A stretch of 63,085 nt of DNA, the filler included, from Aduncisulcus paluster (lineage: Eukaryota): assembly GCA_024181965.1 (NCBI GenBank). It is 36 parts of 36 records of this genome, joined end to end, with 100 filler letters (N's around TTAATTAATTAA, not from the genome) between each part and the next. Parts side by side here need not be neighbours in the genome. Positions count along the whole stretch, not along the records: positions 48,971 to 50,000 come from BQXS01002861.1; 35 more parts are not named here. One strand, given 5' to 3'. The notes below the pieces were generated by a model, which saw only the letters and a list, made by a program, of their open reading frames with translations, was not told where the DNA came from and did no database searches. Below are positions 1 through 63,085 of this stretch, in pieces. Each line of letters opens with the position of its first letter. Position 1 is the stretch's first letter. The position numbers and the translations under genes were made by a program.

Positions 1-88
1 ACTTTATTTAGTATTTGCACAAAGAGTAAAAAGTTTAAGTGAAGCTTGGGAAAGATTAAATTCTTAAAAATTAAATAAGTATAAAAGT

Positions 89-119
89 TAAAACTAAAGA
101 GAACTTCTCTTTAGTTTTA
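89..119. terminator. Bidirectional rho-independent terminator
   Basis: Perfect hairpin TAAAACTAAAGAGAA-C-TTCTCTTTAGTTTTA between a + strand ORF end and the actP stop. Confidence 0.7.
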
Positions 120-124
120 GCGTA

Positions 125-1301
125 TTAGTGAGCAACTGCTCCGTCTGCACCAATACCTGTATTTGCTCGAACATTTTGAGCTCTAAATTTTTCTCTTTCA
201 TCTTTAGCTCTTTGAGAGTTATCAGTTTTTGAGAAAAACCAAATTGCAACAAAAGCAGTTGTTACTGAGAATAATGCTGGATATTTATATGGGAAAATTG
301 CTTCAGCATTTCCTAAAATTTGTACCCAAACAATTGGTCCAATGATTACAAGAGTAACAGCAGTAATTAGTCCAATAAATCCACCAATAAATGCACCTCT
401 TGTTGTTAAACCTCTCCAGTAAATAGATAAGAATAAAATAGGGAAGTTAGCAGACGCTGCAATAGCAAAAGCCAAACCAACCATATAAGCAATATTTTGT
501 TGCTCAAAAGCAATACCAAAAATAACACCTATNNNNNNNNNNNNNNNNNNNNNNNNNNNNNNNNNNNNNNNNNNNNNNNNNNNNNNNNNNNNNNNNNNNN
601 NNNNNNNNNNNNNNNNNNNNNNNNNNNNNNNNNNNNNNNNNNNNNNNNNNNNNNNNNNNNNNNNNNNNNNNNNNNNNNNNNNNNNNNNNNNNNNNNNNNN
701 NNNNNNNNNNNNNNNNNNNNNNNNNNNNNNNNNNNNNNNNNNNNNNNNNNNNNNNNNNNNNNNNNNNNNTAGCATTCGGGTTGATAACATTTGCATAAAT
801 ATCATGAGATATCGCAGAAGCACCAGCAAGTGTAAGTCCAGAAACAACAGCTAAAATAGTAGCAAAAGCAACCGCTGAAATAAATCCTAAGAATGCATTC
901 CCACCTAACATATGTGATAAGTGAATTGAAGCCATATTATTTCCACCAAATAACTTACCATCTACAAAGTACTGTGCACCATCTGCAGAGTTTAAGAATG
1001 CAATAGCACCAAAACCAACAATAGTAATAATAACCCAGAAGTAACCAACGAAACCAGTAGCATACACAACAGATTTTCTAGCTTCTTTAGCATTACCAAC
1101 TGTAAAGAATCTCATAAGAACATGTGGTAAACCAGCAGTTCCTAACATAAGAGCCATACCTAATGAAATAGCAGATACAGGATCAGATATAAATCCACCT
1201 GGTGCTAAAATAGATTCTGAGTCTTTATGGTTTTCAACAGCTTGAACAGCTAAAGATTCAAATGAGAAGTCAAAATGGTATAAAACCATTACAGCCATAA
1301 A
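125..1301 (-). CDS. actP: Cation/acetate symporter (SSS family), 3' part, internal N gap
   Basis: [41 protein letters not shown] motifs; two ORF pieces either side of the gap. Confidence 0.92.
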
Positions 1302-1401
1302 NNNNNNNNNNNNNNNNNNNNNNNNNNNNNNNNNNNNNNNNNNNNTTAATTAATTAANNNNNNNNNNNNNNNNNNNNNNNNNNNNNNNNNNNNNNNNNNN
1401 N
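1302..1401. other. Artificial contig linker (44 N + TTAATTAATTAA + 44 N), recurring about 35 times
   Basis: Same 12-mer (stops in all six frames) flanked by Ns; GC content and gene content change abruptly at each copy. Confidence 0.98.
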
Positions 1402-2624
1402 GTACCTTAGGTTGGTTCGCAATGATACCAACAGACTTGCCGCCAATACGAGCAAAACCAGTTAGAATGTTTTGTGCAAAGTATGGCTGGTATTCGAAGA
1501 AATCAGCATCATCAACTATAGCACGGATAACATCCTTCATGTCGTAAGGCTTGTTAGAGTTGTCTGGAATAATTGAGTTTAGTTCTTCTACAATTTTGTT
1601 TACATCATCAGCAGTGTCATAAACAGGAGCTGTTTCCATATTGTTTGATGGAAGGAAGCTTAGAAGACGTCTGATTTCAGCGATACACTCTTCATCATTT
1701 GAAGCGATGTATTGAGCAACACCTGAAGTCTGGTTGTGCGTCATTGCGCCACCAAGTGCTTCAGCAGTAANNNNNNNNNNNNNNNNNNNNNNNNNNNNNN
1801 NNNNNNNNNNNNNNNNNNNNNNNNNNNNNNNNNNNNNNNNNNNNNNNNNNNNNNNNNNNNNNNNNNNNNNNNNNNNNNNNNNNNNNNNNNNNNNNNNNNN
1901 NNNNNNNNNNNNNNNNNNNNNNNNNNNNNNNNNNNNNNNNNNNNNNNNNNNNNNNNNNNNNNNNNNNNNNNNNNNNNNNNNNNNNNNNNNNNNNNNNNNN
2001 NNNNNNNTCTTCGCCAGTAACCGTCTTGATTACCTGTGGACCAGTGATGAACATTTGAGATGTCTTGTCAACCATGAAGATGAAGTCAGTTAGTGCTGGA
2101 GAGTATACCGCACCACCTGCACATGGACCCATGATTGCAGTGATTTGTGGAATAACACCAGAAGCCAGTGTATTCTTGTAGAAAATTTTACCGTAGCCAG
2201 AAAGTGCATCTACAGCTTCCTGAATACGAGCGCCACCCGAGTCGTTAAGACCAACAACAGGTGCACCAACTTTAAGTGCGTTGTCCATTACTTTACAGAT
2301 CTTTGCAGCATGCATTTCGCCAAGCGAACCGCCAACTACTGTAAAGTCTTGTGCGTAAGCGTAAACAAGGCGGCCTTCTACTTGACCGTAACCTGTTACA
2401 ACGCCTTCAGCAGGAGCTTCAAGCTTTTCCATGCCGAAGTTTGTGCATCTGTGCTTAACAAATGCGTCTAGTTCAACGAATGTTCCTTCGTCAAACAGTA
2501 GAGCGATTCTTTCGCGTGCAGTCAGCTTTCCATTTTTGTGCTGCTTTTCGATACGCTTTTCACCACCGCCAGCTTCGATAACGGCACGGCGTTTACGTAA
2601 ATCCTCTAGCTTATTGATAGACAT
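1402..2624 (-). CDS. mmdA: Acyl-CoA carboxylase carboxyltransferase / methylmalonyl-CoA decarboxylase alpha subunit, 5' part (Firmicutes-like)
   Basis: [54 protein letters not shown] before ATG 2624. Confidence 0.8.
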
Positions 2625-3021
2625 GTATGTACCTCCCAAGGATTTCTCTTTGTTCTTCGCATATGGAAGATGGTAACGATTATTCTCTTTCGCTTAGTTC
2701 AACANNNNNNNNNNNNNNNNNNNNNNNNNNNNNNNNNNNNNNNNNNNNTTAATTAATTAANNNNNNNNNNNNNNNNNNNNNNNNNNNNNNNNNNNNNNNN
2801 NNNNATCCCTAGCGATATTTTAAAACTGCAAAAGAAATTATGTGAATATGAAATAGATTCAAGAAATTACAATAAATATAAAAAAATTCTTTCTAAGCAT
2901 ATTAAAAAACATGCGATGAAAAGAAGAGTTAATAGTAATATAAAAACAATAAAAGTCATTCAAGACTTGGAGTCTAATTAATCTAAATTTAAGAAAAGTT
3001 ATATAATAATTATGGTTAATG

Positions 3022-3133
3022 TAGGTATAAATTTATACCGAAGGGTGAAAGTCCCTATGCTCAAAAGAAGAGATTCAGATGAGAATGTTTATTCGTCGTA
3101 ACAAAAGTTACAAAGTATCATAAATATTTAAAA
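3022..3133 (+). promoter_or_regulatory. Flagellin leader, copy 1 (112 nt, identical to 3446-3557)
   Basis: Exact direct repeat; contains palindrome GGTATAAATTTATACC and several hairpins. Confidence 0.75.
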
Positions 3134-3153
3134 NNNNNNNNNNNNNNNNNNNN

Positions 3154-3389
3154 AATTAAACGGGTGGAGAGCAGACTTCGGTTCGACTCAAAATCAATTA
3201 GAATCAAGTATTAGAAACTTAATGACTCAAGTTACTAACACTAAAGCAGCTGAGTCTGTGATTAGAGATGTAGATTATGCACAAGAATCTGCAAACTTTA
3301 ATAAACAAAATATTATTAGTCAAGCTGGTACTTATGCTATAAGTCAAGCAAATAGTACAAGTCAAAATGTAATGAGACTTTTACAATAG
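3154..3389 (+). CDS. Flagellin, first tandem copy (3' end only; remainder collapsed in N gap)
   Basis: [22 protein letters not shown]...QNVMRLLQ*, near-identical to the 3' end of 3567-4445 with synonymous differences. Confidence 0.88.
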
Positions 3390-3401
3390 GTAAACAATAG
3401 A

Positions 3402-3430
3402 TAGAAACCTAGCTGTATGCTAGGTTTCTA
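3402..3430 (+). terminator. Hairpin after first flagellin
   Basis: TAGAAACCTAGC-N5-GCTAGGTTTCTA, 12-bp perfect stem. Confidence 0.65.
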
Positions 3431-3445
3431 ATATAACTAATTATA

Positions 3446-3566
3446 TAGGTATAAATTTATACCGAAGGGTGAAAGTCCCTATGCTCAAAAGAAGAGATTC
3501 AGATGAGAATGTTTATTCGTCGTAACAAAAGTTACAAAGTATCATAAATATTTAAAAGGATAAATT
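3446..3566 (+). promoter_or_regulatory. Flagellin leader, copy 2, with AAGGA RBS
   Basis: Identical to 3022-3133 and runs directly into ATG 3567. Confidence 0.75.
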
Positions 3567-4445
3567 ATGAGAATCAATACAAATGTAAGCTCACTAGTAG
3601 CACAAGAAGCAAATAAAAATACAAGTAACAATATTTCAAGTTCATTAGAGAAATTATCAACAGGTTATAAAATCAATAAAGCAAGTGATGATGCATCAGG
3701 TTTAGCAATAGCAGATAAACTAAGAACACAAGCAAGTGGATTGAATCAAGCAGTAGCAAATGGTAATTCAGCTGTAACGCTAACACAAATTGCAGATAAA
3801 GCTATGGCTGAACAATCTAATATTTTAGATGTTATTAAACAAAAATTAATTCAAGCTGGTACAGCAACAACATCTTCTGAAGGTATTGAAGCTATTGGGA
3901 AAGATGTAAGAAAATTACTTGATCAAGTTGATAATATAGCAAAACAAACATCATATAATGGTACTACACTTTTACAACAAAGTGCGGGTGGAACAGCAGC
4001 AACGACTGCATTAACATTTCAAATGGGTACAACTGCAGCAGATGTAATTAAAACAGATGGTACAGTTGATGCTAATACAACAGGAATGGCAGGATTAGCA
4101 GCAGTTAAAACAGCAGCAACATCAGCAGCATGGTCAGCTACAGCATCAGCCGCAGATAATCAATCGGCTGCGCGAGGATTACTTACACAAATAGACAGTG
4201 CTTTAACAGAACTAAATGGATGGAGAGCAGACTTCGGTTCGACTCAAAATCAATTAGAATCAAGTATTAGAAACTTAATGACTCAAGTAACAAATACAAA
4301 AGCAGCTGAGTCTGTGATTAGAGATGTAGATTATGCACAAGAATCAGCAAACTTTAATAAACAAAATATTATTTCTCAAGCTGGTACTTATGCTATAAGT
4401 CAAGCTAACTCTACAAGTCAAAATGTAATGAGACTTTTACAATAA
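3567..4445 (+). CDS. Flagellin (short, Arcobacter-type), complete
   Basis: MRINTNV...LSTGYKINKASDDASGLAIA N-terminus; [13 protein letters not shown]...VMRLLQ C-terminus. Confidence 0.97.
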   Translation: MRINTNVSSLVAQEANKNTSNNISSSLEKLSTGYKINKASDDASGLAIADKLRTQASGLNQAVANGNSAVTLTQIADKAMAEQSNILDVIKQKLIQAGTATTSSEGIEAIGKDVRKLLDQVDNIAKQTSYNGTTLLQQSAGGTAATTALTFQMGTTAADVIKTDGTVDANTTGMAGLAAVKTAATSAAWSATASAADNQSAARGLLTQIDSALTELNGWRADFGSTQNQLESSIRNLMTQVTNTKAAESVIRDVDYAQESANFNKQNIISQAGTYAISQANSTSQNVMRLLQ

Positions 4446-4464
4446 TAATTATTTTTATAATTTT

Positions 4465-4494
4465 AAAGTCCAAGTTTCTAACTTGGACTTTTTT
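4465..4494 (+). terminator. Rho-independent terminator
   Basis: AAAGTCCAAGTT-TCT-AACTTGGACTTT followed by T run. Confidence 0.8.
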
Positions 4495-4495
4495 A

Positions 4496-4524
4496 TTGAC
4501 TTTGTATTCTTATTCTAATACAAT
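4496..4524 (+). promoter_or_regulatory. Putative sigma70 promoter
   Basis: TTGACT-N17-TACAAT upstream of ATG 4552. Confidence 0.55.
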
Positions 4525-4551
4525 GATACCAACTAAACTACAGGAAACACC

Positions 4552-4667
4552 ATGAACATAGACAAAGAACAAATTGAACAAGCTTTATTAGTAGTATATC
4601 AAAAGAATTTAGTTTTTTTGAAAGAAAATTTTTCTGATATATTTCTAGAAGTAGATCGACTTTCTCA
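4552..4667 (+). CDS. N-terminus of probable motility-associated factor (Maf) glycosyltransferase
   Basis: MNIDKEQIEQALLVVYQKNLVFLKENF; the YQKNL.FL pattern and position beside flagellin fit Maf; only 38 codons visible. Confidence 0.45.
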
Positions 4668-4767
4668 NNNNNNNNNNNNNNNNNNNNNNNNNNNNNNNNN
4701 NNNNNNNNNNNTTAATTAATTAANNNNNNNNNNNNNNNNNNNNNNNNNNNNNNNNNNNNNNNNNNNN

Positions 4768-5869
4768 CCCCAACTTTCGTTCTTGATTAATGAAAGCGTC
4801 CTTGCCAAATGCTTTCGCAGTAGTTGGTCTGCCTGCGGTCTAAAAATTTCACCTCTCACGCAAGCATACCAATGGCCCCGACCGCTCCTATTAATCATTA
4901 CTCTGCCGTGAAACCAACGAGCCGTGACAAGAGTCATGGTCGATATTCCATGCTTCAGTGGTCAATCGCGAATAATCGCTTGCCTTGAACACTCCAATTT
5001 CCTCAAGGTATCTGGCACTCTCTAACAACCGAAGTTAAAAGAGAGCACAGTGTAGGGCACACGAGGCCTGAACTAAGACAACTCACGAGCCAAATCACCG
5101 CCGAAGCGACAATCCAACAAGCTAATAACGTCATCACACTAGAAAGCTTCCAGTGGCTCAGCGCCTGGCACCCTGAAGTCCAACTACGAGCGTTTTAACT
5201 GCAGCAACTTTAATATATGCTACTGGAGCTGGTATTACCGCGGCTGCTGGCACCAGATCTTGCCCTCCAGTAGTTTCTCAAGGGGTATGATTTAACCCCT
5301 TCCATTTCGAAGCTGGAAGATAAAATCTCCCGAGCCTGATATTCTTCGTCACTACCTCCGACAATTGTCGATTGGGTAATTTTCGCGCCTGCTGCCTTCC
5401 TTGGAAGTGTCAGCCGTCTTTAAGGCGGACTCTCCGGAGTCGAACCCTAATCCTCCGTACCCATCAAAACCATTGTTGGCCACTACACAACAATCGAAAG
5501 TTAATAGGTAAGAAAGTGGAAGGGCGCACCGTCTCGAAAGAAACGGTCAGTTGAGTTATCCTTGTTCACATCACACGCCTCCCAGCCGAAACTGAAAGAC
5601 AAGGTTGGTTCCGAGAGCGGATAAATACAGTGGGTCCGAAGACCACATGCACGTATTAGCTCCAGATTTTCCAGAGTTATCCGAAATACCCTGTTGATAC
5701 AAGCGTTCGTGGCAAGCCACTATACACCTGTGGATAAGCACCCTGTACACTCTAACTTTTATAATGAGCTTATCGCAGTTTCGTGTTCACCGAGGTGATC
5801 ACTTGAACTAGACTTGCATGGCTTAATCTTTGAAAGAAGCATATCACTACTGGCAGGATCAACCAGGTA
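4768..5869 (-). rRNA. Eukaryotic 18S (SSU) rRNA, 5' about 1.1 kb
   Basis: Minus strand starts TACCTGGTTGATCCTGCCAG; contains GTGCCAGCAGCCGCGGTAA and ATTAATCAAGAACGAAAGTT; variable regions highly divergent. Confidence 0.97.
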
Positions 5870-6083
5870 ACCAAATAATAAAAAAGCATACGCACTACCT
5901 TTTGAGTAACGGGTATACAAGTTCTACTATCCAGCTTTCCCAGAACACACCAAAAGGCATGCACAGGAAATAGAATTTAATTTNNNNNNNNNNNNNNNNN
6001 NNNNNNNNNNNNNNNNNNNNNNNNNNNTTAATTAATTAANNNNNNNNNNNNNNNNNNNNNNNNNNNNNNNNNNNNNNNNNNNN

Positions 6084-6364
6084 GAAATATTATTGATGCT
6101 TTATTACCCGCAGGAAGTATTACAGGTACTCCAAAAAAGAAAACCGTAGAGATACTTGAAAATATAGAAAACTACGATAGAGGATACTTTACAGGTGTTT
6201 TTGGAGTATATGATGGAAAGACATTGGATAGTTCAGTTATCATAAGATACATTGAAAAAAATAAGAACAATGAATATCTATACAAAAGTGGTGGAGGTAT
6301 CACAAGTGATAGTTGTGTAGAGAAAGAGTATAAAGAGATGTGTGATAAAGTTTACATACCATAA
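6084..6364 (+). CDS. pabB: Aminodeoxychorismate synthase component I, 3' end
   Basis: LLPAGSITGTPKKKT...RGYFTGVFG...YKSGGGIT. Confidence 0.88.
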
Positions 6365-6374
6365 AAGGAGATTT

Positions 6375-7124
6375 ATGAACTATTTTGAAACTATAAAATG
6401 TGAAGATAATGAGATATTAAATTTACCATACCATGAAAAAAGAATAGCCAAAACAATTGGAAAAAACTTTAATCTCAGAGAATATATCTATCCAATAAGT
6501 GATGAATTATTACGATGTAAAGTTATCTATAATGAAGATGAAATTATTGATATAACATATACCCCCTACTCTAAAAAATCGATTAAAACTTTTCAAATAN
6601 NNNNNNNNNNNNNNNNNNNNNNNNNNNNNNNNNNNNNNNNNNNNNNNNNNNNNNNNNNNNNNNNNNNNNNNNNNNNNNNNNNNNNNNNNNNNNNNNNNNN
6701 NNNNNNNNNNNNNNNNNNNNNNNNNNNNNNNNNNNNNNNNNNNNNNNNNNNNNNNNNNNNNNNNNNNNNNNNNNNNNNNNNNNNNNNNNNNNNNNNNNNN
6801 NNNNNNNNNNNNNNNNNNNNNNNNNNNNNNNNNNNNATTGATAAATTGGTAGAAAAAAGACAAAATTCGGATGAAATTATTATTGTAAAAAATGGTCTTG
6901 TAACTGATACTAGTATTGCAAATATAGCCGTGTATTTAGATGACCAATGGTATACACCAAAAAAACCTTTACTTCTTGGTACTACACGATTGCGTTATTT
7001 GGATAGAAATATTATCAAAGAATTAGATATAACAATAAAAGAGTTACTAAAAGCAAAAAAAATTGCACTTTTAAATGCAATGGTTGATTTTGATATTATT
7101 GAAGATTTTAAACTTTTAGTTTAA
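6375..7124 (+). CDS. pabC: Aminotransferase class IV / 4-amino-4-deoxychorismate lyase (gap inside)
   Basis: YFETIK, TDTSIANIA, PLLLGTTR; directly downstream of pabB with AGGAG RBS. Confidence 0.75.
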   Translation: MNYFETIKCEDNEILNLPYHEKRIAKTIGKNFNLREYIYPISDELLRCKVIYNEDEIIDITYTPYSKKSIKTFQIXXXXXXXXXXXXXXXXXXXXXXXXXXXXXXXXXXXXXXXXXXXXXXXXXXXXXXXXXXXXXXXXXXXXXXXXXXXXXXXIDKLVEKRQNSDEIIIVKNGLVTDTSIANIAVYLDDQWYTPKKPLLLGTTRLRYLDRNIIKELDITIKELLKAKKIALLNAMVDFDIIEDFKLLV

Positions 7125-7461
7125 ATCATCAATAACTGGTATCAATATTTGATTAAATTTATTACTATCAAATGAAAGTAAATCGCTATCTGTAGTTAAA
7201 AATTTTATATATCTTTTCTTTAACATAGTCTCTTTAATAGGGAGAATTTGTAAAATATTTTGTTCTTCATCTAATCTTTTTATTGGGTTTGCTCTTTCAC
7301 TTACAACTACAATTTTTTGATTAAATATTTTTCCTAAATTATTTAAATGAGATATTAAATCNNNNNNNNNNNNNNNNNNNNNNNNNNNNNNNNNNNNNNN
7401 NNNNNTTAATTAATTAANNNNNNNNNNNNNNNNNNNNNNNNNNNNNNNNNNNNNNNNNNNN

Positions 7462-8798
7462 AGGCTTGGCTGGCTCGGACTTGGTAGATTCAGGCTTGGC
7501 AGACTCAGACTTGGCAGACTCAGATTTGGCAGGCTCCGCTTTGGATTGATCGGGACGGATCTCGATCCTGGCCTGCTGCGCGAAGCTCTCCGATGTCACC
7601 GGCGCGATGGCCGCGGCGCCCTTCAGTTTGCCGCGCGTGGGCAACAACGAACTCTGCGAGGGCTTCGCCGCCGGCTGCTGCTCGTTCTGCTGGAACGCGA
7701 CATCGACGATGTAGCTCTTCTCGTCGCGGAACGAATGCACGTCGACATCGCCAATCAGGGTCACGTCGACCGCCGAAGTGTCCGTATCGGCCCGCGAACT
7801 GATCGAGGCGACGTTCGGCGGGGCGGCGACCTTGGCATCGGCAAGGTCGAACGCCAGGACCGAGTTGAAGGACAGCGTCAGTTTCTGCTCGTTCAGCACC
7901 GAGGAGACGCTGACCCCGTCGGGAACCTCGAACACGAAGCGCACGAAGGTGGGCTGCACCAGCGCGCGAACCCGGATTGGCGGCTTCTTCCTGGCNNNNN
8001 NNNNNNNNNNNNNNNNNNNNNNNNNNNNNNNNNNNNNNNNNNNNNNNNNNNNNNNNNNNNNNNNNNNNNNNNNNNNNNNNNNNNNNNNNNNNNNNNNNNN
8101 NNNNNNNNNNNNNNNNNNNNNNNNNNNNNNNNNNNNNNNNNNNNNNNNNNNGCGGCATCGGCGGCGCGCTGGATGCGCAGCAGACGCTCGGCGGCACGGG
8201 CGCGCTCCGCCAGTTCGCGGATCACGTCCTGCGGCAGCGATGGCGGCGGGCCGGTCCAGCCGTCGGGCAGGAAGTCGACGAAGATGCGCTCGCCGGCGGT
8301 CATGGTGTTGACGGTGACGCGGCGCGCCAGCGACAGCCGGATCGCCGAGCCGTCCGGATCGCGGCGCGCGGCGCCGACATAGTCGGGCACAGCATCCGAC
8401 AGTTTCTCGACGGGGATATCGACCGGACGCTTGAAGCGGATCACGATGATCGAGCCGGCGGTCGTGACCTCCGACTCGACATCTTCCTTCAGCTTCAGCA
8501 CCAGCCGGGCATAGCCGNNNNNNNNNNNNNNNNNNNNNNNNNNNNNNNNNNNNNNNNNNNNNNNNNNNNNNNNNNNNNNNNNNNNNNNNNNNNNNNNNNN
8601 NNNNNNNNNNNNNNNNNNNCGGGCATAGCCGTTCGCGGCCGAGAACGTCGCCTCACCCGGCACCGGCGGCGGGTCTTCGGCACGCAGCGCGGTCGGACAT
8701 ACAAAGAGAGCAAGGCCGGCGGCGAGCAGGCACAGACGCGCGGTCCGCGCCCAGGCGCGGCCTTGCGACCATGTTCCAGCGGCAGCCGTTCGCGCCAT
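7462..8798 (-). CDS. Secreted protein of alphaproteobacterial flagellar locus (probable TPR protein), 5' part; Bradyrhizobium-like
   Basis: Signal peptide, GYARLVL, RRDPDGSAIRLSLAR, AKSES pentapeptide repeats; high GC; preceded by CtrA box. Confidence 0.6.
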
Positions 8799-8877
8799 CT
8801 CGAAACGTCTTCTCGGACCTCAGCAAGCCAGCGCGAAGCGCCCTCGCCCACGCGTCCCGATCTTGGATCGGGCGGCG

Positions 8878-8893
8878 TTAAGGAGCTGTTAAC
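8878..8893. promoter_or_regulatory. CtrA binding site
   Basis: TTAA-GGAGCTG-TTAAC matches TTAA-N7-TTAAC on both strands, 80 nt upstream of ATG 8798. Confidence 0.75.
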
Positions 8894-8938
8894 GACAACG
8901 GATTGCGAGCACGGAGGTTACGTAATGTTCTGTTGGTC

Positions 8939-9046
8939 CGTCATTCCGGGTCGCGCCTCCTGGCGCCAGCCCGGAGTCCATTGGCCCGCAGGCTCTCCGG
9001 ATGGATGGATTCCGGGGTTCTCGCTCCGCGAGCTCCCGGAATGACG
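8939..9046. repeat. Rhizobial intergenic palindromic element (RIME/REP-like)
   Basis: Terminal inverted repeat CGTCATTCCGGG...CCCGGAATGACG with inner palindromes. Confidence 0.75.
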
Positions 9047-9068
9047 ATCGTGAAGGGCCAACGCTCCG

Positions 9069-9192
9069 TCAATTCGTCTTCGGCGCGAGCATCTTGCCTT
9101 CGATCTTGGGAAGATCGTCGGTTGAAGCCGACTTGTCGCCGCCGGCGCGGCGGGCGAGTTCGACCGTGAGCCGCTCGGCGGCTTCGGGCTGC
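9069..9192 (-). CDS. MotE-like flagellar protein, C-terminus
   Basis: QPEAAERLTVELARRA...DLPKIEGK. Confidence 0.55.
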
Positions 9193-9292
9193 NNNNNNNN
9201 NNNNNNNNNNNNNNNNNNNNNNNNNNNNNNNNNNNNTTAATTAATTAANNNNNNNNNNNNNNNNNNNNNNNNNNNNNNNNNNNNNNNNNNNN

Positions 9293-11941
9293 ACACTCAC
9301 AATAAGCTCCAGCACCTTCATTCTGACAAGAACCATGGCCACATTCGGGAGTACATACAGGATCGCTACATGTATCACCGCCCCAACCTGCGGAACAATA
9401 GATAACATCATTCACACAGATACCATGCCCGGCCTCCATATCAATGCATGCAACGGTATTGCAATCATCGCCAGTGTAACCGGCGTCACATTCACACACA
9501 TTTGCTTTTCCATCAATACTCGAGGAAATACAGGTTCCATTCACACAAATAGGATCACACGTGGGAGAAGTACAATCGGTGAGACCGAGCTCCCATCCAA
9601 GGTCACAGAGACAAGCACCTGTACCATCACCATTATCGACACATTCTCCATAGGGACCACAGGCATTCACAGCGTCGGGACATTGTGGAATAGAGCAATC
9701 AGAGCCACCCCAATGCTCCGCATTGCTACACTCACAGATAGGTACGGCTCCTTCAGTATTACAAGTACCATGGTCAGGATCACATGGAGGATCACATTGG
9801 CCTGCAACACAATCACCAGATAAAGGATCGACAGAGTAACCAAGCACACACTTACAAACGTGATCTTCAAGATCATCATCTGTGAGAACACACGCTCCAT
9901 CGCCACAGTTACCGTCACACGTGGGAATATTACAAGTTGTGCCAGTCCACGGAATACCTTCACAATCGCAAGAAAACACTCCATCATTCTCTGTACAACT
10001 TCCCCCATTTGAACATGCTGGAGTACAAGTTAGAACTTCACACTGATTTTCTCCGTTAAGAGTATAACCATAACTACACTTACATTCATGATTTCCAGTC
10101 TCAATATTTTCGACACAGGTTCCATAAGAACCACATCCATCTCCTAAATTACAAATAGGGATTTCACAAACATCTCCTGTCCAATATAGGGAAGGGCAGA
10201 CACAGGATTGCCCTGAACAATATCCACCATTCAGACAATCGAGTGTACACTCTCCTTGTGGGGGCGTATCACAAGAATCCCCTTCATAATTATCGGTGCA
10301 AACTAAGACACCATCGATGCACACACCGTGTAAAGTATTATATGTCCCACACCGATCCTCAGAACAGTCACTTCCAGTCCACTGGGAAAAACAGACACAT
10401 TCGGGCTCATCAGAATCATTTAAGATGCAATATCCATGTCCATTGCAATCACAATCAGGTATTTCACAGAAGTCTCCTGTCCAATCATCAGTACAGAAAC
10501 ACGAACCATTGTAGCAAACTCCACCATTAGCGCAAGGAGGACTACATGATTGTATTGTACATTCCATTTCAAAAGATTCGTTTTCATAACCGGAATCACA
10601 CACACATCCTGAAGTATCAGTCACAATATCGTATACACATGTGGCGTTGGCTCCACACAACGAATCACAGTCTGGTTTTATACATACCCGATCTTCAATT
10701 GAAGTAGATTCTTCGTCATCCCAGAGCCACCCATCATCACAGCTACAATAAGCAACATCAAGAATTGTAGAATACACACAAGATCCACTTCCACAATAAT
10801 TATTGCATGTAACCTCAGTACACTGTCCTGATGAGTCTTCTGCCCAATATTCCCAACAATTACAAAAGAAGTCAGTAGCATCGAGGCCACTGGCACAGTC
10901 TCCATTGATACAATCCATAGTACATCCGGTCACACTGTCACATTGTGACCATCCAAGGCTGTTAAATGTAGTATCTGTAGTTTCCCATCCTTCTAAGCAT
11001 TCACATTCGAATATTTCACCATTATATGTGCATTCTGAACCACCAATACCACAATCACAATCGGGAACTGAGCAGAAATTATCCTCACCTATTGCCCAAT
11101 TTTCATCACAGTAGCACTCAAATACTTCTCCATCAAAGTCATAAGTACATATTCCATGAAGACAGTCTCCTCCACATCCAGCGGGTTTTTGACAACTACC
11201 ATCATCATCTGCTTCCCAATCGGCAGATGAAGAACAATCACAATAGAAACTAGACTCCACATCGTCATAAGCACACGTACCATTGAGGCAAAGAGGCTCA
11301 CATCCCACAGGAGTATCACAAGCATCTCCATCCCATCCAGTATCACAACTGCAACCAAAATCTCCTTCATAATAAGAACAAGATCCATGCTCACAAGTGG
11401 AAACACAGCCAGTTGGGTCATTACAATTATCATAATCGGTGCCAAGATAATCCCAACCTGTTAGACACTCACAGGTCAGTTCGTCAGTCATACTGTTATA
11501 TGTCCAATTTCCATGGTTGCACCCTTCAAGACTAACAGGGGTATAACAAGGAACGATATCGCCCACAGCTGTACCTTCAATTACAGCTGAAGGAGTATGA
11601 GCCCAACCTTCATCGCAAATACAGACTCTAGTATCATCGACAAGAGCACAACCGTTTGCAGCAAAACCGCAGTCGGGACATTGAAGCTCATCACAAGCAT
11701 CTCCTGTCCAATAGGAATTTTCACAATCGCATTTATATGTTGACTCTAAAATACATTCCCCATGCACACAGTCATTGACACACGTTTGGCTACCACAGGA
11801 AGTTCCCTCCCATCCACTATCACAAACACATTCTACGTCAGAAAGGTCTTCTAAAAATAGACAAGTACCATGAGTTGTGCAGGTGGAACCACAATCTAAT
11901 ACAGTGCATCGATTATCATCATCCATTGTAAAAAAATCATC
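9293..11941 (-). CDS. Cysteine-rich multi-EGF-repeat (tenascin-like) eukaryotic surface protein, partial
   Basis: Over 20 repeats of C..GxC....CxCxxGWxGxxC; uninterrupted frame of about 880 aa. Confidence 0.9.
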
Positions 11942-12041
11942 NNNNNNNNNNNNNNNNNNNNNNNNNNNNNNNNNNNNNNNNNNNNTTAATTAATTAANNN
12001 NNNNNNNNNNNNNNNNNNNNNNNNNNNNNNNNNNNNNNNNN

Positions 12042-13959
12042 GTACGAATCACTGGCACATACAACATACCATGAACCAGACCCAGGTTTGGTCTCAGCAC
12101 AGACCTTGTTATCAGAAAGACTAGGAATGGGATCCGAGTCTGAACATCCGCAGGGTTGATTGGAAACATTTATGTTCAAGTCAGGAGAAGAACTAAAGAT
12201 ATCCTCAAAAATTGTCTGAAGATCATCTCCACAGATATAATTATTGGCCAAGTCAATGCTACTCCAAGAAGTATTGCTGGACAAAGCAAACAATGGGGAA
12301 GGATCAGAAATGGCACATCCTCTTGCATTGAGAGAGGTTAAATTTGTAAGACCAGAAGAGACAATAGGAGTAAGGGATGCAAGAAGAGGATTTAAGCTGA
12401 TATTAAGAATGGTCAAAGTTTCTGCTTGAATTGAGAGGTCTGGAATTGTTTGTAAATTACAATTGAGCAATGAAAGGGCTTCTAGATTTGGCATTTCAGC
12501 AAGAATGTCAGGATAATTCTCAAATGTATCAATTGGAGAACTTCTCCACGAGAAATTTTTCATATTTTCCTTTTGACTTGTTGTCAATGAATCAATTGAT
12601 GTGAGTAAATTGTTGTCTCCTCCAATAACAAGTTGTTCAATATCAGGAAGATATCCATTACCGACATTCTTAGCAAACCCATCATTATTCACATTTGAAA
12701 AGGTACAATGAAAGCCTTTGAGTGATGTGGGGAGGATATATTCCTCAGAAGGAAGAATTATTGAGGTTTTCAAAATTGCCAAAACCTCCAAAGATGTTAA
12801 TGAAGTGATGTTGGGCAAATAAGAAAGACTTGAATTCCTACTTAAATTTAATTCTACTAAATTCGTGAGAGTTGATAATAAATCAAGATGAATATCATCC
12901 GAATCAGCAGAAAAAACACTGGAGAAATCAATCAATTTAATCCCGCCAAGGTGCTCAATACCTGATAAATCATCGATAGGAAGAGATGAATCATTATATT
13001 GAATCTGAGGATAATATTGAGAGTCCATGGACACAGAAACCAGAGTTTTTAGAGAAGCAACACTGAAAAGGGAAGGAGTGTCGGCTGTTCGATGGATATA
13101 GTTTACAGTTCCATCATAATCATTAAATAAATCAGCTACATAATCATGCAAGTTATTATCAACTATCACTTGCTGACACTCTCCAGTAGAATATGTAACA
13201 CCATCAATCACTTCATCACCAAGATATCTACACTCATATCCATATTCACATCCTCCAGAACAGTTCGTGGTTTGGGATGTTGTTTGCATGCATGTAAAGT
13301 CCTCAGCAGATGTGTATGACGTGTATGAATCACTGGCACATACAACATACCATGAACCAGATCCAGGAAGAGTCTCAGCACAGACCTTGTTGTCAGTAAT
13401 CGGAGTGCATGAGGAATCAGAGGTATATGCGATCGAAGAACAACCAGTAGAGTCACACGTTTGATTAGTTGCAAGATCAGATCCAAGATCAAGACTAAAC
13501 CCAGCAACTCCATGATTCTTGAACTTCTCAGCAAGATCTTCAGTGGACTCGGAGGAACCACACAGATCTTATTGCCAACAACAGAAATGGTCAGCAGGTT
13601 CGGCAAGGAATACAATGGGGAAAGGTCTGAAATGGAACAGTTGGTACAGATAAACGTTTCGAGATAGATGAGTTCACTTGAAATGATTGGATAGACAGAT
13701 GAGATGCCCCCATTGTTCGAGAGGTCTATGAAGGTCAGATAAGCTGAGGAGGCGGAGAAGTCAGGAATGGAAGACAAACCAATATTGTCAAACTTGACAC
13801 TATGCAACGAAGACATGGCATTAAGAGTGAGCTGAAGGTCTGAAATTGAAGTCGTGTCAGCAATGTACAGTGTCTCCAGGGATGTACTAAGAGAATCAAT
13901 CGAAGTGATAGATGTTGTGTTTCCAAGATCAATCATCTTCAAACCACTAAGGTGACTCG
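12042..13959 (-). CDS. Eukaryotic LRR protein with repeated Cys-rich module; frameshift near 13560
   Basis: LxxLxLxxN repeats; module NKVCAET.PGSGSWYVVCASDSY occurs twice; frame switches at ATC TGT GT GGT. Confidence 0.8.
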
Positions 13960-14059
13960 NNNNNNNNNNNNNNNNNNNNNNNNNNNNNNNNNNNNNNNNN
14001 NNNTTAATTAATTAANNNNNNNNNNNNNNNNNNNNNNNNNNNNNNNNNNNNNNNNNNNN

Positions 14060-15067
14060 AGACAAACTGATGAAACAGCAACCGAAGAAGAGGCTTCAGT
14101 GAGAACTACCGGCTTCTCTAGATCAATCAGTACCCTTGGAACACCCTCAGCATCTTCGAGACCTACCCATAACCATCATAATCGCTCACTCTCCATGCAA
14201 TCCAATGAACAGCTCCACATAGGCTCGACACAGATAACCCCTCCAAGGCCAAGATCCTCTACAGCACCCAGGATTAGACGCCGAACCCCCCCACAAGGAA
14301 TAATAATCTCTGAACGTAGTCCCAGCATCCACATTGATACAAGAGAAAGACACCTACCCCCACTAGTCACGACAGAAAACATAACTTCACAGCAATCCGC
14401 ATCAATGATCACCTCCATTACCTCACCTTCCACTGCATCCTCCTCCTCTCCATCATCATCCCCCTCCCCATCATCATCAGCAACCCAATCTTATGATTAC
14501 GGTACCGAGTACTCATACGATACCCAGACTAGATCAGCTACAATTTCCATTATCGAAGAACAATCTGTCCACCCCGATCGTCTCCAGACTCGCTCTGAAA
14601 CAGAGACTCATGACCGGAGCCCAATACATACATTATATGAAACTTCGACACCCCCAACAGCTTCCCCAATTCAAACACTTCCATCACCACACTCCTTTCA
14701 GGATCATACTATCATCGAAGAACAACACACTCATTCCGATCGTCCCCAGAATCGATCTGAAACAGAGATGCGTGATCGGAGCCCAATACAGGCAACATAT
14801 GAAACTTCGAGAATCCCAACAGACTCCCCCATTCAATCACGACCAAGTCCCGTTGCAGTGCCTCCTCATACCACCACCAATATGTCACCGGTACAAGTGG
14901 ACATATCCCCAACAGCCCCTCTGATACCGGAAAACATCCAACAAGAGCCAGCGTCAACACATATTCAGACTCAGACTGAGACTATCGACGATCATCGAAG
15001 CGTAGAAGAAGCTGTACCAGAAATTAGATCCTCCCACATCCATGTTGTTCCCGAAAGAGTACGATAC
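14060..15067 (+). CDS. Ser/Thr/Pro-rich low-complexity eukaryotic protein, partial, with internal duplication
   Basis: Open frame across the whole contig; IIEEQ...DR.Q.RSETE..DRSPI...YETS twice. Confidence 0.65.
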
Positions 15068-17092
15068 NNNNNNNNNNNNNNNNNNNNNNNNNNNNNNNNN
15101 NNNNNNNNNNNTTAATTAATTAANNNNNNNNNNNNNNNNNNNNNNNNNNNNNNNNNNNNNNNNNNNNCTTCTCAAAGATCGTGAGCGACAGCGAAATCGA
15201 GATCGATCGCCCAACTCGGTTTCTCTGCAACAAGAGGCTGAAAGGATATTCTGTGATCAACAGGGACGCTTAAATGTTACCCCTATCTCTCTGTCGACCA
15301 CTGGAGTATTCCACCCCAGTTCCCTCAACTTCCTCCTTGCCTTCTCTAGGGCTTATGGAAACAAGACGAAAATGCACACCTCTGATGGACACTCTGTGTT
15401 CATGAAGCCCCTGAAATTCTTCTTTGCGAAGGCTGCTATTGCCATTGGAAAGAGAATAGCTCACGCCCATTTGACTACGTCTCTGGGTCGGGTTGCTGGC
15501 GGAGGCTTCTGCACTTCGTCTCGGAAGTAATAAGGGTGCTGGTGGTGACAGTCTGATGCTGCAGTATTTGCAGTTACCTGACTTCTGATGTTACCCTAAT
15601 GTGATTACTTTGAGTAGTTACCCATTTCGATCCATCAGCATATTTTGATATTCTCCATTAAACTGAAGTGAACTATACCTACATTCTCTAATACCCAATT
15701 TTTAATCAATACTTGGTTTCATTGCTTCCTATTCACTCTTGACTCCTTTCTAAAATGACTTAGCTTATTTCATGTTTCAGGGCTTGGACCTGCGAGGGGA
15801 TTAAGCTTATTCCCCTCGTTTTTGGAAAAATTTGGCCTTATTCCCCTCGTTTTCGAAATTTTGACAAAACATGACATGTTTTGAACGATTTTCGTTGCAC
15901 TAGATCGAATCACAATTTAATTCTTGATTCTCATTAATGGTTACCAAATTTTAATAATAATTATCAACTCTACATGTTGTATATTGGGTTGTTTATTGTA
16001 TTGTTGATTGAATTGCACTCCACTTGTGACTGAAGACAATTTCCAGACCAACTGAAACAAGACAAAGCACAAAACTATATCATAACTTTATTCATCATGA
16101 TACTTTTAGCCCTTTTGTCTGCAGATCCTGGAAATCGATTCTGGACTATGATTTCCTGGTTCAAAAGCACTGAGTCAACCTAGAGCTGATACTGACACTA
16201 ATTTTCCAGGAAAGTGTTCAACAGCTCCAACTTCTCCCTTTAAATGAAATTTCAATGAATGAGAGAAAGTAGGGATTAAGTTACTCTTGTTGGCGGAGAA
16301 ACAATGATTCTAATTGTAAAATTGATGCTATTCATTTGTATTTTTGCTTCAATATTCATAATTTTCGCACATAATTCTACAATTCTATTCAAACCAGGAA
16401 GCATGAGTCATGTCTTTCAAAACAACCACAGAACAATCATATCCACGGTGAGTAGAACATTAATTGGACTTAGTAGAGCATTTATTCTTCCAAATTAAGC
16501 TATTTCTGTGACATTTGGAAAATGTAAATCTAAAAATAGATTTTCTAAAAATAGAAATGACATTTTTGTAATGCCGTTATTTTTCCATTATTTTCATCTC
16601 TCAGTGAGGTTAAAATCAAACTTTTCTCTTCAGTTTCTCATCAATTAGTAAACGGTCATAATCCAAGGTTTTTACAATTCCAGCCTTTTTGCAATCCCTT
16701 TAACAACATCGCTTTCTATGTTATGGATGTCTCTCGAGGTGGATTGCTCTCTTGATGTCAGATTAAGGTTTCCCACATCCTTTCTTTGGCGGCATTTCAG
16801 GCTGATTTCAATCTATTTTAAGGTCTGTTCAAAGACTCATTTATTCAAAAATCTAGATCTATTCACCTTTCTCTCCATTCATGCATATTAACTCCACTTT
16901 GTCCCAATGGTATAGTTGACATAACCGTTCTTGCTGCAACGAATTCATCTGTCGGCAGAAACACAAGAGAATAAATACCTTAATCCATTCGGGACCATTG
17001 CAATGGAAGTTACATCTTCACCTCTAATGCCTCGATGAGAAAGATCAGTGAATATCTCTATGATCCAGTATTCTAACTCATCAATATATCCA

Positions 17093-18119
17093 TTATTCTT
17101 CTTTCTCCCTATCCAATCCTCTCGATTCAAGATAATCCCGAGATTCAATAGAACTCTGCTTGGTTGAAGAGATACTCAAAGAATCATATTCATCTGTTAA
17201 TGTAATTATGGAATGTGAACCACTACTTGTTCCTCTTTCACGTTCATCTTTATGTAACATATAAGAAGGCATATCTCTGTTATCCTTTTCAGTGCTTTGA
17301 AGTTTTGAAGACATTGATAATATTGATTGAGTTCCATGTCCCATATCTCTTCCACTTTGTTCTTCACTTTCTTTTTCACTCTCATCATGATCTCTATCAT
17401 CAATAATATCATGTGATTTAATTGTAGATTCTTGTACTTCCTCACGACTCATTGGACCACCAATAATAGTTCCAGAATCAAAATATTTCTGTTTTTGTTC
17501 TATGATAATATCATCAATAGATGGACATTCAAATCCTTCTCCAATCTCTGGCAGTAAATGTTTGATGCTTTGCACTTTCTTACGAGCTTTATGGACACTC
17601 ATACGTTTGTCAACATCGAGTTGGGTGAGTCCTGTGAAAACTTCATTCAAACATTCATGAACAGGTTGGAATTTACCTCCTTCAAGGGTTAATAATGATT
17701 TAAACAAATGAGATTGACTAAGTTTTGGACACATATTCTTTTCCATCAGACCCATTAATACTCCCATAATCTCTAAATTAATCCTATCTCCCATGTATTT
17801 CTTAATGACTTCTCTGAATATGGGCAATGAAACAAAAGGATGTTCACAAAAGAATAAAGCGAGAATAGACATTCCAAGAGAATATCCATCACTCTTCTGA
17901 GATTGCTTGCCAGCTAAAAGGGTTTCATAAGAGTTGTATACAAGAGTTCCACATTTAGATGTGTTTTGATTTGAAGTTTCCTTTTTTTCTTTCTTTTCAA
18001 ACTCAACGGGCTGAAACGAACTTGATTTGGTAGTTGTTGAAGATGATATGGAATCTAAGATCTGTGCCAATCCAAGATCAGAGAGAACAACAGTGCATTT
18101 CTTTGAATCAGGATCAACA
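17093..18119 (-). CDS. Atypical eukaryotic protein kinase, C-lobe and tail
   Basis: VVLSDLGLA (DFG equivalent), CGTLVYNSYE (APE equivalent), KSDGYSLG (subdomain IX), KRMS (subdomain XI). Confidence 0.8.
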
Positions 18120-18219
18120 NNNNNNNNNNNNNNNNNNNNNNNNNNNNNNNNNNNNNNNNNNNNTTAATTAATTAANNNNNNNNNNNNNNNNNNNNNNNNN
18201 NNNNNNNNNNNNNNNNNNN

Positions 18220-19346
18220 GAATTAAATCAGCACTTAATACAATTAGATATTGTATAGATAATGATTGTGCTGTTATTATTGCATCGCATTTTGGAAGAC
18301 CAAAAAAAGGTTATGAAGAAAAATACTCTTTAAAACCAATTGCCAAAAGACTACACACTCTTTTAAAGCAAGAGATCAAAATGGCTCCAAATGTTGTATG
18401 TGATGAAACAATCTCAATTGCAAATGATCTACAAAGTGGAGAAATTTTACTTTTGGAAAATATGAGATTTGAACCAGGTGAGACAAACAATGATCCAGTT
18501 TTAGCAAAAACATTAGCTGATATGGCAGATGTTTTTATCAACGATGCTTTTGGTGTTTCTCATAGAGCTCATGCCTCAGTTGAAGGTATTGCAAAACATT
18601 TTGATATTGAACATAAAGCAGCTGGTTTTTTACTAGCAAAAGAGATAAAGTTTTTTTACCATATTATTGAAGCACCAAAACGACCATTTGTATCGATTGT
18701 TGGTGGTTCTAAAGTATCAGGAAAACTTGAAGCACTTCGTAATCTTGTACCAAAAGTTGATAAAATAATTATTGGTGGTGGTATGGCATTTACTTTTCTC
18801 AAAGCTCTTGGTTATGAAATAGGAAATTCACTTGTAGAAGATGAGCTTATTCCTGAAGCACTTACTATTATGGAAGAAGCTAAAAAATTGGGTGTAAAAT
18901 TTTATTTACCTGTAGATGTAATAGCTGCTGAAGCTTTTGATAGTGAAGCATTTGCAAAAGCTGTAACAATTCAAGAGATTCCAAAAGGGTGGATGGGATT
19001 AGATATCGGACCTGCTACATCTACACTATTTGCTCAAGCATTAGAAGATGCACATACTATTTTATGGAATGGACCAATGGGTGTTTATGAGATGGATAAG
19101 TTTGCAAAAGGAAGTACAAAAATTTCTCATGCAGTTGCTTCTTCGTATGCTACAACTGTTGTAGGTGGTGGAGATACTGCCGATTTAGTACGACGAACTG
19201 GNNNNNNNNNNNNNNNNNNNNNNNNNNNNNNNNNNNNNNNNNNNNNNNNNNNNNNNNNNNNNNNNNNNNNNNNNNNNNNNNNNNCTTTAGAATTAATAGA
19301 GGGTAAAGTTTTACCAGGTGTTAAAGCACTTATTATTGAAAAGTAA
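18220..19346 (+). CDS. pgk: Phosphoglycerate kinase, 5' truncated
   Basis: [43 protein letters not shown]. Confidence 0.97.
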
Positions 19347-19358
19347 ACTAAATAATTG

Positions 19359-19611
19359 ATGAGAATATTACTAAATGGAGTAGGGCGTATTGGCAAAGCA
19401 ATTTTAAGAATTGCTGAGTCTAAAAGTAGTTTTGAAATAGTTGCAATAAATGAGTTAAATACAAATATTAAAAATATAGCATATTCTATTAATTATGATT
19501 CAACTTATGGAAAAATTGAAGATAAATATAAAGTTGATGGCGATTGTATTATCAACAGTAAAAGTACCATACATATTTTTAATTGTGAAAATATTTTAGA
19601 TATAAATTTAG
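19359..19611 (+). CDS. GAPDH-family dehydrogenase, N-terminus
   Basis: ILLNGVGRIGK, IVAINE, YDSTYG. Confidence 0.85.
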
Positions 19612-19768
19612 NNNNNNNNNNNNNNNNNNNNNNNNNNNNNNNNNNNNNNNNNNNNTTAATTAATTAANNNNNNNNNNNNNNNNNNNNNNNNNNNNNNNNN
19701 NNNNNNNNNNNAAAAGAGATAATAAGCGTAAAAGAGTTAATGGATAAACTAACTAACGGCGAATAACT

Positions 19769-21235
19769 TTGAATAAGTTTTGCAAGACTTTTTTAGTTAT
19801 TATATTATTATCACAATCTTTATTTGCTGTAGGAAGTAAATATTATCAAGAGAAGTTTGATACTACAAAAAAACTTTATCTTGGTTCTATTATGTCTAAC
19901 AATAAGGCAAAAGAGATTGAATATTTAAAAAAATTAATCCGTTATGGTGATAAATTAAATGTAAACACTTTAAAGTATAAAAGAGAACTAAACAGATTAG
20001 ATGATACAGCTGTTATAAAAAATAGAACAACCCAATCAGTAATTAAATTTAAACCTAAAAAACAAGTTGTTCAAAAGAAAAAAGTACAAACAAGAAAAAA
20101 AACTCAAACTACGCAATCTTCAAATAGTAAAAAATACTCTATTACATCTGTGATACAAAAAGACAATTCGATAATTATTAATTTCAATAAAAATATTACT
20201 AGTTCTTATATAAAATTTAGTGAACATAAAAAAGGCAACTTTTATTATGATGAATTTCTATTTAAAGGCAATTTTAAAGATGCTTATCCAACTAAACTTT
20301 CGATGAGAGGTGTTTATAAAATAAGTGTTTACCAAAAAAAAGTTGATCTCTTATCTATTACTTTAAAAAATAAACAGAACCTTAAAACAATTTATATTAT
20401 TAATAAACGACAAATTATTATAAAAGTATTGAATTTAGATAAAAAAACTGTATCAACATCAAATAAAAAGCAATATAAAACAAATAGAAATATTTTATAT
20501 CCTGCTAAAAAAGTTATCGTTATAGACCCAGGTCATGGAGGTCACGATGGTGGTGCTAGTTACAAAAGAAAAAGATTTGAAAAAAACATCACATTGAATA
20601 TAAGTAAATACCTTAAAAAAGAGCTAGAAACTTTTGGTTTTAAAGTATATTTAACAAGAAAAAAAGATCGATATTTAAAATTATCATATAGAACAAAATA
20701 TGCGAATAGTAAGCATGCTGACATTTTTATTTCAATTCATGCAAATGCTGCACGAAAAAGTCGTGCACATAAAGCACATGGCGTTGAGTCGTATTTTTTA
20801 TCACCTGCTAGAAGTGCTAGAGCTAAAAGGGTAGCAGCACTAGAAAATAAAGGTGATATGACTGGAATGGGATNNNNNNNNNNNNNNNNNNNNNNNNNNN
20901 NNNNNNNNNNNNNNNNNNNNNNNNNNNNNNNNNNNNNNNNNNNNNNNNNNNNNNNNNNNNNNNNNNNNNNNNNNNNNNNNNNNNNNNNNNNNNNNNNNNN
21001 NNNNNNNNNNNNNNNNNNNNNNNNNNNNNNNNNNNNNNNNNNNNNNNNNNNNNNNNGAGGAGTGAGAGAAGGACCATTTTGGGTATTAGTTGGTGCTCAA
21101 ATGCCATCTGTTTTAGTTGAAGTTGGTTATATATCTCATCCAAAAGAGGGATATAGAATCTCCACAAAAGCATACCAAAAATTAATAGCAAAAGGTATAG
21201 CAAAAGGTATAGAGAGTTATTTTATAAAAAACTAA
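19769..21235 (+). CDS. amiA: N-acetylmuramoyl-L-alanine amidase (Amidase_3)
   Basis: Signal peptide; IVIDPGHGG, FISIHANA, MPSVLVEVGYISH. Confidence 0.9.
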   Translation: MNKFCKTFLVIILLSQSLFAVGSKYYQEKFDTTKKLYLGSIMSNNKAKEIEYLKKLIRYGDKLNVNTLKYKRELNRLDDTAVIKNRTTQSVIKFKPKKQVVQKKKVQTRKKTQTTQSSNSKKYSITSVIQKDNSIIINFNKNITSSYIKFSEHKKGNFYYDEFLFKGNFKDAYPTKLSMRGVYKISVYQKKVDLLSITLKNKQNLKTIYIINKRQIIIKVLNLDKKTVSTSNKKQYKTNRNILYPAKKVIVIDPGHGGHDGGASYKRKRFEKNITLNISKYLKKELETFGFKVYLTRKKDRYLKLSYRTKYANSKHADIFISIHANAARKSRAHKAHGVESYFLSPARSARAKRVAALENKGDMTGMGXXXXXXXXXXXXXXXXXXXXXXXXXXXXXXXXXXXXXXXXXXXXXXXXXXXXXXXXXXXXXXGVREGPFWVLVGAQMPSVLVEVGYISHPKEGYRISTKAYQKLIAKGIAKGIESYFIKN

Positions 21236-21303
21236 TGTTTAATTAACCATATTTTAATAAAATTTCACTATAATACGCCACTAAATTAAAACAAGGAAAC
21301 ACA

Positions 21304-21434
21304 ATGTTACAAGGTATACTTAGAGATAGTATCGTAAAACAATCAACAAAACAACTAAGACGAGATGGTTATCTAATTGCTAACATTTATGGAAAAGGTT
21401 GCGAAAATATTAATGCAGCTTTTAAATTAAATGA
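21304..21434 (+). CDS. rplY: 50S ribosomal protein L25, N-terminus
   Basis: MLQGILR...[17 protein letters not shown]. Confidence 0.85.
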
Positions 21435-21534
21435 NNNNNNNNNNNNNNNNNNNNNNNNNNNNNNNNNNNNNNNNNNNNTTAATTAATTAANNNNNNNNNN
21501 NNNNNNNNNNNNNNNNNNNNNNNNNNNNNNNNNN

Positions 21535-22303
21535 GAAGTACCGCACCGAGTTCGCACAGGGAATTGCCATTACGTCGTCTATACATCCGACACCCGAAAC
21601 GCACGTCGAGGCTTGCCATTACGGCAAGGGTTCCAACGCGATGCATCTGATGGCGGTACCCCTGATCGACGGAGAGCGCCATCGGTTGTTGCGCTTCCTG
21701 CTGTTCTGTCTGCGGCATCCCGTGAGGCTGTTGCACAGCCTCTGGGTCCGGCGCGCGTCGGAGAAGACCATCTCGTTGTTGGTGATGCAGGCGGCCGACA
21801 ACTCGTTGACCACTTACCGCAAACGCGGACTGTTTGGAACCAAACTCACCTCGAAACAAGGTCGCGGAGAGCCGAATCCGGTATGGATCCCCGACGGACA
21901 CGACGTGGCCCGGCGAGTCGCCGAGAAGATCGGCGGTTACGCGGAAGGCACCGCGGGCGATTTGGTGAAGGTCCCGATGACCGGGCATTTCATCGGTGGG
22001 GTGACGATCGGCGAGGACGCCGACCACGGGGTCGTCGATCCGTATCAGCGACTCTATGGTTATCCCGGCCTGCATGTGGTCGACGGCTCCACCATCACGG
22101 CCAATCTCGGCGTCAATCCGTCACTGACCATTACCGCTCAATCCGAGCGTGCGATGGCGTTCTGGCCCAACAAGGGCCAGGCCGACCCGCGCCCCCCGCT
22201 CGGTTCTCCCTATCGCCGAATCAGGCCCGTTCAGCCGAGCATGCCAGCCGTACCGGCCTCGGCGGTCGGTGCCTTGCATCTACCGCTGGCGGACATCTCG
22301 TGA
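21535..22303 (+). CDS. choD: Cholesterol oxidase / GMC oxidoreductase, 3' part (mycobacterial)
   Basis: TGHFIGG, GVVDPYQRLYGYPGLHVVDGS, NLGVNPSLTITAQSERAM. Confidence 0.85.
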
Positions 22304-23059
22304 TCAGTCACTCCGTGCGCATCGCTGCGTTGCGTGCCGAACGCTCGGCGGTACAAGACTTCTGTAGGAACCTCACACCCGCGGAATGGGACGCGCCGAG
22401 CATGGCCGATGGCTGGCGTATTCGTGACGTCGTCGCGCACATGGGCGCAACCGCGCATGCGTTTCTTACGCCGGGGTTGATCACCGTTATGAGAACGAAA
22501 GAGATTGAGCGACTCAACGACGGCGACGTTCACGCGCGCGCGGACCGCCCGCCCGCCGAGCTACTCGATGAGTACGTCGCANNNNNNNNNNNNNNNNNNN
22601 NCTCGAATCCCGCTGGGCGAGCTCGGATACTTCCCCTTGCGTCTCATGCCGTCGACAGCGATCTTCGATTGGCATGTCCACCTGCGTCACGACATCGCCC
22701 CCGCCCTCGGACGACCCGGGCCGCCAACTGACGAATCACGCATGACTGCCGTCGTCGAATGGCTGACAGCGCTGCTGCAGCAGTCGCATCAGCAGCAGCT
22801 GAGCTGGCTTCGCGAGCCGGTCGCGCTGACGCTGCGCGGACAGGGCGGTGGGTCCTGGATCATCGAGCCCCGCACCAACCGCGCCAAGTTTCGGGTTCGA
22901 CAGTGCGAGGGCGACCGGGCCGCTGCCCACATCGCGGGCCGGACCGAGGACTTCCCTGTCTGGGCCACTACCCGCAAGCCATGGCGCGAATGCGATGTCG
23001 CGATCACTGGAGACGATCAGCTGGCGGCCAGGGTGCTGGATGCCATCAATTTGGTGTGA
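22300..23059 (+). CDS. Mycothiol-dependent maleylpyruvate isomerase (MDMPI/DinB-like) family protein
   Basis: EWDAPS..GWRIRDVVAHM and FDWHVHLRHDI; GTG start overlaps the choD stop. Confidence 0.8.
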
Positions 23060-23140
23060 GCACGGTCTTCAGTCATTCGCGGACCGCGAAGGCATGCACC
23101 GACTCTCGGAGGGCGAGACGCTCCGGCGTGGTCCATGCCC

Positions 23141-23400
23141 TCATTTCGTGTTGCTTCCGGTATCGACCAGACGTGCCGGAATCTCGACGTGGCGGGAGCG
23201 GAGCCACTCCGCCAGGCCCTTCGCTTGCGGATCGAACCGCGCGTTGTAGGCGACACCCTCGCCGAGTAGTCCCTCGATGACGAAGTTCACGGCACGCAAA
23301 TGCGGCAGCACGGTTCGCGTGATCGGCATGGTCGCGGCCTCCGGGAGCAGTCGACGTAGTTCCTCGACGGTGAGGGCATGCACCAGCCACCGCCACGCGT
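23141..23400 (-). CDS. Acyclic terpene utilisation AtuA-family protein, C-terminus
   Basis: LPHLRAVNFVIEGLLGEGV...RFDPQAKGLAEWLRS. Confidence 0.75.
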
Positions 23401-23500
23401 NNNNNNNNNNNNNNNNNNNNNNNNNNNNNNNNNNNNNNNNNNNNTTAATTAATTAANNNNNNNNNNNNNNNNNNNNNNNNNNNNNNNNNNNNNNNNNNNN

Positions 23501-25227
23501 AAGCGCTGGCGCATGCCGGCGAGACCCTGATGGGCAAATTCCGCGACGGCATGCCGGTGAGAGCGGAAGCGGTGACGCTGATCCTGTCCTCGATCGACCG
23601 CATCAAGGAGATATTGGCCGGCCTCGAGGCGACCGAGGCCGAGCCCGAAGGCAACGACCGCGATCTGATCGATCAGTTGGAAGCGATGGTCGAGCGCGGC
23701 ATGGCGGCAATGGCCGCCGGTGATGCCGCTGCCGAAGAAGATGTGCCGGTGGTCGAAGCGCCGTCGGTGCAGGCGGATATGGCCGAAGGCACGCTGGTGG
23801 TGCAGACGCTGGAGCGCCCCTTGCGTCCGGGCGAGGTCTCGCTCGACGAGCTCGAGCGCGCCTTCCGCGAGACCGAGACCGAAGTGGCCGCACCTGCGCC
23901 GGCGCCTGCCGCGAAGGTCGTTGCCGCAGCCCCCGCCGCCGAGCCGGCTGAAGCTGCGAAGAAGCCGGCGCGCAAGGCCGCCGCCGAAGACGTCCAGGAA
24001 GGCGACAAGATCGCCAACCAGTCGATCCGGGTCAACGTCGACACCCTCGAACACCTGATGACCATGGTCTCCGAGCTGGTCTTGACCCGCAACCAGCTCT
24101 TGGAGATCTCGCGCCGCAACGAGGACACCGAGTTCAAGGTGCCGTTGCAGCGGCTCTCCAACGTCACTGCCGAGCTGCAGGAAGGCGTCATGAAGACGCG
24201 GATGCAGCCGATCGGCAATGCCTGGCAGAAGCTGCCGCGCATCGTCCGCGACCTCTCCGGCGAACTCGGCAAGCAGATCGAGCTCGAGATGCACGGCGCC
24301 GACACCGAGCTCGACCGCCAGGTGCTCGACCTGATCAAGGATCCGCTGACGCACATGGTGCGCAACTCCGCCGATCACGGGCTGGAGACCACCGCCGAGC
24401 GCCTCGCCGCCGGCAAGCCGGAGCAGGGCACCATCCGCCTCAGTGCCTATCACGAAGGCGGCCACATCATCATCTGCATCGCCGACAATGGCCGCGGGCT
24501 CAACACCGANNNNNNNNNNNNNNNNNNNNNNNNNNNNNNNNNNNNNNNNNNNNNNNNNNNNNNNNCTCCAGAACGGTCTCGTCACCGAGGCTGAATTGGA
24601 GAAGATGACCGAGGCCCAGATCCACAAGTTCATCTTCGCGCCGGGCTTCTCGACCGCAGCGCAGGTGACCTCGGTGTCCGGCCGCGGCGTCGGCATGGAC
24701 GTGGTGCGAACCAATATCGACCAGATCGGCGGCACCATCGACATCAAGAGCGTGGCCGGCGAGGGCGCCAGTGTCACCATCAAGATCCCGCTGACCTTGG
24801 CGATCGTCTCCGCCCTGATCGTGGAAGCCGGCGGCGACCGTTTTGCCATTCCGCAACTGTCCGTGGTCGAGCTGGTGCGGGCCCGCGCCAACTCCGAGCA
24901 CCGCATCGAGCGGATCAAGGACACCGCGGTCTTGCGGCTGCGCAACAAGCTGCTGCCGCTGATTCATCTCAAGAAGCTGCTGAGGATCGACGACGGCGCC
25001 ACCACCACCAGCGATGCCGAGAACGGCTTCATCGTGGTGACGCAGGTCGGCAGCCAGACCTTCGGCATCGTGGTCGACGGCGTGTTCCACACCGAGGAGA
25101 TCGTGGTCAAGCCGATGTCCACAAAACTGCGGCACATCGACATGTTCTCCGGCAACACCATTTTGGGCGATGGCGCCGTGATCATGATCATCGACCCCAA
25201 CGGCATCGCCAAGGCGCTCGGCGCCTC
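23501..25227 (+). CDS. cheA: Chemotaxis histidine kinase, internal part (Bradyrhizobium-like)
   Basis: SIRVNVDTLEHLM, HMVRNSADHG, SGRGVGMDVV, IPLTLAI, CheW-like domain. Confidence 0.95.
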
Positions 25228-25327
25228 NNNNNNNNNNNNNNNNNNNNNNNNNNNNNNNNNNNNNNNNNNNNTTAATTAATTAANNNNNNNNNNNNNNNNN
25301 NNNNNNNNNNNNNNNNNNNNNNNNNNN

Positions 25328-25543
25328 AAAGTAAACTATATAGCAAAAGCACTTATTCAAAAAGGTTACATAAAAGCTGGTAACTTCGTCAACGCAGAAG
25401 ATAAAACTAAGTATAAATACCTTCTGACAGATGAAGGGCTTCAACAAAAAATAGCAATCACAAAAAAATTTATCAAAATAAAAAAAGCCGAATATGAAAA
25501 AATGCAAGAAGAACTTGATAGATATGAAAGCACAGTTAAGTAA
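25328..25543 (+). CDS. EPS-associated MarR-family regulator, 3' part (not in ORF track)
   Basis: [20 protein letters not shown]...[14 protein letters not shown]...KKAEYE; stop abuts ugd start. Confidence 0.75.
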
Positions 25544-25544
25544 A

Positions 25545-26686
25545 ATGGAGAAATCACAAGTGAAAAATAATACAAAATACAAAATCGCCATAGCAGGTAC
25601 AGGATATGTAGGTCTATCAAACGGTGTACTTCTATCACAACACAATGAAGTAGTAGCATTAGATATCATAGCTTCTAAAGTTGAACTTTTAAATAATAAA
25701 AAATCCCCAATAGAAGATAAAGAGATAAGTGAATATCTACAAAAAGATAGTTTAAATTTTCGAGCAACGCTAGACAAAAAAGAAGCATACGAAAATGCAG
25801 ACTTTGTGATCATCTCAACACCTACAGACTACGACCCCCAAACAAACTACTTCAACACAAAATCTATAGAATATGTCATAGCAGATGTTTTAGAGATAAA
25901 CCCAAATACAACAATGGTGATTAAAAGTACAGTACCAGTTGGATATACAAAAGAGATAAATAAAAAGTTTGATACTACAAATATCATCTTTAGCCCAGAG
26001 TTTTTAAGAGAGGGGTTGGCACTACAAGACAACCTTTATCCAAGTAGAATCATCGTAGGTGAAAAGTCAAAAAGAGCAGAACTATTTGCAAGCCTTTTAG
26101 CACAAGGAGCAAAAAAAGAAAATATAGATATCCTTTTTACAGACTCAACAGAAGCAGAAGCAGTAAAACTGTTTTCAAATACATACTTAGCTATGAGAGT
26201 AGCATACTTCAATGAGCTAGACTCATACGCCCAAACGCATAATCTTGATACAAAACAGATCATAGAAGGTGTAGGACTAGATCCAAGAATTGGTACGCAC
26301 TACAACAACCCAAGCTTTGGGTATGGTGGATACTGTTTACCAAAAGATACAAAACAACTAAGAGCAAACTACCAAGATGTACCAAGTAGTATAATTGGGG
26401 CAATCGTAGAGAGTAATAGCACAAGAAAAGATTTTATAGCAGATAGTGTGATGAGAAAACTTGAACTCACTCCTGCAAACCCAAATAATATCCACACTTC
26501 AAAAAAAGTAGGGATATTTAGACTTACGATGAAAAGTGGTTCAGATAACTTTAGAAGCTCAGCTATACAAGGTATCATGAAGCGTATCAAAGCCAAAGGT
26601 ATAGAGGTAGTGATCTATGAACCGGTACTAGAAGAAGAAACATTTTTTAATAGTAAAGTGATCAAAGATTTTGAAGAGTTTAAATC
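25545..26686 (+). CDS. ugd: UDP-glucose 6-dehydrogenase, 3' truncated
   Basis: [37 protein letters not shown]. Confidence 0.93.
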
Positions 26687-26786
26687 NNNNNNNNNNNNNN
26701 NNNNNNNNNNNNNNNNNNNNNNNNNNNNNNTTAATTAATTAANNNNNNNNNNNNNNNNNNNNNNNNNNNNNNNNNNNNNNNNNNNN

Positions 26787-27599
26787 GAGCAAATTGGTCT
26801 AGAAGTTGTTTTAGGACATCATGAAGTTGCACAAGGACAACACGAGATTGGTATTGTTTACAATACATTAGTTGAAGCAGCTGATAATGTGCAAAAACTT
26901 AAATATGTTGTTAAAATGGTTGCTCATTTAAATGGTAAAACGGCAACATTTATGCCAAAACCAATTCATGGTGATAATGGTAATGGAATGCATGTACACC
27001 AATCAATTTGGAAAGATGGAGTAAATACTTTTTATAAAGAAGGTAACTATGGAAACCTTTCTGATGAAGCTAGATGGTATGCTGGTGGTGTTTTTGAACA
27101 TGCTTTTGCAGTTGCTGCATTTACTAATGCTTCAACAAATTCATATAAAAGACTTGTACCTGGTTTTGAAGCACCAAGTATTTTAACTTTTTCAGCTCAA
27201 AATAGATCAGCAGCTTGTAGAGTTCCTTGGGGAGCTGGAGCACCTGCTACTAGACTTGAAATGAGATTCCCAGATTCAACAGCAAATCCATATTTAGCAT
27301 TTGCAGCAATGATGATGGCAGGAATTGATGGGATTAAAAATAAAACTGAACCTGTTGGACCAATGGATGAGGATTTATTCGAATTATCTCTTGATGAGAT
27401 TAGAGAAAAAAATATTCCACAAATGCCAAATACTTTAAGAATGGCTATTGAGGGATTAATTAAAGATAATGATTTCTTACAACCAGTATTTACAAAAGAG
27501 TTTATTGATACATACCAACATTATCAATATGATAGACAAATTTGGCCTTATGAATCGAGACCAACTGCATTTGAAGTGATGACAACATATTCTTGTTAG
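26787..27599 (+). CDS. glnA: Type I glutamine synthetase, 3' part
   Basis: [36 protein letters not shown]. Confidence 0.97.
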
Positions 27600-27615
27600 T
27601 TACTGTAATATATCT

Positions 27616-27650
27616 AAAAAAGATAGAGCATTTGCTCTATCTTTTTTTTT
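27616..27650 (+). terminator. Rho-independent terminator
   Basis: AAAAAAGATAGAGCA-TT-TGCTCTATCTTTTTTTTT. Confidence 0.85.
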
Positions 27651-27766
27651 GCCTAATTATAAGAAAAAAGCCCTTTAACAAGATTTTAAACTTTATTTAG
27701 CTATTATATATGTACTTATGCTACTTATGATTAATGATGTAGTACAGATTAATAAAAAGGGATATA

Positions 27767-27858
27767 ATGGGTTGTAACTTAGATAAATTAACTTCTTTTA
27801 AAGACAACTGTGGGTTTGGGTTAATTGCTCACTTGAAAAATAAACAAACACATAAAAA
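27767..27858 (+). CDS. gltB: Glutamate synthase large subunit, N-terminus
   Basis: SFKDNCGFGLIA with the Ntn-amidotransferase Cys; downstream of glnA. Confidence 0.8.
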
Positions 27859-28031
27859 NNNNNNNNNNNNNNNNNNNNNNNNNNNNNNNNNNNNNNNNNN
27901 NNTTAATTAATTAANNNNNNNNNNNNNNNNNNNNNNNNNNNNNNNNNNNNNNNNNNNNCCCATACGATATAGGTTGATTCCTGTTTCGCTTGATTGCTGC
28001 AGCTCATACTTTTGTAAATAAAAATTGAGAC

Positions 28032-28859
28032 ATGCAGAAACTGGAAAAAAATAACTCAAACAATCGCATTTTAATTCTTGCAGATTTCTCGGAAGGTGGT
28101 TGGACTGCAGCCCGATTTGCAATGGAACATCTGTATCAGCCGGGAAGTATAATTTATATTCTTCAAACCTGGCAGAAACCTTCTTATGGTAGCTCAATGG
28201 TACGGGATCTTACATCCATTTTAAAGAACATTACCAATAGCGAGTTAAAAGCATTGAAAAGAAAGATGTTGAGTATCTATCCGGATCTTGAGAAGGACAT
28301 TCATTTGCTTTCGGTTGAAGGTGAATTGAGTCAGTTTTTCGAAAGTGATGCCTACTTGAATCACCAATGGCAATTGGTTATGAGTACGAAATACAAAAAT
28401 GGAGAAACCAGCAAGAATCCACGCTTTACCGAGATAATCGATCAAGTGAATCAGCCACTTTATCTGTTAAATGATATCGATTATGTGGACAATATCCCAA
28501 ATGTATTTTTAATGACCAGTAATAAGATGGTAAGTTCAGAGGTACTAAATGTTTTGCAGCAAATAAATGCAAAGCAATATTCCAACATTCAGGTTTGCCT
28601 CGAGGATGATTCAATATCTCAGCTAACGAAAGAGAAGCAAATAAAATTGGTGTCGAATGTCTGTACCAACAGTAAGTTACGTTTCTCAAAACTATGTAGT
28701 GATAATGGTTTAAACCAGATAAGGGAATACGAACGAAAGAGAATTCCAAACTTGATGGTATTTGATAAAAATCGCAACAGGAAAATCCAGAACAAGCTTA
28801 AAAACTATTTAGATCGTTGGTTGGTGAAAAGCAAGGGGATTAGTATCGGAACTTATTAA
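28032..28859 (+). CDS. Universal stress protein-like (Bacteroidetes-like)
   Basis: RILILADFSE N-terminus; tandem with a second USP. Confidence 0.65.
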   Translation: MQKLEKNNSNNRILILADFSEGGWTAARFAMEHLYQPGSIIYILQTWQKPSYGSSMVRDLTSILKNITNSELKALKRKMLSIYPDLEKDIHLLSVEGELSQFFESDAYLNHQWQLVMSTKYKNGETSKNPRFTEIIDQVNQPLYLLNDIDYVDNIPNVFLMTSNKMVSSEVLNVLQQINAKQYSNIQVCLEDDSISQLTKEKQIKLVSNVCTNSKLRFSKLCSDNGLNQIREYERKRIPNLMVFDKNRNRKIQNKLKNYLDRWLVKSKGISIGTY

Positions 28860-28869
28860 TTGAAAGAGC

Positions 28870-29455
28870 ATGAGAGCAGGAAATATCTATAAAATAGTAG
28901 TGCCTATAAGTTTGAAAGGAGATAGTGAGCAAGCATTAAAACAAGCTCTGTTTTTATGCAAAAAGACGAAATCAACACTAACTCTTTTACATGTTGTGCC
29001 ATCGGATAAAAGCATATTGCGCGTAATGCGTTCCAACATAAATAAAAGATTACAAGCTAGGGGAATGGTTCGTTTAATACGCTTTNNNNNNNNNNNNNNN
29101 NNNNNAATCGATTATTGATTTTGCCAATTCTGAGAGGTTTGATTTATTGGTTCTTAATTCGGGTAAGAGGATTCATAATTTATCATCAAGATTAAAAAGG
29201 CAAAGCGTAGAACGAATTGTTCGGGAGACCATATGTCCCGTAATATCGGTAAACGATAGATGGACGAATAGGGGCGTCAGGGATATTTTGGTTCCCATTG
29301 ATATCACCAGAAAATCGAAAGACTTAATCGAATGGTGCATTTTTATGGGACAAACTTTTAATGCCAGAATTGAATTACTAGCAGCTCTTACGGTTAAAAT
29401 TGAACTGAAGAGAAGTTTGGCTTACCGTAAGACACAGATCATGAAAAACTGGATT
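28870..29455 (+). CDS. Universal stress protein, two domains, gap inside, 3' truncated
   Basis: KIVVPI...LTLLHVV; VERIVRETICPVISV...ILVPID. Confidence 0.8.
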
Positions 29456-29555
29456 NNNNNNNNNNNNNNNNNNNNNNNNNNNNNNNNNNNNNNNNNNNNT
29501 TAATTAATTAANNNNNNNNNNNNNNNNNNNNNNNNNNNNNNNNNNNNNNNNNNNN

Positions 29556-29810
29556 AAATCATAAGTGAAAGTTTTATTTTAGGTTTTTTTAGTTTTCTAA
29601 GTGCCTTTTTTATATCTCATATTATCCTTTACTTTATTAAGAACTCTTCCCATTTACAAGGATATGTAAATGGAGAAATCTCTTCTAGTTTAGCTTTTTA
29701 TGTATTTATAGCCGCTATTATTATGGCAATATTGGGTTCAGTGATACCTGCACTAAATGCTGCTAAAACGGATCCTGTTATTTTAATACAAGGAGATAAA
29801 ATATGATAAA
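29556..29810 (+). CDS. ABC transporter permease (FtsX/MacB-like), C-terminus
   Basis: ESFILG...GSVIPALNAAKTDP. Confidence 0.75.
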
Positions 29811-30423
29811 AGTAACAAATATATCTCATTTATATGAAAAAGACCTTGCATTAAGTAACATAAATTTAGAGATTCCAAAAGGTGAATTTTTAGCGATTGT
29901 AGGTGAAAGTGGCAGTGGAAAATCTACTCTTCTTTCTATTCTATCTACACTGTTAAAACCTACAAAAGGTGATGTTTTTTTTGAAAATATCAATATTTCA
30001 GATATTACTAATATAGATAGTTTTAGACAAAAAAACATTGGATTTATTTTCCAATTTCACTATTTGATTAATTATTTAACAGTGAAAGAAAATATACAAA
30101 TAGCAAATGAATTTTGCTTAAAAGAAGATATTGTAGAGTTACTTGAATTATTAAATATAGAAGAGATTATTGATAAATATCCAAATGAGATTTCAGGTGG
30201 GCAAAGACAAAGAGTTGCTATAGCACGAGCACTTATCAATAATCCAAAAGTGATTTTTGCAGATGAACCAACAGGAAATTTAGATTCAAAAAATTCAAAA
30301 AATGTTTTTAAAATATTTAGAAAACTAGCAAAAAAAGGAACCACTATCATTGTAGCTACACATGACTTGAAACTTGCAGCAAAAGCTGACAAAATTTTGG
30401 AGGTAAAAGATGGAGAACTTTAA
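29803..30423 (+). CDS. ABC transporter ATP-binding protein (LolD-like)
   Basis: GESGSGKST, ISGGQRQRVAIARAL, ADEPTGNLD, ATHD. Confidence 0.93.
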   Translation: MIKVTNISHLYEKDLALSNINLEIPKGEFLAIVGESGSGKSTLLSILSTLLKPTKGDVFFENINISDITNIDSFRQKNIGFIFQFHYLINYLTVKENIQIANEFCLKEDIVELLELLNIEEIIDKYPNEISGGQRQRVAIARALINNPKVIFADEPTGNLDSKNSKNVFKIFRKLAKKGTTIIVATHDLKLAAKADKILEVKDGEL

Positions 30424-30567
30424 TAAATTCATACAAACTCATTTTAAGATATCTCTTCTGTTTTTTTCAGTTGGGTTACTCTTTGGACTTATCTATTCTA
30501 TAAATCTTTTAGGTTTTAGTATAAACTCACAGACACTCTATCCTTCAAATGTAAGAGCAATACATAT
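30410..30567 (+). CDS. Membrane protein N-terminus, possibly heme-copper oxidase/NorB-like
   Basis: TM helix with GLLFG followed by VRAIH; truncated. Confidence 0.4.
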
Positions 30568-30667
30568 NNNNNNNNNNNNNNNNNNNNNNNNNNNNNNNNN
30601 NNNNNNNNNNNTTAATTAATTAANNNNNNNNNNNNNNNNNNNNNNNNNNNNNNNNNNNNNNNNNNNN

Positions 30668-30729
30668 ATTGTAAACTTGGAAATGGGATTCATGCGTCAG
30701 CAAAAATTGATGTGATTGCAGAGGTTTAA
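30668..30729 (+). CDS. rplI: 50S ribosomal protein L9, C-terminus
   Basis: CKLGNGIHASAKIDVIAEV*; rplI-hslV-hslU order is typical of Campylobacterota. Confidence 0.7.
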
Positions 30730-30732
30730 TTG

Positions 30733-31287
30733 ATGTTTGATGCAACAACGATACTTGCTTATAAAAGTGAAGATGGTAAAGCTGTTATAGGTGGGGATGG
30801 ACAAGTAACATTTGGAAATACTGTTTTAAAAAATAATGCTACAAAGATAAGAAGAGTAGGGGTAAAAGGAGAAGTTTTAGCAGGATTCGCTGGAAGTACT
30901 GCTGATGCTTTTAATCTTTTTGATATGTTCGAAACACATCTTGAAAATTCAAAAGGTGATTTATTAAAATCTGTTGTAAACTTCTCTAAAGAGTGGAGAA
31001 AAGATAAGCATTTAAGACAATTAGAAGCTATGATGCTTGTATTAAATGAGAATCATATTTTTATTTTAAGTGGTACAGGAGATGTTGTTGAGCCAGAAGA
31101 CGGTTGTTTAGCTTCAATTGGAAGTGGTGGTAACTTTGCTATTGCAGCTGCAAGAGCATTAAAAAAGCACTCGAATTTAGAGCCTTTAGAGTTGGTTAAA
31201 GAGTCTTTAATGACAGCAGGTGAATTATGTATTTATACAAATCAAAATATCAAAACATTAACATTAGATGATAAGGAAAATAAATAA
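30733..31287 (+). CDS. hslV: ATP-dependent protease subunit HslV
   Basis: [30 protein letters not shown]. Confidence 0.96.
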
Positions 31288-32404
31288 TGAATATGACTCC
31301 TAAAGAGATAGTATCATATCTTGATGATTATATTATAGGTCAAAAAGACGCTAAAAAAACAATTGCTATTGCCTTAAGAAACAGATACAGAAGAATGCAG
31401 TTAGAAGCTGAACTTCAGGATGAAATCATGCCAAAAAATATTTTAATGATTGGTAGTACTGGTGTAGGTAAAACAGAAATCGCTAGAAGAATGGCAAAGA
31501 TGATGAATCTTCCATTTATTAAAGTTGAAGCTAGTAAATATACAGAAGTAGGGTATGTAGGTAGAGAAGTTGAATCTATGGTAAAAGATTTAGCACATGA
31601 ATCNNNNNNNNNNNNNNNNNNNNAAGAGTATGAAGAGCAAATTCAAGGTTCTATTGATGATGAGGTTATAAAACAAATCATAGAAATTCTTGTACCACCT
31701 TTACCAGAATCTGCAAGTGAAAATGCAAAAGAATCTTTTATCAAAACATACAATCTAATGGAATCTAAAGTAAAAAATGGAGATATGGATGATAAAAAAA
31801 TCACTATAGAACTACCAAAAACTACGCATGTAGAAATAGTAGATAGTAATATGCCTATGGATATGAGTGCTATTAGTGAAAGTATCAATAGTATGATGGG
31901 AAAAATGGGCAAAGAAAAAATCAAAAAAGAAGTTACTATCAAAGAAGCTAAAAAACTTTTAAGAGGTATGGCTAGTGATAATTTACTTGATAAAGAGTCT
32001 TTAAAAACAGAAGCGTTAAATAGATGTGAAAATGGTGGTATCATTTTTCTTGATGAGATTGATAAAATTGCTACAGGGAGTAATAATAAAAACCAAGATC
32101 CAAGTAAAGAGGGTGTTCAAAGAGATTTATTACCTATAGTTGAAGGTAGTTCAGTACATACAAAATATGGTCAAGTAAAAACAGACCATATATTGTTTAT
32201 TGCTGCTGGTGCATTTCATGTAAGTAAACCAAGTGATTTATTACCAGAATTACAAGGTAGATTTCCTTTAAGAGTTGAATTAAATCCGCTAGAAGAGGCT
32301 GATTTATATAAGATTTTAACAAATACTAAAAATTCATTGCTTCGACAGTATAAAGCATTACTCGATGTAGAAGGTGTGAACTTAGAGTTTGATGATGCAG
32401 CTAT
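31287..32404 (+). CDS. hslU: ATP-dependent protease ATPase HslU, 3' truncated
   Basis: [38 protein letters not shown]. Confidence 0.97.
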
Positions 32405-32504
32405 NNNNNNNNNNNNNNNNNNNNNNNNNNNNNNNNNNNNNNNNNNNNTTAATTAATTAANNNNNNNNNNNNNNNNNNNNNNNNNNNNNNNNNNNNNNNN
32501 NNNN

Positions 32505-32888
32505 CGCGTGGGCCCACACCATGGCCGCGCCGATCGAGATGACCACCGTTACCCAGGAGAACCAGGTGACATCGACGCGCGGCCCGGAGACGAAGCTGTC
32601 CTGTACCGCCGGCCAGTAGGTCGGCATGAGGTGTACGTAGCCCAATCCGAGAACGCTGGCGCTGCCGACGATCACGGTTGCCTCCGGGGCGTGCTTGCGG
32701 TGGCGCAGGATCATCGTGACGGCCACCGCGATGAGAACCGCGTGGGTGGCGGCGAGATACGTGAGACTGGGCGGTGCGGCGGTGAAACCGCGCCGTAGGT
32801 GGTCGATGGCGTCCAGGCCCCAACCAATCACGAACGCGATGGTGGCCGTCCGCAGAAACGCGTCGGCTCGAGTCGCTAACTCTGCCAT
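32505..32888 (-). CDS. Hypothetical membrane protein (mycobacterial)
   Basis: Four hydrophobic segments; GGAGG RBS. Confidence 0.6.
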
Positions 32889-32927
32889 CGTGACCTCCGC
32901 TGGTCTACTACAGCCGATAGTAGATAC

Positions 32928-34005
32928 CTACCCCTTGCCCGGCAAGGAGTTGTCCTCTGCCCGGTAGGGCTCTCCATGAGGGTCGAGGCAATGTGTAGAT
33001 GCCTCCGCGCCTTCGTGGTCGACCTGCAACGTGGTGTGGTCGATGTCGTACCGCGTATGGAGTAACTCCTCGATCTCACGCCGTATTCCGTGGCAGTCCG
33101 AATTGGGGACCACCAAGATGTGCGCGGACAGTGCGGGCTGTCCGGAGGTGATCTGCCAGATGTGTAGGTCGTGCACTTCGGTCACGGATTCCACGGACGC
33201 GAGCTGAGCTCCGATGGTGTCGGGGTCAAGGCCAACGGGAGCGGCCTCCAGGAAGATCCGTCCCGATTCACGAACCAGACCCCAGCCCGCCTTGAGCATC
33301 AGTGCGGCGACGACGAGAGCGGCGATGGCATCCGCGCGCGTGAAGCCGGTCAGCCACACCACGGCGCCGGCGATGGCGGTGGCGATGAAGGCGTACAGAT
33401 CGTTGAGGATGTGCTGGAAGGCGCCCTCGACATNNNNNNNNNNNNNNNNNNNNNNNNNNNNNNNNNNNNNNNNNNNNNNNNNNNNNNNNNNNNNNNNNNN
33501 NNNNNNNNNNNNNNNNNNNNNNNNNNNNNNNNNNNNNNNNNNNNNNNNNNTTGGCCTTGCTGATGCACCAGGTCGCCGCGACATTGACGACGATTCCCGC
33601 GAGCGCGGTGACGAACACCAGCAGACCTGAGACCTCAGGGGGAGTGATCAGTCGGCGGATGCCCTCATAGATGAAGAAGGCGGCGAGTAGGAACAGCGTC
33701 ACGCCGTTGGCCTGTGCCGACAGGATCTCTGCCCGCTTGAGCCCGTAGGTGTAGCTGCCGCGGGCTGGGCGCGAGGCGAGTCGAATGGCGATGAGCGCCA
33801 ACACGATCGATGCCGCATCGGTCAGCATGTGCCCGGCATCGGAGATCAGCGCCAGTGATTGGGCGATGACGCCGATGACCACCTCGACCGCCATGAAGCC
33901 ACCGATCAGGATCAAGGCGATGGTCAGCCATTTCCGATCGGCGTTGGCGCTCACTCCGTGCCCATGTGAGTGCCCGGATCCGTGCTCGTGCGTGTCCGCA
34001 GCCAT
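32928..34005 (-). CDS. Cation diffusion facilitator (CzcD/ZitB-like) transporter
   Basis: His-rich N-terminus, SDAGHMLTD, HILND, VHDLHIW, HTTLQVD. Confidence 0.92.
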
Positions 34006-34056
34006 GTCCGCTCCTTCTGAATCATTCATGCAAACATATGCATGCTAGCATTTGTT

Positions 34057-34350
34057 ATGACGAACGTTCAGCCCTTGACGTGTCCCAAGTGTGAGTCGCA
34101 GATGCTCTCGACGAAATGGTTCGGCGTACGCACATTCCAATGCACAGGATGTGCGGCCGTACTGCTGGAGCAGGAGAGTCTGCAGCAGTTCGTGGACGGC
34201 GCCGCGCGCTTCGGGCCGTCGGCGCATATCGACCAGCCGCCGGCCGCGCAGCCGTATCCGCCCGCCCCGCCCCAGGATTACCGCGGCGTCATGGGCGGAC
34301 TGTTCGGCGGTGGTGGTGGCCACGGTTATCGCCGCCGCGGCCACCACTAA
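34057..34350 (+). CDS. Small zinc-ribbon (zf-TFIIB-like) protein
   Basis: CPKC...CTGC pair with Gly/Arg/His-rich tail. Confidence 0.65.
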   Translation: MTNVQPLTCPKCESQMLSTKWFGVRTFQCTGCAAVLLEQESLQQFVDGAARFGPSAHIDQPPAAQPYPPAPPQDYRGVMGGLFGGGGGHGYRRRGHH

Positions 34351-34529
34351 TTTCGCGAAGCGTTCTCGAGTGTGCGAATTGTGTCGGCATGGCGCCGGAA
34401 ATCGACACAATCCGCACACACGACGGGTTNNNNNNNNNNNNNNNNNNNNNNNNNNNNNNNNNNNNNNNNNNNNTTAATTAATTAANNNNNNNNNNNNNNN
34501 NNNNNNNNNNNNNNNNNNNNNNNNNNNNN

Positions 34530-36515
34530 CGTGGCCATCTGGGCGCGCGACTCCACCTGAAACACCCCCACCGAATCGGCGCGAGCCAGCATCTCGTAGA
34601 CCGCCTGCTCCTTCAGGTCGATGTGGGCCAGGTCCACATCGATGCCCTTGTGCTCGCGGACCAGGTCGATGCAATAGTGCAGCGCCGAGAGCATGCCGAG
34701 CCCAAGAAGATCGAACTTCACCAAACCCACTGCCGCACAATCATCTTTATCCCATTGCAGCACGCTGCGGTTCTCCATGCGCGCCCATTCGACGGGCACC
34801 ACATCCGCCAGCGGCCGATCGCAGATGACCATGCCGCCGGAGTGGATGCCCATATGGCGGGGAAAATTCTTGATCTGCTGCGCCAGCTGGATCACCTGCG
34901 GCGGGATGCCATCGACCTCCGCCGCGTCGGCCATGCCGCCCCAATGCCCCAGCTGTTTACTCCAGGCATCCTGCTGCCCCTGCGCGAACCCGAGAGCTTT
35001 GGCCATGTCCCGCACAGCCATTCGTCCACGGTAGGTGATCACATTGGCCACCTGCGCCGCATACTCGCGACCGTATTTGTGGTAGACGTACTGGATGGCC
35101 TGTTCCCGCTCATCCGATTCGATATCGATGTCGATGTCCGGCGGCCCGTCACGGGCCGTCGACAGGAATCGTTCGAACAACAAACCATTGGCCACCGGGT
35201 CCACGTTGGTAACCCCAAGCGCATAGCAGACTGCCGAATTGGCGGCGGAACCACGACCCTGGCACAGAATGTCGCTGCGACGGCAGAACTGGGTGATGTC
35301 GTGCACCACCAAGAAATAGCCCGGAAAATTCAGCTGCGCAATGATTTCCAGCTCACGCTCGATTTGAGCATAGGCCTTCTCCGCGCCCGCCCGGGGACCG
35401 TATCGGCGCTGGGCACCTTCGAGAGCCAGATGCCGCAACCAGCTGTCCTCGGTGTGCCCGGCCGGGACATCGAACGGCGGCAGCTGTGGAGCGATGAGCC
35501 GTAGATCGAAGGCGCACGCCTCCCCTAGCTCGGCGGCCGCCGTCACCACCTCCGGACAGTGCGAAAACAGCCGTGCCATCTCATCCCCGGAACGTAGATG
35601 CGCCCCGCCCACCGGATCCAGCCAGCCCGCCGCGTCATCGAGGCNNNNNNNNNNNNNNNNNNNNNNNNNNNNNNNNNNNNNNNNNNNNNNNGCCGCCATC
35701 GCCATGGCCAGGCGCCCGCTCTGCGGTGTGGCGAAATGCGCTGCCGTGGTGGCGATGACACCTACCCCGAAGCCCGGGGCCAGCGCGGCGAGCTCCGCGT
35801 TGCGTTCATCCTCATCCGGGTGGCCGTGTCTGCTGAGCTCGACACTGACGCGATCGGCGCCGAATCGGGCGACCAGATCGGCCAGCGCCTTGCCTGCTGC
35901 AGCGGGGCCGCCACCGGAAAGTGCTCGTCGCACATGGCCCTTGCGGCACCCGGTCAGAATGTGCCAGTGCCCTCCGGCCGCCTCTGTGAGCGCATCAAGG
36001 TCATAGCACGGCTTACCCTTTCGGTCTTTGGGCGTTCCGCCCGACAAGTGCGCGGCCGCCATCTGCCGCGACAACCGCCGATACCCCTCCTGCCCGCGAG
36101 CCAGCACCAGTAGATGTACCGAATCCTCCGTATTGCCCTGTCCCCCGAGAGATAGTTCCGCACCGAACACGGTGGGCAGGCCGAGTTCCTTGGCGGCTTC
36201 CGCGAAACGGACGACCCCGTAGAAACCGTCGTGATCGGTGATGGCCAGCGCCTTGAGATCCAGGCGCGCGGCCTCTTGCGCCATCTCCTCCGGCAGACTG
36301 GCGCCATCGAGAAAGCTGAACGCCGAATGCGCGTGCAGCTCCGCGTAGGGCGCCGCCGACCGCCCGCGCTCCCGCGTGGGCGGCTCGTAGGGCGGCCGCT
36401 TGCGGCTCCACGCCGGACCATCCCCACCGTCACCCGGTGGGGCGTGGCGATTGAGGCGACCATCAAGCACCCGCTCCATTTCCGCCCAGGTCGGCGGACC
36501 CTGTGACCAGCCCAC
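34530..36515 (-). CDS. dnaE2: Error-prone DNA polymerase DnaE2, 5' part
   Basis: MGW..GPP.WAEMER start, YAELHAHSAFSFLDGAS, QGRGSAANS, PPDIDID. Confidence 0.95.
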
Positions 36516-36527
36516 TCCATCAGTATA

Positions 36528-36538
36528 TCGAACGTATG
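36528..36538. promoter_or_regulatory. Actinobacterial LexA (SOS) box, cut by contig end
   Basis: TCGAAC-GTAT-G..., consistent with TCGAAC-N4-GTTCGA, just upstream of dnaE2. Confidence 0.7.
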
Positions 36539-36638
36539 NNNNNNNNNNNNNNNNNNNNNNNNNNNNNNNNNNNNNNNNNNNNTTAATTAATTAANNNNNN
36601 NNNNNNNNNNNNNNNNNNNNNNNNNNNNNNNNNNNNNN

Positions 36639-38050
36639 CTTCAACACTTCTAAAATTTTTATCTAATGGTTTAACAACAACTTGATGTTGATGTAAAAAT
36701 TCATCTATAAACATTGCAATTTTAATATTTCCAGATTTTACTACGATTAACATACCTTTTTCTAGTTTTGTATGCTTAGGTACAATATCAAATAACTGAT
36801 GTAGCCGTACTACTGGAATAAACTCTTCTCGTAACATTAATAAATCTTGAGTTCCATCACCAATTTTTTTAATCATATCAGATGTAGGTTGTAATGATTC
36901 AACTATTGAACTTAATGGTAAAATATATTTAGTATCCCCCACTGCAATATCTAAACCATCAAGAATGGCTAGAGTTAATGGTAACATAATAGTAATAGTT
37001 GTTCCAACGCCTATTTCAGTATCTAGTTTAATAATTCCACCTAATTTTGTAATATTTGTTTTAACAACATCCATACCTACACCTCGTCCTGAGATATCTG
37101 TAATAGATTCAGCCGTACTAATTCCTGCTCCAAAAATCAACATTGCTTTTTCATTATCTGACATTGTATCAAATTGATTTTGATCAATGAGACCATTATC
37201 TAAAGCTTTTTGTGCAACTTTATCTGCAGGTATACCTTTCCCATCATCTTTAATTGTAATAATCATTTGACCATTAGCTTGCTCTGCTGCAATAGTAATA
37301 GTACCAGTTTCTGATTTATTGTATGAAAGTCTCTCTTCAGGCATTTCGATACCATGATCTAATGAATTTCTAATAATATGCATTAAAGGATCAGTTAACC
37401 CTTCAATCATTGCTTTATCAATTTCAACACTATCTCCATCATGCTTAAACTCAATCTTTTTCTTAAGTTTTTTTGAAATATCTCGTACAACTTNNNNNNN
37501 NNNNNNNNNNNNNNNNNNNNNNNNNNNNNNNNNNNNNNNNNNNNNNNNNNNNNNNNNNNNNNNNNNNNNNNNNNNNNNNNNNNNNNNNNNNNNNNNNNNN
37601 NNNNNNNNNNNNNNNNNNNNNNNNNNNNNNNNNNNNNNNNNNNNNNNNNNNNNNNNNNNNNNNNNNNNNNNNNNNNNNNNNNNNNNNNNNNNNNNNNNNN
37701 NNNNNNNNNNNNNNNNNNNNNNNNNNNNNNTTTTGGAGTATCTTCTTTAATTACAGGTGCTGGTGTAGTAATTGTTTCTTCAACTTTAATCTCAGATTCT
37801 GGACTTATATCATTACCTTCATCAAAAAAACCGAAATTTAAATCTGAATCATTTTCTTCTTTAGAAACTGCATTGTCTTCACCAAAAAATCCCCATGATT
37901 CATTTATTGATTGTGAAGTTTGTTTTGGTTCTTCTGCAATTTCAACATTATTTGATATGGTTTTTTCTTCAGTTGAAGCTACAACAGACTCCGAACTTTC
38001 CTCTGAACCTTCTCCATTAATATATGCTCGAATTGTTTTTAATAAATCAT
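36639..38050 (-). CDS. cheA: Chemotaxis histidine kinase, internal part (AT-rich)
   Basis: HIIRNSLDHGIE, SGRGVGMDVV, LPLTLAILDG. Confidence 0.93.
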
Positions 38051-38182
38051 NNNNNNNNNNNNNNNNNNNNNNNNNNNNNNNNNNNNNNNNNNNNTTAATT
38101 AATTAANNNNNNNNNNNNNNNNNNNNNNNNNNNNNNNNNNNNNNNNNNNNTCCATTCAACAATTTGGGATGGATATGGAACC

Positions 38183-39411
38183 ATGGTGACCATGGTTCAC
38201 GTCGATGAGGTTGGCACAGCGCGCCGTTGGGCGATGCTGGCCATTGCCCTGGGATCCACGGCCGGTGCGAACGTCTTCATCAACGGTGTGGCATTCCTCA
38301 TACCGGCCCTGCACACCGAGCGTGGGCTCAACCTCGCCAACGCGGGTCTGTTGTCCGCCATGCCCAGCTTTGGGATGGTGTTGACGCTCATCGCCTGGGG
38401 CGCACTCGTCGACCGGTTCGGTGAGCGGATCGCGCTGGTGAGCGGGCTCGCGCTGACGGCGCTGGCGGCATTCGCCGCGGCCGAGGCACCGTCGTTGGTG
38501 ATCACAGGCGTCTTCCTGCTGTTGGGCGGAGCGGCTGCCGCGGCATGCAATTCGGCCAGCGGCCGCGTGGTGGTCGGGTGGTTCCCCCCACATCAACGCG
38601 GAACCGTCATGGGCATCCGCCAAATGGCCCAGCCCCTGGGCGTCGCGTTGGGTGCGTTGGTCATTCCCCGCATCGCCGAAGGCCACGGTGTGGCGACGGC
38701 ACTGCTTTTTCCGGCGGTCGTGTGCGCGGTGTCCTCGGTTGTGTGCCTGGTCGGCATCATCGATCCACCGCGACCGCCCCGTTCGGAAGCACCCCAGGAG
38801 CACCTGGCCAATCCCTATCGCGGGTCCCGCATGTTGTGGCTGATCCACGCGGTGTCGGTGCTGCTGGTGGTCCCGCAGGTGGTCGTGTGGACCTTCACGC
38901 TGGTGTGGCTGGTGACCGACAGAGGTTGGAGCATCGGGGCGGCCAGCGTCATGGTGACCGTGGCACAGCTGGTCGGCGCCCTGGGCCGGGTCGCGGCCGG
39001 AATGTGGTCCGACCGTTGGGGTTCACGCATGAAGCCNNNNNNNNNNNNNNNNNNNNNNNNNNNNNNNNNNNACGCATGAAGCCGATCCGGACCATCGCCG
39101 CGGCAGCGTCGGCCACCATGGCCCTGCTGGCCATCACCAACCAGCTCGACTGGTCCATCAGCGTCGTCGTCATGCTGGCCGCGTCGGTGATTACCGTGTC
39201 GGACAACGGCCTTGCGTACACCTCCATCGCCGAGATCGCCGGACCCTTTTGGAGTGGACGCGCCCTGGGTGCGCAGAACACCGGTCAGCTGCTCACAGCA
39301 GCTGTCGCTCCCCCGGTCTTCGGAGCGCTGGCGTCGGTGGCGGGATTCTCGGCGGTATTCGCGGTGTGCGCGCTGTTCCCCTTGGCGGCAGTCGGCTTGG
39401 TGCCGGTGAAG
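38183..39411 (+). CDS. MFS transporter (mycobacterial)
   Basis: GALVDRFGER and GMWSDRWGSR motif A; about 12 TM segments. Confidence 0.88.
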
Positions 39412-39511
39412 NNNNNNNNNNNNNNNNNNNNNNNNNNNNNNNNNNNNNNNNNNNNTTAATTAATTAANNNNNNNNNNNNNNNNNNNNNNNNNNNNNNNNN
39501 NNNNNNNNNNN

Positions 39512-40328
39512 AGCTGATTTAGCAAACATTATTAATGAAGCTGCATTACTCGCTGGTCGAGCAGATCAAAAAGAGGTTACTTCAGCTAATTTCAAAGAAG
39601 CTGTTGAACGACAAATTGCTGGACTTGAAAAGAAAAGTAGAAGAATTTCTCCAAAAGAGAGAAGAATTGTTGCTTATCATGAAGCGGGTCATGCTTTAAT
39701 TGCAGAAGTTACAAAAGGTGCAAAAAAAGTAAATAAAGTTTCAATTGTTCCAAGAGGATTGGCTGCTCTTGGATATACTTTGAATACGCCTGAAGAAAAT
39801 AAATATTTAATGCAAAAACATGAATTGATAGCTGAAGTAGATACTCTTCTTGGTGGTCGTGCTGCTGAAGAGGTTTATATAGGTGAGATTAGTACAGGTG
39901 CTGGAAATGATTTAGAAAGAGCAACTGATATTATCAAATCGATGGCAACAATATATGGTATGAGCGATATTGATATTGCAGGTTTAATGGTATTACATAA
40001 ACAACAAAACCAATTTTTAGGTGGTGGTCAATCAACTAAAGATTATAGTGATGAGATGGCACACAATCTTGATAAACATATTAAACAAACTTTAAATGAT
40101 AGGTATATGGCTGTTCTTGAATTATTAAAAGAAAATAGAAACGCAATGGAGCAAATGACTGCGGAGTTATTGGATTTAGAAGTTATCTCTGGTAAAAGAG
40201 TTCAAGAGATTATTATTGAAAATGGTGGTACTGTTTACAATGGTGAAGATTTACATAATGAGGAAGATGAAAATATGATACAATCAGAATCTGATGAAAT
40301 AAAAGATGAGAAAGATAATGAAAAATAA
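39512..40328 (+). CDS. ftsH: ATP-dependent zinc metalloprotease FtsH, 3' part
   Basis: ADLANIINEAAL, AYHEAGHA, LGGRAAEE, GAGNDLERAT. Confidence 0.96.
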
Positions 40329-40546
40329 TTTAATATTAAAAGAGGGGTATAAAAGTATTGCAATTATATTTATTGTTGCAGTTTTTTTAAACTTGTTTGT
40401 ATCTGATTGTTTAGGTACTTTGGGAGTTTTATTGGGCTTATTTGTTGTTTATATTTATAGAGGAAGCAACAGACATATTTTCACTAATACCCAAAGTGTA
40501 TTAGCTCCTATAGATTCTACAATAACTGCAATTGATAAAGTAAATG
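40318..40546 (+). CDS. Phosphatidylserine decarboxylase-related protein, N-terminus
   Basis: KEGYK..TM..VLAPIDSTITAI; ftsH-psd adjacency typical of Campylobacterota. Confidence 0.6.
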
Positions 40547-40646
40547 NNNNNNNNNNNNNNNNNNNNNNNNNNNNNNNNNNNNNNNNNNNNTTAATTAATT
40601 AANNNNNNNNNNNNNNNNNNNNNNNNNNNNNNNNNNNNNNNNNNNN

Positions 40647-40928
40647 GTCCGACAGCACCGCGAAGCGCTGACCCTCGAGGATCAGGCCCATGGCGATACC
40701 GGCGGTCGGCCGCTTCAGCGGCACGCCGGCGTCCATCAGCGACAGCGAAGCGCCGCAGACCGAAGCCATCGAGGACGAGCCGTTCGACTCGGTGATCTCG
40801 GAGACCACGCGGATCGTGTACGGGAACTCGTGATGCGGCGGCAGCACCGGGTGGATCGCGCGCCAGGCGAGCTTGCCGTGGCCGATCTCGCGGCGCTTGG
40901 TGCCGCCGAGCCGACCGGTTTCACCGAC

Positions 40929-40961
<33 letters not shown>

Positions 40962-41824
40962 CGTTTCCTTGTACGTCCCCGACAGCGCGTCGATGTACTG
41001 CTCGTCCTCGCCGGTACCGAGCGTGGTCACCACCATCGCCTGGGTCTCACCGCGGGTGAACAGCGCCGAGCCGTGAGCGCGCGGCAGCACGCCGGCTTCG
41101 GCGATGATGTTGCGCACGGTCTTGACGTCGCGGCCGTCGATGCGCTTGCCGGTGTCGAGGATGTTCCAGCGAACGATCTTGGCTTCCAGTTCCTTGAACA
41201 CCGCGGCAACGCGGAGCTTGTCGTATTTCGGCTCCTGGCCTTCCGGGAAGAAGTGCGCGAGCACCTTCTCCTTGACGGCGCCGACCGCGGCATAGCGTTC
41301 CTGCTTGACCGGGATCGCGTAGGCCTTGCGCAGCTCCTGCTCGGCAAGGCCGAGCATTTCCTTCTCGATCTCCGAATTGTCGATCGTNNNNNNNNNNNNN
41401 NNNNNNNNNNNNNNNNNNNNNNNNNNNNNNNNNNNNNNNNNNNNNNNNNNNNNNNNNNNNNNNNNNNNNNNNNNNNNNNNNNNNNNNNNNNNNNNNNCTC
41501 GGCGAGCTCGATGATCGCGTTGATGACAGGCTGGAAGTGGCGGTGGCCGAACATGACCGCGCCGAGCATCACATCTTCGTTGAGCTCCTTGGCTTCCGAC
41601 TCGACCATCAGCACGGCGTCGGCAGTGCCGGCGACGACGAGGTCGAGCTGGGTCTCGGTCATCTCGTCCAGCGTCGGGTTGAGGATGAACTCGTCATTGG
41701 CGAAGCCGACGCGGGCGGCGCCGATCGGGCCCTTGAACGGGGCGCCCGACAGCGTCAGTGCGGCGGAGGCGGCGACCAGCGACACGATGTCCGGATCGTT
41801 CTCCATGTCGTGCGAGAGAACGGT
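40647..41824 (-). CDS. pnp: Polyribonucleotide nucleotidyltransferase, internal part
   Basis: [42 protein letters not shown]. Confidence 0.97.
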
Positions 41825-41924
41825 NNNNNNNNNNNNNNNNNNNNNNNNNNNNNNNNNNNNNNNNNNNNTTAATTAATTAANNNNNNNNNNNNNNNNNNNN
41901 NNNNNNNNNNNNNNNNNNNNNNNN

Positions 41925-43283
41925 CCTCTAGTTTCCCATGAGTTAAAGTACCTGTTTTATCAAAAACAAAAGTATCTGCTTCATTTAAAGCTTCAATAGA
42001 TTTTGCACCTTTTATCATGATACCATTTTTACCAGCTTGAGCAATCGAAGTTTTAAAAGCAACAGGAGTAGCTAGTTTTAAAGCACATGAATAATCAGCT
42101 TGTAAAACAGAAGCTACATTTTCAAAATCTCTACTTATCACATAAGACAATCCTGCTAAGCCTAAAGTAACAGGCACTAACTTATTTGCTAATTTTGTAG
42201 CTTTTAAGCCAACAGATGATTTTTCACTTAAACTTGTAGTGATATAGTTTTTTATTCGAGCAGTTGCAGTATCTTCACCTACATGTTCAGCCCATATTTT
42301 TATACGACCCTCTTCAACTACTGTACCTGAAATTACTCTATCTCCACGCTCTTTTTTAACAGCTTCACTCTCACCAGTCATAGAAACTTGGTTTACACTA
42401 GCTTCTCCACTAATGATATGACCATCAATAGCAATAGTATCTCCAGCCCCAACAACTACAACATCACCAATTTTTACAGATGATGTTTCTATTTTAACTA
42501 ACTCTTTTTTTCCATCATTATCTTGCTCTATCCAAATCTCTTTTACATTTGGTTTCGCTAACTCACGAATCAAATCATCACTTTTATGAACAGTTGTTTC
42601 TTCTATATATTCACCAAGCTCTAGCATAGCGTTTGTACTATTTGCAGCTAAATAATCTTTTCGTGCAATAGATACTCCAACAGCCATCGACTCTAAAACA
42701 CCAGAGGTTAACCCTTCCGAAAAAAGATCTTGCACTCCATGTTTAAGTAGGGGTAAACTAGCGATCGTAGTAAGTGCAAGTTTTTGTTTATCATCTTTTA
42801 TAAAAGGTTCAGTAGCCAATGCACCAAAAGCTCGTACCATACCAGCTTTTGATGGTTTTTCTTCAGATATACAAGAGATATTGTTACTTAAAAATGTATC
42901 ACAAACTTCGTATTTTGATTTATCTAAATCTTTCAAAAATCCCTCTAAAGATTCTAAAGAGATATTTTCAAATCCAAAAACGATAGATTTTGACTTTTCA
43001 TTGATACGGATAGAGGNNNNNNNNNNNNNNNNNNNNNNNNNNNNNNNNNNNNNNNNNNNNNNNNNNNNNNNNNNNNNNNNNNNNNNNNNNNNNNNNNNNN
43101 NNNNNNNNNNNNNNNNNNNNNNNNNNNNNNNNNNNNNNNNNNNNNNNNNCCTGCAATACTATTGAGGTCATTTTCTAAGTTTTTAATATTTATATCATAT
43201 TTTAATATATCACAAAAATATCTAGCACGATTTTTTGTTTTATGTAATAGTTTAAAATTGGTTTCGTGTTTTACACTCATCAT
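41925..43283 (-). CDS. P1B-6-type heavy-metal ATPase (FezB-like), 5' part
   Basis: TGES actuator, DYSCALKLATP transmembrane motif, FDKTGTLT phosphorylation site, N-terminal HKTKNRAR. Confidence 0.88.
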
Positions 43284-43288
43284 TTACT

Positions 43289-43534
43289 CTATTTTGCTTC
43301 TCGCTCAGCTTCAAGTTCTGCTTTTGCATCTTCAAGTCGCTCTTTCATCTCTTCTATTCCAGCACCAAACATATCAGCACCTTTTGCAAAAGTTTTAAAA
43401 ATTTTCTTTTGTGCATCTTCATTTGTTAAAAGATATGCTCCAACAGCACCTATTAATGCACCTTTTAAAAAGTTACCTGCATCAAAAGTTGTTGTTGGGT
43501 TTTGTACAGGTTGCGATACTTGTGTTGTTTGTGT
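43289..43534 (-). CDS. Small GxxxG membrane-anchored protein (FezA-like), 3' part; not in ORF track
   Basis: Manual translation ...NFLKGALIGAVGAYLLTNEDAQKKIF...GIEEMKERLEDAKAELEAEREAK*; ends 5 nt before the ATPase start. Confidence 0.7.
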   Translation of the reverse strand, partial: TQTTQVSQPVQNPTTTFDAGNFLKGALIGAVGAYLLTNEDAQKKIFKTFAKGADMFGAGIEEMKERLEDAKAELEAEREAK

Positions 43535-43782
43535 ANNNNNNNNNNNNNNNNNNNNNNNNNNNNNNNNNNNNNNNNNNNNTTAATTAATTAANNNNNNNNN
43601 NNNNNNNNNNNNNNNNNNNNNNNNNNNNNNNNNNNAGGATAAATAATAAGGATATAGTGGTAAGTAGATATCTAAGCATAAGAAACCTCACTAATTAACT
43701 ATAGCTTAAATATCAGGGAAATAAAATAGATTGTTGTGGTTTGCGGAGTCTAATAAAATAATGAAATTAATGCTGCAAAATA

Positions 43783-44118
43783 CTAGTGTTGGCAGGCAAT
43801 CTCATTGCCCGCGACTAAATCAGCAAGCACTTCTTCTCTACTTTTTGGTTCATCAATTCGTAGCAGATAGATACAATTCCAACAGCCATCCCACAAGCAG
43901 TCGGCTTGAGGTGGGGTGGCAAGTTCACTGCGGAAGTTATCCGCTGCTCCAATATATAGCATGTTTACCTTAAATCCGGCCCGGTGTCCGCGCGGGTGTG
44001 TATAGGCGAGTATGTAGATCCCACCGTATTCAGGAATAGGGCGGGTTTTAGCGAATATTCCGAAGTTACACTTTTGTCCTGACTTACCGAAGAAGGGCCA
44101 TTCTTTTTGCTTGAACAT
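43783..44118 (-). CDS. Stand-alone GIY-YIG-like small protein (111 aa)
   Basis: GGIYILA...MLYIGAADNF. Confidence 0.6.
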   Translation of the reverse strand: MFKQKEWPFFGKSGQKCNFGIFAKTRPIPEYGGIYILAYTHPRGHRAGFKVNMLYIGAADNFRSELATPPQADCLWDGCWNCIYLLRIDEPKSREEVLADLVAGNEIACQH

Positions 44119-44219
44119 TGTATACTCTAGTCTTTTTATAGACAGATAAAATTGAGTTATGTAAAGAATACTTTGTCTATGTTTTTGTAGACATAATTTT
44201 AGATGAGTAAGGAGAAACA

Positions 44220-44637
44220 ATGAAAAAAGCAATGAAGATTGTATTGGCAATGACAATGGTGCTGCTGATGAGCGGTGGGGCAATGGCGCAGGGCTTTAAT
44301 GCTCAAGGAAGTGCAGTTGTTCCTAATCTGGTATATTTCTTTCAAAGTGGTACATACTGGTCTGTCCCATACATAACTTTATCCAATATTACTGGAGAAA
44401 ATGTTACCTGTAATATTGCTGTATATGATGATAGTGGGAATGACATCACGCACCGTGCAACAGTTAATGCTGGCGGAACAACGAATTGGAGTGTGGTTTC
44501 CAAGGGAACTGGTGTTTTTGAAATTCCGCCTTATTCAACCCGTATGTTCCATTTATGGGATTCATCGTCTAAAATATGTACTGTAGGCTATGCAACGATT
44601 GAATGGAAATCAGATAATTTGAAGTTAAGAAAGGCTT
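44220..44637 (+). CDS. Secreted hypothetical protein, 3' truncated
   Basis: AGGAG RBS, signal peptide ending GAMA-Q, beta-rich sequence. Confidence 0.7.
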
Positions 44638-44737
44638 NNNNNNNNNNNNNNNNNNNNNNNNNNNNNNNNNNNNNNNNNNNNTTAATTAATTAANNNNNNN
44701 NNNNNNNNNNNNNNNNNNNNNNNNNNNNNNNNNNNNN

Positions 44738-45359
44738 GTTTGAAAATAATAGGCACATTTGGGAAAAATATATTCTAGCACCAAACAAAGCTTTTATCGA
44801 AGATATGGGCGATACTTTACAGATTTTAGTTCCAACAATCAAAGCACTTCCAAAAGTGTCTGGATCACTTTTTAAAATATATAGAGATACTAGATTCAGT
44901 AAAGACAAAACACCAATGAAAGATAAAATAGGTTTACTTTTTTGGCAAGGTTTAGGGCATCGTATGCAAAGTTCTAGCTTTTATATGCACTACACAAAAG
45001 AGAACTATTTTGTGGCTTCGGGTATTCGAGGGTTTAAACCACCTTTATTAAAAACATATAGAAACTATATAAAAGATGAAAAAAACAGAATCTCTTTAGA
45101 TGCTATTTTGGAAGAGTTAAAATTAAAAGGTTACGATATTACACAAGAGAAATACAAGCGTATTCCTAAAGACTTTCAAGGAGATGAGAGTTATTTATAT
45201 ATGACAAAATTTGATTCATTGTTTGCTTATAAAGAATATAAAATCGATGAGATATTTTACAGTGTAGAATTACTCGATAAACTATTCAAAATATATGATG
45301 ATATGAAAGATTTACAACAATGGGTTTATGAGATGACCCTTACACATAAAGAAAAATAA
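44738..45359 (+). CDS. DUF2461 (TIGR02453) family protein
   Basis: SLFKIYRDTRFSKDKTPMK. Confidence 0.85.
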
Positions 45360-45374
45360 ACAATAAAGAGAACT

Positions 45375-45919
45375 ATGAAAACAGAAGACTTACAAAAACT
45401 ATTAGAGAAAAATTCACTTAACCTTACACATGAATTCAAAAGACTTTTTCACGGTCGTGGTNNNNNNNNNNNNNNNNNNNNNNNNNNNNNNNNNNNNNNN
45501 NNNNNNNNNNNNNNNNNNNNNNNNNNNNNNNNNNNNNNNNNNNNNNNNNNNNNNNNNNNNNNNNNNNNNNNNNNNNNNNNNATTGTTTGGTGAGCAATGG
45601 AAATTTTTGACAATAGATTCTATTGATACCATTTTGAGTGTTGCTTTTTATTTTCCTATTGACGAAAATGAAGAGATAGAACTTTTAGAGATGTTAAAAG
45701 ATTATTTAAGCACTTCTAGACACAACACTTTGGTTTTACAAAAAAGATATATAGCACAATCTCCAACAGAAATTTTAGTAGGTAGGTTACCAAACGATCT
45801 TTTTGTAGTAGAAAACGGACTGAAAATAAAACTCAATTTACAGTCAAATCTAAATAGTGGATATTTTCCAGATATGAAAAAAGGTAGAGAATACATACAA
45901 TCAATTTCAAAAGATAAAA
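45375..45919 (+). CDS. Class I SAM-dependent methyltransferase (RlmI/RlmK-like), 5' part
   Basis: [18 protein letters not shown]...NSGYFPDMKKGR. Confidence 0.75.
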
Positions 45920-46019
45920 NNNNNNNNNNNNNNNNNNNNNNNNNNNNNNNNNNNNNNNNNNNNTTAATTAATTAANNNNNNNNNNNNNNNNNNNNNNNNN
46001 NNNNNNNNNNNNNNNNNNN

Positions 46020-47426
46020 CCGGATTTGATAGGCGGCACCTAATGTGTTGGCGTGCAACGCTTCGGCTGCTGACAGTTTCTGGTCGACGGGACTGAGCAC
46101 TTCGCCATCAGGAGTGCCGATCAGCTGGCGCGTAACCCCGATCTGGATCGAGTCGAGCGGCCGGTAGGTGGAGAAGTAGCCGGCGGCGGGCCAGTCGGTT
46201 CCCAGCGCCACATGTGCACCGGTCCGGAGAATGTCTTGGATTCGGTAGAAGTTGTCCTTGCGCGGAGCGCCGTAACTGGCCGCCAAATTGACCACGGTGT
46301 CCGGATCGGCGGAGAACCAATTCGCCGAGAATTGAGCTCCGACACCAAGTCTCTTGAACCGCGCGCTGTCCGGGTCGGCAACGTAGATCAGGTGCGCAAT
46401 CGAATGGCGGCGATCGCGCGCAGGGTCCTTGGCCATCGCCGCTTCAAAGGCATCCAGCGCCACTCGGACCGTGCGTTCCCCGCAGGCATGCACGTGCATG
46501 TCGATGCCCGCGGAGTCGATCTGGCCAACCAACTCGCCCCACTGCTGCTCGGTGAACGGAGACACCCCGATCGAATCTGGCTTATCTGCATAGGGATCGA
46601 GCAGCCACGCGGTGTGGCCACCTTGCGTGCCGTCGCCCATGATCTTGACCATGCCGACGCGGACAAGGTCGCTGGAGACCCGATCGCGGGTTTCAACGAA
46701 CTTCGCNNNNNNNNNNNNNNNNNNNNGGTGCCTCGACGACATACGACGCCACCACACGGAACGGCAACAGCCCCTTGCGTTCAATATCGGCATAAAGACC
46801 GATGAGCGCGGCCTGATCCCCCACCGGAGGGGCACCGGCATCGAAGACCGAGGTAATGCCGGCCGCAGCCGCCTTGGGCAGCCACTCTTCGAGCGCCCGC
46901 TGCATGCCCTCGGCGGTGACCGGCTCGACGGCATCCAGCAGGCTCAACATGGCGCTGATCTCCAGAATGAAACCGGATGGGTCGCCATTGCTGTCTTTTG
47001 CGTAATAGCTGAAACCCGGTACTGGATCGGGAGTATCGCGGCGCACACCCGCGATCTGCAGGGCCTTGCTATTGGCCCACATGCTGTGGGCGTCGACGGC
47101 GAAGAAGAACCCGGGGCGATCGGGCAGCACACTGTCCAGCTCCTGACGTGTGGGCCCCTCCGGTCCGAACATGTCGACGCGCCAACCAAATCCACGCACC
47201 GGCCCGTCCGGGTTTTCCTTGGCGTACTTGGCAATAGCGGCCAGCGCCTCTTCCTTGGTCGAAACCTGAAGATTCACACCGCTGCTCAGGAAGGCGCCGA
47301 AGAACGGGTGAATGTGTCCTTCGACGAATCCGGGCATCAGCAGCTTGCCGTTCAGGTCGATGATGCGGGTGCCTGGACCGGCCATCGCCATCGCGCCCGC
47401 CTCGTCACCGACGTGCGTGATGGTAT
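46020..47426 (-). CDS. Amidohydrolase family 3 (YtcJ-like), internal part
   Basis: IDLNGKLLMPGFVEGHIH, HVHACGE, LGTDWP. Confidence 0.88.
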
Positions 47427-47675
47427 NNNNNNNNNNNNNNNNNNNNNNNNNNNNNNNNNNNNNNNNNNNNTTAATTAATTAANNNNNNNNNNNNNNNNNN
47501 NNNNNNNNNNNNNNNNNNNNNNNNNNCAGCACGGCAGCGCGTAAATGCCGTCGGTGCGATTCGCTTTATCGGTCGCGGTGCGGCCGAGATAGCGGGTAGC
47601 GTCGGGACCAACAGGTCAGAGGACGTGTTGACACCACGATCCACCACCGTGTGACAGGAAGTAGGACTGGCCACC

Positions 47676-48870
47676 ATGGCACGTATCGGAGACGGCGGCG
47701 ACCTGCTGAAATGCTCGTTCTGCGGAAAGAGCCAGAAGCAGGTCAAGAAGCTCATCGCCGGCCCCGGCGTGTACATCTGCGATGAATGCATCGACCTCTG
47801 CAACGAGATCATCGAAGAGGAGCTGGCCGACGCCGACGACGTCAAGCTCGATGAGCTGCCCAAGCCGGTGGAGATCCGGGAGTTCCTGGAGAACTACGTC
47901 ATCGGCCAGGACAACGCCAAGAAGACGCTGGCCGTCGCCGTGTACAACCACTACAAGCGCATCCAGGCCGGCGATAAGGCCCGTGACGCCCGCGGTGAGA
48001 CCGTTGAATTGGCCAAGTCCAATATCTTGATGCTGGGCCCCACCGGCTGCGGCAAGACCTACCTGGCGCAGACACTGGCCAAGATGCTTAATGTCCCGTT
48101 CGCCATCGCCGACGCCACCGCGCTGACCGAGGCCGGGTACGTGGGCGAGGATGTGGAGAACATTCTCCTCAAGCTGATTCAGGCGGCCGACTACGACGTG
48201 AAGCGCGCCGAGACCGGCATCATCTACATCGACGAGGTCGACAAGATCGCCCGCAAGAGCGAGAACCCGTCGATCACCCGGGATGTCTCCGGCGAGGGTG
48301 TGCAGCAGGCACTGCTGAAAATCCTGGAGGGCACGCAGGCGTCGGTGCCCCCGCAGGGCGGCCGCAAGCACCCGCATCAGNNNNNNNNNNNNNNNNNNNN
48401 ACACCACCAACGTGCTGTTCATCGTGGCCGGTGCGTTCGCGGGCCTGGAGAAGATCGTGTCGGACCGCGTCGGCAAGCGCGGCCTGGGCTTTGGTGCCGA
48501 GGTCAAGTCGAAGGCCGATATCGACACCACGGACCACTTCGCCGAGGTCATGCCCGAGGACTTGATCAAGTTCGGGCTCATCCCCGAGTTCATCGGTCGT
48601 CTGCCGATCGTGGCCTCGGTGACAAACCTGGACCGCGAATCACTCATCACAATCCTGTCCGAGCCGAAGAACGCGTTGGTGAAGCAGTACACCCGCCTCT
48701 TCGACATGGACGGTGTCGAGCTGGAATTCAGCCAGGATGCGCTGGAGGCCATCGCCGATCAGGCCATCCACCGTGGCACCGGCGCCCGCGGTCTGCGCGC
48801 CATCATGGAGGAAGTGCTGCAGCCGGTGATGTACGACATCCCGAGCCGCGACGATGTCGCCAAGGTCGTC
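47676..48870 (+). CDS. clpX: Clp protease ATPase ClpX, 3' truncated
   Basis: CSFCGKSQ zinc finger, [24 protein letters not shown] loop. Confidence 0.98.
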
Positions 48871-48970
48871 NNNNNNNNNNNNNNNNNNNNNNNNNNNNNN
48901 NNNNNNNNNNNNNNTTAATTAATTAANNNNNNNNNNNNNNNNNNNNNNNNNNNNNNNNNNNNNNNNNNNN

Positions 48971-49655
48971 CGATCAATCGCTATCCCTAGTGAAAGAGAA
49001 GAAGCATTTCGTGCCTTATCGCGAAGACGCCATCAACTTACAGATTCAATCCGTAGAGTTAAGCAACGCATCAGATCTTTATTTTTGGCTTTGGGAGTTG
49101 CTGAACCAGCAGGCATAGACAGTTGGGGCAAAGCGGCTGTACTTGCAATTGAGCATCAACCACTTTCTGCAGGTGCAACTGAGACTCGTGACAGTCTTCT
49201 CTCTGAACTAAAATACTTCATAATTGCTCAAAAAGAAGTTGATACGAAACTTGAACTACTCGCTAAGGAACAAGACGAAGCAATACGCATTGCTGCAATG
49301 AGGTCCGTTCCCGGAGTCGGAAGAGTTGTAGCAACAACCTTTGCGGCAGAAATCTTTAACCCTAAACGTTTCAACCACAGTAAAGAAGTCACGGCCTACC
49401 TTGGCCTTGCACCGATAGTTCAACAAAGCGGTGCAAGCAAGGGCAAAGCGAACTCTTCGCCCAGTAGGTCAACGGAGGCTACGAAGCTTGCTGGTGGAGG
49501 CAGCATGGGTATGGAAACAAAAAGACACATGGGCGCAAGAATGTTACAATAGAATTTTGGGCAAGCATGGAGTGCCGCAAAAGGCGATTGCTGCGCTTGC
49601 ACGAAAACTTGCTGCTCTGCTCTGGAAACTGAGTCTTCCAGTAGAGACAGCATAA
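48971..49655 (+). pseudogene. IS110-family transposase/recombinase, C-terminal half, +1 frameshift near 49451
   Basis: SVPGVG, AYLGLAP...QSG in one frame; GQRRLRSLLVEAAW...AIAALARKLA in the next. Confidence 0.85.
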
Positions 49656-49656
49656 C

Positions 49657-49841
49657 GGATCGCGAGGGGGTTTTGGTTGCTCCGACAACGACACAAAAAT
49701 GGCGATCCTAAATTGATTTGGTACCGAATCGGTACTTGGTGCCACTGAGCACGAATAAGAAAAGAAGTATCAATTACTTGCACCGTACGGTAAGGGATGA
49801 CTACGGCCTATGAAAATAGGGTTATAGAATTGACGGGGTGC
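49657..49841 (+). ncRNA. Putative bridge/seek RNA in the IS right end
   Basis: Stems GGATCGC/GCGATCC, AATTGAT/ATCAATT, GCACC/GGTGC enclosing internal loops that match the flank and the IS end. Confidence 0.6.
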
Positions 49842-49861
49842 TTGACAACGTGCCGCATAAG

Positions 49862-49900
49862 AAAAATCCCCGCAAAGTTTAACTTTGCGGGGATTTTTTT
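49862..49900. terminator. Bidirectional rho-independent terminator directly beside the IS end
   Basis: AAAAATCCCCGCAAAGT-TTA-ACTTTGCGGGGATTTTT. Confidence 0.88.
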
Positions 49901-49911
49901 GTCTAATTATT

Positions 49912-50000
49912 TTAAGTTCCGATCATTTTCTCAGGTAGATAGAATACGATTTCCGGGAACAATGTTACCAGAATTACCATCAGGACCATGATTATAAAGA
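49912..50000 (-). CDS. TRAP transporter large permease (DctM-like), C-terminus
   Basis: FIIMVLMVILVTLFPEIVFYLPEKMIGT*. Confidence 0.55.
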
Positions 50001-50316
50001 NNNNNNNNNNNNNNNNNNNNNNNNNNNNNNNNNNNNNNNNNNNNTTAATTAATTAANNNNNNNNNNNNNNNNNNNNNNNNNNNNNNNNNNNNNNNNNNNN
50101 CTTGTAACTCTGAAATCATGCTTATTTTAGAAATCGATTTTGCTGTATATATTTATTTTTGAAATTACAATTAGCATGCGTATAAATGTTGTAGGATGCT
50201 TAATTGATGTTTTGTTTGATTTAAGTCCTTCTTATTCCATAGATGCAGTGGCATCTTTGAAAGAAAGGGAAGGATGTTGTAGCCTGCTATGGATAAAAGC
50301 TGATATTCAGCAAACA

Positions 50317-50393
50317 GCTTCATAGTTCAGATGGTAGTGCTTCCCGGTAGCGAAGCATTAGTGCTGGTTCGAGCCTTGGCTCGTTCCCTTTTT
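50317..50393 (+). other. Degenerate tRNA-like / Pol III element
   Basis: A-box-like TAGTTCAGATGG, stem TGCTTC/GAAGCA, B-box GGTTCGAGCC, T5 run; acceptor stem does not pair. Confidence 0.4.
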
Positions 50394-50965
50394 ATGTGAC
50401 TTAATAGTCACTGTAGATAGTTGTCATCGGAATGATATGACAAGCTTATCAATCGATTAATTAATAAGAGTAAATTGACTCACCCCACAGATTATTATTT
50501 TATTGTTCATTACATCACGGAGACAAATCCCCTGGACGAAAGGTGTCGTTATCTCTGAGATAGAAACGGTAGCAATTTATTAGAAAGTAAACGGAAGGAC
50601 ATCAGGTCTATAAATAGAACACTGAGAAACCTTCACTTCCACCCCAGAACTGAGGTTCCTTCTGAGAACTGAAATAAATGGAAAAAAAAAAAGAAAAAAG
50701 AAAAAAGAAAAAAGAACACCTTGGGAAGAGGAGAGAAGACCTCAGCCTTAAGAACTCCTCACCCGACGAGGATCACCACAGTGAGTCTCTCTTCAGCAAA
50801 CCGCAGCTTGCTTCTATGGTCTTGACTCGCAGCCAAGTCTCAAGGTTAACCTCAGCCAACCTTTTCTTCGGGGAGCTGCAGCTCCCCACACCGACCTCGG
50901 ACGGTGCCATTGGGTAACCTCAGTCACCAAGCTTTTGCATAGGAAAAGACTATAGAAAACATAGA

Positions 50966-51144
50966 TTTCCATGCAGTTTCTGTATGATTTTCCGTGAATT
51001 TATCATACATTTTCCATGCAATTTATCATGCATTTTTCATGAATTTGTCACATATTTTTCATGCAATATATCATGCACTTTTCATGAATTTATCACATAT
51101 TTTTCCATGCAATATATCATGCATTTTTCATGAATTTATTCATG
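50966..51144. repeat. About 45-bp minisatellite, roughly 4 imperfect copies
   Basis: Unit approximately TTTCCATGCAATATATCATGCATTTTTCATGAATTTATCACATAT, head to tail. Confidence 0.85.
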
Positions 51145-51340
51145 CCATCGTAAATCTTCCTCAAGCTGACTGTATACAAGATTGGATTCTTATTTCTTAA
51201 GTCAAACAATGTTTTAGCTTGTTTTAAGTCGTTTCCATCCNNNNNNNNNNNNNNNNNNNNNNNNNNNNNNNNNNNNNNNNNNNNTTAATTAATTAANNNN
51301 NNNNNNNNNNNNNNNNNNNNNNNNNNNNNNNNNNNNNNNN

Positions 51341-52768
51341 GGCAGAAATAAGCTCAGATGAAACACCTGGATGAAAATGAGAGATGACAGAATCAGAGCT
51401 AGAGGCTGATGAGGAAGTAGCTGGGTGTTGTTGAGAGAATTGCTCAGAAATTCCAGGTTCTGCCTCATTCAGATCATCATCATTCACATCTTCCTCCTCT
51501 TCTTTCTCTTTCTTCTCTCCAACATCGTCGAACATGGGCTCGGCCTCACGGTTGACAGGTATCTGGAATCCCCCTACTTGCTCAGCCCACAACAGAGGGT
51601 GCAGCAGGAGAGAAGGCAAGGAAGAGAGGAATAAAAAGAGGGCAACCGGAGATACAGCGGGTGGAGTCATCACTGCAAGGGACATGGAGGCAGACTGTGA
51701 AAAGACTGTGGACAAACAGTGGATATGAGTGTGGACAGCGTGGAAGAATAGAGTGGGCAAGAATGATGGAGAGGAGGAGGAGGAAGAGTGGGAGAACATG
51801 ACATGGGCTGGAATATTGAGTTTGGATGACTCAGAATCAACAAAATATTCAAGATCAAAGAAGGCATCAAGAAAAGAAGAAGGGAATATTTGAGAGAGAT
51901 TACGATAGAGAGAACACTCTTTCAGAAGCATATTTGGTGTCTTTTCACCATCTTTTTGAATATCACATGAATAAGCTGGACAAAGCCGACCAGCAACGAA
52001 TTCAGATCCAGAATTTGTTAAAAAAAGCATTTTAGGGTGTCTATTATAATTATTGTGTGATTTATCTTGAATGGTTCCTTCTAATTCCCCAGAATGAATT
52101 GATAAGGAACTTTTTTCTTCTTCCAGAATTCCATCAATGATATTATTCGTGAGAAGATGGATTCTAACATTCCAATCACTTACAGCAACCATATTGACAG
52201 GCAGGGGGGCAAATTGCATGGTGGTACCCTTATGAATGGTTGATATACCATAAAATGATGGAGGAATTGGTATTTCACTTTGGAGTTGCTGTTTTGTCGG
52301 GGAAGTTGGAGAACGGGATGGTTTATGTGTTGGATAATGTGTTTGCGATGAGAGAAGCATGGATTTCAGAGAAACTTCATTCAACTTATATCCGATTTCA
52401 AAATGGATAGTTTTAGCTAAAGATATCGAAACACCGGTGGATTGCCTTTTAAATTGACAAATACTATCATCATATTGTGAAGAATCAATCACTAAAGTAG
52501 ATGAAGAGAACAGAGAGTTTCCTAATTGGGGAAGGAAGATGTATTCCTCCATTGTTTTTAGTATTTCAGATTTCTCCTCTAAAGTATAATATTTTATAGT
52601 CTTACCATTGATTTTAACATAAAGAATGGTCATATTGGGAATAGAGAAGAAGAGAAAAGGGTTTTGTTTCAACTCACTATCTTTCCATGAATACTTCGCA
52701 ACCGCGGCAAAAATCGGTTTCTTATTACATTTTGATACAGAAACACATGCATCAATTTCGAACATCAC
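51341..52768 (-). CDS. Eukaryotic hypothetical protein, 3' truncated; start uncertain
   Basis: Open frame of about 475 codons with acidic and Ser-rich tracts. Confidence 0.65.
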
Positions 52769-52989
52769 ACGTGGTGCCAGAAAAATTACTTGATCTTGTC
52801 AATATCCTAGATTAATCCATTTCATATTATTTTAGGTATAGTATCGGAGTAAAAATATGATATAATTAACTATTTTATTTTTTTCAATTGAGAATGGGCA
52901 AATAAGGAGAGGATCCAAATAGGTCACCTTTATACGGTTAAACGGTTAAACAGTCTAGATAAGACGGAAAATATCTACTCTAATTGTAT

Positions 52990-53556
52990 TTATTCAAATA
53001 AAAATTGAACGTCAGAACCAGTCAATTTACGGTAAATTGTGGAGAATCCTTCAAGACGGCTAACACAGTCAGACTGTTTCTCCTTGGGGAGGGCAACTCT
53101 AAGAGTACGAGCTCCGTCAACACTGTAACGGGTCTTCTTACCGACGATGTATGTGGGGAAGACAAGGTCGTCAAGGAAAGACTCGTAGACTTTAGTGAGG
53201 GTACGAGAACGGGGACGAACACCAGTAGTACGGTTCTTACGACCAGGCTTGGGGAGGATACGACGCTCACCGATGAAAACAACTTGGGCACCGTCAAGCT
53301 TCTTCTCCAATTCACGTTGAAGAGCAGAATGAATTCTTTGGACGTTCTTGAGAAGAGGGAAAGGAACGAAGATCATGGCAGCCTCCTTACCACTTTCAAG
53401 GGTAACACGGCAGGCAGAAGAGATGTAGATCTTCTTCAACTCAGCAGAAATATCACCGTCGGATCTCTCGATTTTGTAAAGAGCTTCAGCAACTTCCTTC
53501 TCGAATTGGTTGAGCTCACCAGACTTGTGGATTTTACGACCAGCAGAAAACACCAT
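52990..53556 (-). CDS. RPS7: 40S ribosomal protein S7 (eS7)
   Basis: IFVPFP, RELEKK, RRILPKP, RPRSRTLT, IVGKKTR. Confidence 0.96.
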   Translation of the reverse strand: MVFSAGRKIHKSGELNQFEKEVAEALYKIERSDGDISAELKKIYISSACRVTLESGKEAAMIFVPFPLLKNVQRIHSALQRELEKKLDGAQVVFIGERRILPKPGRKNRTTGVRPRSRTLTKVYESFLDDLVFPTYIVGKKTRYSVDGARTLRVALPKEKQSDCVSRLEGFSTIYRKLTGSDVQFLFE

Positions 53557-53712
53557 CTAAAAACTATTTTATATTAATATTGAAGAAAAAATGGGTCCAA
53601 CAACAAGAAAAGTAAAAAAAGCATAAAATTTGAGGGAATTGAAGTTAAATTAATTATCCAAATTAATATATTTGATATTGAAATAAAGAAAAAAAGGATT
53701 ATTCCAACATAC
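53557..53712 (-). other. Predicted 5'-UTR spliceosomal intron of RPS7 (156 nt)
   Basis: AG|GTATGT donor at 53712; TTTTTAG acceptor immediately before ATG; AT-rich. Confidence 0.7.
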
Positions 53713-54091
53713 CTAGAGCAGGAGCCAAGGAAGGAAAGGCAAACTCACCAATTCAAATAGATCTAAAAATAGATCTGAGAAGAGACCAGTAAAAAGTAGA
53801 TTAATAAAATATTAATAAAGTTTTTTACTTCAATCTTCATTAAAGACATAATATCTGAGGGTCTCAATTTGCTATTATACTCGTAATTTGGTTGTTTGGC
53901 TCAAAAAGGAAAATCAATTATCTACCCTACTATATCATTATTCATATCATATATATCAAACTCAGTGAATTGACGTTGCTCTAATTATATGTAAATAAGA
54001 GGTTTTAATAATTTTAGATAGATGAAAAAAGATTTCAGAAATAGAACCGTATGGTCTTTACCCTTTACTATGATATTGGATACAAGAGAAA

Positions 54092-54527
54092 TTAGTATAG
54101 CTAAAGCAAATTAAAAAAATTAATTATTGAAATTACAAAGTGTACAATAGATATGGGAATGAGGAGAGAATATTTTAACGGAGAACAATAAAAGGTCATG
54201 GATAGAAGATAAATAATGAATAAGACTGTCCTAAGATGATAATTTGAGATATTTTCCAACACTAAATGTTTTAACATACCTTCTTGAAACCGATCTTGGT
54301 GGCTTGCTCACGGAAGCACCTTCTGCAGAGGTTGAGACCGTATTTACGGAGAACAGCCTGATGGGCACCACAAATGCGACTATATTAAATCGAAAATATT
54401 GATAGGATCGAAGGATCAAATGGTAAATAAAAAATCTGCGACTTAAAACAAAAATAAAATCAACAATTTATACATACCAAGCTCTGCTACCTTTTCCGAA
54501 CTTCTTGGGATAGATTTTAACAACCAT
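54092..54527 (-). CDS. RPS29: 40S ribosomal protein S29 (uS14); exons 54527-54478, 54379-54280, 54100-54092
   Basis: Spliced product [58 protein letters not shown]...AG introns; last exon less certain. Confidence 0.9.
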
Positions 54528-54851
54528 GCTTCTTAAACTGATCCAAGAATGAGAGAAATAACAATATGTATTGATTCTCAACATTCTATTTTGGGAAGAT
54601 CCAATCAACAATAGAAAAATAAATAAAATATAAATAATTATATATGATCTGATTGATTTGGCATTTATTTGTACTTTGATCCATTTCCTGTCATTTCTTG
54701 TGGTATTTACAGCCAGAATCGTGTCACGATTATCGTGATGAAAGGAATGAATGAAGGAAGATTGAATTGCAAACAAACAATAAGAAATAGCCAAAATATT
54801 TATTTATTTATATACTGTTATCCCGCTAATGATGAACAATGACTAGTTCAT

Positions 54852-55352
54852 TTACTCGCGCTTAACTATGCAACAAAGTAAAATGTAAACACGAAAAAAA
54901 ATTCAATTATAATGTAAATAAGTTCAACTATGAAGAATATAAATTAAAACTACATTAATAATACATACGAGGCTTGAAACCGTTGTGGAAACGACGGTTG
55001 ACGAGCTTGAGGTGAGCTCTACGACCGGTTCCAGTGGTACGACGACGAAGAGCTTTCTCCAAAAAGTTCTTCTTCTTCATGCGGCGAGCAGGGAATGAGC
55101 AAGAAGCACACTTGTGTTTCTGGATGTGGAAACTGTGCTTACCACATCTAGGGCAGGCTGTGTGGATACGAGTGTGGCGTTTACCCTGGCTAGGAGTACC
55201 TTTAGTCTATATTATATAAAAAATTGGATGAATATGAATGATAATATCAAAAAGAAGGTGAAAAATGAAAAAAACACAAAACAAAATGAGATAAGCACTT
55301 AAATATAATTTATACAGATTTATAATGAACTTTTAAAAGAATTACATACCAT
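54852..55352 (-). CDS. RPL37: 60S ribosomal protein L37 (eL37); exons 55352-55350, 55206-54969, 54865-54852
   Basis: M|TKGTPSQGKRH...CPRCG...CASC...RRRTTGTGR...GFKP|LKRE*; GTATGT...AG introns. Confidence 0.92.
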
Positions 55353-55744
55353 TCTTCCCTCGAGCTGGCGAAATAGACAAATAATACCCCTTTCAATTGA
55401 AATGAGATACTGGCTAAAAATAGATTCAATTCTTATTGAAAGCAATGATAATGAAAAAATATATTAAGTAATTTTCCTTTCGTTTATCTTGACTTTTATG
55501 CACGTTTTTTTTGTTAAAACTAACGAAGAGTTTTCCATTGTGGAAATAATACATTAGCATTCTTGTTGAGTGGCTTCCTGATATTAATTGAATTTGAAAT
55601 TGTTGATTAATTTATAAAATACGATTTTAAGTTATATTTCGGGCATTTTTATTTATGATATTACTAGTAAATCTTCATGTTGCTGTTTCTCCCCTATTTC
55701 ATTATAATTCAAGTAATGCTTCAAATTTTTTGAAATGAAAGTCG

Positions 55745-58469
55745 TTATTTGTTACTAGATTTGAAAAGTGAAGACAAAGACATTGATTTTTGAGAAATTT
55801 TTGAAGCATTCCTAGATGTTGATGATTTGGACTGATTTGTTTTTGTTTTCAAAGATTTTTTCTCCCGTTTCGGATCAAGAACTATTTTTTTACCAGTGAC
55901 AACCTTCGGGTCCTTTAAGCTCTTAGATTCAATAGAACTTGATATAGAGTGATCTTTTGAAATAACCTTTGTAGAATCAGCTTCTTTTGTCCTATTAGGT
56001 ATTTTTTCACCTATTATATTCGTATAAAAATCTTCTGAAGATGTTGATTTCTTTTTATCTTCTTCCTCACTCTTTTTTGGTGAATTGACTGAAGAAAATA
56101 GCGAGAAAAGATTTGTTGGCTTGAACTGTTTGCTCATAGATGAAAGGAGCGCAGAGGAAGAAGAAGAGGTTGTAGAGGAAAGGATAGAAGAAGTCGAGGC
56201 GAAAGAGGAAGGTAAACTAGGGGATTCAACATACCGTCCTTCACCGATAATTCCACCGAGATGACCGGTTCCAGAAGGAATTGAGGCTGTAAACATCGGT
56301 TTTTCGCCATTGGTTGATTTTATATCGAACATCGATGAAGATGACGAAGTTGATGTGGAAGATGAAATAGGAAGACTTGACAGAGGAATAATGGGGTGTT
56401 GAGTTTCTTTAAGTGGGATTTGGGATGATGGCTTTGGTGGGAAGATGAAGGGTTGTTTTGGTGGGAAACTAGGGATCACACTTCCATTGGAACTGGGATT
56501 CGAACTCCAAAAATCTCTTAAAGTACTCTCAATCTTCTCATTTCTATTTTTAGGATCAAATGAGAAGCTATCGTTATTATTAATTGTGGTTAGAGCATCC
56601 TTATGATCACTTTTTCCCTTTCCTTGTTCATCATGTTCATCTTCATCTTTCTCAACAGATGAAACATGATCAATAATAGCCTCTTTCGACTTCGGATGAG
56701 CCTTTTCTTGACTCTTTCCGCTCACAGATGTTGACGAAGCAAATAAAGAGAGAGGTTGTTTTGAACTTGCAGATGCAGTGAATAAATTGGGCAGTTTGGG
56801 GAAGAAGCTTTGGACTTGGTGCTTTCCAATTGAATCGAGCTGTTTCTTTCCACTTAATATTGAACTGTCATCGCCAAGACCAATATCGGCACTCTTATTT
56901 CCCTGATTTTGTTGGATTTGATCAGTAATGTCGACAACCGAATCATCTTCTTCATCGCCTCTCTCGGCAGCATCTGGAACAGTTGGTACTTGGAGTAGGG
57001 TTTTGGGACCTTCACTCTTCTTCGATGAAAACAAATCTCCAACAATACTCGATATTGAGGAGGGTTTCGACACATCTTGTTCGCCTTTATCAAATATAGT
57101 GACAACTTCTTGTTCTTCTTCCTCTTCCTCTTCCTCACCAAGTTTCATTTGTGTTGATGTGGGAGTGACATTGTTGGTATTAGGAGTTCCAGGGGGTGGA
57201 GAAGAAGGAGATGAGGAAGTGGAAGAAGGAGATGTACTACTGCTTGCATCTTCTTCTCGTTCATATGCTCTCCTTTTAATATCATTGTGAGTGGTTGATA
57301 ATGGTTGTTCAGAATAATTACGTTGTTCCCTATCGCGTTGTCTTCTCTTTCCAAGGTTGATGTGTGAAGACTCAAGAACTGAGGGCGGCAATTGAAGGTC
57401 ATCGGAATCTTGTTCATCTTCAATACTATGAATGGATGTCACAGTATCCTTGGAGTTTTCTTCTTCATCTTCTTCAACTTCATGAATAACGGGAGGATTT
57501 GAGTTCGAGCGACTCAGTAAAGGTGAGGAGAGGTGATCCTCGTGGTTACGCCCTCCTTCCTCCTCCCTTCTGGCCTCACGGATCATTGCCTTACTTGGGG
57601 ATAGAAGACTTGGGGTCACAATGTCATGGTGTGAGAGATCAGAGTCCGTCTTGATACTACTCAGAGTTACAGAGGAATTGAATGCATTGAGATTGGGGGT
57701 CAGAGAGTGGGAAAATCTGGACAAAGGAATGTGGGAACCACCAAGAGAGAAGGCGTTGTTAGGCCGAATGGCGGAGGCGGGGGTGAGTAACATGGGATGT
57801 GAGGGACGTTGAAGATCATATCTATATCCGAAGGTAGGAGAACTAGCGAATCGACTATCTGAGGAGGTGATAGGGGGGATATTGACACTTGAGGAAGAAG
57901 AAAAAAGTTCCTCACGGCGTCTGGTCCCTTCTTCCTGTTCCTTTTCTTCTTCTTGTTTCTTTTCTTCTTCTTGTTTCTGTTTACGTTCTTCTTCCTCTTC
58001 TTCTTTCTTCAAGCGCTCCTCTTCTTCTTTCTTCAAGCGCTCCTCTTCTTCTTTCTTCAAGCGCTGTTCCTCTTCTTTCCTCTTGCGTTCTTCCTCTTGT
58101 TTCTGTTTACGTTCTTCTTCCTCTTCTTCTTTCTTCAAGCGCTCCTCTTCTTCTTTCTTCAAGCGCTCCTCTTCTTCTTTCTTCAAGCGCTGTTCCTCTT
58201 CTTTCCTCTTGCGTTCTTCCTCTTCTTTCCTCTTGCGTTCTTCTTCTTCCTTCTTCTTGCGTTCTTCTTCTTCCTTCTTCTTGCGTTCTTCTTCTTCCTT
58301 CTTCAAGCGCTCTTCTTCTTCCTTCTTCAAGCGCTCTTCTTCTTCCTTCCTCTTGCGTTCTTCTTCTTCTTTCTTCAAGCGTTCTTCTTCTTCTTTCTTC
58401 AAGCGCTCTTCTTCTTCCTTCCTCTTGCGTTCTTCTTCTTCTTTCTTCAAGCGCTCTTCTTCTTCCTTC
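55745..58469 (-). CDS. Large low-complexity eukaryotic protein with charged E/K/R repeat and Ser-rich tail, 5' truncated
   Basis: Open frame of over 900 codons. Confidence 0.8.
57945..58469 (-). repeat. 24-bp coding tandem repeat (EEEERLKK / EEEERKRK)
   Basis: About 20 copies, with a higher-order duplication. Confidence 0.9.
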
Positions 58470-58569
58470 NNNNNNNNNNNNNNNNNNNNNNNNNNNNNNN
58501 NNNNNNNNNNNNNTTAATTAATTAANNNNNNNNNNNNNNNNNNNNNNNNNNNNNNNNNNNNNNNNNNNN

Positions 58570-60264
58570 AATAGTAGCTATGATGAAGATTTTGAAACTT
58601 GGATGGGTAATAAAAATGAAGATCAAAAACAGTATACCCTTATATATCAAGATGTTGTCGATGAGTTTAATAAACTAAAGAAAAAATATGGTTATGTAAA
58701 TTTTGATGATTTGTTAACCAATATGATTGAGCTACAACAAACAAAAGCCTATGATTTTGTTGAGATTTTGGTTGATGAATATCAAGATACAAATCCTTTA
58801 CAAGGAAAAATACTTGATGGTTTTAAACCTAAGAGTTTATTTTGTGTAGGTGATTATGATCAAAGTATTTATGCTTTTAATGGTAGTGATATTAATATTA
58901 TCTCATCTTTTGATACACGCTATCATAAAGCAGAAATATTTACACTTGATAAAAACTATCGTTCAACTGCTCCTATACTCAATCTTGCAAATAAAGTGAT
59001 ACAAAACAACCCTCGAATCTATGAAAAGTCTTTAAAAGTGGTACGACCTGAAAAAAATCATTCTCCACAACTTTTAAAATTTGATGAGTTGTATATGCAA
59101 TATGAGTTTATTTCTAAAAAGATTTTACAAACAAAAACACCAAAAGAAGAGATAGCCATCATATATAGAAATAATTCAAGTGCTGATGGAATTGAAGCAA
59201 ACTTGCGAGATGCTGGAATAGAGTGTAAAAGAAAAGGTGGTCATAGTTTTTTTGACGCAAGAGAGATTAAAGTGATCCTTGACTTAATTGTTTTAATGGT
59301 AAATAGTAATGATATGATGGCATTTATCCATCTAATCGAATATGGAAAAAACATAGGAAAGGCTATTGCAAAAGATATTTTTGAAGCACTTTTACGAGTA
59401 GGGCATGGAAATATTTTTCATGGACTACTCAATCCTGATAACTCTATTATTAAACCTTATCAAAGTAGAAAAGTTAGTAATGTTCAATTAGGACTTTTTG
59501 ATGATTTTANNNNNNNNNNNNNNNNNNNNNNNNNNNNNNNNNNNNNNNNNNNNNNNNNNNNNNNNNNNNNNNNNNNNNNNNNNNNNNNNNNNNNNNNNNN
59601 NNNNNNNNNNNNNNNNNNNNNNNNNNNNNNNNNNNNNNNNNNNNNNNNNNNNNNNNNNNNNNNNNNNNNNCATCCAAAGTTAACTTTAGAGGGTGGTATA
59701 TTTTTGTATGATTTTTATACTTTAATCAAAGAATTAAAAAGAATACAAAATCCAAAAAATATGATTGTTCATATTCAAAAGCATAAGTTTTTTGAGACAA
59801 TTATAGAAACATTGTGTACACATCGAGCAAAACAAAAAGATGGAACTATCAATGAAAGTATTAAAAGTTCAGCAAAACTTAAATCGCATAGAAGAGTTGA
59901 AACTCTAAAGCAATTATCAAATAGACATACAAATTTAAATAATTTTATCAATGCTATGATTTTAGGTGGTGGAGAGATGAGTGAAGGTGGAGGGGTAAAC
60001 TTACTTTCTGTTCATGCGAGTAAAGGGTTGGAGTTTAAAGAGGTTTATGTAGTTGATCTTATGGATGGAAGATTTCCAAACCGAACACTTATGAGTAAAG
60101 GTGGAAGTTTAGAAGAGGAGCGACGACTATTTTATGTCGCAGTTACAAGAGCAAAAGATATTTTATATCTTAGTTATGCTTCTTATGACAGAGTCAAAAA
60201 ATTAGATTTTGTATTTAGCCCCTTTTTACAAGAGGCTGGACTTATCAAAGAAACTGCTGAGTAA
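58570..60264 (+). CDS. UvrD/Rep-family ATP-dependent helicase, 3' part
   Basis: LVDEYQDTN, VGDYDQSIY, NYRS, SVHASKGLEF, EERRLFYVAVTRAK. Confidence 0.93.
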   Translation, partial: NSSYDEDFETWMGNKNEDQKQYTLIYQDVVDEFNKLKKKYGYVNFDDLLTNMIELQQTKAYDFVEILVDEYQDTNPLQGKILDGFKPKSLFCVGDYDQSIYAFNGSDINIISSFDTRYHKAEIFTLDKNYRSTAPILNLANKVIQNNPRIYEKSLKVVRPEKNHSPQLLKFDELYMQYEFISKKILQTKTPKEEIAIIYRNNSSADGIEANLRDAGIECKRKGGHSFFDAREIKVILDLIVLMVNSNDMMAFIHLIEYGKNIGKAIAKDIFEALLRVGHGNIFHGLLNPDNSIIKPYQSRKVSNVQLGLFDDFXXXXXXXXXXXXXXXXXXXXXXXXXXXXXXXXXXXXXXXXXXXXXXXXXXXXXXHPKLTLEGGIFLYDFYTLIKELKRIQNPKNMIVHIQKHKFFETIIETLCTHRAKQKDGTINESIKSSAKLKSHRRVETLKQLSNRHTNLNNFINAMILGGGEMSEGGGVNLLSVHASKGLEFKEVYVVDLMDGRFPNRTLMSKGGSLEEERRLFYVAVTRAKDILYLSYASYDRVKKLDFVFSPFLQEAGLIKETAE

Positions 60265-60576
60265 TGATCTGTATACTATACTAAGTCTTTAATAGTNNNN
60301 NNNNNNNNNNNNNNNNNNNNNNNNNNNNNNNNNNNNNNNNTTAATTAATTAANNNNNNNNNNNNNNNNNNNNNNNNNNNNNNNNNNNNNNNNNNNNTTTC
60401 TTATTTTTCTTAAATTCGAAGATAATTTTCTCCTTTTAATTCGATAAAAACGCATTTATAATTTTTTCCTTGAAAACCTTATGAATTTTAATAAAATCCT
60501 TTATTTCAGCAAAATTTATCTGTATAATGCTTCTCCTTATTTAAATTGTTTGTTTTATCCACAATATTCCCTAAAT

Positions 60577-61444
60577 CTATTCACCCATCTTGATATTTGT
60601 CTGACCTTTATCTAATTTCCCCTTCAAAGCCTTGTTTCCTTCCAAATACTTCTCTAAAGCCTCACAGTCCTTCACTGTGGGATAATATTCCCAGGTATTC
60701 ATCTCCTGACCGTAGTCTTTCCATTTAACAAAGAACTTTATCGGCAGTTTGCCTCCAAATCTATGTTTTATGATTTTTTCAACCACATATTCAGTCTCAT
60801 CCTTCACATTGATCAGGATTTCTTCTTCAACTGAGACAACGGGGTCTGAAATGTATTTAACCATTCTCCTTACTGGGACATCCTCCGAGTCTCCCCCTTT
60901 TATGTGTTTTACCCTATATAAATGGTCTGTTATCCTTTCAACAACCAAATAAGGTCCTAATAGTTTGCCTTGTTCCTTTTTTCCTTCTCTTTTCCTTCTT
61001 AATAAGATCTTTTCATCCTTCTCGAATTTTTCAGGCTCTTTAGCAGTAAATTCCTTTTTATCATCATGAGAACTAATTTTTTCGTCTATTATCGTTTTTT
61101 CTATTTCCTTTTCCACGATTTCTTAACTAATGGGTTCTTATCCTCTCCCAAAACCTCAGCTTCTCTTAAGAACATTGCATAAAAGGGCTGAGCATCGAAT
61201 TGTGAGCTGTACCGTCTGTTAAGAGTCTCCATGGCATAATCACTGAATTCTCGTAATTTCTTTTCTTTAGACATGTTCCATATCCGTTGGAGCTTCTTAT
61301 CTCTCTGTTGAATCTCTCAACTCGCCCATTTTGTTCATGATTGTCTGCTATTGTGATCTTATGTGTGATTTTCCTTTCTTTTAACATTTCTTCGGTTCTG
61401 GCCGCAATAAATTGACCTCCCCCATCAGATCTGAGAATTGAAGG
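60577..61444 (-). mobile_element. Ty3/gypsy chromovirus-type retrotransposon remnant: integrase core, GPY motif and chromodomain; two frameshifts
   Basis: PSILRSDGGGQF...EQNGRVERFNR; LLGPYLVV; EYVVEKIIKHR...FFVKWKDY...NTWE. Confidence 0.88.
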
Positions 61445-61544
61445 NNNNNNNNNNNNNNNNNNNNNNNNNNNNNNNNNNNNNNNNNNNNTTAATTAATTAA
61501 NNNNNNNNNNNNNNNNNNNNNNNNNNNNNNNNNNNNNNNNNNNN

Positions 61545-62558
61545 AAGTAATCAGATTCAATGCAAGTAAACCCTGCAAAATCTAAATCAGTGTAATTTCT
61601 AGTTTCTACATTATTATCCTGTAATACTGTAATTGGTGGATTTTTTGTATTTAAAGTTGGATTAATATTAAAAATACTTCCCAATAAAGTAGCGATACTT
61701 TTCCCTCTTACATTCTTAATGCTTACAACTTTAGCAACAAATTTCATTACATCTCCAACCAAAGCACTACCTGGCTCAATAAATAATATTGGTTTTTGTG
61801 ATACATTTTTAAAATTCTCAGCTATGACGGTAGCAGCTTCATTTGCATAATCGACATATGTCGGAATTTCAGAATCAAATTGAGCCTTAAGTGAATCCTT
61901 CATCTTTCCAAATAAACCTCCACCAAGATCAATATGACTTGGAGATTCTTCACAAACACTATTTATAACATCTATCATCCCCTTCGCACGAGGCTTCCAT
62001 GTATTCAAACTTCTCGAAGCAAAATGACAGTGCATTCCTTTTATCTCAATATTTTCTTGACTATTTAAAAGATCTATCGTTTCACTAAACTCAGGTGAAG
62101 TAACATCCAAACCAAATCGAGATGTAACACCATCATTTATCTTAAAATTACATCTGATACCAACATTCAATGTAACAGTTGGATTATTCTTTGCAAGCTC
62201 AATTACAAACGGTACCTCTGCTACCGAGTCTAAGTTTACAATACCACCAGACAAAAGTAATTCTTGAACAGCCTCTTTCTTTTTATAAGGACCATTAAAA
62301 ATAATTCGACTAGGTGCGACATCCAATTTTCTAGCAATTTCATACTCCATATGTGAAACAACCTCAGCGTAGCCTCCCAGTTCATCAACCAATTTACATA
62401 GCCGTGGTATATAATTTGTCTTATAAGAATACGCAATATTTGTTGCTGGATAAATATCCCTAAAAGCATTTAGAAGTTCATGCCAATTTTTTTCAAATTG
62501 ATTTGTATCGAGTATATAAAATGCATCTCCATATTCTCTTGCAATATCTTTAATTCTG
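61545..62558 (-). CDS. Diaminopimelate decarboxylase-like PLP enzyme (fold III), partial
   Basis: AYSYKTN, IIFNGPYK, SRFG, HIDLGGG, IEPGSALV, FTCIESD. Confidence 0.85.
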
Positions 62559-62602
62559 NNNNNNNNNNNNNNNNNNNNNNNNNNNNNNNNNNNNNNNNNN
62601 NN

Positions 62603-63085
62603 CTGCAAAAAACTCCTCTGTTTGCATCTTTAAAAAATCCTCATATTCTCGAATTTCTTTAATTCCTATCTTAAAGATTTCATCAATTTCATCAATATCT
62701 TGAATAATTGAAGTATTACAAAAACTTCTAGAAACAATTGCCATTTGAGATTGAAGTCTGTAATGTTCTGCTATAATGTTTGCTCCAGAAATGAGGCCTG
62801 AATTTAGCTTAGCTATACCACCAAACCCATAAGTAATTCCCTTCACAGCCATTTTTTTAGTCATATCCTCGACTTTTCCATTAGACAACAACTGAAACAT
62901 GAAATCCAAACCATATTCCAAATGTAGGTCATTTAAGCCAATGTGAATTTCATCTACACCGTTAATTTCAAGAACCTTATCAAGAGAACTTTCCGCATCT
63001 ATAGTCTCTAATAATAACAACGTTTTTGCTCTACCATCCACATAATCAATGAACCTTTTTACGTCATCAACGGTCCTCCACATCG
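62603..63085 (-). CDS. HpcH/HpaI aldolase-citrate lyase family protein, internal part
   Basis: LLLETIDA, DEIHIGLNDLHL, YGFGGIA. Confidence 0.8.

Follow-up and report, generated by a model that had tools for sequence, protein, structure and literature searches.

The DNA analysed here (the window, 63,085 nucleotides, positions 1-63085) consists of short contigs, unrelated to one another, with linkers between them, which are runs of N around TTAATTAATTAA (48872-48971 and 49992-50100 are examples), so that context across a linker is meaningless. GC content along the stretch ranges from 19% to 64%. The features described below lie on a single contig of 1030 bp (48972-50001 only) and are collected in Table 1. 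They comprise the 3' part of a recombinase gene, a non-coding tail of 208 nt downstream of its stop codon (49657-49864), the right terminus of an insertion sequence (IS) and the host DNA that follows it; the left two-fifths of the element and its left junction are absent from the contig. The permease gene in the host DNA has an orthologue in L080 (234-1589), with a match to PF06808 (E 5e-87). On the contig next to the element-bearing one (47676-48870), GC content is high and a ClpX-like gene fragment is found.

Table 1. Features of the element-bearing contig, with positions in the window
Feature	Position	Strand	Basis
IS110-family, IS1111-type recombinase gene, 3' part, ~228 codons	48972..49656	+	Pfam, reading frames, homologues
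Predicted target-binding domain (domain 1)	49657..49708	+	Pairs counted on 35 sequences, covariance model, arm-flank covariation
Second, putative donor-type domain (domain 2)	49709..49775	+	Helix counts, 5-mer identity with right end
Variable spacer with small hairpin (49781-84/49789-92)	49776..49841	+	Alignments of relatives
TTGACA, putative -35 half of a promoter completed only when right and left ends join	49842..49847	+	Relatives, tandem copies in L028
Subterminal inverted repeat, right arm GTGCCGCAT	49851..49859	+	Partner lies off the contig
Right terminus ATAAG, then A-run core	49857..49864	+	End of BLAST homology, flanks in run X1, L028, empty site
Target site: A-tract, GC-rich hairpin of 17-19 bp, T-tract	49862..49900	.	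Fold, Rfam, empty site
DctM-type TRAP-transporter permease gene, 3' end, host DNA	49912..50001	-	Stop codon at 49912-14

The recombinase gene is cut at 48972 by the end of the contig and closes with TAA at 49654-56. Its reading follows the frame of 48974 to about 49450 and then the frame of 48972 until the stop, and comparison with four relatives places the frameshift in one extra A at 49451/52. The translation matches PF02371 (E 1.7e-13), and only the tail of PF01548 is found (E 0.0042; its 17.3 bits fall short of the 29-bit cut-off), the contig end at 48972 having left just the last ~35 residues of that domain; a full-length homologue, P0005, which is 85% identical, matches PF01548 at E 1.7e-16. 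The translation also holds GLAPIVQQSG, which fits the IS1111 motif GL-P----S/TG, given as GL-P----SG in section 6 of PMC11187229. At E <= 0.001 there are 102 homologous proteins, nearly all of 353 aa with both Pfam domains; the best is 88% identical over a protein of 353 aa, and those with names are IS110-family transposases of Maridesulfovibrio, Desulfovibrio and Pseudodesulfovibrio. One genome per species was scanned with an alignment (A1) built from 14 homologues; 221 stretches matched, 175 of them encode a relative and 79 loci were kept. At the DNA level the window is 84% identical to L001 and L044 over 899 nt. The nearest genome (G001) gave no match to the window, and neither did a plasmid collection in a distant-mode DNA search. 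Several of the scanned genomes carry many copies of the element; the Pseudodesulfovibrio genome of L013 has more than 30 in all, and two of the loci there (L013 520-653 and 4064-4196), which lie 3.5 kb apart, are different family members of different guide classes. A mangrove metagenome (run X2) has a relative that is less than 90% identical, with its guide and its flank on separate contigs.

The right end lies where the sequence-only reading had placed it: BLAST homology stops at about 49865 (query 894), other flanks in a source-like run discussed below (X1) diverge at 49865-71, and an empty site agrees, the exact last base being ambiguous within 49861-49866. The left non-coding part measures ~75 nt in relatives. 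By our reading of a table of the ends, the left and right subterminal arms (ATGTCGGCAC / GTGCCGCAT) change together across lineages of relatives, with the pairs GGCAC/GTGCC, GGCCA/TGGCC and GGTCCCC/GGGGACC; a repeat search on L001 did not list the subterminal pair because it contains a 1-nt indel. The TTGACA pointed out from the sequence alone stands 17 nt before the end of the core, and its first five letters, TTGAC, are invariant in the 16 sequences of alignment A4; the -10 hexamer, TACCAT, comes from relatives and from the tandem junction of L028 only. There, at 4064-5540, two copies stand head to tail with a three-A core in common and a junction near 4268-4275, and the joined ends read TTGACA, 17 nt and TACCAT, with three A between ATAAG and TACC. 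Such a junction promoter (Pjunc) is a concept set out in section 8 of PMC11187229 and in the ISPpu9 paper (PMC12288879). At the left end of L001 (2932-2946/2990-3004), the element opens with CCATGTCAGCACTCC, which makes up a 15-nt inverted repeat together with the region of the ribosome-binding site and start codon, GGAGGGCTGACATGG, and the two arms co-change in other lineages (ATGCTGGCC/GGCCAGCAT and ATGTTGGCC/GGCCAACAT). This left-end repeat would seem suited to stopping read-through transcripts from being translated, with transcripts from the junction promoter left unaffected.

Taken as a whole, 48972-49864 is very probably the right-hand three-fifths of an IS1111-group (IS110 family) IS with a predicted seekRNA/bridge RNA tail. 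The source of the element is, as probably, a Desulfovibrionaceae-type bacterium, and the predicted RNA lies on the strand of the recombinase gene.

The fold of the 3' tail and the two guide-like domains

The sequence-only reading had described, directly after the stop, a stem (P1; GGATCGC 49657-63 with GCGATCC 49702-08) that closes an internal loop, loop 1, made of a 5' arm GAGGGGGTTTT at 49664-74, a capping hairpin (GTTG 49676-79 and CAAC 49686-89 around CTCCGA) and a 3' arm ACACAAAAAT at 49691-49700. All of these parts were found in place, as were the agreement of the 5' arm with the reverse complement of the flank AAAATCCCCGC (49863-73) at 9/11 positions, one mismatch being a G opposite T, and the presence of ATAAGAAAA both at 49755-63 and at the end junction, 49857-65. 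Within the window alone, the listed features do not exceed chance. The fold of 49657-49790 has -32.8 kcal/mol vs -30.3 +/- 3.1 for shuffled sequence (z -0.81; 47/200 shuffles as good), and the hairpin of 17-19 bp in the flank accounts for the z-score of -4.74 obtained for 49650-49900. In the 63 kb, ATAAGAAAA occurs 3 times vs 1.5 expected, and matches of at least 9/11 to the complement of the flank number 10 vs 18 expected and so are not enriched. At E up to 10, Rfam returned no family for 49657-49800. It is the relatives that lift the observation above chance.

For this comparison, 35 distinct 3' tails were aligned (A2) and pairs were counted for four helices taken from the window. Across the 35 sequences 90.9% of 726 cells pair vs 83.0 +/- 0.6% in shuffled alignments, with 0/500 shuffles as high; controls in which the partner was slid along pair in 24-43% of cells, at most 43.4%. 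In the capping hairpin of loop 1, both sides are changed in 16, 18 and 10 sequences, and that of loop 2 (helix 4) has 15 compensatory sequences. P1 shows compensatory changes at 5/7 pairs, yet just 79.7% of its cells are paired. The GTACCG/CGGTAC hairpin (helix 3) has zero compensatory changes among the 35 sequences. Over 35 distinct 3' ends, P1 and the pair of capping hairpins therefore persist in homologues and show compensatory changes, as the sequence-only reading had anticipated. Run over 80 sources (549,543 bases), a covariance model (R1) gave 79 hits, all of them on the gene's strand and directly downstream of a recombinase gene; the window has a single hit, at 49656-49788 with 115.6 bits, and the sources that lack one (L039, L047 and L077) all end at or inside the gene.

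Two further stems proposed at the outset are present in the window and, on these alignments, do not show the conservation of the first ones. Among 16 main-family sequences, 54% of cells are paired in the outer stem of domain 2 (AATTGAT 49711-17 with ATCAATT 49769-75) and 59% in the third stem (49780-84 with 49837-41), and neither has a clear excess over slid controls. The outer stem is seen only in the closest relatives and was not recovered by RNAalifold on MAFFT alignments; for 10 distant relatives RNAalifold proposed an invariant CCTT/AAGG closure instead.

Domain 2 repeats the layout of domain 1, namely arm, GG, hairpin, G, arm. It holds the GTACCG/CGGTAC hairpin at 49721-35, the segment GGTACTT at 49731-37 and a capping hairpin of GTGC (49739-42) with GCAC (49749-52), followed by the 3' arm of loop 2, ATAAGAAAA, which equals the right end plus core (ATAAG-AAA). 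In all 30 lineages for which both parts are available, the 5-mer of loop 2 (ATAAG or ATAGG) is that of the right end, and the identity spans 8-9 nt down to ~47-50% protein identity. ATAGG occurs in both places in four lineages, where it is kept over long branches; these form one clade (support 95/88), so that only one coordinated change is counted. On the other side of the loop, GGTACTT is, by our own reading, complementary at 6/9 positions to AA-TACC of the joined left end, which is almost invariant across relatives. From the identity of its 3' arm with the right end and the partial complementarity of GGTACTT to the left one, domain 2 is predicted to bind the donor in circular form. The putative donor guide read from the window keeps its identity with the right end in all 30 lineages, the evidence being invariance plus one coordinated change. 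Separately, the right ends of L004 and L067 read CATAAGAG-AAAAG..., where the A-run is preceded by two additional letters, and their loop 2 still reads ATAAGAAAAGG, so that the register is shifted between the two. A suggested tie between the loop-2 hairpin and the subterminal repeats was dropped, as the change from GTGC to GCGC does not track that from GGCAC to GGCCA.

The strongest competitor to a donor-binding role is that only domain 1 guides, as a short seekRNA, and that domain 2 is a scaffold or processing element while the recombinase reads the ends through the subterminal repeats. For ISEc11, an 82-nt short seekRNA sufficed for movement, and sections 9, 10 and 14 of that account (PMC11187229) report no donor match. 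The single evolutionary event behind the agreement of loop 2 and the right end and the invariance of the left end fit this alternative as well, and GGTACTT, the putative left-end guide, may be locked in the GTACCG/CGGTAC hairpin instead. Against it stand the 8-9-nt identity in 30/30 lineages, including the coordinated A-to-G change, the repeated layout of the two domains and the donor-complementary loops that Durrant et al. report in IS1111 elements (PMC11208160, in the parts on that group). We regard guiding by domain 1 alone as unlikely, though as the alternative that deserves most attention, and keep the donor-type reading of domain 2.

Copies of the element and their insertion sites

The sequence-only reading had called the element a natural RNA-guided recombinase. 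Sequence comparison supports this description for the element family, and it does not demonstrably extend to the window copy, which is truncated and frameshifted. Those two defects would also suit a dead relic whose RNA is no longer used, a reading that we consider improbable. The truncation is that of a contig end, since a Logan contig extends 250 nt past 48972. The source-like run X1, which contains 79% of the words of the stretch, has a contig without the extra base (6554 of 13582 summed depth at 49450), and an in-frame version therefore exists; intact and broken copies side by side, or an assembly error, are possible at this position in X1. No RNA sequencing run turned out to contain the stretch, and run X3, presumed to be of RNA, gave nothing; this blank speaks neither for nor against a relic. 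Depth in the same run is about 9,200-28,000 for the element vs 2,205 for the right flank (4-12 times), and three further right flanks depart from that of the window at 49865, 49870 and 49871, each going on, by eye, with a C-rich run and an inverted repeat. The excess in depth and the further flanks indicate that the element is multi-copy in that sample, and they point to recent mobility rather than to a relic.

An empty site was found in G002, a related Maridesulfovibrio genome that also holds L001. It matches window 49862-50001 at 94% without the element and reads ...TTTTAGAC-A8-TCCCCGCAAAG..., that is, AGAC-A8-TCCCCGC vs ATAAG-A5-TCCCCGC at the occupied right junction, with only the A-run in common. 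The insertion lies in an A-tract before a terminator-like hairpin, and by these junctions and the flanks of 78 insertions, which follow the guides, it is site-specific and without real target duplication. The empty site is located between convergent genes, one for a xylose-isomerase-like TIM-barrel protein and the other for the DctM permease. Near the site, Rfam gives only terminator-type matches to the flank hairpin, all below gathering scores. A simple terminator scan did not flag this hairpin, probably because its A/T runs count as stem, and it is therefore called terminator-like from the Rfam matches and the fold only. The target has the appearance of an intrinsic terminator that serves convergent genes from both sides. 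Across relatives, 68 unique right flanks (45 nt) fold at a mean of -15.7 kcal/mol, and the mean for 330 control 45-mers taken at these loci is -9.6 (Mann-Whitney p 4e-11); in 49/68 flanks a helix starts no more than 8 nt from the junction with an energy of -10 or lower, and 144/330 controls reach -10 without the requirement on position. An A-run and a GC stem are common to all targets. Elsewhere in G002 (C1 3196942-3196984 and 733495-733531; L083-L085), hairpins that are 83-85% like the target hairpin of the window are possible alternative landing sites. In one Thermodesulfobacteriota genome, eight copies of a distant relative (L060-L066 and L074) sit in a repeated palindrome, GGGGAAACTTTC..GAAAGTTTCCCC; this target is REP-like, not a terminator, and the guides are re-written to match.

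How the loop 1 arms relate to these sites was assessed with arms and flanks taken from the model alignment (78 unique insertions, 35 guide classes). In the window, the 5' arm (AGGGGGTTTT) is complementary to the top strand of the core and right flank (AAAA-TCCCC...), and the 3' arm (ACACAAAAA-T) has the same sense as the left flank and core and would pair with the bottom strand. Both guides include the A-run and so overlap where the strands would be exchanged. The right guide agrees with its own flank at 8/10 (9/11) positions only, and the 3' arm ACACAAAAA agrees with AGACAAAAA of the empty site at 8/9 positions, the site being that of the related genome, not of the host. Over the classes, the reverse complement of the 5' arm scores 0.765 against the sequence after ATAAG in its own flanks and 0.574 in those of other classes, and the 3' arm, in the same sense, scores 0.864 against the sequence before TACCATG in its own flanks and 0.615 in others. 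When guides were permuted among 30 flank sets, 0/20000 permutations reached the observed sum for either arm. The cognate guide is best or joint best for 15/30 right and 25/30 left flank sets; on the right, another class's guide fits at least equally well for 15/30 classes. Unrelated targets are accompanied by matching arms on both sides in the L060 family (TGGGGAAA / CTTTC), L004, L068, L072 and L052; in the L060 family the arms are ATAAAGTTT and CTGGGGAAAT and the flanks ...TGGGGAAAT and AAACTTTC.... Additionally, at least 7 copies with one guide lie in different flanks that have only the guide-matched letters in common.

The covariation of guide and target that the sequence-only reading had predicted is thus found for both arms. 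That the tail is instead a structured 3' UTR, terminator or attenuator without a guide role, its matches explained by likeness among sites, has very little left to commend it: the targets are compositionally similar (A-run plus GC stem), non-cognate scores already reach 0.57-0.62 and the fold is unexceptional, but the unrelated targets with matching arms on both sides, the absence of any permutation in 20000 that reaches the observed fit and the same-guide copies whose flanks are alike only at guide-matched letters form a covariation that, on these alignments, already contradicts it. With one covariance-model copy per recombinase gene and arms that vary with the flanks, the evidence argues for a guide RNA in the 3' end.

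Proposed mechanism and relation to known systems

In the mechanism that we propose, excision would join the right end of the element to its left end and so create TTGACA-N17-TACCAT. This junction promoter would drive one transcript carrying both the recombinase and the RNA, to be trimmed later. The target of the lineage would be the A-tract at the foot of terminator-like hairpins, and the left junction of the window copy would read ...(A/G)(C/G)AC-A(5-6)-TACCATGTC.... We tentatively suggest that the clade is a "terminator-seeking" branch of IS1111, a proposal that includes the steps on the captured hairpin given here and that we hold to be possible, short of probable. In such a branch the right-flank guide, a GC-rich run plus a U-run, would copy the descending arm and U-tract of a terminator, so that the element would land in the A/T tract at the foot of a two-way terminator between convergent genes. 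Its A-rich end (…AAGAAA) would rebuild most of the U-tract of the neighbouring gene; the captured hairpin would terminate the recombinase-plus-guide transcript and so set the 3' end of a long guide RNA, and the stem-loop of the target might add a structural layer of specificity. No description of IS1111 or IS110 elements aimed at terminators was found in the collection of papers searched; the lineage may already be covered by the target logos in Siddiquee et al. and by Supplementary Table 5 in Durrant et al.

This kind of system was already described in 2024, and the known mechanism is unchanged by our analysis. Specific to the present case are the host group, the natural series of 35 guide classes and the target at the foot of terminator-like hairpins. 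The analysis confirms that guide loops of IS1111 type can be read straight from raw sequence. It also yields a natural series in which 35 guide classes on one conserved scaffold, with known insertion sites, come from anaerobic sulfate reducers and their neighbours, and this series is useful for pairing rules such as arm lengths, tolerated G-T pairs and the A-run core. The system is compact, with a recombinase of ~353 aa and an RNA of ~120-200 nt. For genome biology, the lineage appears to park at terminators between convergent genes, a low-cost site.

IS1111 of Coxiella, the group's founding member, is linked to palindromic repeats; its host and target differ from those described here. Coxiella IS1111 and palindromic MITE repeats are both treated in PMC5896051. 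Closer likenesses are found with the seekRNAs of ISEc11, ISPa11, ISKpn4 and ISPst6 (Siddiquee et al. 2024, PMC11187229), which also come from a non-coding region downstream of a recombinase of ~340-350 aa. According to the sections of that account concerned with these points, its elements share the GL-P----SG motif, subterminal inverted repeats, a promoter found only at the joined ends and targets that are often foldable (REP and attC are examples). In its sections 9 and 14, published IS1111 seekRNAs lie downstream of the gene, and within them the match to the top strand comes 5' of that to the bottom strand. As here, the segment complementary to the top strand precedes the one for the bottom strand, their overlap falls on the insertion point and natural re-direction proceeds through swapped segments. 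In contrast to the elements presented there, those studied here reside in Desulfovibrionaceae and other anaerobes and have as their target an A-tract at the foot of a terminator-like hairpin; moreover, relative to sections 6, 8, 9, 10, 13 and 14 of the same account, the second loop is here read as putatively donor-binding. In that respect the predicted RNA resembles the bridge RNA of IS621 (Durrant et al. 2024, PMC11208160), in which the first loop reads the target and the second the donor, and the portion of that study on IS1111 predicts bridge RNAs in the right end of 93% of such elements. The IS621 RNA, as set out there, lies upstream of its gene, has its left guide on the 5' side of the loop and uses the core CT, whereas in the present family the RNA lies downstream, the order of the arms is reversed and the core is an A-run. 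ISPpu10 (bioRxiv 10.64898/2026.03.19.712850) likewise inserts beside a GC-rich stem-loop in intergenic DNA; in the part of that report dealing with its target, the stem-loop acts as a determinant of its own next to the paired bases, whereas the guide described here would pair with one arm of the stem itself.
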